The notes: a model not told the origin generated them from the letters alone. Shown: positions 1 to 64,000, counted from the stretch's first letter. The stretch: 64,000 nt of DNA from Candidatus Marinacidobacterales bacterium (GCA_965219415.1 CBDCNP010000002.1:3392001-3456000), one strand, 5' to 3'. Made by a program: numbers and translations.

Positions 1-651
1 GAAGACTGCTCACTCCCCAAGAGGCTCCAATCGAACTGCTCCGGATCCAATTCGTAGACGGCGGCCGCTTTCTTGGGGAAGAAGTGGAGCCGCAACCCTG
101 GTGTCAGAGAATGGTTCGTCCCCTGAATCGTTCCGAGACCCCGCTCGCGGTGCCGTTCCCTGGCGATATCTCCTCGAACTAAGAACGCCAAGTCTCGGTA
201 GCGTGTGACTTGAAGCTTGCCCCCTGCCAGGCCGGGGTGCAGCTCTTCTTCCATGAACGCCATGTTTCGGACGGGCACAATTTCAATGGAAATCACATCG
301 GCTTCGGCAAGCGTAAAATGAGCGATCCGTGCCGACGCCAAACGCGCAGAAAGGTCCGCCGCCTCAAGTAACCGTTTCTACCTTGCGCAGCAACCGCGGC
401 CTCTCGATCTGAAGGGCGAGCCGGGCATCATACGGATCCATACCCGCCGCTTCGGCAAAAGTCTCCACCCGGCCATCTACTCCTTCCGACTGCGGAGCCA
501 ATACAATGAGATGCCGGTTCGCCGAAGACTCGAGAGCCGCTTCCGGCGGCGGCTTCTCCATTGGGACCCCTTCGAGCGTCTCCCAACAATAAATGCATTT
601 CGTTGCCCGCTCCGAGTTGGGGCGCTCGCAGGCCGGGCACGCTATGGGCAT
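1..651 (-). CDS. Hypothetical protein with N-terminal zinc ribbon; frameshifted near 367 and running off the window edge
   Basis: CPAC...CIYC motif. Removing one T at ACTTGAG opens a stop-free frame (EAADLSARLAS...DWSLLGSEQS) down to position 1. Confidence 0.6.
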
Positions 652-821
652 GTAGGTGGGCTATCGCTACGAAAAAAGAAAAGCACGGCGCGTTATGTCG
701 TTTTACCATAGCACCTTCTGCGTGACATCCGATGGCCGGCAGCGCGAAACCGCCGCTTGCACGTAGATACTAGGCACACTAAGATTTCCGACGTCGTCCC
801 GGAAGGGGCTGGAGGGCACAC

Positions 822-1901
822 ATGACCCGTATCAATTCTAATCATTACTCTCGCCGGGAGTTCTCAAGGTTGCTCCTGGGAACTGCCACCGCGGGTCTCG
901 TGTCCAGCCGCCCGGAGCTCGCGGCTCCTACGACGGCTTCTCCAATAACGAGGACTCAATCGAATCGACCTTTCGTCATGGACGTCCACATTCATATGGC
1001 GCAGCCCGGCAACCGCCCACGGAGCGAGGTCTTGGCTGAGCTCTACCGACCCTGGAAGTACGTCTACGGAGCGGATGGCGAATGGATACCAAAGCCGACC
1101 GACCTCACGCCCACCGCCAGGGACTTGATCGAGGTGATGGATCGAGGAGGCATCGACGTGGCGGTGGTGATGCCGAGTGATCACGGGAGGGTAGCCAAGA
1201 TCGAAGGGCACTGGATACCCCCCACTTCGAATGACTACATCGCGGAACAGGTACGCCAGTTTCCGGAACGTCTTATCGGCATTTGCGGCCACGATCCTCT
1301 ACGCGAGCACTGGAAGGCTCCCCGCGAGCTGGAGCGCATGGTGAAGGAACACGGCTTCCGGGGCATGAAGCTATACCCCCCCTACGATCACTTCGACCCC
1401 GGGGACGAGCGGCTCTTTCCGCTTTACGAAAAAGCGATCGAGCTCGACGTCGTTTTGACATTTCACACCGGCTGGACGCCTTGGGTCAACGCTCCGATCA
1501 AGTTCGGTAAACCCGAGCTCGTCGATCCGGTGGGCGCTCGCTACCCAGAGCTCAAGGTCAACCTGGCGCACATCGGTGGAGTTTCGTGGTGGCGGGAAGC
1601 GGTTCTGGTGACCGCGCGTCACAAGAATTTCACGATGGATGTGTCCTCTTGGTGCACCTACCCCCCTTCTGACTTGGTGGCGATGCTCAATCTCGCCCGC
1701 GATTTGGTGGGGCTGGACCGAGTACTATTCGGCAGCGAGCATACCCTGTGCGATCCCGGCATCTTCGTCGCCGAGATCCAGAACATAAATCTCTTTGCGG
1801 AACGCTATCATTTCCTTCCCTTCGAAGATCGGGACATACGGAAGATCTTGGGCGAGAACGCCGCTCGCGTCTACGGAATAGAAGCTAAGAAGAAGATGTG
1901 A
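822..1901 (+). CDS. Amidohydrolase_2 family metal-dependent hydrolase with Tat signal
   Basis: SRREF Tat motif; DVHIH, GMKLYP, FHTG, AHIGG and LFGSE motifs. Confidence 0.85.
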   Translation: MTRINSNHYSRREFSRLLLGTATAGLVSSRPELAAPTTASPITRTQSNRPFVMDVHIHMAQPGNRPRSEVLAELYRPWKYVYGADGEWIPKPTDLTPTARDLIEVMDRGGIDVAVVMPSDHGRVAKIEGHWIPPTSNDYIAEQVRQFPERLIGICGHDPLREHWKAPRELERMVKEHGFRGMKLYPPYDHFDPGDERLFPLYEKAIELDVVLTFHTGWTPWVNAPIKFGKPELVDPVGARYPELKVNLAHIGGVSWWREAVLVTARHKNFTMDVSSWCTYPPSDLVAMLNLARDLVGLDRVLFGSEHTLCDPGIFVAEIQNINLFAERYHFLPFEDRDIRKILGENAARVYGIEAKKKM

Positions 1902-1919
1902 TGGCTCTCGAGCGAGCCC

Positions 1920-2444
1920 TTACGAACCGTCCGCCTCGTTGGAGGCCGGATCCGGTCGCAGGGCGGACGTGTGATCGTGAACCAACACCCAACGATCGCC
2001 CCGAAGATGGAATACGTAGGTGGCGCGAGAAGTACGCTCTGCCCTTACGCCGTTTCTCGTCGAGTCGTGATCGTAGATGAAAGTGACGATCCCTACGTCA
2101 CCATAGACCTGGATTTTCCAATCTCTTTCTTCCCAGCGATGGGTCGTCTTGTTCGCTGCCGCCCGCCGAAGGCTTTCGATCATCTTCTCCCCGCCGTCCT
2201 CACGGGGGCCGCCCCCGGGGCCGAAGACGGTCACGTCCGCCGCGATGTGGGGAACGAACGGATCGATTCGATTCGCCACGAAATTCTCGTTGACGACGAC
2301 TTCCGACACTTCGCGCAGCTCTTTTTCCGCGGACGCCAGGTCTGGCGTTGAGGCTTCCTCCCTATCCGGGTTGTCCGCACAACCCATAGCCGTTACTGCG
2401 AGCACGAAACATGAGCTCAGTATCAACACTCTCAGATTTGGCAT
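1920..2444 (-). CDS. SnoaL/NTF2-like (DUF4440-type) lipoprotein
   Basis: Lipobox-like AMGC; YGDVGIV...RATYVF...WVLVHDHTS C-terminus. Confidence 0.75.
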   Translation of the reverse strand: MPNLRVLILSSCFVLAVTAMGCADNPDREEASTPDLASAEKELREVSEVVVNENFVANRIDPFVPHIAADVTVFGPGGGPREDGGEKMIESLRRAAANKTTHRWEERDWKIQVYGDVGIVTFIYDHDSTRNGVRAERTSRATYVFHLRGDRWVLVHDHTSALRPDPASNEADGS

Positions 2445-2483
2445 GAGCCCCCCTCCTAGTAATAGAAGATAGAAACCTAGTGC

Positions 2484-4010
2484 CTAGCCGACGGATACTT
2501 GTCCGACGTCCGCCGCCACCTTGCGCTTGGCCATATCGACCGCTTTGTCGGCGGCTACAAGCGCCCAGCCGAATTCGGAAATCGTGCCCTGACTGTCGGC
2601 GTTCGCGAAGAAGACCCGATCCAATGGCCGAGACGCCCTTGGTTGATACTCGGTCATCATGCGCGGAATCGGAATGTACCAATTATGTCCTCGACGCCAG
2701 ATTCGCACCTCTGCGATCTTGCTTCGACTGCCGGGAAAGATCGACTCGAAGTAATCGGCAACTTCCTGCGCGTAACTTTCCACGAACGCGTCGTGCTCGA
2801 GCTGGGTTCGCACCGAGGCTCGCATGGGCATCTCGCAGCGAAGAAGTTGCTTGTCGGGCTTGGTACTGGCGTCGCGGAAGTTCGCGATCGGAGCCTTGAT
2901 GGTCCGGGCGGTCGTTAAACCGGACGTGATGTTGCCATCGATGGCGACTGCGCCAACCAAGAAGGGAGCGTACTGCATCGCTTTCATCGCTTCTTTTTGA
3001 TCCTCTGGGAGATCGGCAACGATGTATTGGGCGATGAACTTCGGCGCCGCCACGATCGCAGCTTTCGCTCGAATGGTAACCGGCTCGCCACCCAGCAGGT
3101 AGCTCACGTTCACGCCGGTACCATCCTGAGCAACGCGATAGACCGTCGCACCCGTTACCAGGCGATCGCTGCCCGCCTCTTGAATCTTTTCCGCCACTCT
3201 CAGCGCCGCCGCACTGAGGCCTCCGGGAAACGTGTAGCTGCCACCCTTGGACGATCCTTCCGGATAGAGGACCCCCAAACCAGCACCCATCTGACTCCGG
3301 GCAAGATAGAGTCCCACATATCCGGAGTACTCGTCGGTCGGCGCGGCGAACCAAGCCAGCAACGCGTCGAACCAAGCTTTGACCTCCGGTGGATAGGTGC
3401 GCAAGAGCTCCGAGAAACGCATCTTGTCGAGCTTGCCCTTCTCCGCCTCGGCGTCGATGGCGAACAAGTCGCTCTTGGCCTGGCGCAAACTACGCTCGAT
3501 CGATGGCGGAAAGAGCCTTTTCAACCCGCTCCCCCAAAGATCCTCGATGAACTCCCCATCGACGATGGTGGCGCGCTTCGAGCGGACCCGCGTTTGGAGG
3601 GTCAGGCCGACTTCCTCATACAGAGCGGTGGCCGGGGACTCCGCATACGTAACGATGGCGCCCGCCGCATATGGCATCCCTCGCCAACTGTCCGCACGCG
3701 CGTTGCCTCCCGGTATGGGCTCCTTTTCGAGCACGATGACATCTCGATCGCGCAGCCGATAACCGGCGACCAAACCACTCGGACCTCCACCGACGACCGC
3801 GAACTCCACGTGCCGGGAGACCGGGGCAACGGGAATGGACTCGCCGTCCCGCACGCGATGACAGGTCGCAAAGTCCTCACTCGCCACATGAGAAGAAACG
3901 TCTTTATGGGCAGTCGACTGACCCGCTAGCGAGTGGGTGCTCCGACAATAGGTGGCGGCAGCGCTGCCGAGCAAAACGGTTTGCACGAAACGGCGGCGAG
4001 AGACGTCCAT
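2484..4010 (-). CDS. Tat-exported FAD-dependent oxidoreductase (amine oxidase family)
   Basis: SRRRF Tat motif; VVGGGPSGL dinucleotide fold; LEKE..PGGNA. Confidence 0.8.
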   Translation of the reverse strand: MDVSRRRFVQTVLLGSAAATYCRSTHSLAGQSTAHKDVSSHVASEDFATCHRVRDGESIPVAPVSRHVEFAVVGGGPSGLVAGYRLRDRDVIVLEKEPIPGGNARADSWRGMPYAAGAIVTYAESPATALYEEVGLTLQTRVRSKRATIVDGEFIEDLWGSGLKRLFPPSIERSLRQAKSDLFAIDAEAEKGKLDKMRFSELLRTYPPEVKAWFDALLAWFAAPTDEYSGYVGLYLARSQMGAGLGVLYPEGSSKGGSYTFPGGLSAAALRVAEKIQEAGSDRLVTGATVYRVAQDGTGVNVSYLLGGEPVTIRAKAAIVAAPKFIAQYIVADLPEDQKEAMKAMQYAPFLVGAVAIDGNITSGLTTARTIKAPIANFRDASTKPDKQLLRCEMPMRASVRTQLEHDAFVESYAQEVADYFESIFPGSRSKIAEVRIWRRGHNWYIPIPRMMTEYQPRASRPLDRVFFANADSQGTISEFGWALVAADKAVDMAKRKVAADVGQVSVG

Positions 4011-4084
4011 GCCGATTTCTCCCTCTTTGATTGGCCGGCAGCATACTACATTTGCCTCCGCAACGCTGTGCTATATTCCGTGGC

Positions 4085-5605
4085 ATGTCAATCGTCAGAC
4101 CGCTGTTGCTGCTGGTTTTTGCAACCTCGAGCTTCACCGCCGAGATCGATCCGGCCACACTCCGGAGCGACGTCGAGTCTTACGTACAAGTCCATCAGAA
4201 AAAGATCCTCGCCGAGCTGGTGGAGATCCTCTCCATACCCGATCTCGCCGCCGACTCCCGAAGTATGCGTCGCAAGGCGGAGAAGCTTCGTCAAATGTTG
4301 GCGGCGCGAAGCCTGTCTGCCGAGTTGCTCGAGACGGGAGGCAACCCGCTCGTCTACGGTGAGCTGACTGTTCCGGGCGCCCACCGCACCATCCTTCTTT
4401 ATTTTCACTACGATGGACAGCCGGTAGATCCGGCAAAGTGGAAGCAGGAAGACCCTTTTCGACCGATACTCAGAGACGGCAAGTTCGAGGACGGTGGACG
4501 CGAAATCGATCTCGAGGCTCTCGACCGTTTCGAGCGAGACTGGAGAATATACGCACGCTCCGCCTCCGACGACACCTCCCCGATCGTGGCCGTTCTCGCG
4601 GCCCTCGATGCGATCCGCTCCCTGGGCGCCCAACCAAGCTCGAACCTGCGCATCATTTTAGATGGCGAGGAGGAAGCGGGATCACCGAACCTCATCCCCG
4701 CAATCGGCAAGTACCAGGACAAGCTGCAAGCCGATCTCATGTTGATCTTGGATGGACCGATGCATCCTTCTGGTCGACCCACCCTCGTCTTCGGCGCTCG
4801 TGGCATCTTGAGTCTCGAGTTGACCGTCTACGGCCCCCGGTTTCCCCTTCACAGCGGACACTACGGGAACTGGGCTCCCAACCCCGCCATGGGTTTGGCG
4901 CGGTTGTTGGCGTCGATGAAAGACGGAAAGGGACGAGTCGTCATCGAGGGTTTCTACGATGGGATTCATCTAACCGAGGAAGAGCGCCAGGTTTTGGAGT
5001 CGGTGCCGGACGATCACGAAACGTTGATGGATCTCTTCGGCTTCTCGGAACCTGACGCGGTAGGCGCCTCCTTGCAAGAAGCGATTCAGTATCCTTCCCT
5101 CAATGTTCGCGGAATGAGGAGCGCGTGGGTCGGCGATGAGGCGAGGACGATTATCCCCGACCGCGCGGTGGCCGCTATCGATATCCGACTGGTCGCGGAA
5201 ACGAAAGGCCAGGACCTCTACGAAAAAACCCTCACCCACATTCGTGGACAGGGTTACCACGTCGTGGACGAAGACCCGGACGATGCGACGCGGGCGCGAC
5301 ACTCTCGGATCGTAAGAGTGAGGTGGTCCGCCGAAGAGGCCTTCCGGACGCCGGTCACCCACCCCCAGGCAGGCAATCTCATCGCTGCTTTGGCCGGTGT
5401 TTGGGGGAAAGAGCCGGTGGTTATCCGGACCATGGGTGGCACCGTTCCCATCAGCCCATTCATTCAGGCACTCGGGTTTCCGGCGGTGGTGGTTCCGGTG
5501 GTGAACTTCGACAACAACCAGCACAGCCCGAACGAGAACCTTCGTTTGGGACACTTCTTCGACGCTGTCGTCACCTTCGCCGCGCTCCTGACGCTAGAGC
5601 GGTAG
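4085..5605 (+). CDS. M20/M25/M40 family metallopeptidase with signal peptide
   Basis: HYDGQP, ARSASDD, GEEE, HSGHYGN and NQHSPNEN motifs; ATG 4085 preferred over 4031. Confidence 0.85.
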   Translation: MSIVRPLLLLVFATSSFTAEIDPATLRSDVESYVQVHQKKILAELVEILSIPDLAADSRSMRRKAEKLRQMLAARSLSAELLETGGNPLVYGELTVPGAHRTILLYFHYDGQPVDPAKWKQEDPFRPILRDGKFEDGGREIDLEALDRFERDWRIYARSASDDTSPIVAVLAALDAIRSLGAQPSSNLRIILDGEEEAGSPNLIPAIGKYQDKLQADLMLILDGPMHPSGRPTLVFGARGILSLELTVYGPRFPLHSGHYGNWAPNPAMGLARLLASMKDGKGRVVIEGFYDGIHLTEEERQVLESVPDDHETLMDLFGFSEPDAVGASLQEAIQYPSLNVRGMRSAWVGDEARTIIPDRAVAAIDIRLVAETKGQDLYEKTLTHIRGQGYHVVDEDPDDATRARHSRIVRVRWSAEEAFRTPVTHPQAGNLIAALAGVWGKEPVVIRTMGGTVPISPFIQALGFPAVVVPVVNFDNNQHSPNENLRLGHFFDAVVTFAALLTLER

Positions 5606-5781
5606 GCATCCGAATCGCGACCGGCAACTCCTTGTCGCCAGGTGGGACCTCGTGGTAGTATCCTCTTTAACCGCCGCGGTTTAATGAACCGCCGGGTGCC
5701 TGGCGTCACTGAACGATCGGTTGTAACTCATCGCCGGACACTCGTTTTGACCCTGGCCCAAGCTTCTCGAGAAACGGAAGT

Positions 5782-6928
5782 ATGCAGAAGAAGCAAATAG
5801 GCAAGTACACCGTCGTCGGAAAGGTCGGCGAGGGTGCGATGGGTGAAGTCTTCAAGGCACACGATCCGGTTCTCAACCGGTTCGTCGCCATCAAAACCAT
5901 CGTCTCTAGCCTCGACACGCAAGACGACCTCCGCCAGCGCTTCCAACGAGAGGCGCAAGCCGCCGCGCAGCTCAATCATCCCAACATCGTCGCCGTCTAC
6001 GATTTCGGGGAAGACAAAGGCAAAATCTTTATGGCGATGGAGCTGCTCGAGGGTACCGATCTCCGCGAGATCATTCGCTAAAAAGTCGCTCACCCTCAAC
6101 GAGAAGCTTCGCATGATGGAGCAGGTGTGCACCGGGCTCAGCTTCGCTCACGAGAAGGAAATCGTCCACCGCGACCTCAAGCCAGGGAACATCCATGTCT
6201 TGCCCAACGGGCAGGTCAAGATCATGGACTTCGGCCTGGCACGGCTCGCGTCTCCCGAAATGACCAAGACCGGCTTGATCCTGGGCACTCCCAATTATAT
6301 GTCTCCGGAGCAGGTGCAGGCGAAGCGTGTAGACGTGCGCTCGGACATCTTTTCCTTGGGTGCGGTGTTCTACGAGTTGATGAGCTACCAAAAACCCTTC
6401 AGCGCCGAGTCCATCCACGCCACCATGTTCAAAGTGGTCCAATGTGAGGGCCAGCCGCTCGACGAGTTGGTTCCCAGCCTGCCACGACCTTTCATTGAAG
6501 TCGTGGACAAAGCGCTGCAAAAAGAACCCGGCGATCGGTTTCAGAACGCCGGCGAAATCGCCCGGGCCCTCCAGGCTCTGCGTCAGGAGCTGGGCGGATC
6601 CTCCGAAGGTGTGGCGAGCCAATGGGAGACGGTGCTTCAGGAGACCGTCGTCGCTGACCCTGCTCAACTGAATCAACCCTCGCCTTCCCGTGTCTCCTCG
6701 GTGGCCTCTCGCGCATCTCTAGCATCGCGAGCACCGGCAGCCCGTGAAGGCTCCGGGTCGGGCGCATAGATTGGTTCGGGCTCACGGCAAAGCCTTGGCA
6801 CTCTCCGGGAAGCGCAGCTCGCCCGCTCCCAGGCCCGAGGTGGGAACACCACCTGGTACGTCGGCGGCGCTTTGGCTCTCGCCGTCATCGGCGCGGTCGG
6901 GTATTTCGCCCTGCGTGGAGAAAGCTAG
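5782..6928 (+). pseudogene. Hanks-type Ser/Thr protein kinase; frameshift near 6079 and in-frame TAG at 6767-6769
   Basis: GEGAMGEV and VAIK in the first frame; HRDLKPGN, DFG and GTPNYMSPEQ in the second; the frame continues past the TAG to a transmembrane-like helix ending at 6928. Confidence 0.8.
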
Positions 6929-6997
6929 GGCCGTCCTGTACTAGATGGCGGGCCGTTAGACGGCGAGCCAGACGCCGTTTTCCGCTACAATCTCACT

Positions 6998-8053
6998 ATG
7001 TCCTCCATCTGGCCAGGCTTGATCGCGCGGTACGGAGATTGGCTTGAGATCTCCACCGATGCGAAGCCAGTCACACTGCTCGAGGGAAACACTCCGCTCA
7101 TTCCCCTTCCCCGACTCGCATCCGAGCTCGGTGCGGAAGCCGTCTACTTGAAGTACGAGGGCCTCAACCCCACTGGCTCGTTCAAAGATCGAGGTATGAC
7201 GGTAGCGATCACGGATGCCGCACACCGTGGCGCTCAAGCCGTGATCTGTGCCAGCACCGGAAATACCGCGGCGAGCGCTGCCGCCTACGCGGCGAGAGCG
7301 GGACTCCGCTGTTTCGTGGTCGTTCCCGAAGCCAACGTGGCCGCCGGAAAGTTGGCCGGTGCGCTGGCCCATCGCGCCGAGATCGTGCAGCTTCAGGCGT
7401 CTTTCGACCAAGCGCTCGACCTGGTGCGGACCGCTTCGGAGCGATTACCCCTGGCTCTCGTCAATTCGCTCAACCCGTACCGCATTGAAGGACAGAAAAC
7501 GGTCGCCTTCGAGATCATCGAAGCCTTGGGGCGCGCACCCGATTGGATGGCTCTTCCCGTCGGCAATGCCGGAAACATCACGGCGGCGTGGAAGGGCTTC
7601 CTCCAACACCACGAATTGCACGGTACCGACAGACCGAAACTGCTCGGCGTGCAGGCCGCGGGTGCGGCACCCCTCGTTCTCGGCCATCCGGTGGACGATC
7701 CCTCGACGGTGGCGACGGCGATCCGAATCGGACGACCGGCTCGCGGCGAAGAAGCTCTCTCCGCAGCAGAGGAATCCGGTGGGCGTATCATCGCTTGTCC
7801 TGACGAAACGATCCTCGCCGCACAAGAACGACTCGCCTCCTCTGGTATTTGGGTCGAACCGGCGTCGGCTGCGGGAGTCGCCGGCCTCGTCCAAGAAACT
7901 TCCGCGCGGCGTCTCGACGTTACGGGCCAGACGATCGTATGTATTGCTACCGGACACGGGCTCAAAGACCCCGGCATCGTCACCAATCGCTATCCTATGC
8001 CACCGACTATCCCCGCTGACTTCGCCGCCCTCGAAAAGAAACTCAGTTCATGA
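6998..8053 (+). CDS. thrC: Threonine synthase
   Basis: NPTGSFKDRG PLP lysine; CASTGNT; PVGNAGN; overlaps thrB (ATGA). Confidence 0.92.
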   Translation: MSSIWPGLIARYGDWLEISTDAKPVTLLEGNTPLIPLPRLASELGAEAVYLKYEGLNPTGSFKDRGMTVAITDAAHRGAQAVICASTGNTAASAAAYAARAGLRCFVVVPEANVAAGKLAGALAHRAEIVQLQASFDQALDLVRTASERLPLALVNSLNPYRIEGQKTVAFEIIEALGRAPDWMALPVGNAGNITAAWKGFLQHHELHGTDRPKLLGVQAAGAAPLVLGHPVDDPSTVATAIRIGRPARGEEALSAAEESGGRIIACPDETILAAQERLASSGIWVEPASAAGVAGLVQETSARRLDVTGQTIVCIATGHGLKDPGIVTNRYPMPPTIPADFAALEKKLSS

Positions 8054-8976
8054 AGCCGGTCATCGCTAGTGCCCCCGCGTCCACGGCCAACCTAGGACCA
8101 GGATTCGATTGTCTGGGACTCGCGGTGAATCTTTGCAATACCGTCAAGATGAGCCCGGCGAAGGAGGGAGTGCGCGTCGAGATCGAAGGAGAAGGATCGG
8201 CGAGCCTGCCTCGAGGCGCCAGAAACTTGATGGTGCGCGCGGCTCGGAGGGTGTTCGATCTCGTCGGCAAAGCTCCGTCCGGAATCAGCTTGGAAGTAAC
8301 GAACCAGATCCCTTTGGGGTCGGGTCTCGGCTCATCGGCCGCCGCGGTGGTGGTAGGCATGGCCGCCGCCAATGCGATGAGCGGGGGGAAACTGAAGCAG
8401 GAAGATCTGTTGCAGTTGGCCTACAACATGGAGGGACACCCGGACAACGCTGCGGCGTCTCTTTTCGGTGGACTGAACCTGGTCAGCGTGGGTTCGGGCA
8501 CCGCGGTCGCTCGCCAAGTTCGGGTGGCGGACTTCAAGCTCATTGTCGCCCTGCCGCTGGTCAAGATCTCTACCAAGGAAATGCGGCGAGCGTTGCCGCG
8601 TCGCGTGCCGCTCAGAGACGCCGTTTTCAACGTAGGGCGGGCTCTGTTCACCGTCGAGGCGCTAAGAACCGGGGACTACGAACTGCTCGGGGTAGCGATG
8701 GTGGATCGACTGCACCAGAATTATCGCCTGAAGTTCATCCCCGGGGGAGAAGCGGCGATGTCCGCGGCGCGGAAGGCCGGCGCAGCAGCGGTTACGTTGT
8801 CCGGCTCGGGACCGGCCATTGTCGCCTTTGCACCCGATAGGCACGAGCGTATCGCGAGAGCGATGGCACGGACCTTCAAAGGCGCGGGGCTCAAGGTCAA
8901 AACATTCCTCCTCGACATCCATCGGCAGGGGACCCGGGTTCAGCCCTCAAAGGAGAGCGGCGCCCGACCCTCATGA
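8050..8976 (+). CDS. thrB: Homoserine kinase
   Basis: PASTANLGPGFDCLG, GLGSS, EGHPDN and LSGSGP motifs. Confidence 0.95.
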   Translation: MKPVIASAPASTANLGPGFDCLGLAVNLCNTVKMSPAKEGVRVEIEGEGSASLPRGARNLMVRAARRVFDLVGKAPSGISLEVTNQIPLGSGLGSSAAAVVVGMAAANAMSGGKLKQEDLLQLAYNMEGHPDNAAASLFGGLNLVSVGSGTAVARQVRVADFKLIVALPLVKISTKEMRRALPRRVPLRDAVFNVGRALFTVEALRTGDYELLGVAMVDRLHQNYRLKFIPGGEAAMSAARKAGAAAVTLSGSGPAIVAFAPDRHERIARAMARTFKGAGLKVKTFLLDIHRQGTRVQPSKESGARPS

Positions 8977-8984
8977 TTCAGGCT

Positions 8985-10362
8985 CTACGGCGCTAGCGAT
9001 CCGAAGACCACCTCGCCACCTAGCACGGTGGCGACAACCTTGATTTCATTGATGTCTTCGGCCGGAACGGTGAGGATGTCCTCCGCCAAGACGACAAAGT
9101 CCGCGTACTTCCCTGGCTCGATCGAACCCTTCTTGTGCTCCTCGAAAGTCGTGTAAGCGGATTGGTGCGTGATGGCCCGGATGGCCTCCTCGCGGGAGAT
9201 CCCTTGGTCGGCACCGAGGACATCCCCCCAGCCGGTCTGACGGGTAACCGCTATATCGATCTGCATCAAAGGGGTCGAACGAACAGAAATAGGCCGGTCG
9301 GCTCCCAGCGTCGTCATGACGCCGTTGTCCATCCAGTCCCTAAGTCGGTAGGACATGTCTGCTAGTGGCTTACCCCAATATTCTATGAACTTGTCTCCGA
9401 TAATGTAGTTGTGCCGAGGCTGCGCGTTCACGATCAATTCGAGTTCTTTGATCCGATCGTACTGATCCGGCTGCAGCAGTATGGCGTGATCGAGCATCCA
9501 ACGCTTACCGGCGATAGGAGTTTGAGCATTTGCGTATTCGAACGCCTCCAACGCCAGGTCGATCGCCGCGTCACCCACTACGTGTGGACCGGGACGCCAA
9601 CCATGGCGAGCTGCGGCGGCTACGAACATATTGAACTGTTCCTGGGGGACGACCAGCACCCCATGGTAATCGGGACGGCCCTTGTAGCCCCCTCGAAGAA
9701 ACGCCGACTCCTCCGCGCCGTCGAGTGTCAGCTCGGCAAGCCCGTCGGCGCGAAACATCCCGTCACCCCATGTCTCCCCCGGAGGGCCTGCGCCTCGAAG
9801 ACCGCGTCGACTTCCTCTTCGGGTGTGTTCGGGTCGACGTCGTAGCACCAATCCACGCGGGCGGTCAACTCCCCTTTGTCATAGAGCTCCCGCAGCATTT
9901 CGACCTGTTCCCTCGTACCTCCGCCCTCCCGAAAGCTCGTCATGCCCCAACTGTTCACCCGCCGAATTGCCTGAAGGATGCCGTCGAGCTGTTGCTCTCG
10001 GGTCAGTTTGGGAACATATTGGAGCAACGGGGCATGCGCCGCCTTTAGAAGAAACCCGGTGGGCTCGCCGTCCTCGCCCTTCCAGATCTCGCCCCCGGGG
10101 GGATCCTTTGTCTCCTTCGTGTAGCCCAGACTCTCGAGCGCCAAGCTGTTGACGATGTTGTAATGCCCGCCTCGTAGGACTACTGGGTTTTTCGGGGACA
10201 CCGGGTCGAGATCGTGGCGGTTCGGCAAACGCCCGTCCGCTAGCATGAACTGCCACCAACCGCCCTCACTAAAGATCCACTCGCCTGGCTCAGAACTCGC
10301 CACGCGCTCGGCAACGACCTCTTGGATGTCAGCGATGGACTCCACAGAAGTGAGATCGATTG
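8985..10362 (-). pseudogene. 3' part of a YtcJ-like amidohydrolase_3, split by IS5; also frameshifted near 9786
   Basis: GEPTGFL, HVVGDAA, DHA and KGSIEPGKYADFVVL motifs; the 5' part lies at 32492-32828. Confidence 0.85.
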
Positions 10363-11449
10363 TGCCTTGGTGCACAACTCTCGATCTCGGTCCACAATTG
10401 TCCTGTACTCGCGGATACGAGGTTCCCCATGAGCATTTTCAAACGCACTCAGCGGAAGTATGTGAAGAAGGCCTATCGCGTGAGGAATTGGCGTGAATAT
10501 GAGGCGGGTCTACGCAACCGCGGGAGCCTGACCGTCTGGATCTCGCTCACCGCCGGGAAGCTTGTGAACTGGGACGCGTCCCGGCCAAGGAGGAGGAAAC
10601 CGGGCCGTCAACGCAAATACTCGAACCACGCCATCGAGACGGCTGTCACCCTGGGCATGGTGTTTCATCTGTCATCTAGGCAGAGCGAGGGATTGCTGCG
10701 GTCGTTGTTCGCTCTGATGAAGCTAGACAATGATGTGCCCGATCACACCACGATCTCGAGGCGCAAGCCGAAGCTGGGTAAGGTCCCCTTCTACCCAGTC
10801 AAGCAGAAGACGCCGTTGCACATCTTGATCGACAGCAGCGGTCTCGCTGTCCACGCCGGCCAGCTGCGCAGAGCACAAAAGAGCAGGGACTATCGCAAGC
10901 TCCATCTGTGTGTCGACGAGCAGAGTGGCGAAGTCGTCGCCGGCGAGCTGACGAGCAAAAGAGCCCGCGATTCATCGCGGGTTGCATCGCTTGTCGGACA
11001 GATCGACAGTCCCATCTCATCGGCCAGAGCTGACACCGCATACGACGCCGGCGGCGTCTATGAGGCAATCGAGAATCACAGCGCTCATCGCTCGCCGAGG
11101 GTGCTGATACCGCCGCGCAAGGGCGCCCTGCTCGCATCGGGGCCGGCGAGCAGCCGACAGCGCAATCGCAACATTGCAGCACAAGCTCGGCTCGGCAAAC
11201 GAAAGTGGCACACAGAATCGGGCTACAGCAAACGGAGCAAAGTCGAGACAACGTTCCATCGCTACAAGGCTATCGTGGGCTCAGCGATGCGAGCGAGAGG
11301 GTTGGCGGCACAGAGAGGTGAGGCAAGGATCGGGTGCAAGATTCTCAACACCATGACGGTGCTCGGGATGCCTGATAGCGAGATGATCGGATGATGGGAG
11401 TCGGGGCCAAGCGAGCTCTCGGCCTCTATCGGAGTTGTGCACCAAGGCA
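10363..11449 (+). mobile_element. IS5 family (IS903-type) element, copy 1; transposase 10429-11394
   Basis: 18-bp perfect terminal inverted repeat TGCCTTGGTGCACAACTC; NW.EYE.GL..RGSL, IDSSG and YSKRSKVET motifs. Confidence 0.92.
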
Positions 11450-11787
11450 GCGGATTGGTGGTTCTCCTGGCGATGTACACCGCGGTCTCGGCGCGAACTC
11501 GAGAGATCGGGATCCTCAAGTCACTGGGAGCTTCCAGGCGTTTCATCGTTTCCATTATCGAGAAAGAAGCCCTCGCCATCAGCGGAATCGGCGTCGTGGT
11601 AGGACTCCTGCTGTCCTTGTTGGTGGGGATGGGCATTTCGGAGATGACGTCGTTGGTGGTGGAGATGGAGCCTCTTTGGGTCTTGAAGGCTGGCCTCGTA
11701 GCCTTGCTGGCCGGAGCCGTGAGCGCTCTTTATCCGGCACTTCAAGCCGCCAAGCAGGATGCGGTGGAGGCAATATCACATGATTAA
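11450..11787 (+). pseudogene. C-terminal FtsX domain of an ABC permease, 5'-truncated by IS5
   Basis: RTREIGILKSLGAS and YPA..AA..D.VEAI motifs; begins at the IS end. Confidence 0.8.
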
Positions 11788-12690
11788 GGAACTACAGATT
11801 GAGATGTCGAGCCCCGCTAGATCCTGCGGGGCGTCCAGTGGGCGTTGGATGCCACAAATCGAGTTCGGCAGGACGCCGGTTACCGAAATGGCGAGTCCCG
11901 CTAGATCTCCTCGGGCGTCCAGTGGGTGTTGGATGCCAAAAATCGAGTTCGGCAGGACGCCGGTGCTGGAGACGACCGGTCTCGAGATGCACTACCAGAT
12001 GGGAAGAGTGACGGTACCCGCCCTCCGGGGTGTAGATCTGAGGATCTATCAGGGAGAGTTCGTTTCCATTATGGGTAGCTCGGGCTCGGGGAAGTCGACG
12101 TTGCTTCACGTCATCGGGGGCCTCTTGTCGCCGACCGGTGGCCGGGTTTTCGTTCGCGGAGAAGGACATCACTTCCATGAGCGACTCTCAAAGAACGGAT
12201 CTTCGGCGCAGAGAAATAGGCTTCGTGTTCCAACGATTCAACCTCTTCCCCACACTGAGCGTGGAGGAGAACCTCGTGTTGGCGGAGAGAATTCATGCCG
12301 GGGGAAGTCCTCGTCATGGCGGAGACCGCGCGCGGCGAAAGGAGCTTCTCGGCCTTTTGGGGTTGGCCAAGAAACTCCATCACAAACCGAGCGAGCTCTC
12401 GGGGGGGGGAACAGCAGCGGGTAGCTCTGGCACGTGCGGTGGTGAACCGCCCCTCGATTCTTCTCGCCGATGAGCCCACCGGCAACCTCGACTCGGAGAA
12501 CTCGGAGATCGTTCTTGCCATGCTTCAAAAGTTGAACGGGGAGCTAGGCCAGACTATCGCGATGATCACGCACAACCCCCAAGCGGCCGACTACTCGATG
12601 AGAATACTTCGCATGAAAGACGGACAAGTCTACAGCGATTCGGTCGTTGAATCGCACAATCACCATGAGCGAGAAGTCTTCACCGAATGA
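11780..12690 (+). pseudogene. LolD/MacB-type ABC ATP-binding protein; frameshifts near 12160 and 12405; start uncertain
   Basis: [18 protein letters not shown], (LS)[12 protein letters not shown] and ADEPTGNLD spread over three frames. Confidence 0.85.
11801..11968 (+). repeat. Two tandem imperfect 84-bp units
   Basis: Units start at 11801 and 11885; they translate as [28 protein letters not shown] and [28 protein letters not shown]. Confidence 0.9.
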
Positions 12691-12731
12691 CTCCATTCAC
12701 TAACCACAAACAACAACAAGGAGGAGAGTAA

Positions 12732-13148
12732 ATGAAACGACAAGCCTTGATGATTCTTGTAGGCGGAGCGCTTTTTGCCGCTTGTAACAGCTCGACATCG
12801 GTCAGCACCTTGTCCGACGTGCAGGACGAGTGGGCGCTCCAGGCCTTCGAGCTGAACGACGGAAGCCTCCAACAGGTTCCCGATCCAGAAAACTACACGA
12901 TCCTTTTTTCTGCCGACGGAAACGCGCATGCGCAAGTTGATTGCAACGTCTGCAATTGTTCTTACGAGACCGATGGGAACTCCATCAACCTGGGTCAAAT
13001 GGCTTGCACTCTAGCGGCCTGTCCCCCGGGGTCTTTGGACTCGCAGTATCAAGCCGCTCTAAGCTCGACGTCTGCCTTCGTGCGAAAGGGAGCCGAGCTT
13101 TCGCTCGGTTATACCGGGGGCACGATGCGGTTCACCGTCAGCGAATAG
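12732..13148 (+). CDS. META (HslJ-like) domain lipoprotein
   Basis: AAGGAGG ribosome-binding site; LFAAC lipobox; W.L...DCN...Y...TLAAC pattern. Confidence 0.8.
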   Translation: MKRQALMILVGGALFAACNSSTSVSTLSDVQDEWALQAFELNDGSLQQVPDPENYTILFSADGNAHAQVDCNVCNCSYETDGNSINLGQMACTLAACPPGSLDSQYQAALSSTSAFVRKGAELSLGYTGGTMRFTVSE

Positions 13149-13329
13149 CTGATGAGTTCTCGGGAGGTTCATGCATGGCGGCCCACCCCGCCGCCTCCTC
13201 GAGGAGCTTACCCCTCTCGTACACACGCCCGCCAAGAATAATCTGCTCGATCTGCCACAGGGCGCGGATATCCTGCGCCAGATTTCCTCGAACGATCACT
13301 AAATCGGCGAACGAGCTGACTAAGCCCAC
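13138..13329 (-). pseudogene. C-terminal remnant of an amidohydrolase
   Basis: FADLVIVRGN..QDIRAL..I..IILGGRVY is a typical amidohydrolase tail. Confidence 0.55.
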
Positions 13330-13371
13330 ATCGGGGTAATCGGCATCGGAGCTTCATCGGAATCCTACCTC

Positions 13372-13578
13372 TCACATGCTTGGTCGAGCGAGGAGCAGTA
13401 CGCAGCCGAGCGTAGCCAGTCCCCCGAAGACGAGCAGGCTCAAGTGCGTTCCGTCGCTTATGAAACGAACCGCACCGTAAAGGGTCAAGGCGTTGCTGAA
13501 GAAATTCAACACCAATCCCCAAACTCGACCGGTCACCGGGCCATAGCGTCGGTCTAGGTCGATCATCGTACCCACCAC
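13372..13578 (-). CDS. Small membrane protein
   Basis: Two hydrophobic segments; overlaps the stop of the transporter gene. Confidence 0.5.
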   Translation of the reverse strand: MVGTMIDLDRRYGPVTGRVWGLVLNFFSNALTLYGAVRFISDGTHLSLLVFGGLATLGCVLLLARPSM

Positions 13579-14930
13579 CCGAGTCGGTTGAATATGTAGA
13601 TGAGGGCGACTCCGTTGAGCAGCGTGATCTGGAGCATGACGCCCAAATTCCAGAGATACGATTTGGAGCGGTTTTCGCCCAGGACTTTACGATCGTTCAA
13701 CAACAGATAGAACGACCAACCGACGATGTTGTTCGCCAAGGACAAGAAGGCCCCGATCGCTACCACCAGCCAAACCGGCCGGTCGTACCAGACCGCGAGG
13801 AAGCCGATCTGAGGTGCGAGTGCGCTCAGCCGCCAACGCCAAGAGCTCGTATCGGGTTCCCAACCGAACGCTTCATGGATGGCGATCGCTCCTGCCAGAC
13901 TCATGCCCACGGTCGTCGTCACCGGCACCGCCAGGAACGCGACGAAAAAGAGCGCTTGTGACCAGGTTGGGCCTAGCAGCGGCATGAGGGATTCCGCAAG
14001 TGCGGGGGCATTGACCTCTTGCGGATGGAGCCCGAGTTTATGAAGCGTTCCAGCGAAGACCGCGATGACGAGGTAGTTCACCAGTACGAAGGGTAGAAAG
14101 AGTCCAAAAACGATGTCGAAGCGGGCTAGATGCTCGTGTTTTCGTCCCCAACCGCGGGCTAGTCCGGCGTATTGAAAGAGAACCCAGTCCATGACGCCGA
14201 TCGCCGCCGCGGAAGAGGCCACGAAAAGATCCACACCCGCCACCCCGGATGGGAGCCACGGGACGAATAGCCCTCGCAGCATCGCGCTCCAATCGATGCC
14301 AACCAACACGAGACATATCGCGAAGCTCACCAACATGACTCCAATGCTGATCTTCATGAAGTTCTCGACCAACTTGATGCCACGTTTTCCCCGTCCGTAA
14401 GTCAACGTCAACCAGCTGGTGAGCGCCATATACAGCACCCAGTTGTATTGGCGAGGAAACTCGAATCCCATCAATGGCGTCAGTGACTCGATGAAATGAG
14501 TGCCCAAGCTGTACTGGCCCCAATTGAAGACGATCGCGACCGCGGACGTACCGATCAGCGCCGTCATCAGGGAACCGATGATCCAGCCGTGATACTCGTT
14601 CTGGAGGGCTATGACGCGAAGACCGCGGGTGGTGAATCGTGCACTCGCAGCCATCATAAAACAACCCAAGCCCATGGATACCCAGAGGAGCCACATCGTT
14701 CGATAACCGAAGGTGGCGCCCGAGAGCATGGCCGCGGCCAGCGTGCCCCCACCAAGCGTGAGCGCCGCATCCATGAAGCCCGGGCCCCCCAACCGCAAGT
14801 AGCCCCGAAGTTTCCCCAACCACGGCGACTTCTCTAACCGCTCGAGCTCTCTGATTTCCGCCTCGAGAACGGCAGGAGGAATAGCCTTGGCAATAGGATA
14901 GCGCTCGACGCTTTGCTTGGACTTATCCAT
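13563..14930 (-). CDS. NRAMP-like divalent metal cation transporter
   Basis: GPGF..AA.TLGGG, GA.FGY..LW and about 11 hydrophobic segments. Confidence 0.75.
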   Translation of the reverse strand: MDKSKQSVERYPIAKAIPPAVLEAEIRELERLEKSPWLGKLRGYLRLGGPGFMDAALTLGGGTLAAAMLSGATFGYRTMWLLWVSMGLGCFMMAASARFTTRGLRVIALQNEYHGWIIGSLMTALIGTSAVAIVFNWGQYSLGTHFIESLTPLMGFEFPRQYNWVLYMALTSWLTLTYGRGKRGIKLVENFMKISIGVMLVSFAICLVLVGIDWSAMLRGLFVPWLPSGVAGVDLFVASSAAAIGVMDWVLFQYAGLARGWGRKHEHLARFDIVFGLFLPFVLVNYLVIAVFAGTLHKLGLHPQEVNAPALAESLMPLLGPTWSQALFFVAFLAVPVTTTVGMSLAGAIAIHEAFGWEPDTSSWRWRLSALAPQIGFLAVWYDRPVWLVVAIGAFLSLANNIVGWSFYLLLNDRKVLGENRSKSYLWNLGVMLQITLLNGVALIYIFNRLGWWVR

Positions 14931-15021
14931 GGGAGTGGAGCTATTTATACCACCTCAAGGTGTTGGCTTGGTGCTGGGGACTTTGTTTTCCACAAGGATT
15001 TTGAACTATTCTTAGCGTCCA

Positions 15022-16101
15022 ATGCCCGCACCCGAAGCCGATACCATGAGGGCGGTCGTGATCCATGAGCATGGCGGACCGGAAGTACTCAAGCTCGAGC
15101 CGGCGTGGCCGCGACCGAAAGCCGGGCCGGGTGAGATTCGTGTCAAGATCAAAACTTGTGCCCTGAACTTTCTGGACATCTTCGTTCGCAACGGGATGCC
15201 GGGCGAACCTACGCCTCTTCCTCACATCACCGGCGGTGATATTGCCGGCGTGGTCGATTCGGCCGGGGAGAATGTGACTCGACCAGCGGTAGGCGATCGT
15301 GTGCTTCTCAATCCCACCTGGGGATGCGGCACGTGCGAGTACTGCCTCGAGGGTCAGACACCGCGGTGTCTGCGGATACACATGTTGGGCGAGGTTGAGC
15401 CCGGCGGCCTCGCGGAATATGTGGTTTGCCCCGCCGGTCAAGCGATCTTGATTCCCGCGGGTTACTCGTTCGACGACGCCGCGTGCTTGCCGGTTACCTA
15501 CGGGACCGCCTGGCGCATGGTGGTCACCCATGGGCGTGTGAAGCCCGGCGATGCGGTGTTGGTACTCGGCGCTGGAGGCGGCGTTGCGGTGGCCGCGATT
15601 CAAATCGCCAAGCTCCTGAACGCTCGGGTGATCGCCACCGCGTCCACCCAGCAAAAGCTAGATCGTGCGAAGGAGTTCGGAGCCGACGACGTCATTAATT
15701 ATGTCGAGGATAAAGAGTGGGACCAGACGGTTCGGCGGGTCACCGGAAAACGTGGGGTGGAGGTTGTGATCGAGTCGGTCGGTGCCGCCACCTGGGAACG
15801 TAGCATCCGGGCGCTTGGCAAGGGAGGACGCCTGGTAACCTGTGGCGCCACTTCCGGTCCGATCGGCCTCACCGACATCCGTTATCTATTCCGCCGCGAG
15901 CAGAAACTTCTGGGCAGTAACGGTTGGACTCACGAGGAGCTCGAGGAAGTCACCGCCCTAGCCTCCGAAGGCAAGCTTTGCCCGGTCGTGGATCGAACGC
16001 TACCCCTCGAACGCACCGCCGAAGGAGAGATCGCTCTCGAGAAACGCGAAGTCTTCGGCAAAGTCGTCATCCGACCGGAGAGTGGAGATGCTCCCCGATA
16101 A
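15022..16101 (+). CDS. Zinc-binding alcohol dehydrogenase (MDR family)
   Basis: CGTCEYC...C structural zinc site; GAGGGV; CGATSG. Confidence 0.88.
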   Translation: MPAPEADTMRAVVIHEHGGPEVLKLEPAWPRPKAGPGEIRVKIKTCALNFLDIFVRNGMPGEPTPLPHITGGDIAGVVDSAGENVTRPAVGDRVLLNPTWGCGTCEYCLEGQTPRCLRIHMLGEVEPGGLAEYVVCPAGQAILIPAGYSFDDAACLPVTYGTAWRMVVTHGRVKPGDAVLVLGAGGGVAVAAIQIAKLLNARVIATASTQQKLDRAKEFGADDVINYVEDKEWDQTVRRVTGKRGVEVVIESVGAATWERSIRALGKGGRLVTCGATSGPIGLTDIRYLFRREQKLLGSNGWTHEELEEVTALASEGKLCPVVDRTLPLERTAEGEIALEKREVFGKVVIRPESGDAPR

Positions 16102-17632
16102 TTTGGGGCATATTTTCGACGTCCCGTTACGCCTCACCCCCGACGAGCCCGCCGTCTTCCAGGACGACACCGTACTCTCGTTCCAAAACCTTGAGGCTCG
16201 ATGCAATCGAATGGCCAACGCACTCCGCGGGATTGGTGTCGCGGAGGGCGAGCGAGTGGCGCTGATGTTCAGCAACGATTACCGCTTCTTGGAGTCCGCT
16301 TTCGGCCCGATGCGCCTCGGGGCGGTCCCCGTTCCGCTCAACACGCGGATGAGCGATGCAGCCTTGAGCTACGTGCTTCAGGACTCGGAGGCGTCGGTTC
16401 TCATCGCCAATCGGGATATGGCCGATCGCGCGCGTCTACTCGCGAAGGATGTTCAGGGGTTGAAGAACATCATCGTGGATGCTCCGGCAGGAGAAGGATT
16501 TCTCTCCTATGACCGATTCCTCGAATCGCAGCCCGATAGCCTCGAGCGACGGCGCACCGACCCCGACGAGATCTGCATGCAGCCATACACCTCCGGTTCG
16601 ACGGGTAAGCCGAAGGGTGTCCTTCTTACCCACGGCGGCCAGATTTGGAACACCGACATCTTGCGCAAGGCCTTTCACGCAGACCAGAGCGAGCGAGCCC
16701 TAATCTCCGTGCCGCTCTATCACAAGAACGCGATGATCGGCGCGGTCAAGCCCTTCTTGCTCGCCGGCGGATCACTCGTTATCTTGCCCGGCTTGGATCC
16801 GCTTCAGGTCATCGAGGCCATCGAGCGACATCGCGTGACCTATCTCACGGGCGTGCCGGCGATGTACAAAATGGTCCTCGCGGAAAAGGAGGCGCTGGCT
16901 CGGCACGACGTGAGCTCCATCCGCTACGCCGTCTGCGGGTCGGCCGAAGTCCCCGAGGAGCTTCTAGAAGAGTTCGGGCGTGTTTTTGGTGCGCCCATGG
17001 CGGAGAGCTACGGTCTCACTGAGGGTGGGCCCGTGCCGATCGTGAATTCGCGTTGGGGACTCAAGAAGCGAGGAAGTTGTGGGACTGCCTTTCCAGGTTG
17101 CGACGTGAAGCTAGTTGCCAAAGACGGATCGACGGAAGTGCGCGCGAACGAAGTCGGAGAGTTGGTCACGCGCAACCCCGGCCTCGCGAAAGGTTACTGG
17201 AAGCGGCCGGAAGCAACGGCGGAGAGATTCCGTGACGGTTGGCTTTACACCGGAGACCTGATGCGCCGAGACGAGGACGGCTTCTACTACTTCTTGGGGC
17301 GGAAAGACGACATGATCAATGTGGGCGGCGAGAATGTCTATCCGAAAGAGGTCGAGGACATTCTTCTGAGGAATCCTCAACTAAGGGACGCTTGCGTCGT
17401 CCCGGTGCAGCACGCGGTGAAAGGTGCGGTACCCGTGGCCTTTGTCGTGGAGCGGACCGAGGGGCAAACTTCGGAAGAGGAGGTCAAGGCCTTTTTCCTC
17501 GAGAACGGAGCGGCTTACGCTCATCCGAGGCACGTCTTTTTTCTCGAGCGCCTACCGCTAGGCGGTACCGGAAAATTGGACCGTGCCGCCCTCCGCGCAT
17601 TGGCGGAGGAGAGAGTGAGCAATCGGGAATGA
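16082..17632 (+). CDS. Acyl-CoA synthetase (AMP-forming)
   Basis: YTSGSTGKPKG, YGLTE, TGDL and GRKDD motifs. Confidence 0.9.
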   Translation: MEMLPDNLGHIFDVPLRLTPDEPAVFQDDTVLSFQNLEARCNRMANALRGIGVAEGERVALMFSNDYRFLESAFGPMRLGAVPVPLNTRMSDAALSYVLQDSEASVLIANRDMADRARLLAKDVQGLKNIIVDAPAGEGFLSYDRFLESQPDSLERRRTDPDEICMQPYTSGSTGKPKGVLLTHGGQIWNTDILRKAFHADQSERALISVPLYHKNAMIGAVKPFLLAGGSLVILPGLDPLQVIEAIERHRVTYLTGVPAMYKMVLAEKEALARHDVSSIRYAVCGSAEVPEELLEEFGRVFGAPMAESYGLTEGGPVPIVNSRWGLKKRGSCGTAFPGCDVKLVAKDGSTEVRANEVGELVTRNPGLAKGYWKRPEATAERFRDGWLYTGDLMRRDEDGFYYFLGRKDDMINVGGENVYPKEVEDILLRNPQLRDACVVPVQHAVKGAVPVAFVVERTEGQTSEEEVKAFFLENGAAYAHPRHVFFLERLPLGGTGKLDRAALRALAEERVSNRE

Positions 17633-18024
17633 GTGGAAACGACATCCGCATCGACGATTCTCCTTACCAGCGGTTTCTAGGAGTCGAGATGGTTCGCAGC
17701 GAGGACGGCTTGGTGGAGATCCGATTGCCCTTCCGCGATGAATTTCTGAGACAAGACGGATCCGACTGGTTGCACGGTGGTGTGATCAGCTCTCTCATCG
17801 ACTTAGCTGGCGATTATGCGATCACTACCAAGGCCAGCGGCAACATCCCGACTATCGATCTTCGAATCGATTTTCTCCGTCCGGCCCGTAAAGGAGATCT
17901 CGTCGCCATCGGACGCACCGTTAAGGTCGGTCGCACCATCGGCGTGGCCGACGTCGAGGTTCGAGATTCCAGTGGAGCATTGATCGCCGTGGGGCGCGGC
18001 ACCTATGCCGTGCAGAAGTCTTAA
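17629..18024 (+). CDS. PaaI family thioesterase
   Basis: LHGGVISSLID and TIDLRIDFLRPA; ATGA overlap with the ligase stop. Confidence 0.88.
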   Translation: MSGNDIRIDDSPYQRFLGVEMVRSEDGLVEIRLPFRDEFLRQDGSDWLHGGVISSLIDLAGDYAITTKASGNIPTIDLRIDFLRPARKGDLVAIGRTVKVGRTIGVADVEVRDSSGALIAVGRGTYAVQKS

Positions 18025-19334
18025 CGGCGGAGAATGGGAAGAGCCAGCGGCGGAGTGTTGATGAAATCCAGCGCTCTCATCTCGCTCAACGCTTTCTTGA
18101 GCGCGGGAAGGGGAGTGGGGTCGACCGAGATGACGAACGGCAAGTTGTCTCGCTCCCGCCAGCTTTCCTGTAGCACCGAATCGATGTTGATCTTGTGACG
18201 ACCCAGGATCTCGGCGAGGGTGGCAATAATCCCCGGTTGGTCGCGGATGAAGAACCTTACGTAGAAGGGCCAGCTTTCGAGCGGCGAGAAATCGTCTGCG
18301 TCCCCACTGTTTTGGGCCTGTGGTGCGGTGAAGACCGTTTTTCCTTGCCGCCAGCGAGCGGCATTCAGGATGTCGGCCACCACGGACACCGCGGTCGGAT
18401 TCCCTCCTGCCCCTTCCCCGCTGAAGAGGGCGGAGCCGAGCCGCGCGCCAGTAACCTCGATCGCGTTCACAACTCCCGAGATCTTCGACAAGGTAAGCTG
18501 TTTATCGATCAAGAAGGGGCTCGCCCACATCGAGACATTTTTCTCGCCGAGGCTTGCCACGCCCAGCATGCGTATTGTCGTCCCCAGTCGGTTGGAGTAG
18601 AGGAAGTCGACCGGATCGATCTCGGATATCCCCTGAGTGGCCAACTGTTCCGGCTTGGCCCATCGACCGAAGGCGAGGGCGGCCAGGATCGTCAACTTGT
18701 CGGCGGTATCCCGGCCGGAGATATCGAGTGAGGGATCGGCCTCGGCATAGCCAAGTTCCTGAGCCTGCGCCAGGACGTCCCGGAACTCGCGGTTCGTAGC
18801 CGCCATCTCCGAAAGGATGAAATTACACGTTCCGTTGAGAATGCCGCGAATAGAGAGGATACGGTCCGCGACCAGGGAGCGTCGCAACAAGCGAAGGATG
18901 GGAATGCCTCCCGCCACCGACGCTTCGAAGCCTAGGTAGGCCTCCCTCTTTTCAGCCAGCTCTAGGTACTGGCTTCCCGAGTCGGCCATCAACTGTTTGT
19001 TGGCGGTCACCACGGCTTTTTTCTTCTGCAAGCCTTCCCGAATGATCCGATCTGCGGGGTCGGCTCCCCCGATCAACTCGACGACGATGTCAGCGGGACT
19101 AGCCAGAAACTCGTCGATCGAATCGGTTACCGCGACGCCGGGCGCTAAAGCGGAGAGATCTTTCTTGCGGTGACTGCGGTCGAAAATCAGGCTGAGCTCG
19201 AGGTCCGAACCACTGGTCTTGCGCAAGCGGGCGCTATCTTCTATTAGTTGCCGGACGACTGCGCGTCCCACGGTGCCTAGACCGGCAAGGGCAATTCGCG
19301 AGCGGGGGAGGGAGCCCTCATCGCTTGTCGACAA
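18021..19334 (-). CDS. hom: Homoserine dehydrogenase with ACT domain
   Basis: GLGTVG, VVTANK, FEASVAGGIP, GILNGTCN and GYAEADP motifs. Confidence 0.95.
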   Translation of the reverse strand: MSTSDEGSLPRSRIALAGLGTVGRAVVRQLIEDSARLRKTSGSDLELSLIFDRSHRKKDLSALAPGVAVTDSIDEFLASPADIVVELIGGADPADRIIREGLQKKKAVVTANKQLMADSGSQYLELAEKREAYLGFEASVAGGIPILRLLRRSLVADRILSIRGILNGTCNFILSEMAATNREFRDVLAQAQELGYAEADPSLDISGRDTADKLTILAALAFGRWAKPEQLATQGISEIDPVDFLYSNRLGTTIRMLGVASLGEKNVSMWASPFLIDKQLTLSKISGVVNAIEVTGARLGSALFSGEGAGGNPTAVSVVADILNAARWRQGKTVFTAPQAQNSGDADDFSPLESWPFYVRFFIRDQPGIIATLAEILGRHKINIDSVLQESWRERDNLPFVISVDPTPLPALKKALSEMRALDFINTPPLALPILRR

Positions 19335-20568
19335 CGCGTTTCCTCTCTAGATTCTCGAGATCGAACTCGCGGTGGATGGCGCGGACGGCGTCGGAAAGTC
19401 GATCGCGGTGGATCACGCAAGCTATCCGGACCTCGGAGCTGCTGATGAGCTCGATGTTGATCCCTTCATCGGCGAGTGCTCGAAACATGCGCGCCGCAAC
19501 GCTGGGCGTGCTGGCGATCCCGGAGCCGATCACGGAGACTTTGGCCACCTCGGTGTCCACCAAAACCTCGGTGGAGCCAACCTCCTCGGCGATCCTGCGG
19601 AGCACTTCCGCCGACTTCTCGGCATCATCTTCGGAGACGATGACGGAGACGTCATTGGATTGGTCATGTCGAATGCCTTGAATGATGAGTCGAATGTTGA
19701 TCCCGACATCGGAGAGCGCGCTCGAAATGTTCGCCGCTACACCCGGTACGTCTTTCACTCGTGTCAAGGCGACCCGCGCCACATTGGGATCGCCGGTACA
19801 ACCGGTTATCGCTACTTTCTCCAACTCTTCCTCCTTGATGATGGTGGTTCCGGGACGATCGTGAAAGCTGGAACGCACCTGCAGCGGAACATTGAATCGG
19901 CTGGCCACTTCGACGGATCGCGGGTGGAGGATCCGGGAGCCTGCTGCCGCAAACTCGAGCATTTCTTCATAGCTTATCCAAGGGAGGAGTCGCGCCTCGG
20001 GGACGATACGGGGGTCGGCGGTGAAGACGCCGTCGACGTCGGTGTAGATTTCACATCCTGGAGCTTCGAGAGCCGCTGCCAAGGCAGTGGCGGTGAGGTC
20101 GGAACCGCCTCGACCAAGAGTGGTGATCTCGTCGTCGGAAGTCACGCCCTGGAAGCCAGCAACGATGACGATTTCTCCTCGCCCGAGGATATTTAGGATC
20201 TTTTGGGTAGAGATTTCCTGAATGCGGGCACGCGTGAAGTTGCCATCGGTTCGAATCCCGCACTGGGCACCGGTGAGTGCCGTCGCCTTTCCTCCATGCT
20301 CTTGAACCGCCATTGCCAACAAAGCAATAGAGATCTGTTCGCCCGTCGTCAGCATCATGTCCAGCTCGCGAGCTTGAGGCTTGCTCGTCACGCGCCGCGC
20401 CATGCTGAGAAGTTGTTCGGTGGTATCGGCCATGGCGGAAGCCACGACCACTTGAGGAGCTCCCCGACGGTGCTCTTCTACTAGATCCTTGGCTACTCTG
20501 CGGATTCTCTCCGGCGACCCAACGGAAGTCCCACCGTACTTCCTTACACGAGTACGCCGGCCGATCAT
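19318..20568 (-). CDS. lysC: Aspartate kinase
   Basis: KYGGTSV, TTLGRGGSD and YTDVDGVFTADP motifs; two ACT domains. Confidence 0.95.
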   Translation of the reverse strand: MIGRRTRVRKYGGTSVGSPERIRRVAKDLVEEHRRGAPQVVVASAMADTTEQLLSMARRVTSKPQARELDMMLTTGEQISIALLAMAVQEHGGKATALTGAQCGIRTDGNFTRARIQEISTQKILNILGRGEIVIVAGFQGVTSDDEITTLGRGGSDLTATALAAALEAPGCEIYTDVDGVFTADPRIVPEARLLPWISYEEMLEFAAAGSRILHPRSVEVASRFNVPLQVRSSFHDRPGTTIIKEEELEKVAITGCTGDPNVARVALTRVKDVPGVAANISSALSDVGINIRLIIQGIRHDQSNDVSVIVSEDDAEKSAEVLRRIAEEVGSTEVLVDTEVAKVSVIGSGIASTPSVAARMFRALADEGINIELISSSEVRIACVIHRDRLSDAVRAIHREFDLENLERKRVVDKR

Positions 20569-21821
20569 GTTGAAGCGCGGGCGGCGTGGACAGGCAGGTG
20601 TTGTTCGTACCACTCGCGGAAAACGCTCAGCCGTGGACGCAGCACGGTATCAACTTTGAGTCGAGAGGAGAACGTATCTAACGCCTTGTAGCCGCTGCCG
20701 GTGATGCCGACGACGATCGTATCTTTTGGATCGATGCGGCCCTGCTCGATGAGCTTCAATGTGACCGCGAGCGTCGTGCCGCCCGCCGGTTCGGTGAAGA
20801 TCCCTTCCTTTTCTGCAAGCAAGTGGACAGCGTCCAGGATCTCTTCGTCGGTGGCCGTCTCTCCCCACCCACCGGTTCGCCGGACTTCCTGGAGCACGTA
20901 CGGACCGTCGGCGGGGTTTCCGATGGCGATCGACTTGGCGATGGTGTTCGGCTTCTCGGGATCGACGAGATCGTCGCCGCGATGAAGCGCGTGCACGACC
21001 GGCGCACAACCTTCCGCTTGCGCACAGTGAATCCGAACATCGCCGGTCGCCCATCCGAGCCGTAATGTTTCGGAGAATGCTTTAGCCACCTTGGGGAGAA
21101 GCGTCCCGCCGGCGGTGGGCAGAACCATGTGGTCGGGAACCTTCCAGCCGAGCTGCTCCACGATCTCGAAGCCCATCGTCTTGGCGCCCTCCGTGTAGTA
21201 GGGACGCAGATTAACGTTGACGAAGCCCCATCCGTACTCGTCGCCGATCTCACAACACAGACGGTTGACGTCGTCGTAATTTCCCTCGAGGGCAACGATT
21301 TGCGGCTTGTAGATCAGCGAACCGGTGATCTTCGGTGTTTCGATATCTTGGGGGATAAAGACAAGACTGGGAAATCCGGTGCGAGCACAATGAGCGGAAA
21401 GAGCGTTTCCCAGATTGCCAGTGGAAGCGCAGGCGAAGACCCGGTAGCCGAGCTCGGCTCCTCGAGTCAAGGCGATAGAGACCACACGATCTTTGTACGA
21501 AAGGGAAGGGTGGTTCACCGTCTCGTCTTTCAGGTAGAGATTGGGAGCGCCAAGATACTCGCCGAGACGTTTGGCGTGGACTAGGGGAGTGTAGCCGGAG
21601 TGCTGACCGGTTATGGGCTCGCCCGTTACAGGAAGCAACTCCCGGTAACGCCAGAGGTTCTGCTCTCGGCTGGAGATGCGGTCCGGTCCGGTATCGGCTC
21701 CGATCCGGTCGTAGTCATAGACCACTTCCAACGGACCGAGACACTCCGAACAGTAGAAACGACGGTCGGCGGGGTAGGCGGCCCCACACTCCTTGCACTC
21801 CAAGCCCTTGAGATAACTCAT
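20565..21821 (-). CDS. Threonine synthase-like PLP enzyme (second paralogue, with N-terminal zinc ribbon)
   Basis: CKEC...CSEC; PSLSYKDR; CASTGNL; NLRPYYTEGAKT; clearly divergent from thrC at 6998. Confidence 0.85.
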   Translation of the reverse strand: MSYLKGLECKECGAAYPADRRFYCSECLGPLEVVYDYDRIGADTGPDRISSREQNLWRYRELLPVTGEPITGQHSGYTPLVHAKRLGEYLGAPNLYLKDETVNHPSLSYKDRVVSIALTRGAELGYRVFACASTGNLGNALSAHCARTGFPSLVFIPQDIETPKITGSLIYKPQIVALEGNYDDVNRLCCEIGDEYGWGFVNVNLRPYYTEGAKTMGFEIVEQLGWKVPDHMVLPTAGGTLLPKVAKAFSETLRLGWATGDVRIHCAQAEGCAPVVHALHRGDDLVDPEKPNTIAKSIAIGNPADGPYVLQEVRRTGGWGETATDEEILDAVHLLAEKEGIFTEPAGGTTLAVTLKLIEQGRIDPKDTIVVGITGSGYKALDTFSSRLKVDTVLRPRLSVFREWYEQHLPVHAARAST

Positions 21822-21933
21822 GGTATTCCTTTCGCCGGAGTCGCCTCGGGTTGAGGCAACACGACTCCGTCCATCAAATGGACTATCCTTCGTGCTTTGG
21901 GGCTTCTAGCCTGCCAGTTGGGCCGGGAGCAAC

Positions 21934-21963
21934 AAAAAAGCCCTTCCAATAGTGCGGAAGGGC
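21934..21963 (-). terminator. Intrinsic terminator forming the riboswitch expression platform
   Basis: GCCCTTCC-gcactatt-GGAAGGGC followed by TTTTTT on the minus strand. Confidence 0.88.
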
Positions 21964-21968
21964 CCGGT

Positions 21969-22076
21969 CCTATCTGCCAGGTCGACCCGCTGAGGGCCCC
22001 CCGCGGGAATTAGCACCGGTGCAATGCCGGTTGCTGTGGCATCCAAGGGCCCGATCCCTCTGCCACTCTGGATAAG
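21969..22076 (-). ncRNA. SAM-I (S-box) riboswitch
   Basis: Minus strand reads CTTATCCAGAG.TGGCAGAGGGA.TCGGGCCC..GATGCC.CAGCAACC...GGTGCTAATTCC...AGATAGG, matching the S-box consensus. Confidence 0.93.
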
Positions 22077-22202
22077 TCGCGGGGAGCGTACTCCGGGCCC
22101 TACGAGAAGTCAAGGCCCGCCACGCCACGTTCGGTTAAAGCAACCAAGTCGCTTCGCTTTTGGTTACTTCCGGTTCTCGGCAACCCCGGTGAACGGGTCG
22201 CC

Positions 22203-22628
22203 CTAGAGCGCGAAGCCCATGACACCCTCGGCGGCGAGGACGCCTTCGAGGAATGCCTTCGTTTGGAGGCTTCCCAGGCGACCGCGCATCCGCCGCACGG
22301 TGCCCTCGATTCGGACGGTGACTCCGGCTGGCACCTTCATGTGGAACTCGGCGTGGTTGATCGCCCGAAAGTAGATGGTGCGGCCGCGGTTTTCCTCCGG
22401 ATGCAGAACGAGTATCGCTCCCACTTGGGCCATGGCCTCGATGAGAAGCGTCGGGGGAAAGTACGCTTCCGCTCCAACCTTCAAGAGAAAGATTCCGGTC
22501 TCGGCGATGCGAACGAGCCCAACGACGCGCTCCCTCGGCACGAGCTCGATGACTTCATCGACGAAGAGGAAGGGGTGGCGGTGCGGGAGGATCTTTTCAA
22601 TGGATGCGCGGTCGAAGACAGGACTCAT
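22203..22628 (-). CDS. FabZ-like 3-hydroxyacyl-ACP dehydratase
   Basis: LPHRHPFLFVD and LLIEAMAQ; the usual F.GHFP motif is degenerate. Confidence 0.75.
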   Translation of the reverse strand: MSPVFDRASIEKILPHRHPFLFVDEVIELVPRERVVGLVRIAETGIFLLKVGAEAYFPPTLLIEAMAQVGAILVLHPEENRGRTIYFRAINHAEFHMKVPAGVTVRIEGTVRRMRGRLGSLQTKAFLEGVLAAEGVMGFAL

Positions 22629-23368
22629 GGTATTACGCGCTTCCTCGATTCGGTGTCCGTTAAGTCGGCCGTGGCGCTGGCTCCCGAGAAAACGAGAAAG
22701 TACTGGTAGGGAAGCATGGTGAGCTGTTCCACGAGCTCGAACCCGGTGCGCTTCAGTTCCGAGATCACCCGCTCCTGTGGGACGCGGTGACTGAGCGGGG
22801 GTCCGATGCCAGCCGTCTCTTCGTCGCGTTCGAAATCAATGATGGCGAACCGTCCGTCTGGTTTGAGCACCGACCGGATGTTCGAGAGCAGTGAGCTCGG
22901 CGAACCCAGTTCATGATAAACATCGACCATGATCACAAGGTCCACGGATTCGGGTTCCAGGCGTGTGTCTGCTTCTTGAGAGAGCACCGTGATCACGTTG
23001 CTGAGACCGAGCTCGCCGACCTTACGCTCGACGAAGGCCAACATCTCGGGCTGGATGTCCACCGCAAAGACTCGACCGGAGGGACCGACTGCTTCGGATA
23101 GGTACGGAACGAAATAACCCGAGCCCGTTCCGATGTCTGCGACGACGTCTCCAGGCTCCAACTTCAAGGCCGACACGACTTGAGCTGGTTTTTGCCAGCC
23201 GTCCCGTGAAGGTTCCTCAAGCAGTGCGGCGTTCCCGGGGTTGAAGACCCGGGGCGAACGCGGGGCTTGCTGTTCGGCGCTGAGCGCGCTCCCGGACAAG
23301 CTTAGCAGGCTTAGCAGGCTCAGCAGGTTGAGTAGGCACGTCGCCATCAAAATTCCCGTGTTCCTCAC
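22625..23368 (-). CDS. Class I SAM-dependent methyltransferase with signal peptide
   Basis: RDGWQKP, VADIGTGSGYF, AVDIQ and DVYHE motifs; start GTG 23368 or ATG 23347. Confidence 0.85.
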   Translation of the reverse strand: MRNTGILMATCLLNLLSLLSLLSLSGSALSAEQQAPRSPRVFNPGNAALLEEPSRDGWQKPAQVVSALKLEPGDVVADIGTGSGYFVPYLSEAVGPSGRVFAVDIQPEMLAFVERKVGELGLSNVITVLSQEADTRLEPESVDLVIMVDVYHELGSPSSLLSNIRSVLKPDGRFAIIDFERDEETAGIGPPLSHRVPQERVISELKRTGFELVEQLTMLPYQYFLVFSGASATADLTDTESRKRVIP

Positions 23369-23555
23369 CCGACGGCCGCCTTTTCGGATCACTATAGCAC
23401 TACTCCAACACCGTCTGGCTCTGCTCGCGGAGAAACTGCTGGACGTACTGGGCCATGAAGACCTCCGTTTTGAATGAGAGACGATCATAGGAGGAAAGAG
23501 GCGCGCTGTCCAAATTGAACAAACTGGCCAGACGCCGTTAAACTGGCCGCCTAAC

Positions 23556-26273
23556 ATGTTTTCGTTCCCCAACAGCTCCGTCTTCTACCGCGACCTCGAC
23601 CGAGTCTACTCGGAAGTCGTCCGCGGCGAGGGAATCTATCTCTACGACCGAAGCGGTAAGCAGTATATCGACGGATCGGGAGGAGCCTTGGTTGTCAACA
23701 TTGGCCACGGCCACACAGAAGTTGCGGAAGCGATGTCGAGGCAAGCATCGCAGAGGTGGCCTACACCCATGGGAGTCACTTCACCACCGAAGTTCTCGAG
23801 CGTCTGAGTGCGACGCTGGCGAGCTCGCTTCCCGGAGATTTGGATAAGGTCTATCTCGTACCGGGCGGAGCGGAGGCGGTGGAAACATCGATCAAGCTGG
23901 CGCGGCAGTACCAGCTTGCTCTCGGACGATCCGACAAACACAAGGTCGTCGGCCGTTGTCCCAGCTATCACGGGAACACGCTGGGTGCTCTGGCGGTATC
24001 GGGACGCGCATCGTTACGTGAGCCCTATGAGCCTTTGCTAGCGAATCTTCCCCGCGCCCTATTGCTACCGTTGCCCCTTCGGGGAGACCTCGTGCGCGCA
24101 GTGTGGGGCGAAATGTGCTGATGCGCTCGAGCGGGTTCTCGAGCGTGACCCCGCGGTGGCTGCGTTCATCGCCGAGCCAGTGGTCGGGGCTGCGGGGGGT
24201 GCCGCCGTGCCTCCGCCGGATTACTTTCCGCGGGTGCGGGAGATCTGCGATCGTCACGGAATCCTGCTCATTGCCGACGAAGTGATGACGGGCTTCGGAC
24301 GCACCGGTCGCTACTTCGGTATGGAGCACTTCGGCGTACAACCTGATGTCGTGGTAATGGGGAAGGGGCTGAGCGGAGGTTACATTCCTGCGGGCGCAAT
24401 CGGAGTCCGGAGTTCTCTCATCGAAGCGGTTCACGAGAGGTTTGGTAACTTTACTCACGGCTACACGTTCTCCCATCATCCAGTTGTGGCGGCCGCCTGC
24501 GACGCGGTGGTCTCGATTCTGGAGCGGGAGCAACTTGTCGAGAGGGCTTGGGCTAAAGGCCCTTACTTTTCGGAGCGGCTTCGTGAGCTCGAACAGTCTC
24601 CACTGGTGGGCGACGTGCGCTCCATCGGTCTCTTGGCGGGAATCGAGCTGGTTGCCGATCGAAAGACCAAGGCGCCGTTCCCACGTAGCCGTCGGCTCGT
24701 CGAGGAAATTGCGGAGAAGGCTTTTTCCAAGGGTCTGGTCGTTTATCATTCGGCAGGCTGTGCGGACGGCGTCGATGGAGACCTGATCATGCTGGCACCA
24801 CCTTTAATAATGGGTTTACGCGGATTCGTGTGGGTAAGTTCTGACGGAAAAACAGTGTAACTCATTGTGTGGAAAAGGTATCGAGTACTTCATCAGGTGC
24901 TGAAAAGTGGTCCATTTTTAGGATAGGCTAACCGAGTGAAAAATTCCCAGTCGATCCGCTCGCTGTTTGCGCTGCCAGGTTTCGTGGTTGGTGCCGGATT
25001 GAAGGGTCTATTCGGTGACCGATACGCCCGTGTCATCCAGCTCAAGAGGCGAAAAAAACAGCTGTGTGCTCTTACTGTGGGCAACGGTGCCGGGGGCGCT
25101 ATGACAAGCAAGTGTGCCGGGTCCGCGACCTGTCGTTGGCAGGCTGGCGGATCTATCTGGAATACGAGCGTTGGCGCGTCAACTGTTCTGGGTGCGGCGG
25201 TGTGCATGTAGAACACCTAGACTGGCTGGCGAACAACTCGCGCTACACCCAGCGTTTTGCGACGCATGTGGGCAAGCTGCGCCGGGATATGCCGAACAAG
25301 GCGGTGGCCGAGATGGAACGTCTGCACCACGGTACGGTGAAGGCTCTGGATACGCTCTACATGCAAGAGCAGGTCGACCGGGCGGGGCTACCGGCGCCTC
25401 GGGCCATCGGTGTCGATGAGATCTCCATCCGCAAGGGACATAACTATCGCGTCATTGTCAGCGCGACCTGGAGCGGGCGCGTCCCATCTGGGTGGGCGGT
25501 GAGGGTCGCAAAGAAACCGACATCGATTTGTTCTTCAAGGCGCTGGGCGGAAAGAAAAGCGCCCGTATCAAGCTGGCCGCCATGGATATGTGGAAGCCCT
25601 TCCGGAACTCGGTGATTCACAACGCGCCTAATGCGCGGATCAATCTTCGACAAGTTTCATATCATGCGTCATCTGTCAAAGGCCCTCGATGAGGTCCGGC
25701 GCGGTGAGTACAAACGCCTCAGCGGCAAGGACCGGTCGTACATCAAGGGGCAGCGTTACACTTTGCTTTCCCGGCGGGAGAACCTGAGCCTAGACGGTCG
25801 CCGCGCACTCAAAAAGTTGCTCCAGGCCAACCGGCGCCTGAACACCGCCTATATTTTGAAGGAGGCCTTCGGGCAACTCTGGGATTACCGCACCGAACGC
25901 GGCGCTCGCGCCTTTTTCACCCGTTGGAAAGACAGCCTCAAATGGCAACGCCTGCATCCGTACCAGAAGTTCGCCGGTATGATTGAGTCCCATTGGGATG
26001 GTATCGCCTCCTACTGTCATCCGGAGAACAAAGTCAGTCTCGGCCTAGTTGAAGGGGTCAACAACAAAATCCGTGTTCTGCAACGACGCGCCTACGGCTA
26101 TCGCGACGAGGAATATCTCAAGCTGAAGATCGTGGCGGCTTTCCTTCCGCCATTACCCAGAAATGCAGTTTTCAACCCACACGAATCCGCGTAGACCCTT
26201 AATAATAGAGGAAGAGCAGATCGACACCCTCACCACAATACTCGTCGAGACCCTGTCGGAAGTCAGACCATGA
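23556..26273 (+). pseudogene. Class III PLP aminotransferase, interrupted by ISL3; frameshifts near 23753 and 24050
   Basis: YIDGSGG, SYHGNTLG, ADEVMTGFGRTG and GKGLSGGY motifs; the tail LIIEEEQID...EVRP* resumes at 26199. Confidence 0.88.
24812..26198 (+). mobile_element. ISL3 family element; transposase 24936-26194 in several frames
   Basis: 24-bp inverted repeats GGGT(T/C)TACGCGGATTCGTGTGGGT; 8-bp target duplication TTAATAAT; IGVDE, MDMW, DKFH and EGVNNKI motifs. Confidence 0.93.
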
Positions 26274-28180
26274 GTCGCCGATTCGCACTCGGCCTGCTGG
26301 TCGGCCTATGCCTCTGGCGGTCACCCCTCTATGCGGCAGCCGAAGAAGACCGGCTTTCCGACGCCAAGGGCCTGGAGAATTTCGTGGACGAGTTTTTCGA
26401 GTCGCACATGAATCGCTTGCATATCCCCGGCCTCGTTCTCACGGTCGTAAAAGATGGCAAGCCGATTCTCACAAAAGGTTTCGGATGGGCCGACATGGAG
26501 AGTGGGAAACGGGTAGTCGCCGAAAAGACCGTTTTTCGCGTGGGTTCTGTCTCCAAGCTTTTCACTGCGGCCGCACTCTTGCAGCTTGTGGAGCGAGGAA
26601 GCATCGACCTGAATGCGGACGTTTCAATGTACTTGAACCCCGTCGATATCGACGACAACTTCCGCGAGCCGGTGACCGCCGACCACTTGCTAACTCACAC
26701 CGCCGGCTTTGACGATCGATACATCGGAATCGCCACCCGCCATCAAGCCGATCGCTCGCCGCTTCCCGAATATATATCAGCTCGACTACCTCCCCGAATT
26801 CGTCCGCCGGGGGAGCTTATCGCGTACTCCAATCATGGGTACGCGCTCGCCGGCCTCTTGGTGGAGGAGATCTCCGGAGTACCGTTCGAGACATACGTGG
26901 ACGAGCACCTATTCCGTCCGTTGCGGATGACGCGCACGAGCTTCGAGCTGCCGGCTCGCCTCGAGGTCGATCTCGCGGTGGGCTACCGATATTTGGAGGA
27001 CGAGTTCCTTCCCGCGTCGTACGACTATTTCAACGTGGCCCCAGCCTCTTCGCTCAGCAGCACCGCACCGGACATGGCGCGTTTCATGATCGCTCAGCTC
27101 CAAGACGGAAGCTTTCAGGGATCTCGGATTCTTCTTCCGGACACTAAAGACGAAATGCAGCGACGCCATTTTGCGCATCACCCGCGTCTACCGAGCCGTA
27201 CGTATGGCTTTCATGAGCGCTTCGAGAACGGCGAACGAATTATTGCCCACGCCGGAGGGCTTCGTGGCTACTCGAGCTATTTCCTCTTACTACCGCAACG
27301 AAACGTGGGTTTTTTCCTCGCCTCCAACCGGTTCGAGGAGGAGCTACACGAGGAGTTCCGCGGGCGGTTCTTGGATCGCTATTTCCCCGCTTCGAGTGCT
27401 GCGGTGACACGAGTTCCGTCTTCCCGCCAACCCATCGAACGATTCAAGGGAAGCTACCGCTCGCTTCGGTATTTCGCGAGCCGATCCTTCGAAAAGCTCA
27501 TGACCCTCGCGTCCGAGTATCGGGTGACAGCGGAGGACGACACTCTGACCGTCCGTTATCCTGATGATTTCCACCAACCGAGCCAATGGGAGAGCGTGGA
27601 GCCGCTGCTCTTTCGGAGGCTCGACCATGACGGCTATCTCGCCTTTCGTGAGGATGAGAGTGGCGAAGTGACCCACATGTTCATCGGGACCGAGGCCTAT
27701 GAGAAGCTTGTCTGGTACGAAACCCCGACTTTCCAGAAAAAGTTATTTGCATTCTTCCCTTTGGCCTTTCTTGTCGCGGCGTTGACGGGAGGGCTTCTTT
27801 ACGGAGCGGGCCAGTTGAGATCGTCGAGATCGTTGAGATCGCAACACTCCCTCGTCAATCGACCCCACCGCCTCGCGTACTACATGGCCATCTCGGTGAG
27901 CGTCTTGAATTTCTCATTCCTCGTCGGTCTCAGCTATTTCGGTCGTGGCGTTGATTCCTATAGCTATCTGTATGGCATGCCGGCGGTGATGATCGGTGTG
28001 CTCTTGATCCCACTGCTAACCGCGGGGCTCTCCTTGGCACTGGCCGCCGTCACCAGTCTCGGTTGGAACCGGGAGGTTGGATCTCTGTCGGCGCGCCTCT
28101 ATTTTTCTCTGACCACGATCCTGGCGTTGATTTTCATTCCTTTTCTCCACTACTGGAACCTGCTTGGTTTTCGATACTAA
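26270..28180 (+). CDS. Serine hydrolase (beta-lactamase class C/PBP-like) with C-terminal membrane helices
   Basis: SVSK, LLTHTAG, YSN and HAGG motifs; signal peptide. Confidence 0.88.
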   Translation: MSRRFALGLLVGLCLWRSPLYAAAEEDRLSDAKGLENFVDEFFESHMNRLHIPGLVLTVVKDGKPILTKGFGWADMESGKRVVAEKTVFRVGSVSKLFTAAALLQLVERGSIDLNADVSMYLNPVDIDDNFREPVTADHLLTHTAGFDDRYIGIATRHQADRSPLPEYISARLPPRIRPPGELIAYSNHGYALAGLLVEEISGVPFETYVDEHLFRPLRMTRTSFELPARLEVDLAVGYRYLEDEFLPASYDYFNVAPASSLSSTAPDMARFMIAQLQDGSFQGSRILLPDTKDEMQRRHFAHHPRLPSRTYGFHERFENGERIIAHAGGLRGYSSYFLLLPQRNVGFFLASNRFEEELHEEFRGRFLDRYFPASSAAVTRVPSSRQPIERFKGSYRSLRYFASRSFEKLMTLASEYRVTAEDDTLTVRYPDDFHQPSQWESVEPLLFRRLDHDGYLAFREDESGEVTHMFIGTEAYEKLVWYETPTFQKKLFAFFPLAFLVAALTGGLLYGAGQLRSSRSLRSQHSLVNRPHRLAYYMAISVSVLNFSFLVGLSYFGRGVDSYSYLYGMPAVMIGVLLIPLLTAGLSLALAAVTSLGWNREVGSLSARLYFSLTTILALIFIPFLHYWNLLGFRY

Positions 28181-28305
28181 CGCGTGACCCGGTCGTGGTG
28201 ATGCGGGCCGATGTCGGCCTTTGCAGCCGTGGTACTATTGGCGAGAGCGGGCCGCGCTCGAAGCGCGGAGGGAACCCAAAAGCTAATCTGAGGTTGGAGC
28301 AACTA

Positions 28306-29424
28306 GTGAACCTTCGAATTCCAGGTCCGACCCCTTGCCCCCCAGAAATCCTCAGCGCGGTGGCAAAGCAGATGATCAATCATCGTGGTCCCGAAATGGC
28401 GGCACTCATGAAGCGGGTGTCCGACAAGCTTCAGACGTTTCTCGGAACACGAAACGACATTTTAATCCTCACCGCGAGCGGCACCGGAGGACTCGAGGCC
28501 GCGGTGGTCAACACCTTGAGTCCCAAGGACCGGGTCCTGGGCGTGACCATTGGGGCTTTCGGAGACCGTTTCTGCACCATCGCCGAGACCTACGGTGCCG
28601 ACGTGCGCCGGTTGGAGTTCGAATGGGGCAAGGCCGCTTCTCCCGAAAAGATCCGAGAGGCGCTCCGCGAGGAGAAGGGAGTTCGTGCCGTCCTGGTCAC
28701 TCACAACGAGACCTCGACCGGGGTGACCAACCCCCTCGGGGAGATCTGCGAGGTGATCAAGGCCGAAAGCGACGCCTTGATCCTGGTAGACGGAATCTCG
28801 AGCACCGGATCGGTCGCTCTCCCCGTCGACGAATGGGGCGTCGATGTCGTCGTCAGCGGATCTCAGAAAGGATGGGCGGTACCTCCTGGCTTGGCGATCA
28901 TCGCCTTCGGGCCGAGCGCCTGGGAGGCCTCAGCGCAGTCGACGATGCCACGTTTCTACTTCGATCTGCGTTCTCACCGCGACGCCGCTTCGAAAGGGCA
29001 GACCCCTTGGACTCCCGCTATTTCCATCCTCTACGGTCTCGATGTGAGCCTCGACCGGATGATGAGCGAAGGTCCGGACGCCATCTACGCGCGGCACGCT
29101 CGCATCGCGGCAAAGACCCGGGAGCGTATCAAATCACTCGGGCTCCAGCTTTTTGCCGACGAAGCGTTCGCCTCCAATACCGTGACTGCGGTTTCGGTGC
29201 CCGATGGCGTGGATGGGAAAGAGCTGACGCGGTCCCTTCGCGAGAAATACGACACCGTCTTGGGGGGCGGCCAAAAGTCTCTAGCGGGCCGCATCTTTCG
29301 CCTCGGCCACTTGGGTTGGGTAAACGACGGCGATTTGGATCGGGCGATCACCGCACTCACCAAGGCGTTGCCCGAGCTCGGCTACGAGCTTCCCGCCGAA
29401 TCGACACCACGAGAGCACGCCTGA
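28306..29424 (+). CDS. Class V aminotransferase (serine-pyruvate/alanine-glyoxylate type), probably acting as SerC
   Basis: IPGPT, HNETSTG, VDGISS and SGSQK motifs; directly upstream of serA. Confidence 0.88.
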   Translation: MNLRIPGPTPCPPEILSAVAKQMINHRGPEMAALMKRVSDKLQTFLGTRNDILILTASGTGGLEAAVVNTLSPKDRVLGVTIGAFGDRFCTIAETYGADVRRLEFEWGKAASPEKIREALREEKGVRAVLVTHNETSTGVTNPLGEICEVIKAESDALILVDGISSTGSVALPVDEWGVDVVVSGSQKGWAVPPGLAIIAFGPSAWEASAQSTMPRFYFDLRSHRDAASKGQTPWTPAISILYGLDVSLDRMMSEGPDAIYARHARIAAKTRERIKSLGLQLFADEAFASNTVTAVSVPDGVDGKELTRSLREKYDTVLGGGQKSLAGRIFRLGHLGWVNDGDLDRAITALTKALPELGYELPAESTPREHA

Positions 29425-29426
29425 GG

Positions 29427-31031
29427 GTGGGTCTCCGCGTTCTGGTCGCCGATCGGATCTCTCCCGAGGGGATCGAGATCCTAAAGGGGGCGGCGCAGGT
29501 CGACGTGCGCACTGGGATGAGCGCCGAGGATCTAGCCGAGGCGTTACCCAACTACCACGGGCTGATCGTGCGAAGCCAAACACAGGTGCCCCGGCAGGCT
29601 CTGGAAAAGGCTTCTGAGCTTCGCGTCATTGGACGCGCCGGCGTCGGAGTCGACAACATCGATATCGACGCCGCGTCGGAACGCGGCATCATCGTGGTAA
29701 ATGCTCCCACCGGAAATACGATTTCCGCGGCCGAGCTCACGGTGGCGCTGTTGCTGGCACTCGCCCGTCACGTGGTCTCCGCGGACAACAGTCTTCGCCG
29801 CGGAGAATGGAACCGGAAGTCCTTTGTCGGAGTGGAAGTCCGCGGGAAGACCGTGGGGGTGGTCGGCATGGGTCAGGTGGGTTCCGCCGTTGCTCGTCGC
29901 TTGCGGGCGATGGAGATGGAAGTGCTCGGGTTCGATCCGTTTGTTCCGGAAGAGCGCGCTCAGATGTTGGGGGTCGAGCTCGTGAGCTTGGATCGTTTAC
30001 TCGAACGCTCGGACTTCGTCAGCCTCCACTGCGCGCTGACTCCGGATACCAAGCATCTACTCGGTGAGGAACGACTAACGAAAATGAAGCCCGGCGCTCG
30101 CTTGGTCAACGCGGCTCGTGGAGGCTTGATCGATGAAGCCGCGCTTCTGGCGGCGCTCGAGTCCGGGCAGATTGCCGGTGCGGCGCTCGATGTGTTCGAG
30201 GATGAGCCTCCCAAGAAAGATAACCCGTTGCTCGGACATCCGGGGGTCATCACCACTCCCCATCTGGGAGCGTCCACCGTCGAGGCCCAAGAGCAGGTGG
30301 CGCTCGATGTGGCTCGCGAAGTCGTGCACGTGCTTTCTGGAAGGCCGGCTACTGCTGCGGTGAATGCGCCGGTTTTGGATCCGGAGACCCTCGCCGCTAT
30401 CGGTCCGTACATGCCAGTGGCGGAGATGTGCGGCAGTGTGGCGACGCAGCTCGGTGGCGGCGCGTGGAAGCAGATCGAAATCGATTACCAGGGAGAGTTG
30501 GCGAACTACGACACCACGGCCCTGAAAACGGCTGTGGTCGCGGGGTTGCTCTCGACGATCAGCGAAGAGCAAGTAAACGTGGTTTCCTTGCAACATGTCT
30601 TGACGAGACGTGGCTGGCACGTCGAAGAGCGCAAAATGGACGACGCGGGTCCGTATACCAACCTCGTCTCAGTTCGTCTCCATGGCCAAGGCGGCGAATC
30701 TCTCGTTCGCGGCACTTTGGTCCACAGCGTTCCCCATATCGTGGAGATCGATGGCTTCGAGGTGGACGTCGCCCGAAGCGCGCTGAGCCGGGGTGAAGAC
30801 TACATCCTCATCGTCGAGAACGAGGATCGCCCAGGGCGGGTGGGGGCGGTTGGCAATGCGCTCGGCGAAATGGCGGTGAACATCTCTCATATGGCGGTAG
30901 GCCGTAGGGATCCCAGAAAGGCTCGCGAAGCGGTCATGGTCTTGAGCATGGACCGTTGCCTCGATGCAGAAGAGCTCCGTTCCGTCGCCGCGATACCAGG
31001 CATCGAAAAGGTTCTGCAGGTTCGCTTCTAG
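29427..31031 (+). CDS. serA: D-3-phosphoglycerate dehydrogenase
   Basis: RAGVGVDNID, NAARGG and TPHLGAST.EAQ motifs; C-terminal ACT domain; GTG start. Confidence 0.93.
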   Translation: MGLRVLVADRISPEGIEILKGAAQVDVRTGMSAEDLAEALPNYHGLIVRSQTQVPRQALEKASELRVIGRAGVGVDNIDIDAASERGIIVVNAPTGNTISAAELTVALLLALARHVVSADNSLRRGEWNRKSFVGVEVRGKTVGVVGMGQVGSAVARRLRAMEMEVLGFDPFVPEERAQMLGVELVSLDRLLERSDFVSLHCALTPDTKHLLGEERLTKMKPGARLVNAARGGLIDEAALLAALESGQIAGAALDVFEDEPPKKDNPLLGHPGVITTPHLGASTVEAQEQVALDVAREVVHVLSGRPATAAVNAPVLDPETLAAIGPYMPVAEMCGSVATQLGGGAWKQIEIDYQGELANYDTTALKTAVVAGLLSTISEEQVNVVSLQHVLTRRGWHVEERKMDDAGPYTNLVSVRLHGQGGESLVRGTLVHSVPHIVEIDGFEVDVARSALSRGEDYILIVENEDRPGRVGAVGNALGEMAVNISHMAVGRRDPRKAREAVMVLSMDRCLDAEELRSVAAIPGIEKVLQVRF

Positions 31032-31068
31032 AAACCTCCTGTCTATCGGGGACTCAACTCTTGCCGTA

Positions 31069-32433
31069 ATGAGAAAATTCGGCCAGCTGAAGCAGGAATT
31101 CAAGCCGATGCTGCAGCTGGCATTGCCAGTGGTGGCGGCGGAGCTGGGTTGGAACGCCATGGGGATGGTCGACACCCTGATGGTGGGTCGAGTCAGCGCC
31201 GAGTCCATTGGTGCCGTCAGCCTGGGAACCGCCCTTTTCCTTGCCGTTGGGATCTTCGGGATCGGGATGTTGCTAGGGCTGGATACACTCGTTTCCCAAG
31301 CGTTCGGCGCAGGGAAGATCGAAGAGTGCCACCGCTCTTTGGTTCAGGGTGTGTACCTGAGCTTCATGCTCGCACCGCTTCTAACCGGCGTCATTTGGTC
31401 GGTCATCCCGTTTCTCTCCCATTGGGGAATGAACCCCGATGTCTTTCCGCTCACGATTCCTTACTTGAAAGCAGTTACTTGGAGCATGCTCCCGCTGCTT
31501 CTCTACGCCACGTTTCGCCGCTACCTTCAAGGTATGGGTTTGGTCAAGCCGGTCATGGTGGTGCTGGTAACTGCCAACCTCGTCAACGTGGCGGCCAACT
31601 GGATCTTGGTGTTCGGCAATTTGGGTGCACCGGTTATGGGTGTCGAGGGAGCGGGTTGGGCCACCTGCATCTCGCGAGCCTATCTGGCAATTGGTCTGGT
31701 TGCGTACACCGTCTACCACGATCGACGCTATCGAACCGGCCTGTTTGACATCCCTTTCGGAATCGAAGTGCAGCAATTTCGTCGTCTACTAAGCCTCGGT
31801 TTCCCCGCCGCGCTCCAAATCACGCTGGAGTTGGGAGCGTTCGCGGCCGGCACGGCGTTGGCGGGCAAACTGGACTCCGCGTCCATCGCCGCGCATCAAA
31901 TTGCTATAACCGCCGCGAGTTTCACATTCATGGTTCCACTCGGAGTCTCATCTGCGGGGGCAGTTCGGGTGGGACACGCCCTTGGACGGGCGGATGTCGC
32001 CGGCGCGGCGCGCTCCGGCTGGATGGCGTTAGTCATCGGGACCGGATTCATGGCGTGCTCGGCCATCGTCTTTCTAGTCTTTCCCTCCCATATTCTGAGG
32101 GCTTTCACGAGCGACTCGGGTGTGATCACGATCGGTATTTCTCTTCTTCTCGTGGCCGCCTACTTCCAATTGTTCGACGGTGTGCAAATAGTCGCCACCG
32201 GGATCATGCGCGGCTCCGGAGACACGCAAACCCCGATGCTCGTCAACTTGGTAGGTCACTGGTTCGTAGGGCTGCCGGTGGGCTACACGTTATGTTTCGT
32301 GAAGGGCTGGGGAGTGATCGGACTTTGGATAGGCTTCTGTGTCGGCCTGGTGTCAGTCGGAGCCATTCTGCTCGTTGCCTGGTCGCGCCGCATTCGCTCC
32401 CTTCAGCGCGAGCTCGCGCCTTCTTTTGACTGA
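31069..32433 (+). CDS. MATE family efflux transporter (NorM-like)
   Basis: VDTLMVG, SQAFGAG, GVEGAGWAT, AAHQIA and QLFDGVQ motifs. Confidence 0.9.
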   Translation: MRKFGQLKQEFKPMLQLALPVVAAELGWNAMGMVDTLMVGRVSAESIGAVSLGTALFLAVGIFGIGMLLGLDTLVSQAFGAGKIEECHRSLVQGVYLSFMLAPLLTGVIWSVIPFLSHWGMNPDVFPLTIPYLKAVTWSMLPLLLYATFRRYLQGMGLVKPVMVVLVTANLVNVAANWILVFGNLGAPVMGVEGAGWATCISRAYLAIGLVAYTVYHDRRYRTGLFDIPFGIEVQQFRRLLSLGFPAALQITLELGAFAAGTALAGKLDSASIAAHQIAITAASFTFMVPLGVSSAGAVRVGHALGRADVAGAARSGWMALVIGTGFMACSAIVFLVFPSHILRAFTSDSGVITIGISLLLVAAYFQLFDGVQIVATGIMRGSGDTQTPMLVNLVGHWFVGLPVGYTLCFVKGWGVIGLWIGFCVGLVSVGAILLVAWSRRIRSLQRELAPSFD

Positions 32434-32491
32434 TGGATTTGTCTCCGGGTTCGTTCTATGCTTCGCGAGCATATAGCGCAGGGAGGGATCC

Positions 32492-32828
32492 ATGAATCGC
32501 ATTGCAAAACTGATCATATTGGCAATAGGGCTCGGCGGCTTCAGTGGGTGCGGTGGAGGAGACCAGGTGTCTTCATCGCAGCCGGTCCACGATCTAATCA
32601 TCCACAACGCCAAAATCCTTACGGTGGACGATAGCTTCTCGATTGCAGAGGCGGTGGCCATCAAAGATGGCGAGTTCGTTGCCGTCGGGACCGACTCCGA
32701 GATGCTTGCCATGGCGGATCCGAAGACACGGGTAGTGGATCTAAAGGGTAGGACGGTACTCCCTGGGTTCAACGACACACATAGTCATGTAGTCAAGATG
32801 GGCCTCAATCTTCCGGCCTCAATCGATC
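32492..32828 (+). pseudogene. 5' part of the YtcJ-like amidohydrolase lipoprotein split by IS5
   Basis: Lipobox FSGC; DLKGRTVLPGFNDTHSH; ends at CAATCGATC next to the IS end. Confidence 0.88.
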
Positions 32829-33915
32829 TGCCTTGGTGCACAACTCCGATAGAGGCCGAGAGCTCGCTTGGCCCCGACTCCCATCATCCGATCATCTCGC
32901 TATCAGGCATCCCGAGCGCCGTCATGGTGTTGAGAATCTTGCACCCGATCCTTGCCTCACCTCTCTGTGCCGCCAACCCTCTCGCTCGCATCGCTGAGCC
33001 CACGATAGCCTTGTAGCGATGGAACGTTGTCTCGACTTTGCTCCGTTTGCTGTAGCCCGATTCTGTGTGCCACTTTCGTTTGCCGAGCCGAGCTTGTGCT
33101 GCAATGTTGCGATTGCGCTGTCGGCTGCTCGCCGGCCCCGATGCGAGCAGGGCGCCCTTGCGCGGCGGTATCAGCACCCTCGGCGAGCGATGAGCGCTGT
33201 GATTCTCGATTGCCTCATAGACGCCGCCGGCGTCGTATGCGGTGTCAGCTCTGGCCGATGAGATGGGACTGTCGATCTGTCCGACAAGCGATGCAACCCG
33301 CGATGAATCGCGGGCTCTTTTGCTCGTCAGCTCGCCGGCGACGACTTCGCCACTCTGCTCGTCGACACACAGATGGAGCTTGCGATAGTCCCTGCTCTTT
33401 TGTGCTCTGCGCAGCTGGCCGGCGTGGACAGCGAGACCGCTGCTGTCGAACAAGATGTGCAACGGCGTCTTCTGCTTGACTGGGTAGAAGGGGACCTTAC
33501 CCAGCTTCGGCTTGCGCCTCGAGATCGTGGTGTGATCGGGCACATCACTGTCTAGCTTCATCAGAGCGAACAACGACCGCAGCAATCCCTCGCTCTGCCT
33601 AGATGACAGATGAAACACCATGCCCAGGGTGACAGCCGTCTCGATGGCGTGGTTCGAGTACTTGCGTTGACAGCCCGGTTTCCTCCTCCTTGGCCGGGGC
33701 GCGTCCCAGTTCACAAGCTTGCCGGCGGTGAGCGAGATCCAGACGGTCAGGCTCCCGCGGTTGCGTAGACCCGCCTCATATTCACGCCAATTCCTCACGC
33801 GATAGGCCTTCTTCACATACTTCCGCTGAGTGCGTTTGAAAATGCTCATGGGGAACCTCGTATCCGCGAGTACAGGACAATTGTGGACCGAGATCGCTAG
33901 TTGTGCACCAAGGCA
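32829..33915 (-). mobile_element. IS5 family (IS903-type) element, copy 2, inverted; transposase 32884-33849
   Basis: Same terminal repeats as copy 1; protein differs at 5 residues. Confidence 0.92.
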
Positions 33916-34192
33916 GCGACACGCAGGTGAAAGAGTACGTGCGTCAGGTTCGTCCTCCGACGCGCGCGCGATGGCCTGGCGCAGATCACAGGTGCCCCAA
34001 CGTGACCGCGTATTGGTTGATGTCGTCGCCGACGGCTTCACATGCCGCACGCTTGACGGCGTCTGGGGCTGGGCAATTGGGAAATCCCTGGGACAAGTTG
34101 AGCCCATCGTGGGTATGACAGAGCCGGGTCATCTCTCGAATGACCGACTCGGTAAAGCCATGGGTGCGCCGAGCTGTCGCGAGCTTCGACAT
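33916..34192 (-). pseudogene. 5' fragment of a class I/II aminotransferase, truncated by IS5
   Basis: FTESVIREMTRL...NLSQGFP...INQYA. Confidence 0.75.
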
Positions 34193-34254
34193 GGCGATCA
34201 TTATGCTTTAATGTAAAAGGTGGCAACGTTCGATAGTGCAAACAGGAGATTCTG

Positions 34255-35457
34255 ATGCTGCACGTACTAGCCCACACCACCCGGAGCGCTGTCGCGGCCC
34301 TCGTCGTCGCGATGCTCCTGCCTGCCCTGCTACACGCCGAGACGTCCCAGGCACCCGACGGCCTGCTACCGGTCGAGGCCCTTTCGCCGGGATTCCTGGG
34401 CATGTATCGCAAGGTCATGGAGATCGAGGACGACATCTCCAAGTATGCCGACAAGTACGACGTTGACCTGACGTTGGCACGCGCCCTGTGCATCCAAGAA
34501 TCTGGGGGCAACGCGAACCTGAACTCGTGGGCCGGCGCGAAAGGCTACTTCCAGGTCATGCCATCCACGTTCCGGACGCTGAAGGTCAAGACGAACGTCG
34601 AGGCGGGCATCAAGTACTTGTCGCAGATGATCCGGCGGTTCGACCGTGAGGACTACGCGCTTGGCGCATACAACGGTGGGCCGGGGCGGGTCGCCCGCGG
34701 CCGTCCTTTGCTCGAAACCCTGCAGTACATCCTGTTCGTAGGCCAGTACCGCAACGTCCTGAAGCTGCACGAGCCGTCGGTCCGGCATCACGCGTCCCAA
34801 ATGCAGCTTGACGAGGTCCGTGAGGGCGACGACTGGTGGACGATCTCCGAACGGCTTGATGTGTCGGTGTTGCAGCTCCGCATGCACAACCCGTTTCTGG
34901 CAACCCGCGCGCTGAGAGTCGGACAACTCGTCGCGTTCCCGCCGACGCCGCGCACGGATCTGTTCGTGTCCAATGGCGAGGGACTCGAGTATCGGACCCG
35001 CCACGGCGATAACTACCTGCTCCTGTCGTTCGTCCTCGACGTGGACCGAGACGAGCTGCGCGATCAGAACGGTCTCTGGCGCCTGCAGACACTTCCGGCC
35101 GACCAAGTGCTACAGATTCCGCTGACCTGGAAGGGAAAGTACAACGAGTACGAGACGAAGCCGGGTGACACCCTGAGGTCGGTGGCCAAGGTGATGAAGT
35201 CTCAGCCGTGGCGGATCATCCGGGACAACAACTTGTTCTGGGACGAGACGCTTCGGTCCGGTACGGTGCTCAAGGTGAGACCATCGCCGCCCAATCCAAC
35301 CTACGCCACCCACAAGGTGTCGCGCGGCGACACCCTCCTGGGCCTCGCGAGCAAGTACGGCACGAGCGTCCGAGCGATCCAGGCCGCCAACAACATGGGG
35401 CGTAAGACCACAATCCGAATCGGACATCGCCTTCGGGTGCCAACGCGCGCCAAATAG
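34255..35457 (+). CDS. Lytic transglycosylase (SLT domain) with LysM repeats
   Basis: QESGG, GYFQVMP.T and AYNGG motifs; several GDTL...A.KYG LysM units. Confidence 0.88.
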   Translation: MLHVLAHTTRSAVAALVVAMLLPALLHAETSQAPDGLLPVEALSPGFLGMYRKVMEIEDDISKYADKYDVDLTLARALCIQESGGNANLNSWAGAKGYFQVMPSTFRTLKVKTNVEAGIKYLSQMIRRFDREDYALGAYNGGPGRVARGRPLLETLQYILFVGQYRNVLKLHEPSVRHHASQMQLDEVREGDDWWTISERLDVSVLQLRMHNPFLATRALRVGQLVAFPPTPRTDLFVSNGEGLEYRTRHGDNYLLLSFVLDVDRDELRDQNGLWRLQTLPADQVLQIPLTWKGKYNEYETKPGDTLRSVAKVMKSQPWRIIRDNNLFWDETLRSGTVLKVRPSPPNPTYATHKVSRGDTLLGLASKYGTSVRAIQAANNMGRKTTIRIGHRLRVPTRAK

Positions 35458-35670
35458 GGGAGCGGGCGCTGAGCAGGCCGTGCGGCAGCAGAAAAGAGGC
35501 TGTGCTCTGCAAAAAAGTCGATCCAGCGTTGATTGCACGGTTTAGAGCTGCCATGCTCGGCTGCTTCGCGCCGGTCGACCCTAAGACGCCACCGGCGTCT
35601 TAGGAACGTGGAGAGGCTCGCTCGTGGAACTGTTTTCGAATATGGCCGCGGGTTGGCTTACAGCGTGGCC

Positions 35671-36511
35671 GGTGCTTGCGCTGTTTACTGTTAGTGATGT
35701 GTACGCATCCCGTTGCAAAAGAGGCGCTTACGCTCCATTTAGCGAGTAGCGGAGGTCACGAGCGCTATTTTGTCCCCCGCCCCACGATTTCTTTGGACAG
35801 TGATTTGAGAAACTACATCAGAGGAGGATGACGATATGTCCAGAGGAATGAAGGGGGAATCTGTGGTTGCGCAGGGAGCCCGGAGGGTGACCGAAGTGCT
35901 CTCAGATTCAGCGCGCGGCGTCAAGGGCCGGTGGTCGTCGCGGTGCAAGGTGAGCTTGGTATTGGAGCTGTTGCGTGGAGCCGAACTGGAGACGACGAGG
36001 CGGAAGTACGGTGTCACGGGCGCGACGTTGACGCATTGGCGCGAGGCGTTTCTCGTGGGAGGCGAGAACGGGTTGAAGAGCCGGACCGTCGATGTCGTCG
36101 ACGAAGAGCAGAAGAGACTGCAATCGGCCGTAACCGGCCTGGAGATGGACAATGAACTGTTGCGGGAACAGATATCCGGCAGTTGGAGGACGAGAAGCCT
36201 TTTCTACGGTGGAGGTCGAAGAAATGAAGGAACAACTGCTCTGGGTTCGCCACTTCCAATCAATTCCGGAACTGCTCGAAGCCCTTCAGCACTTCCGCGA
36301 ACTCTACAACCAGAACTGGCTCATAGAGCGTCTTGGCTTTCAATCGCCCGTTCAGGCAAGACAACGCCTTGCTCTCAAAACGGCCGCTTGATTATGGTGA
36401 GTTCAATCTGTCCAAGAAATCAGGGGCGGTACACGAGCGCTATTTTGGCTGTAATTTAAGGCACCGTAAAGTCTTAGTGTCATCTCACCAACACTTAATG
36501 GCGGAAGCACC
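35671..36511. mobile_element. MITE 'A' copy 1, interrupted by an IS3-like element
   Basis: Left part 35671-35770 and right part 36434-36511 match the intact copy at 36983. Confidence 0.85.
35771..36433 (+). mobile_element. Internally deleted IS3-like element
   Basis: TGT...ACA ends with imperfect inverted repeats (CCGCCCC..GATTTCTT.GGACAG); HTH-type orfA from 35836 joined to an orfB tail KEQLLWVRHF...LYNQNWLIERLG. Confidence 0.75.
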
Positions 36512-36551
36512 CTCGTTGGTGTAACCTCGCCATACGGAGGTGCGTTGCAAA

Positions 36552-36967
36552 ATGAAACGAGTGCGTGACCTGATGACCACCAACCCCAGGACCCTCGGAC
36601 GAAACGATCTGCTCAAGGTGGCGGATGACCTGATGACGACTGAGCGGATCCGGCATCTGCCGGTCCCTGGACGATGCGGGCAATCTCGCCGGGGTCCTGA
36701 CCCAGCGGGATCTCTTCCACGGCGCCTTGGTCCGAGCCCTTGGGTTCGGAAACGCCGCCCGCGAGAAGATGCTAAACGTCGATCCCCGTCAAGGAGGTCA
36801 TGACAGGCGATGTTGAGACGACCACACCGAGCACGCCGCTCGCCTACGCCGCGCGGGAGATGGTGGCGCGCAAGATCGGTTGTCTCCCGGTCGTGGAGCA
36901 CAACGCGCTCGTCGGCATCCTCACGGAGGGCGATTTCGTGGCCCTGGTGGCAACGATGGGTGTTTGA
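36552..36967 (+). pseudogene. CBS domain protein, frameshifted
   Basis: VRDLMT.NP, IRHLPV, KEVMT, KIGCLPVV and LVGILTEGDF across frames. Confidence 0.8.
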
Positions 36968-36982
36968 ATCGAACGACGTCGG

Positions 36983-37148
36983 GGTGCTTGCGCCATTTAC
37001 TGTTGGTGATGTGTGCGCATCCCTTTGCGAAAGAGGCGCTTACGCTCCATTTAGTGCGCAGCGAAGGTCACGAGCGCTATTTTGGCTGTAATTTAATGCA
37101 CCGTAAAGTCTTAGCGTCATCTCACCAACACTTAATGGCGGAAGCACC
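36983..37148. mobile_element. MITE 'A' copy 2, intact, 166 bp, non-coding
   Basis: Terminal inverted repeats GGTGCTTGCGCCATTTACTGTTGGTGA / TCACCAACACTTAATGGCGGAAGCACC (3 mismatches in 27); no flanking duplication seen. Confidence 0.88.
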
Positions 37149-37244
37149 CATTTGTGTGCCATGGCGGCATTCTTGCGCACGTGAGCGTGGTTTGCCTACA
37201 GTGCTGTCGCGTGCTCCATACCGCGCTAGGAGGAAAACATCTAA

Positions 37245-37961
37245 ATGAGCAAAGATAACTGGAGTGATCTTGCGTCGGCGCTCAACTCCAAGCTAAAACT
37301 GCAAGCCACACCTATTGCCATCACTTTTTCCAACGACTTCCAAGGAGTTCCGCCATTCGAGGGACCGACCCCGGCGCCGATGCCCGATGGGCGGACTGGC
37401 AAGGTCCCTGCGGGCTGCGTTTTCTGGATGAAGGCAACGGACCGTACGTTTAGCACCGTCGCCGAAGATCACGGCAATTGCAGTGTCGGAAGCTTGACGC
37501 ACGGCCTCAAGACAATGGACGAAGTAGCCGGCAATAGCGACGTGGCTGCGCTCCTAGATAGCGGATGGGTCACGATGGATGTCGTCCCGCAAATCCCGGT
37601 GGTCAAGACCAAGTACCGCTACATTACCTACGGACCGCTCGTGGAGAGCTCGGATCCGGACGTGGTCGTCGTTCGCCTCAACGCAACACAACTTATGGTC
37701 CTTCATGACGCAATCCCCGGTCTTCGCTTCGAGGGAAAACCCCAGTGTCACATCGTCGCCATCGCCAAAGAGCAAGGTGAAATCGCGGCCAGTGTCGGGT
37801 GCATGCTAAGCCGGGTCCGTACAGGGATGTCACCCAGCGAAGTGACGTGCGCGATCCCGGCCTCCAAGCTGGGCGACGTCATCGAGGCGCTCGATTCCAC
37901 TTGCGTGGCGGACGGCAAGGTGGCGACGTACGCTGCAGAAGATGGAAAGCGATTCGCCTAG
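37245..37961 (+). CDS. DUF169 family protein
   Basis: AGGAGG ribosome-binding site; GCVFW, NCSVG, DPDVVVV, PQC and SVGC..SR motifs. Confidence 0.75.
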   Translation: MSKDNWSDLASALNSKLKLQATPIAITFSNDFQGVPPFEGPTPAPMPDGRTGKVPAGCVFWMKATDRTFSTVAEDHGNCSVGSLTHGLKTMDEVAGNSDVAALLDSGWVTMDVVPQIPVVKTKYRYITYGPLVESSDPDVVVVRLNATQLMVLHDAIPGLRFEGKPQCHIVAIAKEQGEIAASVGCMLSRVRTGMSPSEVTCAIPASKLGDVIEALDSTCVADGKVATYAAEDGKRFA

Positions 37962-37970
37962 GACCCTAAG

Positions 37971-38329
37971 GGTGCTTGCGCCATTTACTGTTGGTGATGT
38001 GTGCGCATCCTTTTGCAAAAGAGGCGCTTACGCTCCATTTAGCGCACAGCGAAGGTCACGAGCGCTATTTTTGTACCGCCCCTGATTTCTTGGACAGATT
38101 GAACTCATCATAATCAAGCGGCCGTTTCGAGAGCAAGGCGGCATACCGGCACCGTCACCACCGACCGGCCGAACCAGATGTGGGGCATTGATGCGACGGC
38201 GACGGTAACGTTCGATGATGGCCAGGTCACTGTTTTTGCCGCCGTTGATCACTGTACGGCCGAGTGCGTCGGCATTCATGCCGTGAAACGCGCCACGCGC
38301 TTCGAAGCCCTCGAACCGATCCGTCAAGG
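37971..38329. mobile_element. MITE 'A' copy 3 (left part, 37971-38071) followed by IS3-like remnants
   Basis: IS end TGTACCGCCCCTGATTTCTTGGACAG at 38072; integrase fragment WGIDAT...AVDHCTAEC. Confidence 0.8.
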
Positions 38330-38936
38330 CCGTCTGGTCAAAATACTCGAACGCCCAGCGGGTCAGCGGTTTGCACCTTTCCAAGGGCTGCTTGAATCCG
38401 GCATCGCGGTCGGATACGTATTCCTTCCGGGTGCACAGTTCGTTGCCTGCAGCTCGCCCCGCAGCCGATTTGAGCCAGCCGTGCGCACCCCCGGTGGGCC
38501 TGTCGCCCACCACCCGCAGCCCAAGGTCGGAAGCCAGCCCTACGGCGCGAAATACCCTGGATTCTGCGCGGATTCAAAGGGCGTCTAAGCTGCTGATTTG
38601 CGATCTATTTCAAAAGGGTCGAGTTTTGGCACAGGACGGGGTCTAAAATGCACAATCAACGCTGGGTCGACTTTTTACGGAGCACTAGTCGTAGTACCAA
38701 ACTTGCTTCGTCCAGGGATGAGGGCTGGCTTGCGGTTATCGAAGAAAATCACATTGGCCTTGACCCGTCTGGTCAAAATACTCGAACGCGCAGCGGGTCA
38801 GCAGTTTGCACCTTTCCAAGGGCTAAATAGACCATAAATCAGCAGCTTAGTGTCTATGGTGCGCTCCCGTGAACGGCTTGGCGGGTTGCTACGTTTCTAC
38901 CATCGGGAAGCCGCAGAAGTATTTTGACCTCACGGG
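38330..38936. mobile_element. Cluster of nested IS ends: 'B' left ends at 38330 and 38765, 'C' end to 38639, 'B' right end to 38936
   Basis: CCGTCTGGTCAAAATACTC, GAGTTTTGGCACAGGACGG and GTATTTTGACCTCACGG motifs shared with other copies in the window. Confidence 0.75.
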
Positions 38937-39142
38937 CATTATTTATCCTTCGCTCGCCTCCTCGGCTCGCTCGGCCGGCCGGGCTCTTCGCCCGCGGGCG
39001 CCTCGGTTCGAAGGCGGGAGCTTCGACGTCCACAATGCCTGAGCTACTGAACCAACAGGAACTCCGCCGTCGGTTGCCATGCCCGCTGGCCGCGTCTAGA
39101 CTTCCGCTTTGGGTTGTGACGATTGGAATGGGAATGTTGTCA

Positions 39143-39670
39143 ATGAAGCGAATCGCTGGCTGGGCTCTTGGTGTGATGTTTATCGGAGGCTCCCTGGGTG
39201 CTGCCGAATTACAGGTTGGCGACGAGGCACCCGACTTCGAGCTCCAAGGCACCGACGGAAAGTCCTACCGGCTCTCCGAGCTAAGGGGCAAGGCTGTGGT
39301 TCTTGCGTGGTTTCCGAAGGCGTTTACCGGTGGTTGAACGGCCGAATGCAAGTCGCTCCGTGAGAGCGGCGACGAAATCCGTGCTTTTGCGGTCAACTAC
39401 TTCGCCGCGAGCTGTGACACGGTCAAGACTAACAAGGAATTCGCCGAATCTCTCTCGCTCGACTATCCGATCCTGAGCGATCCCGACAAAGGCGTCGCGA
39501 AGTCCTATGGGGTCGTAACGGCGGAGCGTGAATTGCCGCACCGCTGGACTTACTATGTCGACGCCGAAGGCAAGATCCTCTACATCGACAGAAGCGTCAA
39601 CACGCACAGCGCGGGAGCGGATGTCGCGGCGCGATTGAAGAGGCTCGGAGTGCCGGCCTTGAGCAAGTAA
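39143..39670 (+). CDS. BCP/PrxQ-type peroxiredoxin, predicted selenoprotein (Sec at TGA 39335-39337)
   Basis: [19 protein letters not shown] stays in frame through [10 protein letters not shown] and RWTYYVD to TAA 39670; hairpin 14 nt after the TGA. Confidence 0.85.
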
Positions 39671-39821
39671 GACCGGCGAGAGCCTCCTCTCTCGGCAACA
39701 AGCTCCTCACACCTCTGTCGGCAAGCGCGAATGACGCTGGCCCCATCGTGTCGCGAGAGCGACTTGGGGGCATTCTCAACTACTACTGCCGTGCTGCGTA
39801 GATGGTCGCCGGCGACGGTAG

Positions 39822-40297
39822 CCGTCTGGTCAAAATATTCGAACGCCCAGCGGATCAGCAGTTTGCACCTTTCCAAAAGGCTGTTTGAATCCGCCATCGC
39901 GGTCGGATACGTATTCCAGTTCAGCGGAAGGAGTCGCGATGGACTGGAAGACCATGCTGAGTTACATCTCAGGATCCGTGGATGAGGAATTGCTCCTGCG
40001 CAACGAGTATCTTGTGGCTGAGAATCGAGTTCTTCGAAATGAGATCCAGGGTCGTTTGCATCTGACCGATGGCGAAAGGCGGTCTCTGGCCGAGCTCGGA
40101 AAGTGTCTGGGTAAGCAAGCCCTTGATGAGGTCGCGAGTATCGTGAACCCCGACACGATCCTAGGTTGGCACCGGAGGCTTGTCGCGAAGAAGTTCGATA
40201 GCTCCAAGAACCGTCAGTATCCAGGGCGACCGCGGGTCGACGCCGACATCGAAAAGCTGGTGGTGCGTCTCGCCAAGGAGAACAAGTCCTGGGGTTG
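39822..40297 (+). mobile_element. 3'-truncated copy of integrase-core element 'B'
   Basis: B left end, then MDWKTMLSY...ENKSWG, where the match stops. Confidence 0.85.
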
Positions 40298-40381
40298 AAG
40301 TTGAAGCAAGGTCAATCCAGAGTGGAGGGGAGCCGTGAACTTCAGGCCTAGCTATGATTCCGAAACGTCCCGGTGCGTGGG

Positions 40382-40557
40382 TGTGCCTTCTATTTATTCA
40401 TCCGCGCGCCCCGAACTTGATCGATCTCCGGTCTCCCGGGACCATGCCTGCATGATCTCGTCGTTTGTTCGCGCTCGGCCCTTGGCACGGCCGCAAACAC
40501 AGACACTAAGTTGCTGATTTATGGGCTATTTCAAAAAGGGCCGAGTTTTGGCATAGG
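40382..40557. mobile_element. Chimeric MITE of about 178 bp ('D' left end fused to an inverted 'C' end), copy 1
   Basis: Near-identical copies at 43249-43426 and 62184-62362. Confidence 0.8.
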
Positions 40558-40799
40558 AAGGGAACCGCGAGCCTTGGGGCGAGCGCATCGACATCGAGTC
40601 TTGAGATGCTCGTAATCCAACAGTAAGCCGTCTATGGCCCCGCCCTTGCCGGCTCGGGTGATTTCGGGCAATGGGCTGAAGGATTATGACATCGACGGAG
40701 TAAATTCGGTGTGCACCCTGGCCAGATGCCACACTTGTGAGAAGATGATGATGGCATTCCACCACGACCAACGCGCATGAATCCGAAAACACACGCCAC

Positions 40800-41605
40800 G
40801 GTATTGTCAAGTTGGCGTTGAGCGAGCGAACCTATCGCGTCGAGCTGATTTCCTTTGCTCTCATCGGACGGCACAGGTTACCTCCTGCCAGGCGATGAAA
40901 GCGCGGTCTCGTAGCTCCCGATGATGATGCGCTTGCAACAAATGCCGTCCGACGCGAAAGAGGTTTTGCACGAGTCCATGCACGGTCAAGAATCGTTGCG
41001 CCTGCCCAGGAGTTTTAAACTTCCGCATCTGTCGTTCCCGTTGTCGCGTCGGTTCGTGCGAGACTTCGGCTAGGTTGTTTCTGTACTGGTCAGTGTCGTG
41101 GACGACGGACGGCATGACCTCGCGGTGAGCGGCACTGTAGCTTCTCAGTTTGTCGGTGACCAGCTGCCAAGGCGGGCGGCCTTGCCCTTTCAACAGCTTG
41201 CGGAAGAATCGTTTGGCGGCTTTCTGATCACGGCGAGGCTGGACGAGGATATCAATCACATCACCATCTTGGTCTACCGCGCGCCAGAGGTATTGGCGTT
41301 CACCTTGTATCTTTATGAAGACCTCGTCTAGGTGCCACGTGTCACCGAGACGACCTTGCCGACGCTTCAGTCGCCGAGCGTATTCCGGCCCGAACTTGAT
41401 GCACCAAAGTCGGATCGCTTCGTAGGAAACCGTGATGCCTCGCTGAGCAAGCAGCTCTTCGACGTCTCGAAAGCTCACGCAGAATCGGTGGTAGAGCCAG
41501 ACGGCGTGGCTGATGATTTCCGGTGGAAATCGATAGCCGTGGTAGCTTGGCGCATCGGTTTTCATTGGACCATTCTGTCAGTCACCAGCTCAATTTGACA
41601 GTACC
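40800..41605 (-). mobile_element. IS6 family element; transposase 40861-41565
   Basis: Inverted repeats GGTATTGTCAAGTTG / CAATTTGACAGTACC; WHLDE, YLWRAVD, VTDKL.SY and NN.AE.SH motifs; no target duplication. Confidence 0.93.
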
Positions 41606-42167
41606 TTAGCGAATGCTCCAACCAGGGCCGTGAATCCTGCGAAGACCGCGTGAATCACAGCGAGAACCGTCACCGAAATCCGGAAGCTGGTCATGGAGAC
41701 ATGATATATCCCTGCTGGGTACCTACCTAATTGCCGGCCAAAACAGTCGGCGGTTTCGGACATGTAGGGGACGAGCCGCGCGTGGTAGACGTTGCGGTTT
41801 TGACCGCGGCACACGGGCTGTGCGCCGGGGAAGAACTGCAGGAGGTCAGTGCGGAGTTGAGGCCAAATCCGAGACAAGTAAGGAAATCAAGGAGGCTCAG
41901 TCGCACCTGGACCAGAACATGCTAGGGCAGCCATGCCGCGGTAGCCTCGGCCTCGATTCTGGGCTTCTCGGGTGGTATCTTTTCCGCTGCCGCACGGCCC
42001 GGTCAACGCCTGCACCCCTATTTGGCGCAAACTTGGCACTCGAAAATCGAGATTAGAGACGAAAACCAAAAATGACGCCCTTTCAGCCCTTGTGCCTTAC
42101 CCTACCGGGATCCCATACCAGCAATTGAAGACGCGGGCGGCTGTTTTTTGTACCTACCGCTGTGTTG

Positions 42168-42186
42168 TGATAACATTTTGATAGCA
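42168..42186 (+). promoter_or_regulatory. Putative autoregulatory operator of the toxin-antitoxin operon
   Basis: TGATAACA-ttt-TGATAGCA about 20 bp upstream of the antitoxin ATG; TGATAGCA is the Neisseria FitAB half-site. Confidence 0.5.
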
Positions 42187-42205
42187 TTAAGTTCTGGAGA
42201 AAGCC

Positions 42206-42463
42206 ATGGCAACAGTCAACGTGCGGCAACTCGATGACCACGTAGTGCAGCGTCTCAAGCGGCGCGCCGCCGCGAACAATCGTTCCCTGGAGAGCGAGGC
42301 GCGGCACATTCTCTCCGCCGCCGCCGAAGACGATATGGCGATGAAGCGGAAGTCCTTCCAAGAGCTAGCTGTAAAACTGCGACGCGGCACCAAGGGTCGC
42401 GTACAGACACCGTCTGAAATTCTCATCCGGGAAGATCGCGAGAGCGGACATCGGATTGTCTAA
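42206..42463 (+). CDS. FitA-like ribbon-helix-helix antitoxin
   Basis: MATVNVRQLDD.V..RLK.RAA.N.RSLE.EAR.IL. Confidence 0.85.
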   Translation: MATVNVRQLDDHVVQRLKRRAAANNRSLESEARHILSAAAEDDMAMKRKSFQELAVKLRRGTKGRVQTPSEILIREDRESGHRIV

Positions 42464-42894
42464 TGCGCTTGGTCGTGGACGCCAGCGTTGCGGTCAAGTG
42501 GCTGGTCGAGGAAGAGGGATCAGCATCGGCGGAGCGGCTGCTCGAAGGCGACCATGACCTGCACGCACCGCGCCTGATGGTATCTGAGATCGCCAATGCG
42601 CTGTGGCGCAAGGCCCGGCTGGGCGAGATTGGGCACGGCGAGGCCGGGGTGCTAGCTGCTGCCGTTCGTGAAATGCCGATCCGCTGGTCCGATGACGAGC
42701 TCATTTGTGCGGACGCGGTCCGCCTTGCACTTGCGCTCGACAGGCCGGTCTACGATTGCGTTTACTTGGCGCTCGCGCATCGCATCGGCGCCACGCTGGT
42801 GACGGCTGATACGCGCTTCGCGAATGCCGTGGCAGCGACCGAGCACGGCGGCGCGGTGGCGATTCTAGAGGACTTGGTGATGGGTCCAGAGTGA
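42463..42894 (+). CDS. VapC/PIN domain toxin
   Basis: VVDASVAVKW, EIANAL, YD.VYLALA and LVTAD motifs; TAATG coupling to the antitoxin. Confidence 0.9.
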   Translation: MRLVVDASVAVKWLVEEEGSASAERLLEGDHDLHAPRLMVSEIANALWRKARLGEIGHGEAGVLAAAVREMPIRWSDDELICADAVRLALALDRPVYDCVYLALAHRIGATLVTADTRFANAVAATEHGGAVAILEDLVMGPE

Positions 42895-42942
42895 TGGCCG
42901 ACGCGGCGACGATTGATTCCGCATGCCGGAAACGGCGGAGAA

Positions 42943-43042
42943 ATGACCAAGACACCCGAACAGAGAGCACAGTCCGGCATCGATGCTAGCCTAAACGCAG
43001 CTGGTTGGTCCGTTCAGGACCGCGAGGATATCGACCTTACCG
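42943..43042 (+). pseudogene. N-terminal stub of a type I restriction enzyme R subunit (EcoEI-like)
   Basis: MTKTPEQRA...ID..L.AAGWSVQD is a typical HsdR start; cut by a 'C' end. Confidence 0.6.
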
Positions 43043-43426
43043 CGTCCTGTGCCAAAACTCGGCTGTCCATCATCATTATTTGTCCGGGACTGGACTCTAG
43101 GCCCGGACCGCCCTCGAGCACATGCTGGAGAGCGTGGTCAGCGCGCGAGAGAAGGTGCTGAGGACGAACTTCTCGGCGACCAGCCAAGTAACGCGAGCGA
43201 CCAAGCTGACTCAGGCTGCCTCTCGCCACTCGTATCGATGGTGCAATCCCGTCCTGTGCCAAAACTCGGCCCTTTTGAAATAGCCCATAAATCAGCAACT
43301 TAGAGTCTGGTTTGCGGTCGTGCCCAGGGCCGAGCACGAACAAACGACGAAATCATGCAGGCATAGTCCCGGCAGATCGGAGACCGATCAGGTTCGGGGC
43401 GCGCGGATGAATAAATAGAAGGCACA
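43043..43426. mobile_element. Nested ends: 'C' stub, 'D' right end (43064-43248) and chimeric MITE copy 2 (43249-43426)
   Basis: Sequence identity to 48295-48470 and to 40382-40557. Confidence 0.8.
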
Positions 43427-43490
43427 ACCCGCTAAACAACCTCGATAGAAGTAGAATCAAAGATTCTTAGACGAAAGGCGGTACAATCAA

Positions 43491-43850
43491 ATGACAACCG
43501 AGAAACGAGACGACGGCGGCCACGTGTTCCCCGCTGGCCCATCCAGGGGAATCACGCTTAGAGACTGGCTCGCCGGCCAGGCGATCGGCGGCTTGGTGGG
43601 GCGCTATGGGGGTATTCACGTCGAGAGGATGACCGAGATAGCCTATGCGATAGCCGACGCGGCAATCGAAAGGCGCAAGGCCGCGCCCGGAAGCGGAAGC
43701 GCCGAGGCAACCGAGGCCGCGGCGGCCGAGGCGACCGCCCAACAGAGAAGCCCAGTATCGGAGGAGGATATTGATAGACTCAAAGATGAACTTGCAGGCG
43801 CGGAGGCGGCGCTCCTCGAACAAGAGGAACCATCCGGCGATATCGTCTAG
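43491..43850 (+). CDS. Phage-like hypothetical protein
   Basis: GG.VFP....GITLRDWLAGQA...AYAIADA motif recalled from small phage proteins. Confidence 0.6.
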   Translation: MTTEKRDDGGHVFPAGPSRGITLRDWLAGQAIGGLVGRYGGIHVERMTEIAYAIADAAIERRKAAPGSGSAEATEAAAAEATAQQRSPVSEEDIDRLKDELAGAEAALLEQEEPSGDIV

Positions 43851-44057
43851 GCCCACGCCCACGGTCGGAGCCCAAGGCTCCGAGACAATCAGAATCCGGG
43901 AGTACCTCGCCACGGCTTTTAGGTTTGACATTTTTCGGGGTTGTGCGGTAGGCTTCAATTCGTTGGCTCCTTGTTAGGTTTGGCTTCCTTGGCTAGGGGT
44001 TGACATGCTCAGCACACACACTCGATTCGCCACCATCGACGAATTGATTGAGAGCCG

Positions 44058-44087
44058 CGAAAAGCCCGGCCTCTGCTGGGCTTTTCG
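44058..44087. terminator. Putative intrinsic terminator hairpin
   Basis: CGAAAAGCCCGGC-ctct-GCTGGGCTTTTCG. Confidence 0.5.
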
Positions 44088-44166
44088 TGTTTCTGCGTCA
44101 CTTTCATAGTCGGAGCAATCCTACCACCCGACCGAGCGGCCGGACCGGTTTTTCTTAACTCGGAAC

Positions 44167-45368
44167 CCGTGAGGTCAAAATACTCATGCGGCTTCCCGAT
44201 GGTAGAAACGTAGCAACCCGCCAAGCCGTTCACGGGAGCGTACCTTGCGCTCGGACTGAGGTAACTGGTCGCTGGCTGGGAACAGCAGCAGATTCTCCTT
44301 GCCTTGATGATTCCTCTCGTGGTGATAGTAGACGACGTACTCCCTAAGCGCATGACGGAGCGACTTCTCGCCGAACAGGATGAGCTTCGAGAGACATTCC
44401 TCTTTGACTGACTTCACCCAGCGCTCCGCGAACGAGTTCAAATCCGGGCTCCGTGCGGGCAGCTTGACGGGCGCGACGCCAACCGCCTCGATGGTCCGGT
44501 GGAACGACTCGCAGAACTTCGAGTCCCGGTCGTGAATGAGATATCGGCTTGAGGACAGAAAGCCGACATCTGCCATGGTCACGTTGCGAGCCACTTGAGT
44601 CATCCACTGTTCGTTCGGATGCGGCGTGATGCCGGCGACGTGGACTCGACGGGTAGCCAGGTGCATGAAGAACAGAACGTAGTACGTCACCAACCCGCCC
44701 TGAGTCCACACTTGCGTGGTGAAGAAATCTGTCGACGCGAGCACGTCCATGTGCGAGCGGATGAACTCCCTCCACGTCGTGGTCTTCCCACGCTCTGGTG
44801 CGAGCGGAATGCCGTGGCGTTTCAGAATGTTACCGACGGTTTGGTCGGCCACTTCATGCCCGACGTTGGCTAGCGCCCCCGCAATCCGGTCGTAACCCCA
44901 GGACTTGTTCTCCTTGGCGAGACGCACCACCAGCTCTTCGATGTCGGCGTCGACCCGCGGTCGCCCTGGATACGGACGGTTCTTGGAGCTATCGAACTTC
45001 TTCGCGACAAGCCTCCGGTGCCAACCTAGGATCGTGTCGGGGTTCACGATACTCGCGATCTCATCAAGGGCTTGCTTACCCAGACGCTTTCCGAGCTCGG
45101 CCAGAGACTGCCGTTCGCCATCGGTCAGGCGCAAGCGACCCTGGATCTGATTTCGAAGAACTCGATTCTCGGCCACAAGATACTCGTTGCGCAGGAGCAA
45201 CTCCTCATCCACGGATCCTGAGATGTAGCTCAGCATGGTCTTCCAGTCCATCGCAACTCCTTCCGCTGAACTGGAATACGTATCCGACAGCGATGGCGGA
45301 TTCAAGCGGCCTTTGGGGAAGGTGCAAACTGCTGACCCGCTAGGCGTTCGAGTATTTTGACCAGACGG
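44167..45368 (-). mobile_element. Integrase-core (rve) IS element 'B', full copy; transposase 44184-45251
   Basis: 19-bp inverted repeats CCGT(CT/GA)GGTCAAAATACTC; TDFFT, LIHDRD, AERWV.SVKEECL and YH.ERNHQG motifs. Confidence 0.88.
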
Positions 45369-45626
45369 GTTCACCCAAAACCCGCGGTCGACATTCGAGA
45401 GCCGCGGCCGTTTCACCGAACGGCGGAGGACGGCAAGCTGCTGCCGAAGAGCGACTTTCTCGAGAGCCAGTTCGCGACGAGCCTTAAAAGCAGAGATGAG
45501 AGCGGAAACCAACGAGGAAATCATGCCGGCATGGTGCCGGCAGACCGGAGATTAATCAAGTTCGGGGCGCGCGGATGAATAAATAGAAGGCACAGCTGGC
45601 CGCCAACACTTAATTGCGGAAGCACC
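45369..45626 (-). mobile_element. 'D' element left end with transposase start (45369-45594), next to a MITE 'A' right end (45601-45626)
   Basis: TGTGCCTTCTATTTATT terminus; MISS...LALEKVALRQQL; CCAACACTTAATTGCGGAAGCACC. Confidence 0.75.
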
Positions 45627-45670
45627 TGTCATATCATGTTGCTTAACCTTCTGATTGTAAGGAGTGCCTG

Positions 45671-46639
45671 ATGTCGGATGAACGCTTGGCAGACCTGCAC
45701 CTCCGTCAGCTGTGGCTTGTCCTGGCCATCGTCGTTGCCGGCTCTTTCGGAGCCTTGCTTTACTACGGAGGTGAGATTTACCAGGAAGCGCCTCCCATAC
45801 CCGACCGGATTGTTGCAACCGACGGGCAGTTGCTCTTCACGGGTGAGCAGATTCTAGCCGGTCAGGACGTCTGGAGATCGATAGGAGGGCAGGAGCTGGG
45901 TTCGATCTGGGGCCATGGCGCCTACACGGCACCCGACTGGACGGCCGACTGGCTCCATCGTGAGGCCACATGGATTCTGAACGAGTGGGCGACGCGCGAA
46001 TTCGATCAGGCTTATGAGGAACTGGACCGGGAACGGCAGGCTGCGCTTCGGGCACGACTGGAGACTGAGTTCAGAACCAACACGTACGATCCCACTACGC
46101 AGACAATAGAGGTGTCGACACTTCGGGCGGAGGCCATCCGCACGGTTCAACGCCACTATACGGGCCTCTTTGGCAGTGACCCCGAGCTGGATACGCTTCG
46201 CGAGAGCTATGCGATGACGACCGACACCGTACAGGGCGACACGCGCCGGAGCAATCTCACGGCTTTCGTTTTCTGGGCGACATGGGCCTGCGGGACCAAC
46301 CGACCCGGCCGCGACATTACGTACACGAACAACTGGCCGCCGGAAGAGCTTATTGGGAACCGGCCGACTGGCCTGATCGTCGTGGTGTCGGTCGGCAGTT
46401 TCGTCCTGCTTTTGGGCGGGATCGGTGCGCTGGCCTGGTTCTATGCAGCAACCCGGGGCGCATGGGCCAGCGCACACGCGGCGGTGCCGGAAGATCCGCT
46501 GATTGGTATCCAGCCCACACCGTCGATGCAGGCGACGGCCAAGTATTTCTGGCTTGTTGGCGGACTGCTCCTTGTACAGATGGCGTCCGGCGTGGCCGCC
46601 GCCCACTATGGAGTAGAGGGCACGGCATTCTATGGGATC
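45671..46639 (+). pseudogene. norB: Quinol-dependent nitric oxide reductase (qNor) large subunit, 5' fragment
   Basis: GSIWGHGAY.APDWTADWLH, YTNNWP and AHYGVEG..FYG motifs; cut by a mini-B element. Confidence 0.85.
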
Positions 46640-46898
46640 CCGTCTGGTCAAAATACTCGAACGCATTGCGGGTCAGCAGTTTGCACCTTTCCAAGGGCCG
46701 CTTGAATCCGCCATGCGCTTAGGGAGTACGTCGTCTACCATCACCACGAGAGGAATCATCAAGGCAAGGAGAATCTGCTGCTGTTCCCAGCCAGCGACCA
46801 GTTACCTCAGTCCGAGCGCAAAGGTGCGCTCCCGTGAACGGCTTGGCGGGTTGCTACGTTTCTACCATCGGAAAGCCGCATGAGTATTCTGACCTCAC
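46640..46898 (+). mobile_element. Mini-B non-autonomous element (about 260 bp)
   Basis: B left end joined to B right end at CTTGAATCCG|CCATGCGCTTAGGG. Confidence 0.85.
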
Positions 46899-46997
46899 AA
46901 CCTCTAATCCGAAACATCCCTTGACATGGAAGGGACAGCCGACAGCGCACCGAGCGAGGCGCTGCGCGCGAACCTGGAATGAGCACGCGCTAATGCA

Positions 46998-48218
46998 CTA
47001 TGCTCTCCATCGCCTCGTCGCCGTCAGCCAGAGCAGAGAGATGAGCTCGACCGCCAAGACGGTGAAGAAGGCCGCGCGGTAGCCTGCAGGTGCAAAGCCG
47101 TCCTCGAGCCCTGCGGACCAGCGCTCGATGATCGCGCCAATGCCGGACTGTGAGGCGAAGGCGGCGAGACAGATGAGCAGGTTCAAGCTCGTGTTGACCC
47201 GGCCGGATAGAGTGACGGCGAAGCGGCGGGTCAAGATGACGAAACTGAGCACACCGGACGCTCCGAAAAAGCCGAATAGAAGCCACAGCCCTCTTGCGGC
47301 AGCGCTCCAGTGGGACAGGATGCCGAGCTGAACCACCAGAAATGCGAGGTTCGCGACCACGAGCAAGGAAAGGATCGAGAAGCCCTTCTTTGCGCAGAGC
47401 TCACCCAAACGTCCGAACGCCAGGTAGCCAAGGGCCATACCCATCGCCATCGTCATCAAAACGCTAGCAACTTGAACTCGATCGAGGCCGGCCACATCGC
47501 GGAGCCACGGGCCGGCCCACAGGCTTTGAATCGAGAGATAGGCCGCCTCCTGGGCGACCGAGAAGGGTGCGATGCTCCAGAAGACGCGGCTCGTGAGGAT
47601 CGATTTCACTCCCTGGAGTGATTCGCCGAGGTCGGGGACGTGCGATGGCACCTTCTTCTCGGGCACCGTAACGAACAATAACCCGGCCGCTCCCAGTGTC
47701 ACGACACCCAGAGTAAGGAAGAGGCCACGCCAGTCCATGAAGCGAAGGGCCCACTCGACTGGCAGAGTGGCAGCCAGAGCGCCCGCCGAACCGACCGCCA
47801 TGACGGCGCCGTTCAGGAAAGGGACGCGGTGCGAGGGTGCCCAGACGACAAATGCCTTGAACGACGCTACGAGACAGGCGGCCATCCCGAAACCGATGAG
47901 CGCCCGTCCGAGTATCAGACCCGTCGGGCTCGCGGCTCTAGAGAACACGAATGCGCCGCCGGCGGCCACAACAAGAAGGGCCGCTTCGGTTCGGCGAGTG
48001 CCCCACCGGTCGAGCGCGACACCAATGGGAAGTTGCGAGACGGCGAAAGCGAAAAAGAAGACGCTGGTGAGAAAACCGATCATCCAGGCATTCAGCCCCA
48101 TCGTTTCGATGAGATTCGGTGCCGCGATCGCGTTCACCGAGCGAAAGACGTGCGACAAGAAATAGCCGGCAGCGAACGGGAGAAAGACGCGGAAAACGGA
48201 CATTCGATTCTCGAACAT
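46998..48218 (-). CDS. MFS transporter
   Basis: G..LDRWG.RR motif A; about 12 hydrophobic segments; start 48218 or 48203. Confidence 0.85.
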   Translation of the reverse strand: MFENRMSVFRVFLPFAAGYFLSHVFRSVNAIAAPNLIETMGLNAWMIGFLTSVFFFAFAVSQLPIGVALDRWGTRRTEAALLVVAAGGAFVFSRAASPTGLILGRALIGFGMAACLVASFKAFVVWAPSHRVPFLNGAVMAVGSAGALAATLPVEWALRFMDWRGLFLTLGVVTLGAAGLLFVTVPEKKVPSHVPDLGESLQGVKSILTSRVFWSIAPFSVAQEAAYLSIQSLWAGPWLRDVAGLDRVQVASVLMTMAMGMALGYLAFGRLGELCAKKGFSILSLLVVANLAFLVVQLGILSHWSAAARGLWLLFGFFGASGVLSFVILTRRFAVTLSGRVNTSLNLLICLAAFASQSGIGAIIERWSAGLEDGFAPAGYRAAFFTVLAVELISLLWLTATRRWRA

Positions 48219-48294
48219 CATTATCATGGAGAGCGCAATCATCAAGGGCTGAGGAACGCGTTGATCGAAGCGGAACAATGCATCGGCAGTCCCC

Positions 48295-49573
48295 TGTCCA
48301 TCATCATTATTTGTCCGGGACTGGACTCTAGGCCCGGACTGCCCTCGAGCACATGCTGGTCAGCGCGCGAGGGAAGGTGCTGAGGACGAACTTCTCGGCG
48401 ACCAGCCGAGTAACGCGAGCGACCAAGCTGACTCAGGCTGCCTCTCGCCACTCGTGTCGATGGTGCAATCCACCGACTCGCGGCAGTGCGACGACTTTCG
48501 CCGTAGGAGACGGTCGGTGCGTGACCGCTCTCAAGCTCGGTGTGTCCTTGTTCAGCCCCAAGTGGCAACGGTCCTCGTGATAGTAGCTGATGTAAGCTCG
48601 TACGAGCCGGATGAGATGACATGCGCCGAGAACCACGACGTGCTCAAGGAGCTCGCGACGGCAGCTGCCGACCCACCGCTCCGCGGTTCCGTTTTGCCAT
48701 GGGCTGCGAAACGAAGTGCGAACGGGTTTTGTGCCCGTTGCCTTGATGAACTCGATGACCGCAGTGTTAAAGATGAAGTCGCGATCGAAGATGAGATATT
48801 TCGGAGCGGTGTCGTAGGGAAACGCCTCACGCAGTTGCTGAAATAACCCAAGCAGACGTCGGGTGGAACGTGGCGTTGAAGTGAACGATGTGCCGACGGC
48901 CGTGCTCGATGACGAAGAAGCCGTACAGCAGCCGGAGCGAAGCGGTGGGCACGGTGAACAGATCCATGGCGGCGATATCGTCTTTATGGTTGCGCAAGAA
49001 AGCCATCCATCGCTTCAGCTGGTCGGGCTCCGCGGGATGCCGCGGCAGGTATCGCGACACCCCGTAATCTCGGAGATGATGAAACCGAGCTTGGTGAGCT
49101 CAGCATGGATGCGTGGCGCCCCCCAGCCGTCTTGCGCCATCGTGCGGACGAGGCGGCGAATCTCGGCATCAATCCGAGGCCGACCGGGATGGCGGTGCTG
49201 CGACATCTTTGCCCAGTACCGTCGGAATCGGTCGCGATGCCAACGGGCCACGGTGTCCGCGTGGACGATGAGCAGGCGGCTCGCCCACACGGGCCACGAA
49301 CCTCGAAGAGCAACCCAGAAAGCCCGTTCCGTGTCTTCGAGCGGTGGGCGTGGGCGCTCTTTCTTCAGCGCCGTCACTTGCTGCCGCAAAGCGACGTTCT
49401 CCAACACCAGGTCGGCGCGGCGCCGACACATCGCCCGAATGACACGGACGCCAAGTGAGACGAGGAAGACAACAACGTCGAGCATAGCGGCGGAGTTTCG
49501 CCGTCTTCGGCCCGGAATTCAAGCGGAGCGTAAGTCCTTGATTTCGTGGGCGGAGCAGTTTTGACGATGCACA
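48295..49573 (-). mobile_element. Integrase-core (rve) IS element of the 'D' type, full length; transposase 48433-49485 frameshifted
   Basis: TGT...ACA ends; LENVALRQQ, WGAPRIH.EL, AMDLFTV and HHR.EWREAA motifs. Confidence 0.82.
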
Positions 49574-49766
49574 GCCGAGTTTTGGCACAGGACGGGGTGT
49601 CGGAGAATTTCTCGACTTGTACACGTCGCGGACAACTATCAAACGGTCGAATCTCGTCCTCGTTGCATCCCTCGTGTTGAATCGGACTATAGCAACGCTT
49701 GATGGCAGAAACACCAGCCGGCGGCGGCAATCCTGCGGTGAATGTTCATGGGCGGCAACGCACCAG

Positions 49767-50513
49767 CTACAGTTCTCGCAAACGCGCTTGGATAATGTCG
49801 TCCTCGAACGTCTTGATCCCGTGCGCCCTGTTTTTGTAGAAGTAGTCGACGGAATTCCTTCCGTTGGGACTATTCCATGCGTCGGCGATTTGTTGGGCCG
49901 AAGGATAGTGTCCACCAACGATCGTCGGATTCGTTGCTGTTGCAAGCAGCAGATCGACCCCAAGACCCGAACGGTCCTCAGATTCCGGCCAGGGAATCCT
50001 CAGGAAGCCGGACTCGTCGACTACAACGTCCTCGTCGGCAGCCGAGTTCAGTTGTCCATAGTACGGTTCACGAGAGACCTGGTCGGTCCAACCTGTGCAC
50101 AGCTCACGCACGTCATCCAGGTCGGTGCAATTCGGATTCACCAGTAGCGCAACGCACCCCCAGTTGGCTGACAGACCCTCTCGAGCACCTAGTTCCGCTT
50201 TCTTCTCGGCTGCCCAGAGAAGCTCGGCTTCGAGGATGAGATCGTCTATGTCTTTCACGCGCTGCTTACACGGCACGACGATCGCTCGGCCGAACTGTTC
50301 CCCGTCGAGACCCAAGGAGAAGACCATCGTGTAGGAGCGTCCTCGTGTACTGGACCGTCGTCCGTAGCGGATCGGCGCTCGGACGAATCGCTCTCCGTTC
50401 GGATTGAGACGGTTGGCACGCCATTCCTTCCTGGCAGGGTCCCAGTAAAGCGACCCGATAATCAGCACACCCACGGAGAGTACGTTTCGCGCTCCATCTT
50501 GTGATTCACTCAT
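49767..50513 (-). CDS. Hypothetical protein, possibly gamma-glutamylcyclotransferase-like fold
   Basis: Intact 248-aa ORF with N-terminal LIIGSLYWD; overlaps the upstream gene by 8 bp. Confidence 0.6.
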   Translation of the reverse strand: MSESQDGARNVLSVGVLIIGSLYWDPARKEWRANRLNPNGERFVRAPIRYGRRSSTRGRSYTMVFSLGLDGEQFGRAIVVPCKQRVKDIDDLILEAELLWAAEKKAELGAREGLSANWGCVALLVNPNCTDLDDVRELCTGWTDQVSREPYYGQLNSAADEDVVVDESGFLRIPWPESEDRSGLGVDLLLATATNPTIVGGHYPSAQQIADAWNSPNGRNSVDYFYKNRAHGIKTFEDDIIQARLREL

Positions 50514-51339
50514 TCGTTATCCTCGGATGTACGGCGATCCAACCTTCGCGTTCAGCAGCTGTGGGATCGTCAACGACTGCGAGGCCATCAACCGCAGCCT
50601 TCGCCGAAACCAGGCAGAGCACCGCGTCAAGTGCATCAGCGCTGTCTTGGCAGAGCGCCCGCAAGTCGCCGGGAATCTGGATACGTGGCAAGATCGCATC
50701 GAGGATAGTCGCTCGTGCGCCCTTACCGTCCGGTCCGTCATACCCCACGTGCGGTAGATTCCAGTAATGTAGCTGGCCCGCCGGGAAGGACTCAACGAGG
50801 AGACCCGAAACGGCACGGGACCAAGGCCAAACTGGTCGTCTTACCTTGGCGAGGAGTGTAAGGCTGGCTACCGTGAAGGGTGCCCCGCCGCGAGGACCGT
50901 TCCACAAGGTCGACCGGACATTAACGCCTCTTTTTCTCCAGAACTGCTCCGTCTTACGCATTGGCTTTCGCTCTTCAAGAGAGGCGTTCGCTTCCCCGTA
51001 GGCGACCAGCTCCTTCCCTTCGGCGAACGGGCGATTCCCCGTCTGGAACTTTGCAACATCCTGCAGCAGCATCGGAAACCCGCCCGCTGGCATGTGACGG
51101 GCCGGAAGAGCGAAGGGTGCGTCAATCCCTGCTGCGCAGTATTCGCCTCTAAAGAGCAATGTCACTAGCCGCTGGAATGGATGTGATCCGCCCGGTAGAT
51201 CCTGAACGGGTTGCAGCTCCACTACCTCCATGAGCTCCTCGTGTACCTGCGCTGTTGAGACCCAGACGTTTGAGCCCCGAACGCCTGGCCTCCACATCTG
51301 TACGTCTCCGGAAAAATCGATGCCGTGTATGAAAGCCAC
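50506..51339 (-). CDS. DUF429-like predicted RNase H-fold nuclease
   Basis: GIDFSG, GIDAPF..P, R.TE, VESFP, DALDA and EGWI motifs. Confidence 0.75.
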   Translation of the reverse strand: MAFIHGIDFSGDVQMWRPGVRGSNVWVSTAQVHEELMEVVELQPVQDLPGGSHPFQRLVTLLFRGEYCAAGIDAPFALPARHMPAGGFPMLLQDVAKFQTGNRPFAEGKELVAYGEANASLEERKPMRKTEQFWRKRGVNVRSTLWNGPRGGAPFTVASLTLLAKVRRPVWPWSRAVSGLLVESFPAGQLHYWNLPHVGYDGPDGKGARATILDAILPRIQIPGDLRALCQDSADALDAVLCLVSAKAAVDGLAVVDDPTAAEREGWIAVHPRITNE

Positions 51340-51492
51340 ATTCCCCCCGCGTCGATTCTACGCTGCCGGTCCGTCGGAATCCTTAATCTGTTGTGTAGGA
51401 CAACGCCTCGATTCTGACCATTCTACTTTAGGGCCGGGGTCGGAGAGAAGTGCTCGCTCATCGATCGACAGATGCTTCCCGTGGGAGACACG

Positions 51493-51724
51493 CCGTCCTG
51501 TGCCAAAACTCGGCCCTTTTGAAATAGGCCATGAAATCGGCAGCTTAGTGTCTGTGTTTTGCGACCGGGCCAAGGGCCGTAGGCTTTACAATCGCGTCGT
51601 GTGCAAAAGTACAAATGCGTTGCCAAGCCCTTAATGGTTGCGCTCTCCATGATAATGACAGATGAACTCGGCGACGGCCTAGCGCGTGGGTCTTAGAGTT
51701 CGTTTGTATTTTTGGACACGACCA
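51493..51724. mobile_element. 'C' end (51493-51591) and an 'E'-type miniature element (about 51637-51724)
   Basis: CCGTCCTGTGCCAAAACTCGG; TTGCGCTCTCCATGAT also near 48225-48240 and 54688; TGTATTTTTGGACACGAC also near 63007. Confidence 0.65.
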
Positions 51725-51792
51725 CCGCACCATAAGCCCATGATACGCTTCGCTAACCCATCGAACTGTTTCTCCGAGGAGACTGAACCTAT

Positions 51793-52233
51793 ATGTCCGT
51801 CGAAAAACCTGATTACGATGATGCCGATATCGTTCTACGTATCTACGAAATGCGCAGGGAGACCAAGACTCGCCAGGCCCGTGACTTACTGAATTTCGAG
51901 TTCTGGCCGAAGAGCTATGACGATGTCAAGGCCGTCCAGCAAGCCGATCATCCGATGAACTTTGCCTGGCGCCAGTTAAGTGGGTACTGGGAAATGGTTT
52001 TCTCAATGGCTCGCAATGGAATCGTTAACGCCGACTTCCTGACAGAAAACAACGGAGAGGGTTTGTTTTTCTTTGCAAAGATAGCACCTTACCTCGAAGA
52101 TATCCGGCGTGACGGCTCTGCAAACGCATTCAAGAACGTTGAGTGGGCCACGACAGCGAGCAAAACCGGTCGGAACATGTTTGCCTACACTCAGGAGGTC
52201 GTGAAAAAGCGGACTGATTCTCAGCAAACGTGA
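51793..52233 (+). CDS. Conserved hypothetical protein (DUF4760-like)
   Basis: DADIVLRIYEMRRE...R.AR...W.Q...YWEM; GAGGAG ribosome-binding site. Confidence 0.65.
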   Translation: MSVEKPDYDDADIVLRIYEMRRETKTRQARDLLNFEFWPKSYDDVKAVQQADHPMNFAWRQLSGYWEMVFSMARNGIVNADFLTENNGEGLFFFAKIAPYLEDIRRDGSANAFKNVEWATTASKTGRNMFAYTQEVVKKRTDSQQT

Positions 52234-52616
52234 GGTCTGGTTGTTGTCGTCGACCAGCCACCTATCAGGTGGAGATCGCGATCCGACGGTGCTTCTACCA
52301 TCAGAGTTTTGGCACAGGACGCCCAAGCGGCAATGCCCGTTCTCGGGTTGTTTGCGGGAGGGGGCGAAATCCTACGCGAAGCGGGTGCCCGCCCAACGGC
52401 GCGGTCTTCCGGTTCAGGCGCCGAGGACCTTCTGGCCCTGCGTGCCTGATCTCACCCTCCCAGGATGGTACCCTTGCATTGGTATGATGGAGTCCATATA
52501 GAAGGGATACACCGCCCTCCGGCCTCACGTCGTGGTAGAAGTCGACGCCGGGAAGAGCAAGTCCATCAGGGAAGGACCCCCCACATGTATCATGTCGGCA
52601 CGGAGGAACTGAACCC

Positions 52617-53249
52617 GTGTACGTGCTAGTTGCCAAGATCCTCGCACCAGTAGTTGTGTTTTGCACGACAGTTGTCAGCGAGTGGAGCAGACTCCGCGAC
52701 GCGAGTACGCGGCGGCAAGCTACACGCCGCGTGACTATGGGCGCCGCCGTGGCTGTGGCGGTCTCTGCCGGACTAGTAGTCGATCACGGGAATCAAACCG
52801 CGGCTGTCGCAACCGCCCAGGAGGATGCCGCGGAAGCGCAGGCGGCGCGGCAGAGTATCCAAGAGTCGCTAGATGAACAGGATACGGACCTCTCGGCGGC
52901 CCGGGGGGAGCTCTCAGAAACGCAGGAGTCACTCAGTCGCCTCGAAGGCTGGGCGGAAGAAGCCGTGGCCCTCATGCGGGAGCGGGATCCGAGCCTTACA
53001 CAACAGGAGGCGTTGGCTCGCATCGTCGAAGAACTACGCGAGCTGCGGGAGCGATCCGCCGATCATGAGGACCAGCTCACCGGTCTAAAGAGTTATGGCG
53101 ATATGGCCCGGCTGAACCCCGCAGGCCTTACAGGTATAGCGCGCCCTGGCTCGGGCTTCAGCGAGTCTAGCGACCTGTCTCGCTCCCTAGAAGGAGCCTG
53201 GGATGTGGACGACGACGACATCCACGCTGCGCGCTGCGATCAAGCGGCT
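52617..53249 (+). pseudogene. Membrane-anchored coiled-coil hypothetical protein, 3'-truncated by an IS end
   Basis: Hydrophobic segments followed by an E/Q/R/L-rich helix; runs into a 'D' right end. Confidence 0.5.
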
Positions 53250-54310
53250 GTCCATCATCATTATTAATCCGGGACTGGACTCTAGGGCCCGGAGCGCCCT
53301 CGAGCACATGCTGGAGAGCGTGGTCAGCGCGCGAGGGAAGGTGCTGAGGACGAACTTCTCGGCGACCAGCCGAATAACGCGAGCGACCAAGCTGACTCAG
53401 GCTGCCTCTCGCCACTCGTATCGATGGTGCAGTCCACCGACTCGCGGCAGTGCGACGACTTTCGCCGTAGGAGACGGTCGGTGCGTGACCGCCCTCAAGC
53501 TCGGTGTGTCCTTGTTCAGCCCCAAGTGGCAACGGTCCTCGTGATAGTAGCTGATGTAAGCTCGCACGAGCCGGATGAGATGACATGCACCGAGAACCAC
53601 GACGTGCTCAAGGAGCTCGCGACGGCAGCTGCCGACCCACCGCTCCGCGGTTCCGTTTTGCCATGGGCTGCGAAACGAAGTGCGAACGGGTTTTGTGCCC
53701 GTTGCCTTGATGAACTCGATGACCGCAGCGTTAAAGATGAAGTCGCGATCGAAGATGAGATATCTCGGAGCGGTGTCGTAGGGAAACGCCTCGCGTAGTT
53801 GCTGAATAACCCAAGCAGACATCGGGTGGAACGTGGCGTTGAAGTGAACGATGTGCCGACGACCGTGCTCGATGACGAAGAAGCCGTACAGCAGCCGGAG
53901 CGACGCGGTGGGCACGGTGAACAGATCCATGGCGGCGATATCGTCTTTATGGTTGCGCAAGAAAGCCATCCATCGTTTCAGCTGGTCGGGCTCCGCGGGA
54001 CGCCGCGGCAGGTATCGCGACACCGTGCTCTCGGAGATGATGAAACCGAGCTTGGTGAGCTCAGCATGGATGCGTGGCGCCCCCCAGCCGTCTTGCGCCA
54101 TCGTGCGGACGAGGCGACGAATCTCGGCATCAATCCGAGGCCGACCGGGATGGCGGCGCTGCGAGATCTTTGCCCAGTACCGTCGGAATCGGTCGCGATG
54201 CCAACGGGCTACGGCGTCCTGTGCCAAAACTCGGCCCTTTTGAAATAGGCCATAAATCAGCAACTTAGTGTCTGTGTTTGCGACCGGACCAAGGGCCGTG
54301 GGCTTTACAA
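53250..54310 (-). mobile_element. 'D'-type element, 5'-truncated by a 'C' end (54215-54310)
   Basis: Near-identical to 48295-49250; LIFDRD, SPWQNG.AERWV and HHRYEWREAA motifs. Confidence 0.85.
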
Positions 54311-54426
54311 TCGTCTTGGGCGGGCGGGTCGTCACCATGCAGATGACCACCTAGTCGAGAGCGAATATCCAAGCGTGTTCGCGATCGAAGCGGACGTGGA
54401 CCGCGACGTCGCCATGAGCCCGGCGA

Positions 54427-54685
54427 CCGTGAGGTCAAAATACTCATGCGGCTTCCCGATGGTAGAAACGTAGGAGCCCGCCAAGCCGTTCACGGGAGCG
54501 CACCTTGCGCTCGGACTGAGGTAACTGGTCGCTGGCTGGGAACAGCAGTAGATTCTCCTTGCCTTGATGATTCCTCTCGTGGTCATGGTAGACGACGTAC
54601 TCCCTAAGCGCATAACGGATTCAAGCTGCCCTTGGAAAGGTGCATACTGCTGACCCGCTGGGCGTTCGAGTATTTTGACCAGAGG
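54427..54685 (-). mobile_element. Mini-B non-autonomous element, second copy
   Basis: Same internal junction as 46640-46898. Confidence 0.85.
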
Positions 54686-54868
54686 GGTTGCGCTCTCCAT
54701 GATGAATGATGGGTGAACTCGGCCACGGACGATAGCAGGTCTAAAACGCTCAATCAACGCTGGATAGGTTTTTTGCGGAGGACAGGTCGGATCGTCGCTT
54801 TGCTGCACGACCCTCTTGACAATGGATGAAGCCGTCTCCAATAGTAGACGCTTGACGAGGGTCGGTCC

Positions 54869-56503
54869 GTGTCCGAGCATTTAGCGCATCTCCCACCCCG
54901 CGATCTCTTACCTCAGCGCGAAGCCTATGGTGTCCAGATACACATTCCGACTCGTTTGAATCTGGCCGATGAGATTCTGCGGCACCCGATGGAGTCGGGG
55001 TTGGCCGATCGACCTGCTGTCGTTTTCAAAGATCAGTCACTAACCTTTCGAGAGCTGGAAGAGAAAGCGTGCCGACTCGCCGGAGGCCTTCGCGACAGGG
55101 TCGGCATCAATACTGGGGACCGAATATTGGTGCGTTTCCCGAACCGACCCGACTTCATAGTTACCTGGTTCGCACTGCAAAAGCTCGGAGCCGTGGTCTT
55201 AGCTACGATGCCTATGCTTCGGGCCAGGGAGCTCGAGTACGTTGCCAATGACGCGGAGGTCAAGGCGGTCATCGTAGCGTCGGAGTTGTTAGAGGAAGTG
55301 GAAAAGGCTCGATCCAAGCTCACGACGAACCCGATACTGGTCGTTGCCGGCGGCAACGGTCCGGGGAGCCCCACGTTCGAGGAACTCGCGGCAGCGATTC
55401 CCATCAAGTCTTCCGTTGAGGTGGGCCGGGACGAACCCGTCCTCCTGGCTTACACCTCCGGAAGCACTGGCGTTCCCAAGGGCTGCGTTCACTTTTCCAG
55501 TGATGTCCTCGCTTCGGCCGACACCTACGGTAGGAAGATCCTGGCTCCGGAGCCCGGCGATGTGTTCACTGGACATCCGCCGATGGCCTTCACTTTCGGA
55601 CTGGGTGGACTTCTAGTCTATCCCCTCCGGTTTGGTGCGGCGACGTGCCTGATCGAACGCTTCACGCCAGAGAAAATGCTGGAAACGATCAGTCGTCACC
55701 GGGCAACGGTCGCGTTCTGCGCACCCACCTCCTATAAGCGAATGATGCAAGTGGAGGATGCCAAGAAGAGGTTCGATCTAGGAAGCCTCCGCGCTCCAGT
55801 GAGCGGGGGGGAGGTCCTTCCCGCAACCACCTTTGAACGGTGGAAGGAGATGTTCGGCCTTGAGATTTTGGAAGGCATAGGAAGCACCGAAATGTTTCAC
55901 AATTTCATATCAGCTCGCTCGGGACGAGCCCGTGCAGGCGCAACGGGCGAAGTGGTCCCCGGCTACCGGGCTCGGGTGGTGGACGATAACTTGAACGACT
56001 TGCCCACGGGCCAGCCCGGCATGCTCGCAGTCTCGGGTCCGACTGGCTGCAAATACTGGAAGAAGCCAAATCGCCAGCAGGATTACGTGCGGCGCGGATG
56101 GAACTTGCCCGGTGATCGTTTCGTCTTAAGCGAAGACGGCTACTTCCATTATCAATGCCGCGGGGACGACCTCATCATCACCTCGGGCTACAACGTGGCT
56201 GGACCCGAGGTGGAAAGCGTGCTTATGGAGCACCGGTCGGTTGCGGAAGTCGCCGTCGTAGCATCTCCCGACGAGCTTCGCGGCTACCTCGTCAAGGCCT
56301 TCGTGATCCTTAAGGACGGTGTCGAAGGAGACACGGCGCTGGTGGAGGAGCTTCAAGAGCACGTGCGCCAGCAGCTCGCGCCGTACAAGTATCCCCGAGA
56401 AGTGGAGTTCATCAACGAGCTTCCCCGCACCGAGACCGGGAAGATCCGGCGGGTTGCGCTCCGAAAGAGGGAGATCGAGAAAAAACAAAGGACGTTGGGC
56501 TAG
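54869..56503 (+). CDS. Benzoate/2-aminobenzoate-CoA ligase family protein
   Basis: YTSGSTGVPKG, AFTFGLGG, GIGSTEMFH.FIS, GPTGC.Y and APYKYPR motifs. Confidence 0.85.
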   Translation: MSEHLAHLPPRDLLPQREAYGVQIHIPTRLNLADEILRHPMESGLADRPAVVFKDQSLTFRELEEKACRLAGGLRDRVGINTGDRILVRFPNRPDFIVTWFALQKLGAVVLATMPMLRARELEYVANDAEVKAVIVASELLEEVEKARSKLTTNPILVVAGGNGPGSPTFEELAAAIPIKSSVEVGRDEPVLLAYTSGSTGVPKGCVHFSSDVLASADTYGRKILAPEPGDVFTGHPPMAFTFGLGGLLVYPLRFGAATCLIERFTPEKMLETISRHRATVAFCAPTSYKRMMQVEDAKKRFDLGSLRAPVSGGEVLPATTFERWKEMFGLEILEGIGSTEMFHNFISARSGRARAGATGEVVPGYRARVVDDNLNDLPTGQPGMLAVSGPTGCKYWKKPNRQQDYVRRGWNLPGDRFVLSEDGYFHYQCRGDDLIITSGYNVAGPEVESVLMEHRSVAEVAVVASPDELRGYLVKAFVILKDGVEGDTALVEELQEHVRQQLAPYKYPREVEFINELPRTETGKIRRVALRKREIEKKQRTLG

Positions 56504-56610
56504 TCCAGATCTTCTGGACTTTGCCTTTGAAACGGCCGGCCGATTGTTCTCCCGAGCGGGAGCGTATAGACTCCCTCCGGCTTGTCCTTCGCAAACGAAC
56601 GGTTTCGAAC

Positions 56611-57811
56611 CCGTCTGGTCAAAATACTCGAACGCCCAGCGGGTCAGCAGTTTGCACCTTCGCAAAGGCCGCTTGAATCCGCCATCGCTGTCGGATACGT
56701 ATTCCAGTTCAGCGGAAGGAGTTGCGATGGACTGGAAGACCATGCTGAGCTACATCTCAGGGTCCGTGGATGAGGAGTTGCTCCTGCGCAACGAGTATCT
56801 TGTGGCCGAGAATCGAGTTCTTCGAAATCAGGTCCAGGGTCGCTTGCACCTGACCGATGGCGAACGGCGGTCTCTGGCCGAGCTCGGAAAGCGTCTGGGT
56901 AAGCAAGCCCTTGATGAGATCGCGAGTATCGTGAATCCCGACACGATCTTGGGTTGGCACCGGAGGCTTGTCGCGAAGAAGTTCGACAGCTCCGAGAACC
57001 GTCCGTATCCAGGGCGACCGCGGATCGACGCCGACATCGAAGAGCTGGTAGTGCGTCTCGCCAAGGAGAACAAGTCCTGGGGTTACGACCGGATTGCAGG
57101 GGCGCTAGCCAACGTTGGGCATGAAGTGGCCGACCAAACCGTCGGTAACATTCTGAAACGCCACGGCATTCCGCTCGCACCAGAGCGTCGGAAGACCACG
57201 ACGTGGAGGGAGTTCATCCGCTCGCACATGGACGTGCTCGCGGCGACAGATTTCTTCACCACGCAAGTGTGGACTCAGGGCGGGTTGGTGACGTACTACG
57301 TTCTGTTCTTCATGCACCTGGCTACCCGTCGAGTCCACGTCGCCGGCATCACGCCGCATCCGAACGAACAGTGGATGACTCAAGTGGCTCGCAACGTGAC
57401 CATGGCAGATGTCGGCTTTCTGTCATCGAGCCGATACCTCATTCACGACCGGGACTCGAAGTTCTGCGAGTCGTTCCACCGGACCATCGAGGCGGTTGGC
57501 GTCGCGCCCGTCAAGCTGCCCGCACGGAGCCCGGATTTGAACTCGTTCGCGGAGCGCTGGGTGAAGTCAGTCAAAGAGGAATGTCTCTCGAAGCTCATCC
57601 TGTTCGGCGAGAAATCGCTACGTCATGCGCTTAGGGAGTACGTCGTCTACTATCACCACGAGAGGAATCATCAAGGCAAGGAGAATCTGCTGCTGTTCCC
57701 AGCCAGCGACCAGTTACCTCAGTCCGAGCGCAAGGTGCGCTCCCGTGAACGGCTTGGCGGGTTGCTACGTTTCTACCATCGGGAAGCCGCTTGAGTATTT
57801 TGACCTCACGC
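56611..57811 (+). mobile_element. Integrase-core element 'B', full copy; transposase 56727-57794
   Basis: Same termini as 44167-45368 and a near-identical protein. Confidence 0.88.
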
Positions 57812-57884
57812 CGAGGCGGCTGCGCTTTTCACCGAACTTCTCCAGGAAATGCATGACACTCTCCTCGCCGATGAGGACTAGCTT

Positions 57885-58457
57885 GTGGCTCTCCAACGTG
57901 GATTCAAAGCCGAGGCCGAGCGCCTCGCGAAGGACATCTGGAGCGCGATGCGCCTCACGCCCAGCGATTGCATGGACGCCGTGGACCTCGCCAAGCACGT
58001 GGGCTGCGTCGTTCGCTCCGCGGACGCGCTCGTCGACATCGCGAAGCTCAAGGAACTCAAGCGAATCCAAGACGATGCGTTCTTCGCTTGCACGTTCAAA
58101 CTTCCCGGCGATCGCCACGCCATTGTCTTCAACCCGTTAATGCCAGATACAAGGCGGAACAGCGATGTCGCCCATGAGGTCGCTCATATCGTTCTCGACC
58201 ATCGCCTCTCGCGTCTCGAACGGCTCGGCAACGTCGCGTTCCTCTCCTGCGACAAGCAACAAGAGGAAGAGGCCGCATGGCTTTCCGGGTGCCTCCTCCT
58301 TCCGCGGTTCGCTCTGAGCCACGACGTGACGAAGCGCATGGCGTCCAAGACCATCGCAGAGAACCGGGTGTTGAGCAATGACATGGTGGACTATCGCGTG
58401 CGGGTCACCGGGGTCGCACGACAACTCGCTGCCGGCAGGCGCGGGCACTCTTACTGA
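57885..58457 (+). CDS. ImmA/IrrE family metallopeptidase; a remnant of the upstream partner gene lies at 57812-57881
   Basis: AHEVAH (HExxH) and QEEEA.WL...LLLP motifs. Confidence 0.85.
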   Translation: MALQRGFKAEAERLAKDIWSAMRLTPSDCMDAVDLAKHVGCVVRSADALVDIAKLKELKRIQDDAFFACTFKLPGDRHAIVFNPLMPDTRRNSDVAHEVAHIVLDHRLSRLERLGNVAFLSCDKQQEEEAAWLSGCLLLPRFALSHDVTKRMASKTIAENRVLSNDMVDYRVRVTGVARQLAAGRRGHSY

Positions 58458-58482
58458 ATTCGTCCGGGGGGGCTCGTCGAAC

Positions 58483-58630
58483 CCGTCCTGTGCCAAAACT
58501 CGGCCCTTTAGAAATAGACCACAAATCAGCAGCTTAGACGCCCTTGGAATCCGCGCAGAATCCAGGGTATTTCGCGCCGCAGGGCTGACTTCCGACCCAT
58601 GGGCTGGCGGATGAATAAATAGAAGGCACA
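58483..58630. mobile_element. Chimeric 'C'/'D' miniature element, variant form
   Basis: C end matching about 38515-38639, fused to GCGGATGAATAAATAGAAGGCACA. Confidence 0.7.
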
Positions 58631-59110
58631 GGACGCCTCTCGCGCCGGCCGTCGTCCGAAGCCTAGAGGAAGCCGGTAATCAGCTGCTGACCTTCTACGA
58701 ATTCCCTCGTGCCATGTGGAAATCGATTCGAACGACCAATGCTCTGGAGAATCTCAACCGCGAGTTTCGACGCCGGACAAAAACCCAAGCGTCGTTCTCC
58801 AGCGAGGAGTCTGCGGTCGCTTTGCTGTTTGGGCTTATCGCCTCTGGCCAGATTCAACTACGACGCATCGACGGCTACCAACGTCTGAGCGAGGTTCTCG
58901 AACACGCGGAGGTTGCCGCCTGATATGATACTCTGATGACGGAGTGGAGGGCGCCGTTCTTTTTCCACGGACCTCGGGACACATCCCGCATCGACGGCTA
59001 CCAACACCTAGCCGACGTTTTCGGCCGAAGCGAGGTCGCTGCTTGATCTGATACCGTGACGATGAAGTGGAGGAGCGCCGTTCTTTTTCCACGGACATCG
59101 GGACGCATCC
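58631..59110 (+). mobile_element. IS256 family 3' fragment followed by a second, diverged IS256 right end
   Basis: LLTFY.FP...IRTTN.LE.LNREFRRRTK; two units of about 124 bp, each ending TTCCACGGAC.TCGGGAC.CATCC. Confidence 0.8.
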
Positions 59111-59194
59111 GTCGCGACACAGTCACGGAGCTTGCTGTATAGTCCTCCTGAGGCGAGACGTGTCTGTGTCCACTCGCAGATAGATCGAAGTGTC

Positions 59195-60778
59195 ATGCGC
59201 GTATTCTTGATTCACATTCGCGACCCTCAGTTCTACGCGCTGCCTTCAACAACCGCTGCCCGGAACGGCAACATTCGGGTGATGGGGTTCCCTCCCATCG
59301 GCATCATGTCGCTCTCGGCTGTCCTCAAACGCGATGGTCATGAGTGCGTCATGTTCGACCAGGCCAATCCGGAAACACCGAACGAAGTCATCCTGGAGGA
59401 GATCCGACGGCAGCGGCCGGAGCTGGTGGGCTTGAGCTTTCTGAGCACCACCAGCTACCCCTATGCGAAATTGCTCCTCCGGCAGATTCGAGCGACCGAT
59501 AGAGCGGTGCGACTCGCTTTCGGCGGGGTGTTCGCCACCTTGAATGCCGAGCGGGTGAAGCTACAGTGTCCCGAAGTCGATTTCGTGTGCCGGGGCGACG
59601 GGGAACAATTGATTCTGGACCTCGTAGAACGATTGGACGACCCCACCGGCGTTGCCGGAGTCACCTGGGTCAAGGACGGCGAGCTCGTTCACAATCCCGA
59701 CCGGCCGCTGGATCGCGACCTCGACCAGTGGCCATTTCCCGACCGAGATAGCCTCCCACTGGACTTCATCGAGTCGATGCCTCTCGACGTCCCCGCGGTC
59801 CTGTCCCTGGAGCGGTTTACCACCATGCAGACCTCGCGCGGTTGCCCCTGGCCCTGTGTGTTCTGTGATATTCCCGTCTTCAGTGAAGGAAAGTGGCGCT
59901 CGCGCAGTCCCGAGCATGTCGTAGCCGAGCTCGACCACCTGCAAGCGTTAGGCTATGGATCGGTCTATTTCGTGGACGACCACTTTCTGCTGCAACCCAA
60001 GCGGATCGAGTCCATCTGCAAGGGAATCAATGACAGCGGCATCACGATCGAATGGGGCTGCGAAGGGCGCGTCGACTCGGTTTGCCAACACCTTTTTCCA
60101 GCCATGGCCAAGGCCCACTGCCGGACGCTCATGCTAGGGATCGAGAGCGGCAGCCAGAAGGTGCTCGACCGACTCAAGAAGGAGCAGACGCTCGCCGAGG
60201 TCGAGACCACGGTGAGCAATGCCAAGGCGGCCGGAATCGAAATCGTGCACGGGTTTTTCGTCGTTGGAAGTCCGGGCGAGACGGCCGACGACGTCCGCGC
60301 CACCTTCGACTTTGCGTCGAGGCTTGCTTTAGACACGTTCGGCTTCAACCGCCTGTGCGTCTACCGCGGGACCCCCCTCTGGCACGAGTACGTCGAGCGC
60401 GGCCTCGTTGACGACGCGAACGATTGGTACAAGTATTTCAAGTGCACCGAGATCGACCCCACCTGCCTGTCCGGCGAGGCGGTGAACGCCGAGCGCTCGG
60501 CCGGCTTGCGACGTTTGTTCCGCTACAAAATCAGGCACTACCCGCTTCAGACCCTCCGCCTGCTGTGGCGTTTTCTCCGTCATATGCCGATACGCGACGT
60601 GGCCTACCTGATCGTCAAGCCGTTTCTCGGGGCGAAGCGCGGAGAGACCAAGGCCGAGGTGATGTCGCGCGCCGTCGAGCACGGGGCGTCCAAGGATGCG
60701 GCAGCGGATCTCACGAAGGTGAGCGACGACATCCTCTTGAAGACACACGACTCACAGCCCGAGCACCGCGCCCAATAG
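59195..60778 (+). CDS. Cobalamin-binding radical SAM protein
   Basis: PPIG, GGVFAT, GDGE, TSRGCPWPCVFC and GIESGSQ motifs. Confidence 0.9.
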   Translation: MRVFLIHIRDPQFYALPSTTAARNGNIRVMGFPPIGIMSLSAVLKRDGHECVMFDQANPETPNEVILEEIRRQRPELVGLSFLSTTSYPYAKLLLRQIRATDRAVRLAFGGVFATLNAERVKLQCPEVDFVCRGDGEQLILDLVERLDDPTGVAGVTWVKDGELVHNPDRPLDRDLDQWPFPDRDSLPLDFIESMPLDVPAVLSLERFTTMQTSRGCPWPCVFCDIPVFSEGKWRSRSPEHVVAELDHLQALGYGSVYFVDDHFLLQPKRIESICKGINDSGITIEWGCEGRVDSVCQHLFPAMAKAHCRTLMLGIESGSQKVLDRLKKEQTLAEVETTVSNAKAAGIEIVHGFFVVGSPGETADDVRATFDFASRLALDTFGFNRLCVYRGTPLWHEYVERGLVDDANDWYKYFKCTEIDPTCLSGEAVNAERSAGLRRLFRYKIRHYPLQTLRLLWRFLRHMPIRDVAYLIVKPFLGAKRGETKAEVMSRAVEHGASKDAAADLTKVSDDILLKTHDSQPEHRAQ

Positions 60779-61214
60779 CTTTGGTGGTTGCCCCGGTCGC
60801 TTAGCGACGGACGTTCCCGAGGACAACGATCGGGAGCAAGGCCCGTTGTGATCCGCAAAAAAGAAGATCGCGTATGGACGGGCAGACAAGCGATGAGAGC
60901 GACATCCCCGTATGGTGCAAATAGTACGTCGAACTCGACGTCGGCCTTGTGGAGGGTCGATGACCGGATCTGCGCGAAGCGAGGATTCGATGGGCCGCCA
61001 GCCGAGGTCAATGCCACAGCCGAGGTCAATGCCACGACGATACGAAACCCACGGGGCTGACCTCGAGCTACCTCCTCCATCATCCGCTTCCCGACGATTG
61101 GGAGGAAGCAGCGTGCCCTCGTCGCAACGCTGTGAGGCAGGTCACGTTGTAAGCCAACCTGCGGCCGCGGCCACGCTCGCTCTTGATCTCCATCAGTCGG
61201 CGAACGGCATCACC

Positions 61215-61439
61215 TGTGCCTTCTATTTATTCATCCGGGCGCCCCGAACTTGATTAGTCTCCGGTCTGCCGGCACCATACCTGCTTGATTTCGTCGTTTG
61301 TTCGCGCTCTCATCTCCGCCTTCAAGGCCGTCTGGTCAAAATACTCGAACGCTCAATGGGTCAGCAGTTTGCACCTTACGGCTTGGCGGGTTGCTAAGTT
61401 TCTACCATCGGGAAGCCGCATGAGTATTTTGACCTCACG
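61215..61439 (+). mobile_element. 'D' left end (61215-61327) abutting a very short mini-B (61328-61439)
   Basis: Both B termini lie within 112 bp. Confidence 0.78.
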
Positions 61440-62183
61440 ACCTCTCTCGTGGCCAAAGAGTTCGGATTCCACGAGTTCAGCTGGTATAGCGCCGCAGTTG
61501 ACCGCTTTGAAGGTTGATCCCGCCGTGGACTGGCTCTGTAGATCGACCGGGCAAGCAACTCTTTCCCTGTGCCAGACTCGCCCTCTAAAAGGATCGGCAC
61601 TGATCGCGGAGCAACACGCCGCGCCTTGGCGATCACGCGAGCCATGGCTCGACTGCGGTGAATGATGTCAGCGAATTCGGGAGCCTCGGGAGGAAGCCCG
61701 GCGGCCAACTTCTCGAGGCGTTCGTCCGAACCTCGGAGGAGATCCGGTATGAACTCGGCCGACATGTCGAAGGGCACGGATGCCGTCCGTACGCCATGCT
61801 TAAGCGAGGACTCGATCAACTCACCTGGGAAGCGCGTCTTGGCCAGGATAATCCAGACCGCCGTCATGGCGGGAGTCCCTGGGCTCAGATGAAAGGTCAG
61901 CTCGGAATCCTTGCCGTAACGCACGAGTGACTCGGTCACGACCCGAACCGCTACTTCGTATATCTCGCCGAATTGCGTGGGACCAGACAACGACTTGTGG
62001 CATACGGCCACTTGTGCCTTGGTCTGAGGCCGGAGCCATTCTAGGAACGGCATCACCTCTTTTTCGGGATAATCGCTTATCAGCACGGCAGCGTCGTAGG
62101 AGCGCGTGCTGAGCGCTTGGGCGATCGGCCCTTTACCGACAAGCGGCTCTTCCTGGGGCGCTCGAAGATCAGTTTGGCCGACC
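61440..62183 (-). pseudogene. Sigma-54-dependent activator with RtcR/CARF-like N-terminus, cut at both ends
   Basis: FHLSPGTPAM..VW; GESGTGKE; [17 protein letters not shown] after a frameshift. Confidence 0.8.
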
Positions 62184-62362
62184 CCGTCCTGTGCCAAAAC
62201 TCGGCCCTTTCGAAATAGGCCATAAATCAGCAACTTAGAGTCTGTGTTTGCGGCCGTGCCCAGGGCCGAGCGCAAACAAACGACGAAATCATGCAGGCAT
62301 AGTCCCGGCAGATCGGAGACCGATCAGGTTCGGGGCGCGCGGATGAATAAATAGAAGGCACA
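62184..62362. mobile_element. Chimeric MITE, copy 3
   Basis: Near-identical to 43249-43426. Confidence 0.82.
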
Positions 62363-62536
62363 GGGTACCATGCGTGGCGGTAGCGTGGGCGGAGTCAGTG
62401 AACCTGCGACGAGACCCAGGTGGGCGACGACGGGAGGCGACCTCATTCGGGCAGGGGTGCCGGTGCGTCGGGATGTTGCTCATCGGCCACATGCCGGGTG
62501 TCTCGCTGTCACTAGCTAGCTACAGAGGATGAGATC

Positions 62537-62905
62537 ATGCGAACTATATTGATTGTCGTGTCAATGGCGGCGCTTTCTGTTGGATGTCGGCAGAACCCGT
62601 TGGCTGAGTTGCAAGAAGATGCTCAGGAGGTATTTGACGACGCGCGGACGAGGGCAGAGGAAGTGCGCGAACTGTCAGCAGAAGAACTCGAGGACCTCTG
62701 GGCGATCGAATACACGTCACTCGAGGTGACAGAAGCTGATCTCGGTGGCGTGGACGAGCGGCTCAATAAGATGGGACGAGAGCGGTGGGAGTGCTATCAC
62801 GTCAGTGGGCATGAGCAAGGAACGGTCTTTTACTTCAAAAGACGCAAGTCGAACGGGATCGCCTACCTAACTAATCTGCTGAGGGTAGGTGCGATCACAT
62901 TCTAG
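62537..62905 (+). CDS. Hypothetical lipoprotein (DUF4177-like C-terminus)
   Basis: Lipobox SVGC; EY...LN.MG.ERWE....FYFKR. Confidence 0.7.
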   Translation: MRTILIVVSMAALSVGCRQNPLAELQEDAQEVFDDARTRAEEVRELSAEELEDLWAIEYTSLEVTEADLGGVDERLNKMGRERWECYHVSGHEQGTVFYFKRRKSNGIAYLTNLLRVGAITF

Positions 62906-63029
62906 AGTGACCGCACCGGACCGGCCACGGTGGTGTGGATGAGACGGCGCACCGCGTCCTGTGCCCAAACTCGGCCCTTGGTGGATAGAGTCTTGGAGGG
63001 TTCGGTTGTATTTTTGGACACGACGCGTT

Positions 63030-63708
63030 TCACCCGACAGCGGAAGGCGCGCGAGCTCGGTGCCCGCATGGAGTCTCCCTGTCAGGTTCGTGAGCTCGAC
63101 TTGCGTTGGGGTGAGCTGCGCGGCGTCAAGACCTCGATCGGTAACTTCGAGCTCGACGTACTCGTCGTGGCGGCGGGGGTCGACACGCCGCAGGTAGCGG
63201 CGATGGCCGGGCTCCGCGTGCCGCTGAAAGATTCTCCCGGCCTCCTCGCCCACACGAAGCCCACCGCTGAGTTCATCGGCCGGGTCGTCTCGCTCCCGGC
63301 GCCCATATGAAGCAGAAACTCGACGGACGCGTCGTCACCGGGAGCGGCTTCGGGGGCAGCCCTACTACGGATACCTCGAGAGAGCAGGGCGAGCGGATGC
63401 TCGAAGAGGCCGAGCAGTTCCTCCCCCGGCTTGGCGGAGCGGAGCTCGAGCGGGTCACCCTCGGATGGCGCCCACTTCCCGAGGATGATCGTCCGATCGT
63501 CGGCTTCAGCGACGGCGCTCCCGACGTCTACATCGTCGTCATGCACAGCGGGGTCACGCAAGCGCCAATCATGGGCCGGCTCGTCGCCATGGAGATCCTG
63601 GACGACGTGCGTGTGGATTTACTGAAGGACTTCCGGCTCTCCGTTTCGAGGGGAAACGAGAGACCGGCGTCTCCTTGCTCCGATGAACTTCAGCCAGCCA
63701 CCCGTTAG
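63030..63708 (+). pseudogene. DAO-family FAD oxidoreductase, 3' fragment, frameshifted near 63295
   Basis: VVAAG, GWRPLPED.RPIVG and HSGVT.AP..G motifs; preceded by IS-end debris. Confidence 0.75.
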
Positions 63709-63852
63709 GGGATCTAATTGTGAGCAACCGGCGCATCTGCGCCGCCCTAATCGGTTCGCCCTTTGTCACACAGCCCAGGGTGATTCAGAGATTTCTTCAG
63801 TCGATTCGCATCCCCCCTCTGGCAAGCTACTGGAGCGACAAACGCAACGAAA

Positions 63853-64000
63853 ATGAGAGTGCTCGCTTCTTCGACCCTACTTCTTCTGGCGCTCCTGCCT
63901 CCTCCGCTCATCCCTGTCCAGCAGCCCACCGGGCTTGTGATTCGGGGAGGGTGGCTCTTCGATGGAACGGGCGACTCGCTGGAGGCAAACCGTGGCATAT
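63853..64000 (+). CDS. Probable amidohydrolase, N-terminus (runs off the window)
   Basis: Signal peptide, then LVIRGGWLFDGTG. Confidence 0.6.
   Translation, partial: MRVLASSTLLLLALLPPPLIPVQQPTGLVIRGGWLFDGTGDSLEANRGI

Follow-up and report, generated by a model that had tools for sequence, protein, structure and literature searches.

A SAM-I riboswitch-controlled operon in an acidobacterium with a ThrC-like gene predicted to encode a MetM-type homocysteine synthase

A SAM-I riboswitch precedes a thrC-like/lysC/hom operon

The window, i.e. the whole stretch of 64,000 nucleotides analysed here, comes from a Candidatus Marinacidobacterales bacterium and contains the following features.

21967-22078, minus strand: SAM-I (S-box) riboswitch aptamer, RF00162 covariance-model match
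21928-21965, minus strand: intrinsic terminator (expression platform), GGGCCCTTCC-GCACTATT-GGAAGGGC followed by a T-run
20565-21821, minus strand: metM-like gene for a ThrC-fold PLP enzyme of 418 aa (P0001), PALP and ThrC models
19318-20568, minus strand: lysC, monofunctional aspartate kinase with two ACT domains (NF005155, 521 bits)
18021-19334, minus strand: hom, homoserine dehydrogenase with a C-terminal ACT domain (NF004976, 411 bits)
6998-8053, plus strand: canonical thrC, 351 aa, presumed true threonine synthase (TIGR00260, 273.4 bits)
8050-8976, plus strand: thrB, homoserine kinase (TIGR00191, 254.5 bits)

The aptamer matches RF00162 over the full length of the model (positions 1-108 of 108) at 22078-21967, scoring 67.9 bits (gathering score, 44.4; E value, 1.1e-13). 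It is the sole Rfam match of the window, and also the only RF00162 match in the 8.05 Mb genome among the 150 candidates scored out of 665 from a first look. The terminator hairpin directly abuts the aptamer and shares its strand with the genes under control; according to the terminator scan, its stem (21965-21938) has 11 pairs, six of them GC pairs, a loop of 6 and the tail TTTTGTTGCT, with TTTTTTG after the stem. The hairpin is seen in the MFE fold too, which does not reproduce the aptamer structure.

All three reading frames of the operon are intact and overlap. The stop codon of the thrC-like gene (TGA, 20567-20565) overlaps the in-frame ATG of lysC (20568-20566) as ATGA, and the TTG start of hom at 19334, preceded by the Shine-Dalgarno sequence GAGAGGA, overlaps the lysC stop (19320-19318). 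A second LysC and a second Hom are encoded elsewhere in the genome (G000:C1:412700-414103 and G000:C3:1410356-1411396, respectively, G000 being the genome under study); the operon copies would be SAM-repressed isozymes. Riboswitch and gene order are kept in four relatives at protein identities of 80-94%, these being all four relatives that have a P0001 orthologue, and SAM-I was found at none of 16 paralogue loci. The elements that the earlier note had picked out of this DNA, namely an S-box aptamer and terminator 5' of a translationally coupled thrC-like/lysC/hom operon, and a canonical thrC-thrB pair at 6998-8976, were thus all recovered at the positions it gives.

P0001 belongs to a ThrC-like clade linked to sulfur-carrier genes

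P0001 scores 234.7 bits with PALP and 258.9 bits with TIGR00260, the latter above its cut-off, so that annotation pipelines name the MetM-like gene threonine synthase; NF006050 reaches 297.5 bits, below its cut-off of 303. A PDB search retrieves the ThrC chain 1uim at E 3.5e-50. Like canonical threonine synthases (Thermus thermophilus 1UIM, Bacillus subtilis 6CGQ), P0001 has the ThrC fold and an S(F/Y)KDR motif with the PLP lysine, and its presumed substrate is also O-phosphohomoserine. It is about 37% identical to the canonical ThrC of its own genome, and it differs from such enzymes in an extra N-terminal 4-Cys zinc ribbon and in 15 positions that do not vary within its clade and are occupied otherwise in ThrC and the paralogues; P0001 has the clade residue at every one of them. 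The clade signatures include KDRVV for KDRGM, STGNL for STGNT, and NLRPYY for SxNPxR. In this last region, the Arg of NPxRxEG in ThrC, which we take to be phosphate-binding, is replaced by Tyr in P0001, and a new Arg occurs three residues earlier.

A quick IQ-TREE tree with 46 rows places P0001 in a clade of 36 rows (SH-aLRT 99, stem length 0.69), which leaves outside the canonical ThrC and the two other paralogues of the same genome included there. FastTree, run on 100 rows, gives a 59-row clade with a support of 96, also leaving out the third paralogue (L012). The genome thus has three further ThrC-like paralogues besides P0001 and the canonical ThrC, none of which groups with P0001. At 61 of 79 homologous loci from many phyla, a homologue of the carrier domain described below (CysO/MetO-like, ending in AGG) is encoded on the same strand, mostly as the next gene, and at one locus (L092) a ThiS::ThiF fusion is the gene directly after the MetM-like gene. 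SAM-I lies upstream at 23 of the 58 loci scanned, that is, 23/48 non-cyanobacterial and 0/10 cyanobacterial loci. P0001 is therefore a member of a clade of ThrC-like proteins that is linked to carriers and often controlled by SAM-I.

A corresponding enzyme has been described in Streptomyces albulus, where MetM, MetO, Mec and MoeZ convert O-phospho-L-homoserine to homocysteine by way of a thiocarboxylate (Hasebe, Adachi, Maruyama, Hamano 2024, Appl Environ Microbiol 90:e01247-24). This route is cited in bioRxiv 10.1101/2024.10.14.618325 (Appendix 4), PMC12172450 and bioRxiv 10.64898/2026.09.15.751699, and the available passages of the papers citing it present MetM as a ThrC homologue that is "often misannotated" and MetO as the carrier; PMC12172450 also places a SAM riboswitch upstream of S. 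albulus metM. The MetM route in Streptomyces that the earlier note had brought up has thus been in print since 2024. In the trees run here against ThrC and the paralogues, P0001 is clearly separated from ThrC. The 80 homologous loci listed include none from Streptomyces, and the kinship of P0001 to S. albulus MetM is indirect, resting on homologue identities: P0001 is 52% identical to a clade member of Microcystis novacekii, and PMC12172450 gives, in its available text, 51.6% identity to MetM for a homologue from Microcystis aeruginosa. For comparison, B. subtilis ThrC is reported to be 33% identical to MetM. Judged from sequence, P0001 is most likely an O-phosphohomoserine-dependent homocysteine synthase.

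Methionine genes and phyletic pattern

The genome (96.3% complete) encodes neither MetX, whose best match reaches 21 bits, nor MetA or HcyBio. A full-length MetH (1696 bits) is present, and ThrB, to which the only other match in the rough proteome scores 42 bits, is the presumed source of the O-phosphohomoserine that ThrC and the MetM-like enzyme would both use. With the homoserine acyltransferases absent, O-phosphohomoserine is the only activated homoserine that this genome can be seen to make. The search for met genes proposed alongside the phylogeny thus came out empty for metA and metX and yielded three full-length PF01053 (Cys/Met-metabolism PLP) enzymes, one of which matches the NF006097 "cystathionine gamma-synthase family" with 654 bits against a cut-off of 600. 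The assembly is flagged as 8.45% contaminated; the operon and the carrier fusion described below lie on one 5.69 Mb contig.

We compared 31 related genomes, comprising family f1 (n=8, including the genome under study) and families f2 and f3 (n=23 together); being related, these and the genomes counted below are not independent observations. P0001 orthologues (at least 80% identity) occur in 5/8 f1 genomes and 0/23 f2 and f3 genomes, strong MetX matches (388-451 bits) in 0/8 and 23/23, respectively, and MetA in none of the 31. Within this set, the paralogue is hence confined to the family without strong MetX. In a sample of 301 Acidobacteriota, MetM-like genes were found in 67, and MetX or MetA in 8/67 genomes with a MetM-like gene vs 84/234 without (overlaps counted by hand). 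As 150 of these 234 show none of MetX, MetA and MetM-like genes at the thresholds used, the complementarity of MetX and MetM-like genes is far from clean. With metA and metX absent and the MetM-like gene labelled threonine synthase, metabolic reconstructions would score these common soil Acidobacteriota as methionine auxotrophs.

The same 150 genomes, which lack a recognised homoserine-activation or MetM gene, are consistent with a reading in which homocysteine is not made de novo, methionine or homocysteine is salvaged, and the operon is a relic or serves another SAM-linked need. Three f1 genomes, G004 (73% complete), G005 (96%) and G007 (83%), likewise show neither strong MetX nor an orthologue. 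A relic, however, would hardly have kept three intact and translationally coupled frames, nor its riboswitch and gene order in four relatives at the identities given above, and MetH is intact, which makes this reading very improbable.

It also seems quite unlikely that the paralogue is a second threonine synthase/deaminase or another O-phosphohomoserine enzyme, homocysteine being made instead by a PF01053 enzyme, as a plant-like cystathionine gamma-synthase or sulfhydrylase. The three full-length PF01053 proteins, one of them above the NF006097 cut-off, would be available for this, but orthologues of the NF006097 type are found just in G000, G001 and G010 of the 31 genomes and so do not track the loss of MetX, and the other two types have homologues in most of the relatives that possess MetX. 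The MetM-like gene follows thrB at L073, L074, L078, L079 and L089, as thrC would; at L078 and L079, however, it is placed between thrB and the canonical thrC. The TIGR00260 match above cut-off would also fit a threonine enzyme, as would, in the available text of PMC12172450, the cyanobacterial homologue 51.6% identical to MetM, which showed threonine synthase and threonine deaminase activities in vitro and did not raise methionine in vivo. Against this, the clade is tightly tied to sulfur-carrier genes, a threonine enzyme under a SAM riboswitch would be pointless in terms of regulation, and the genome already has its canonical thrC-thrB pair. Taken together, clade membership, SAM-I control, carrier linkage and the gene inventory support, on comparative grounds, the proposal of the earlier note that this paralogue makes homocysteine.

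A candidate sulfur carrier is fused to MoeZ

A six-frame search of the genome with PF02597 found no carrier gene in or near the operon, and the loci of the orthologues in relatives (n=4, 1.5 kb flanks) also lack a ThiS/MoaD domain. Genome-wide, there are just two such domains: MoaD, whose gene adjoins moaE, and the N-terminal domain of a carrier-MoeZ-rhodanese fusion.

G000:C3:5353657-5356605, same contig as the operon, 1.94 Mb away: cluster of cysM, mec (JAB) and the carrier-MoeZ-rhodanese fusion

The fusion is a single reading frame of 485 aa with ThiS (6-91), ThiF (113-346) and rhodanese (385-476) domains. Its first 91 residues, the carrier domain, end in SIAGG and match the carriers encoded beside MetM-like genes with 63-101 bits. 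The Mec-type protease has an intact JAMM motif (HSHPDHPAFPSGYD), and the CysM-like protein scores 354 bits with TIGR01138, below the cut-off of 394. We propose the N-terminal domain of this fusion as a candidate for the missing carrier, which is new here; the earlier note had stated that the operon holds no sulfur-carrier gene and that a carrier might be encoded elsewhere, and the search for MoaD/ThiS-like domains agrees with the former and gives the latter a concrete form.

The fused frame is open without stops in 12 of the 31 genomes of the relatives set and occurs in five further genomes, unlike the separate carrier and E1 of the CysO-CysM-Mec-MoeZ cysteine system. In all 12, the sequence VVSIVPSIAGG is invariant and is followed by a variable linker of 7-16 residues and then by the conserved start of MoeZ, and in 11 of them the order cysM-mec-fusion is kept. 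This conserved fusion beside a JAMM protease offers a tractable system for studying the processing of Ubl precursors in bacteria. Within the relatives set, 5/5 orthologue-bearing genomes, counting the one under study, hold the fusion, as do 5/5 further acidobacterial genomes with a MetM-like gene and no carrier beside it. This makes 10/10 genomes with an unaccompanied MetM-like gene, vs just 3/12 in which a stand-alone carrier is adjacent. Seven f2 genomes have the fusion but no MetM-like orthologue; making cysteine is therefore probably its first task, and the connection to MetM is drawn by exclusion.

The predicted complex of the carrier domain with P0001 scores 0.38 (runs 0.36, 0.43, 0.38), the best of three controls scoring 0.00, and so supports the pairing weakly; the runs share at least 63% of their contacts, and the partner has a pLDDT of at least 81. 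The pass mark was reached by 58/80 solved complexes and 2/110 mismatched pairs, and at scores up to 0.60 by only 7/80 solved complexes together with both passing mismatches; a pass of this kind is wrong in most cases where the pairing was not already likely. These counts apply roughly, since our own alignments were fed to the docking. The structure of the CysM-CysO complex has been solved, and likeness to it may contribute to the score.

The docking score at 0.38 also leaves room for a MetM-type homocysteine synthase that uses free sulfide or a small donor directly, the CysO-MoeZ fusion serving only CysM and cysteine. [quoted passage not shown] The carrier gene on the same strand at 61/79 clade loci, however, makes carrier use look ancestral, and this reading is also opposed by the fused carrier, kept in all 10 genomes with a MetM-like gene and no carrier beside it vs 3/12 with an adjacent stand-alone one, and by the carrier::E1 fusion directly after the MetM-like gene at L092. 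P0001 has also lost none of the clade-invariant residues. We therefore regard direct use of sulfide as unlikely. The variant is a natural test of whether MetM needs a dedicated MetO, shares the cysteine carrier or takes sulfide.

Proposed mechanism

We consider it probable, with considerable room for doubt, that methionine synthesis is what this SAM-repressed operon is dedicated to, its ThrC-like product being a MetM-type homocysteine synthase that most likely takes its sulfur from the thiocarboxylate of the fused carrier. When SAM is plentiful, the SAM-I aptamer would fold and the adjacent terminator would halt transcription; when SAM is scarce, metM-like, lysC and hom would be transcribed and translated together. 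The extra LysC and Hom isozymes would then drive aspartate toward homoserine, which would be phosphorylated by ThrB, encoded 12 kb off beside the real thrC. The ThrC-like PLP enzyme would swap the phosphate of O-phosphohomoserine for sulfur, and the resulting homocysteine would be converted to methionine by MetH. The sulfur donor would most likely be a protein thiocarboxylate on the only non-Moco ThiS/MoaD-type domain of the genome: the JAMM protease may cut the fusion after AGG, the MoeZ part may adenylate and thiocarboxylate the freed carrier, and one carrier may supply CysM for cysteine as well as the MetM-like enzyme for homocysteine.

The wider version, in which all sulfur of cysteine and methionine in this acidobacterial lineage passes through one Ubl carrier, made as an E1-fused precursor, freed by JAMM behind Gly-Gly, thiocarboxylated by the E1-rhodanese thus released and serving two PLP clients in place of the MetX route, is a tentative suggestion that we would not bet on. 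If true, bacteria would have in this single-carrier relay a counterpart of ubiquitin-precursor processing, linked to sulfur transfer to two clients.

Comparison with known systems

The system resembles MetM/MetO of S. albulus in its ThrC-homologous PLP enzyme misannotated as threonine synthase, the SAM riboswitch upstream of the enzyme gene, a genome that encodes a JAB-type protease (Mec) and a rhodanese-bearing E1 of the MoeZ type, and a Ubl carrier ending in GG of the same family as the carriers beside MetM-like genes elsewhere. It differs in that no metO lies beside the enzyme gene, the sole candidate carrier being fused N-terminally to MoeZ in the distant cysM-mec cluster, in that the operon partners are lysC and hom, and in that a NIL-domain protein is absent from the whole genome.

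In plants, cystathionine gamma-synthase is O-phosphohomoserine-dependent, and O-phosphohomoserine would here likewise be the branch point between threonine and methionine, whereas the sulfur step would be carried out by a different enzyme family. In E. coli, aspartokinase II-homoserine dehydrogenase II (metL) is methionine-repressed via the MetJ repressor. The operon shares with metL the principle of methionine-specific aspartate kinase and homoserine dehydrogenase isozymes that would be shut off by the end product, except that a riboswitch takes the place of MetJ and lysC and hom are separate genes; it would thus be the riboswitch-based equivalent of such end-product-specific isozymes.

CysO, CysM, Mec+ and MoeZ(R) form the protein-thiocarboxylate cysteine pathway of Mycobacterium tuberculosis (available part of PMC3227635). 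The CysM-like PLP enzyme of this pathway, its JAMM protease, carrier ending in GG and E1 with rhodanese all have counterparts in our cluster, which differs in that carrier and E1 are one polypeptide with a variable linker, in the CysM-like protein that stays below the TIGR01138 cut-off, and in the proposal that the cluster feeds a second, MetM-like enzyme. ThiF-type E1s that carry a Ubl domain fused at their N-terminus, as well as operons of ThiS/MoaD with E1-rhodanese, JAB and cysteine synthase, with an acidobacterium among the hosts, were described by Iyer, Burroughs and Aravind in 2006 (PMC1779556). In its available text, that work does not tie the fusion to a ThrC-like homocysteine synthase and proposes no cleavage at GG for the fusions; the Ubl-E1 fusion itself and the type of operon with JAB and cysteine synthase are common to those systems and to the cluster found here.

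SAM-I leader and operon structure

The earlier note had described an S-box aptamer and a terminator in front of coupled thrC-like, lysC and hom genes, together with a canonical thrC-thrB pair at a second site of the window (G000:C3:3392001-3456000), and all of these elements are present. In window coordinates, they are:

22078-21967, minus strand: SAM-I aptamer (RF00162), 67.9 bits against a gathering score of 44.4, 108 of 108 model positions
21965-21938, minus strand: intrinsic terminator, an 11-pair hairpin followed by TTTTTTG, beginning two bases past the aptamer
20565-21821, minus strand: ThrC-like PLP enzyme of 418 aa (P0001), first gene after the terminator
start placed at 20568, minus strand: lysC, aspartate kinase with two ACT domains, second gene of the operon
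18021-19334, minus strand: hom, homoserine dehydrogenase with an ACT domain, third gene of the operon
17629-18024, plus strand: thioesterase gene, which the 3' end of the operon meets head-on
6998-8976: canonical thrC (351 aa) and thrB, separate from the SAM-I operon

The aptamer is the sole Rfam family match in the 64 kb window, and no second RF00162 match was seen among the 150 of 665 first-look candidates scored in the 8.05 Mb, three-contig genome. The minimum free energy fold of the leader recovers the terminator and lacks the aptamer (z = -2.16), and a scan of 17800-22400 gave no sigma-70 promoter site. The stop codon of P0001 and an in-frame lysC ATG overlap as ATGA (20568-20565), which is why we set the lysC start at 20568 and not at the GTG of the ORF list (20613), and hom starts at a TTG (19334) that overlaps the stop codon of lysC and follows the Shine-Dalgarno sequence GAGAGGA. 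The facing thioesterase, of the 4HBT hotdog type (131 aa), is paired with an acyl-CoA ligase (516 aa) on the plus strand (16082-18024), with an ATGA overlap at their junction; the pair is convergent with hom and overlaps its end by four bases.

P0001 belongs to a clade distinct from threonine synthase

A search of about 15 billion proteins, each 50%-identity cluster being reduced to one representative, gave top matches 42-49% identical to P0001, whose nearer relatives (61-93% identity) are acidobacterial proteins that are all named threonine synthase. A scan with one genome per species gave 80 P0001-like loci (48-74% identity), which span Acidobacteriota, Binatota, Planctomycetota, Cyanobacteriota, Nitrospinota, Nitrospirota, Verrucomicrobiota, Aquificota, Actinomycetota and other phyla. 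A phylogeny against ThrC separates P0001 from the canonical enzyme: P0001 lies inside a 59-row clade with support 96 in a FastTree tree of 100 rows, and inside a 36-row clade (SH-aLRT 99, stem 0.69) in a quick IQ-TREE run (LG+G4) of 46 rows picked to remove long branches and most cyanobacteria. Canonical ThrC and the genome's own ThrC-like paralogues fall outside this clade (all three paralogues in the 100-row tree, two in the 46-row tree). Fifteen residues are conserved to at least 93% within the clade yet differ in ThrC, represented by two canonical sequences, and in both paralogue groups, and P0001 has every one of them: V113, V114, L137, E161, V185, N186, C189, N204, R206, Y209, A237, A267, S297, T350 and F401.

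Among the 79 loci with a callable gene, 61 have a small ORF, homologous to carriers of the CysO/MetO type, in the same orientation as the MetM-like gene and mostly right after it, and CysM, a JAB protease and a MoeZ-like E1 often share the cluster. These carriers are typically 90-93 aa long and end in PA(V/I)AGG or in AGG plus 1-8 residues. The scan for SAM-I covered 58 of the 80 loci, namely 48 non-cyanobacterial and 10 cyanobacterial ones, the remaining 22 being cyanobacterial too. The riboswitch precedes the gene in the same orientation in 23 of the 58 (12/20, 7/20 and 4/18), made up of 23 of 48 non-cyanobacterial loci and 0 of 10 cyanobacterial ones.

MetM of Streptomyces albulus, a ThrC-homologous homocysteine synthase working with the ubiquitin-like carrier MetO (Hasebe et al. 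2024), has a SAM riboswitch upstream of its gene, according to PMC12172450. That source also gives 51.6% identity between a Microcystis 'ThrC' and MetM, and a B. subtilis preprint gives 33% between B. subtilis ThrC and MetM. P0001 shares 52% identity with a clade member from Microcystis novacekii and 37% with the canonical ThrC of its genome, values that fit membership in the MetM family. The Microcystis 'ThrC' is described in PMC12172450 as having threonine synthase and deaminase activities and as not raising methionine, which counts against one function throughout the clade.

Some loci differ in their arrangement. In a sister group of Vicinamibacteria-like acidobacterial genomes (L073, L074, L078, L079 and L089), the MetM-like gene follows thrB, in the orders hom-thrB-metM-like or thrB-metM-like-thrC, and neither a SAM-I riboswitch nor an adjacent carrier was found at these five loci. 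Another acidobacterial locus, L137, shows a marginal SAM-II match (RF00521, 2237-2310, 37.5 bits against a gathering score of 36) about 1.2 kb upstream of its MetM-like gene, and its genome has both an adjacent carrier and a full carrier-MoeZ-rhodanese fusion elsewhere. The stand-alone MetO-like carriers of L068, L069, L070, L075, L076, L087, L096, L098, L111, L113 and L121 extend 1-8 residues past Gly-Gly (R, K, H, N, AI, RGI, NIN, GHD, ANL or APCARIHR), implying C-terminal processing ahead of activation.

Methionine genes of the genome

Six-frame searches were run across the whole genome (96.3% complete, 8.45% contaminated), whose closest database proteins carry the names Vicinamibacteria or Acidobacteriota. 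The search for homoserine acyltransferases proposed in the earlier note found neither enzyme genome-wide: the top match to the MetX model TIGR01392 reaches 21 bits, and the MetA family PF04204 has 0 matches. The genome thus has no recognizable means of acylating homoserine, and O-phosphohomoserine would be made via ThrB. MetH is full-length (1696 bits), so the cell can methylate homocysteine. A search for the methanogen-type route to homocysteine gave no HcyBio/DUF39 match in the genome, where no NIL-domain protein is found either. Three Cys/Met-metabolism PLP enzymes, all full-length, are present; an NF006097-type 'cystathionine gamma-synthase family' protein is unsupported as a replacement for MetX, with orthologues in only 3 of 31 genomes. 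The rough ORF set also contains second copies of LysC and Hom, and the genome has four ThrC-like genes besides P0001.

Distribution of MetM-like genes and homoserine acyltransferases

Among 31 genomes (our own and 30 relatives, in families f1 to f3), orthologues of P0001 with at least 80% identity are confined to family f1, where G000 (the genome studied here), G001, G002, G003 and G006 have one. The four relatives all have SAM-I upstream of the orthologue and lysC adjoining it, and SAM-I was found at none of 16 paralogue loci. The full metM-lysC-hom order is seen in a single locus from a non-relative, L066 of genome G031. Strong MetX matches (388-451 bits) occur in all 23 genomes of f2 and f3 and in none of the 8 of f1; G001 and G002 have partial MetX matches only (106-113 bits), and MetA is absent from all 31. 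Three f1 genomes, G004 (73% complete), G005 (96%) and G007 (83%), have neither strong MetX, MetA nor a P0001 orthologue.

We extended the comparison to 301 evenly drawn Acidobacteriota genomes of at least 90% completeness. A MetM-like gene is present in 67 of these at E <= 1e-110, a cut that shuts out the paralogues (best E-value 1.9e-82 in the relatives set). MetX is found in 64 at E <= 1e-80, a cut that may overlook divergent MetX, and MetA in 28. By hand count, an acyltransferase occurs in 8 of 67 MetM-like-positive versus 84 of 234 MetM-like-negative genomes. A clean complementarity of MetM and MetX across the phylum is not upheld: 150 of the 234 negatives have none of MetX, MetA or MetM-like at the thresholds used, which makes the pattern a tendency rather than a rule, and related genomes do not count as independent. 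G007, G031 and G095 are unpublished genomes; leaving out G007 brings the relatives set to 30 and f1 to 7 genomes, and leaving out G095 brings the MetM-like positives to 66 of 300.

A candidate carrier fused to its activating enzyme

The earlier note had proposed a sulfur carrier encoded outside the operon, and a search of the genome with PF02597 yields a candidate. Only two ThiS/MoaD domains are found, neither in the operon. The first is moaD, beside moaE, and the second forms residues 1-91 of a 485 aa protein that continues with ThiF/MoeZ adenylation and rhodanese domains. This fusion lies 1.94 Mb from the operon, downstream on the same strand of a CysM-like gene and a JAB/JAMM gene (mec) with an intact HSHPDHPAFPSGYD motif. 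Its carrier domain ends ...VVSIVPSIAGG and aligns end to end, at 63-101 bits, with the carriers encoded after MetM-like genes in other phyla.

An 8-G run stands exactly at the carrier/MoeZ junction, where, from our reading of the sequence, loss of a single base would create a stop overlapping a GTG start; we therefore checked for a frameshift artefact. We rejected an assembly error, since 12 of the 31 genomes (73-94% identity) and 5 others (63-69%) keep the frame open, with differing linker lengths. In the 12 intact fusions, AGG and the start of MoeZ are preserved, AGG without exception, and the linker between them is variable, with 7-16 residues and many A/G/T/S/P; 11 of the 12 genomes keep the order cysM-mec-fusion.

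The fusion is present in all five genomes of the relatives set with the metM-lysC operon and in all five further acidobacterial genomes (G031-G035) whose MetM-like gene has no neighboring carrier (4/4 without the unpublished G031). Among 12 genomes with a stand-alone carrier beside the MetM-like gene, three have a full fusion, eight an unfused or shorter E1 and one no match. Seven f2 genomes have the fusion and no MetM-like orthologue, and CysM is therefore probably its primary client.

Complex prediction, with alignments of 40 rows for P0001 and 35 rows for the carrier domain, scored 0.38 (runs 0.36, 0.43 and 0.38; best of three controls 0.00), which rates as weak support; the runs share at least 63% of contacts, and the partner pLDDT is at least 81. 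Of 80 solved complexes, 58 clear the pass mark, as do 2 of 110 mismatched pairs; at scores of 0.60 or under, just 7 of the 80 clear it, together with both of those mismatches, counts that hold only roughly for our custom alignments. We take the predicted docking as a small nudge and not as evidence of binding.

Carriers fused to E1 do occur within MetM operons, as an independent case shows: locus L092 of an uncultured actinomycetote (1925-6051) reads mec-cysM-metM-like-(ThiS::ThiF fusion)-NIL, its fusion having 355 aa and no rhodanese domain. A NIL protein is seen in both L085 and L092. Ubl-ThiF fusions and operons of JAB, E1-rhodanese and cysteine synthase were catalogued in 2006 (PMC1779556), so the fusion architecture in itself is not new. 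The open-access literature searched yielded this general Ubl-E1 theme and nothing on the metM-lysC-hom operon or a shared fused carrier.

Proposed pathway

These data suggest that SAM binding would stabilize the aptamer and let the terminator form, and that low SAM would permit read-through, after which the MetM-like enzyme, LysC and Hom would be translated in a coupled manner. LysC and Hom would increase homoserine flux, ThrB would provide O-phosphohomoserine, the MetM-like enzyme, whose chemistry we infer, would carry out a gamma-replacement with sulfur, and MetH would complete the pathway. The JAMM protease may cleave the fusion, the MoeZ-rhodanese part may thiocarboxylate the carrier, and one carrier may be common to CysM and the MetM-like enzyme.

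The idea that this paralogue makes homocysteine gains support from its clade, the linkage to carriers, the SAM-I riboswitch and the lack of MetX and MetA, and we regard P0001 as likely a homocysteine synthase of the MetM kind. The fused carrier is a slightly favored candidate for its sulfur donor, and the two proposals worded together seem to us reasonably probable. The MetM pathway itself has been in print since 2024. Our analysis contributes the lack of metX and metA, their phyletic complementarity with the MetM-like gene, the logic of the LysC and Hom isozymes and a named candidate for the carrier. The distinctive features would be replacement of the MetX route in family f1 and a detached carrier that is fused to its E1 and probably shared with cysteine synthesis.

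Other ThrC-like genes of the genome

The paralogues L010 (426 aa), L011 (395 aa) and L012 (374 aa) were rejected as MetM candidates, lacking a nearby carrier or riboswitch and lying outside the clade; L012 is of the archaeal type. At L010 (G000:C1:463000-480000, genes 5690-10551, minus strand), two PALP genes stand in tandem, a zinc-ribbon ThrC-like gene of 426 aa and one of 438 aa, in the same direction as genes for YqeC, a MobA-like nucleotidyltransferase and XdhC, a setting that resembles those of selenium-dependent or molybdenum hydroxylase maturation. Relatives in f1 have conserved this ThrC-like gene (L055-L058), which makes up a clade of its own. The L011 paralogue (G000:C1:1292000-1309000, 8396-9583, plus strand) is flanked by frr and by an AlaX-like (tRNA_SAD/DHHA1) gene in an rpsB-tsf-pyrH-frr cluster. 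Its homologues are present in all three related families, and matches with an in-frame TGA or TAG occur in four f2 genomes, one f1 and one f3. An ISL3-family transposase gene (5102-6331, plus strand) stands between rpsB and tsf of the same cluster.
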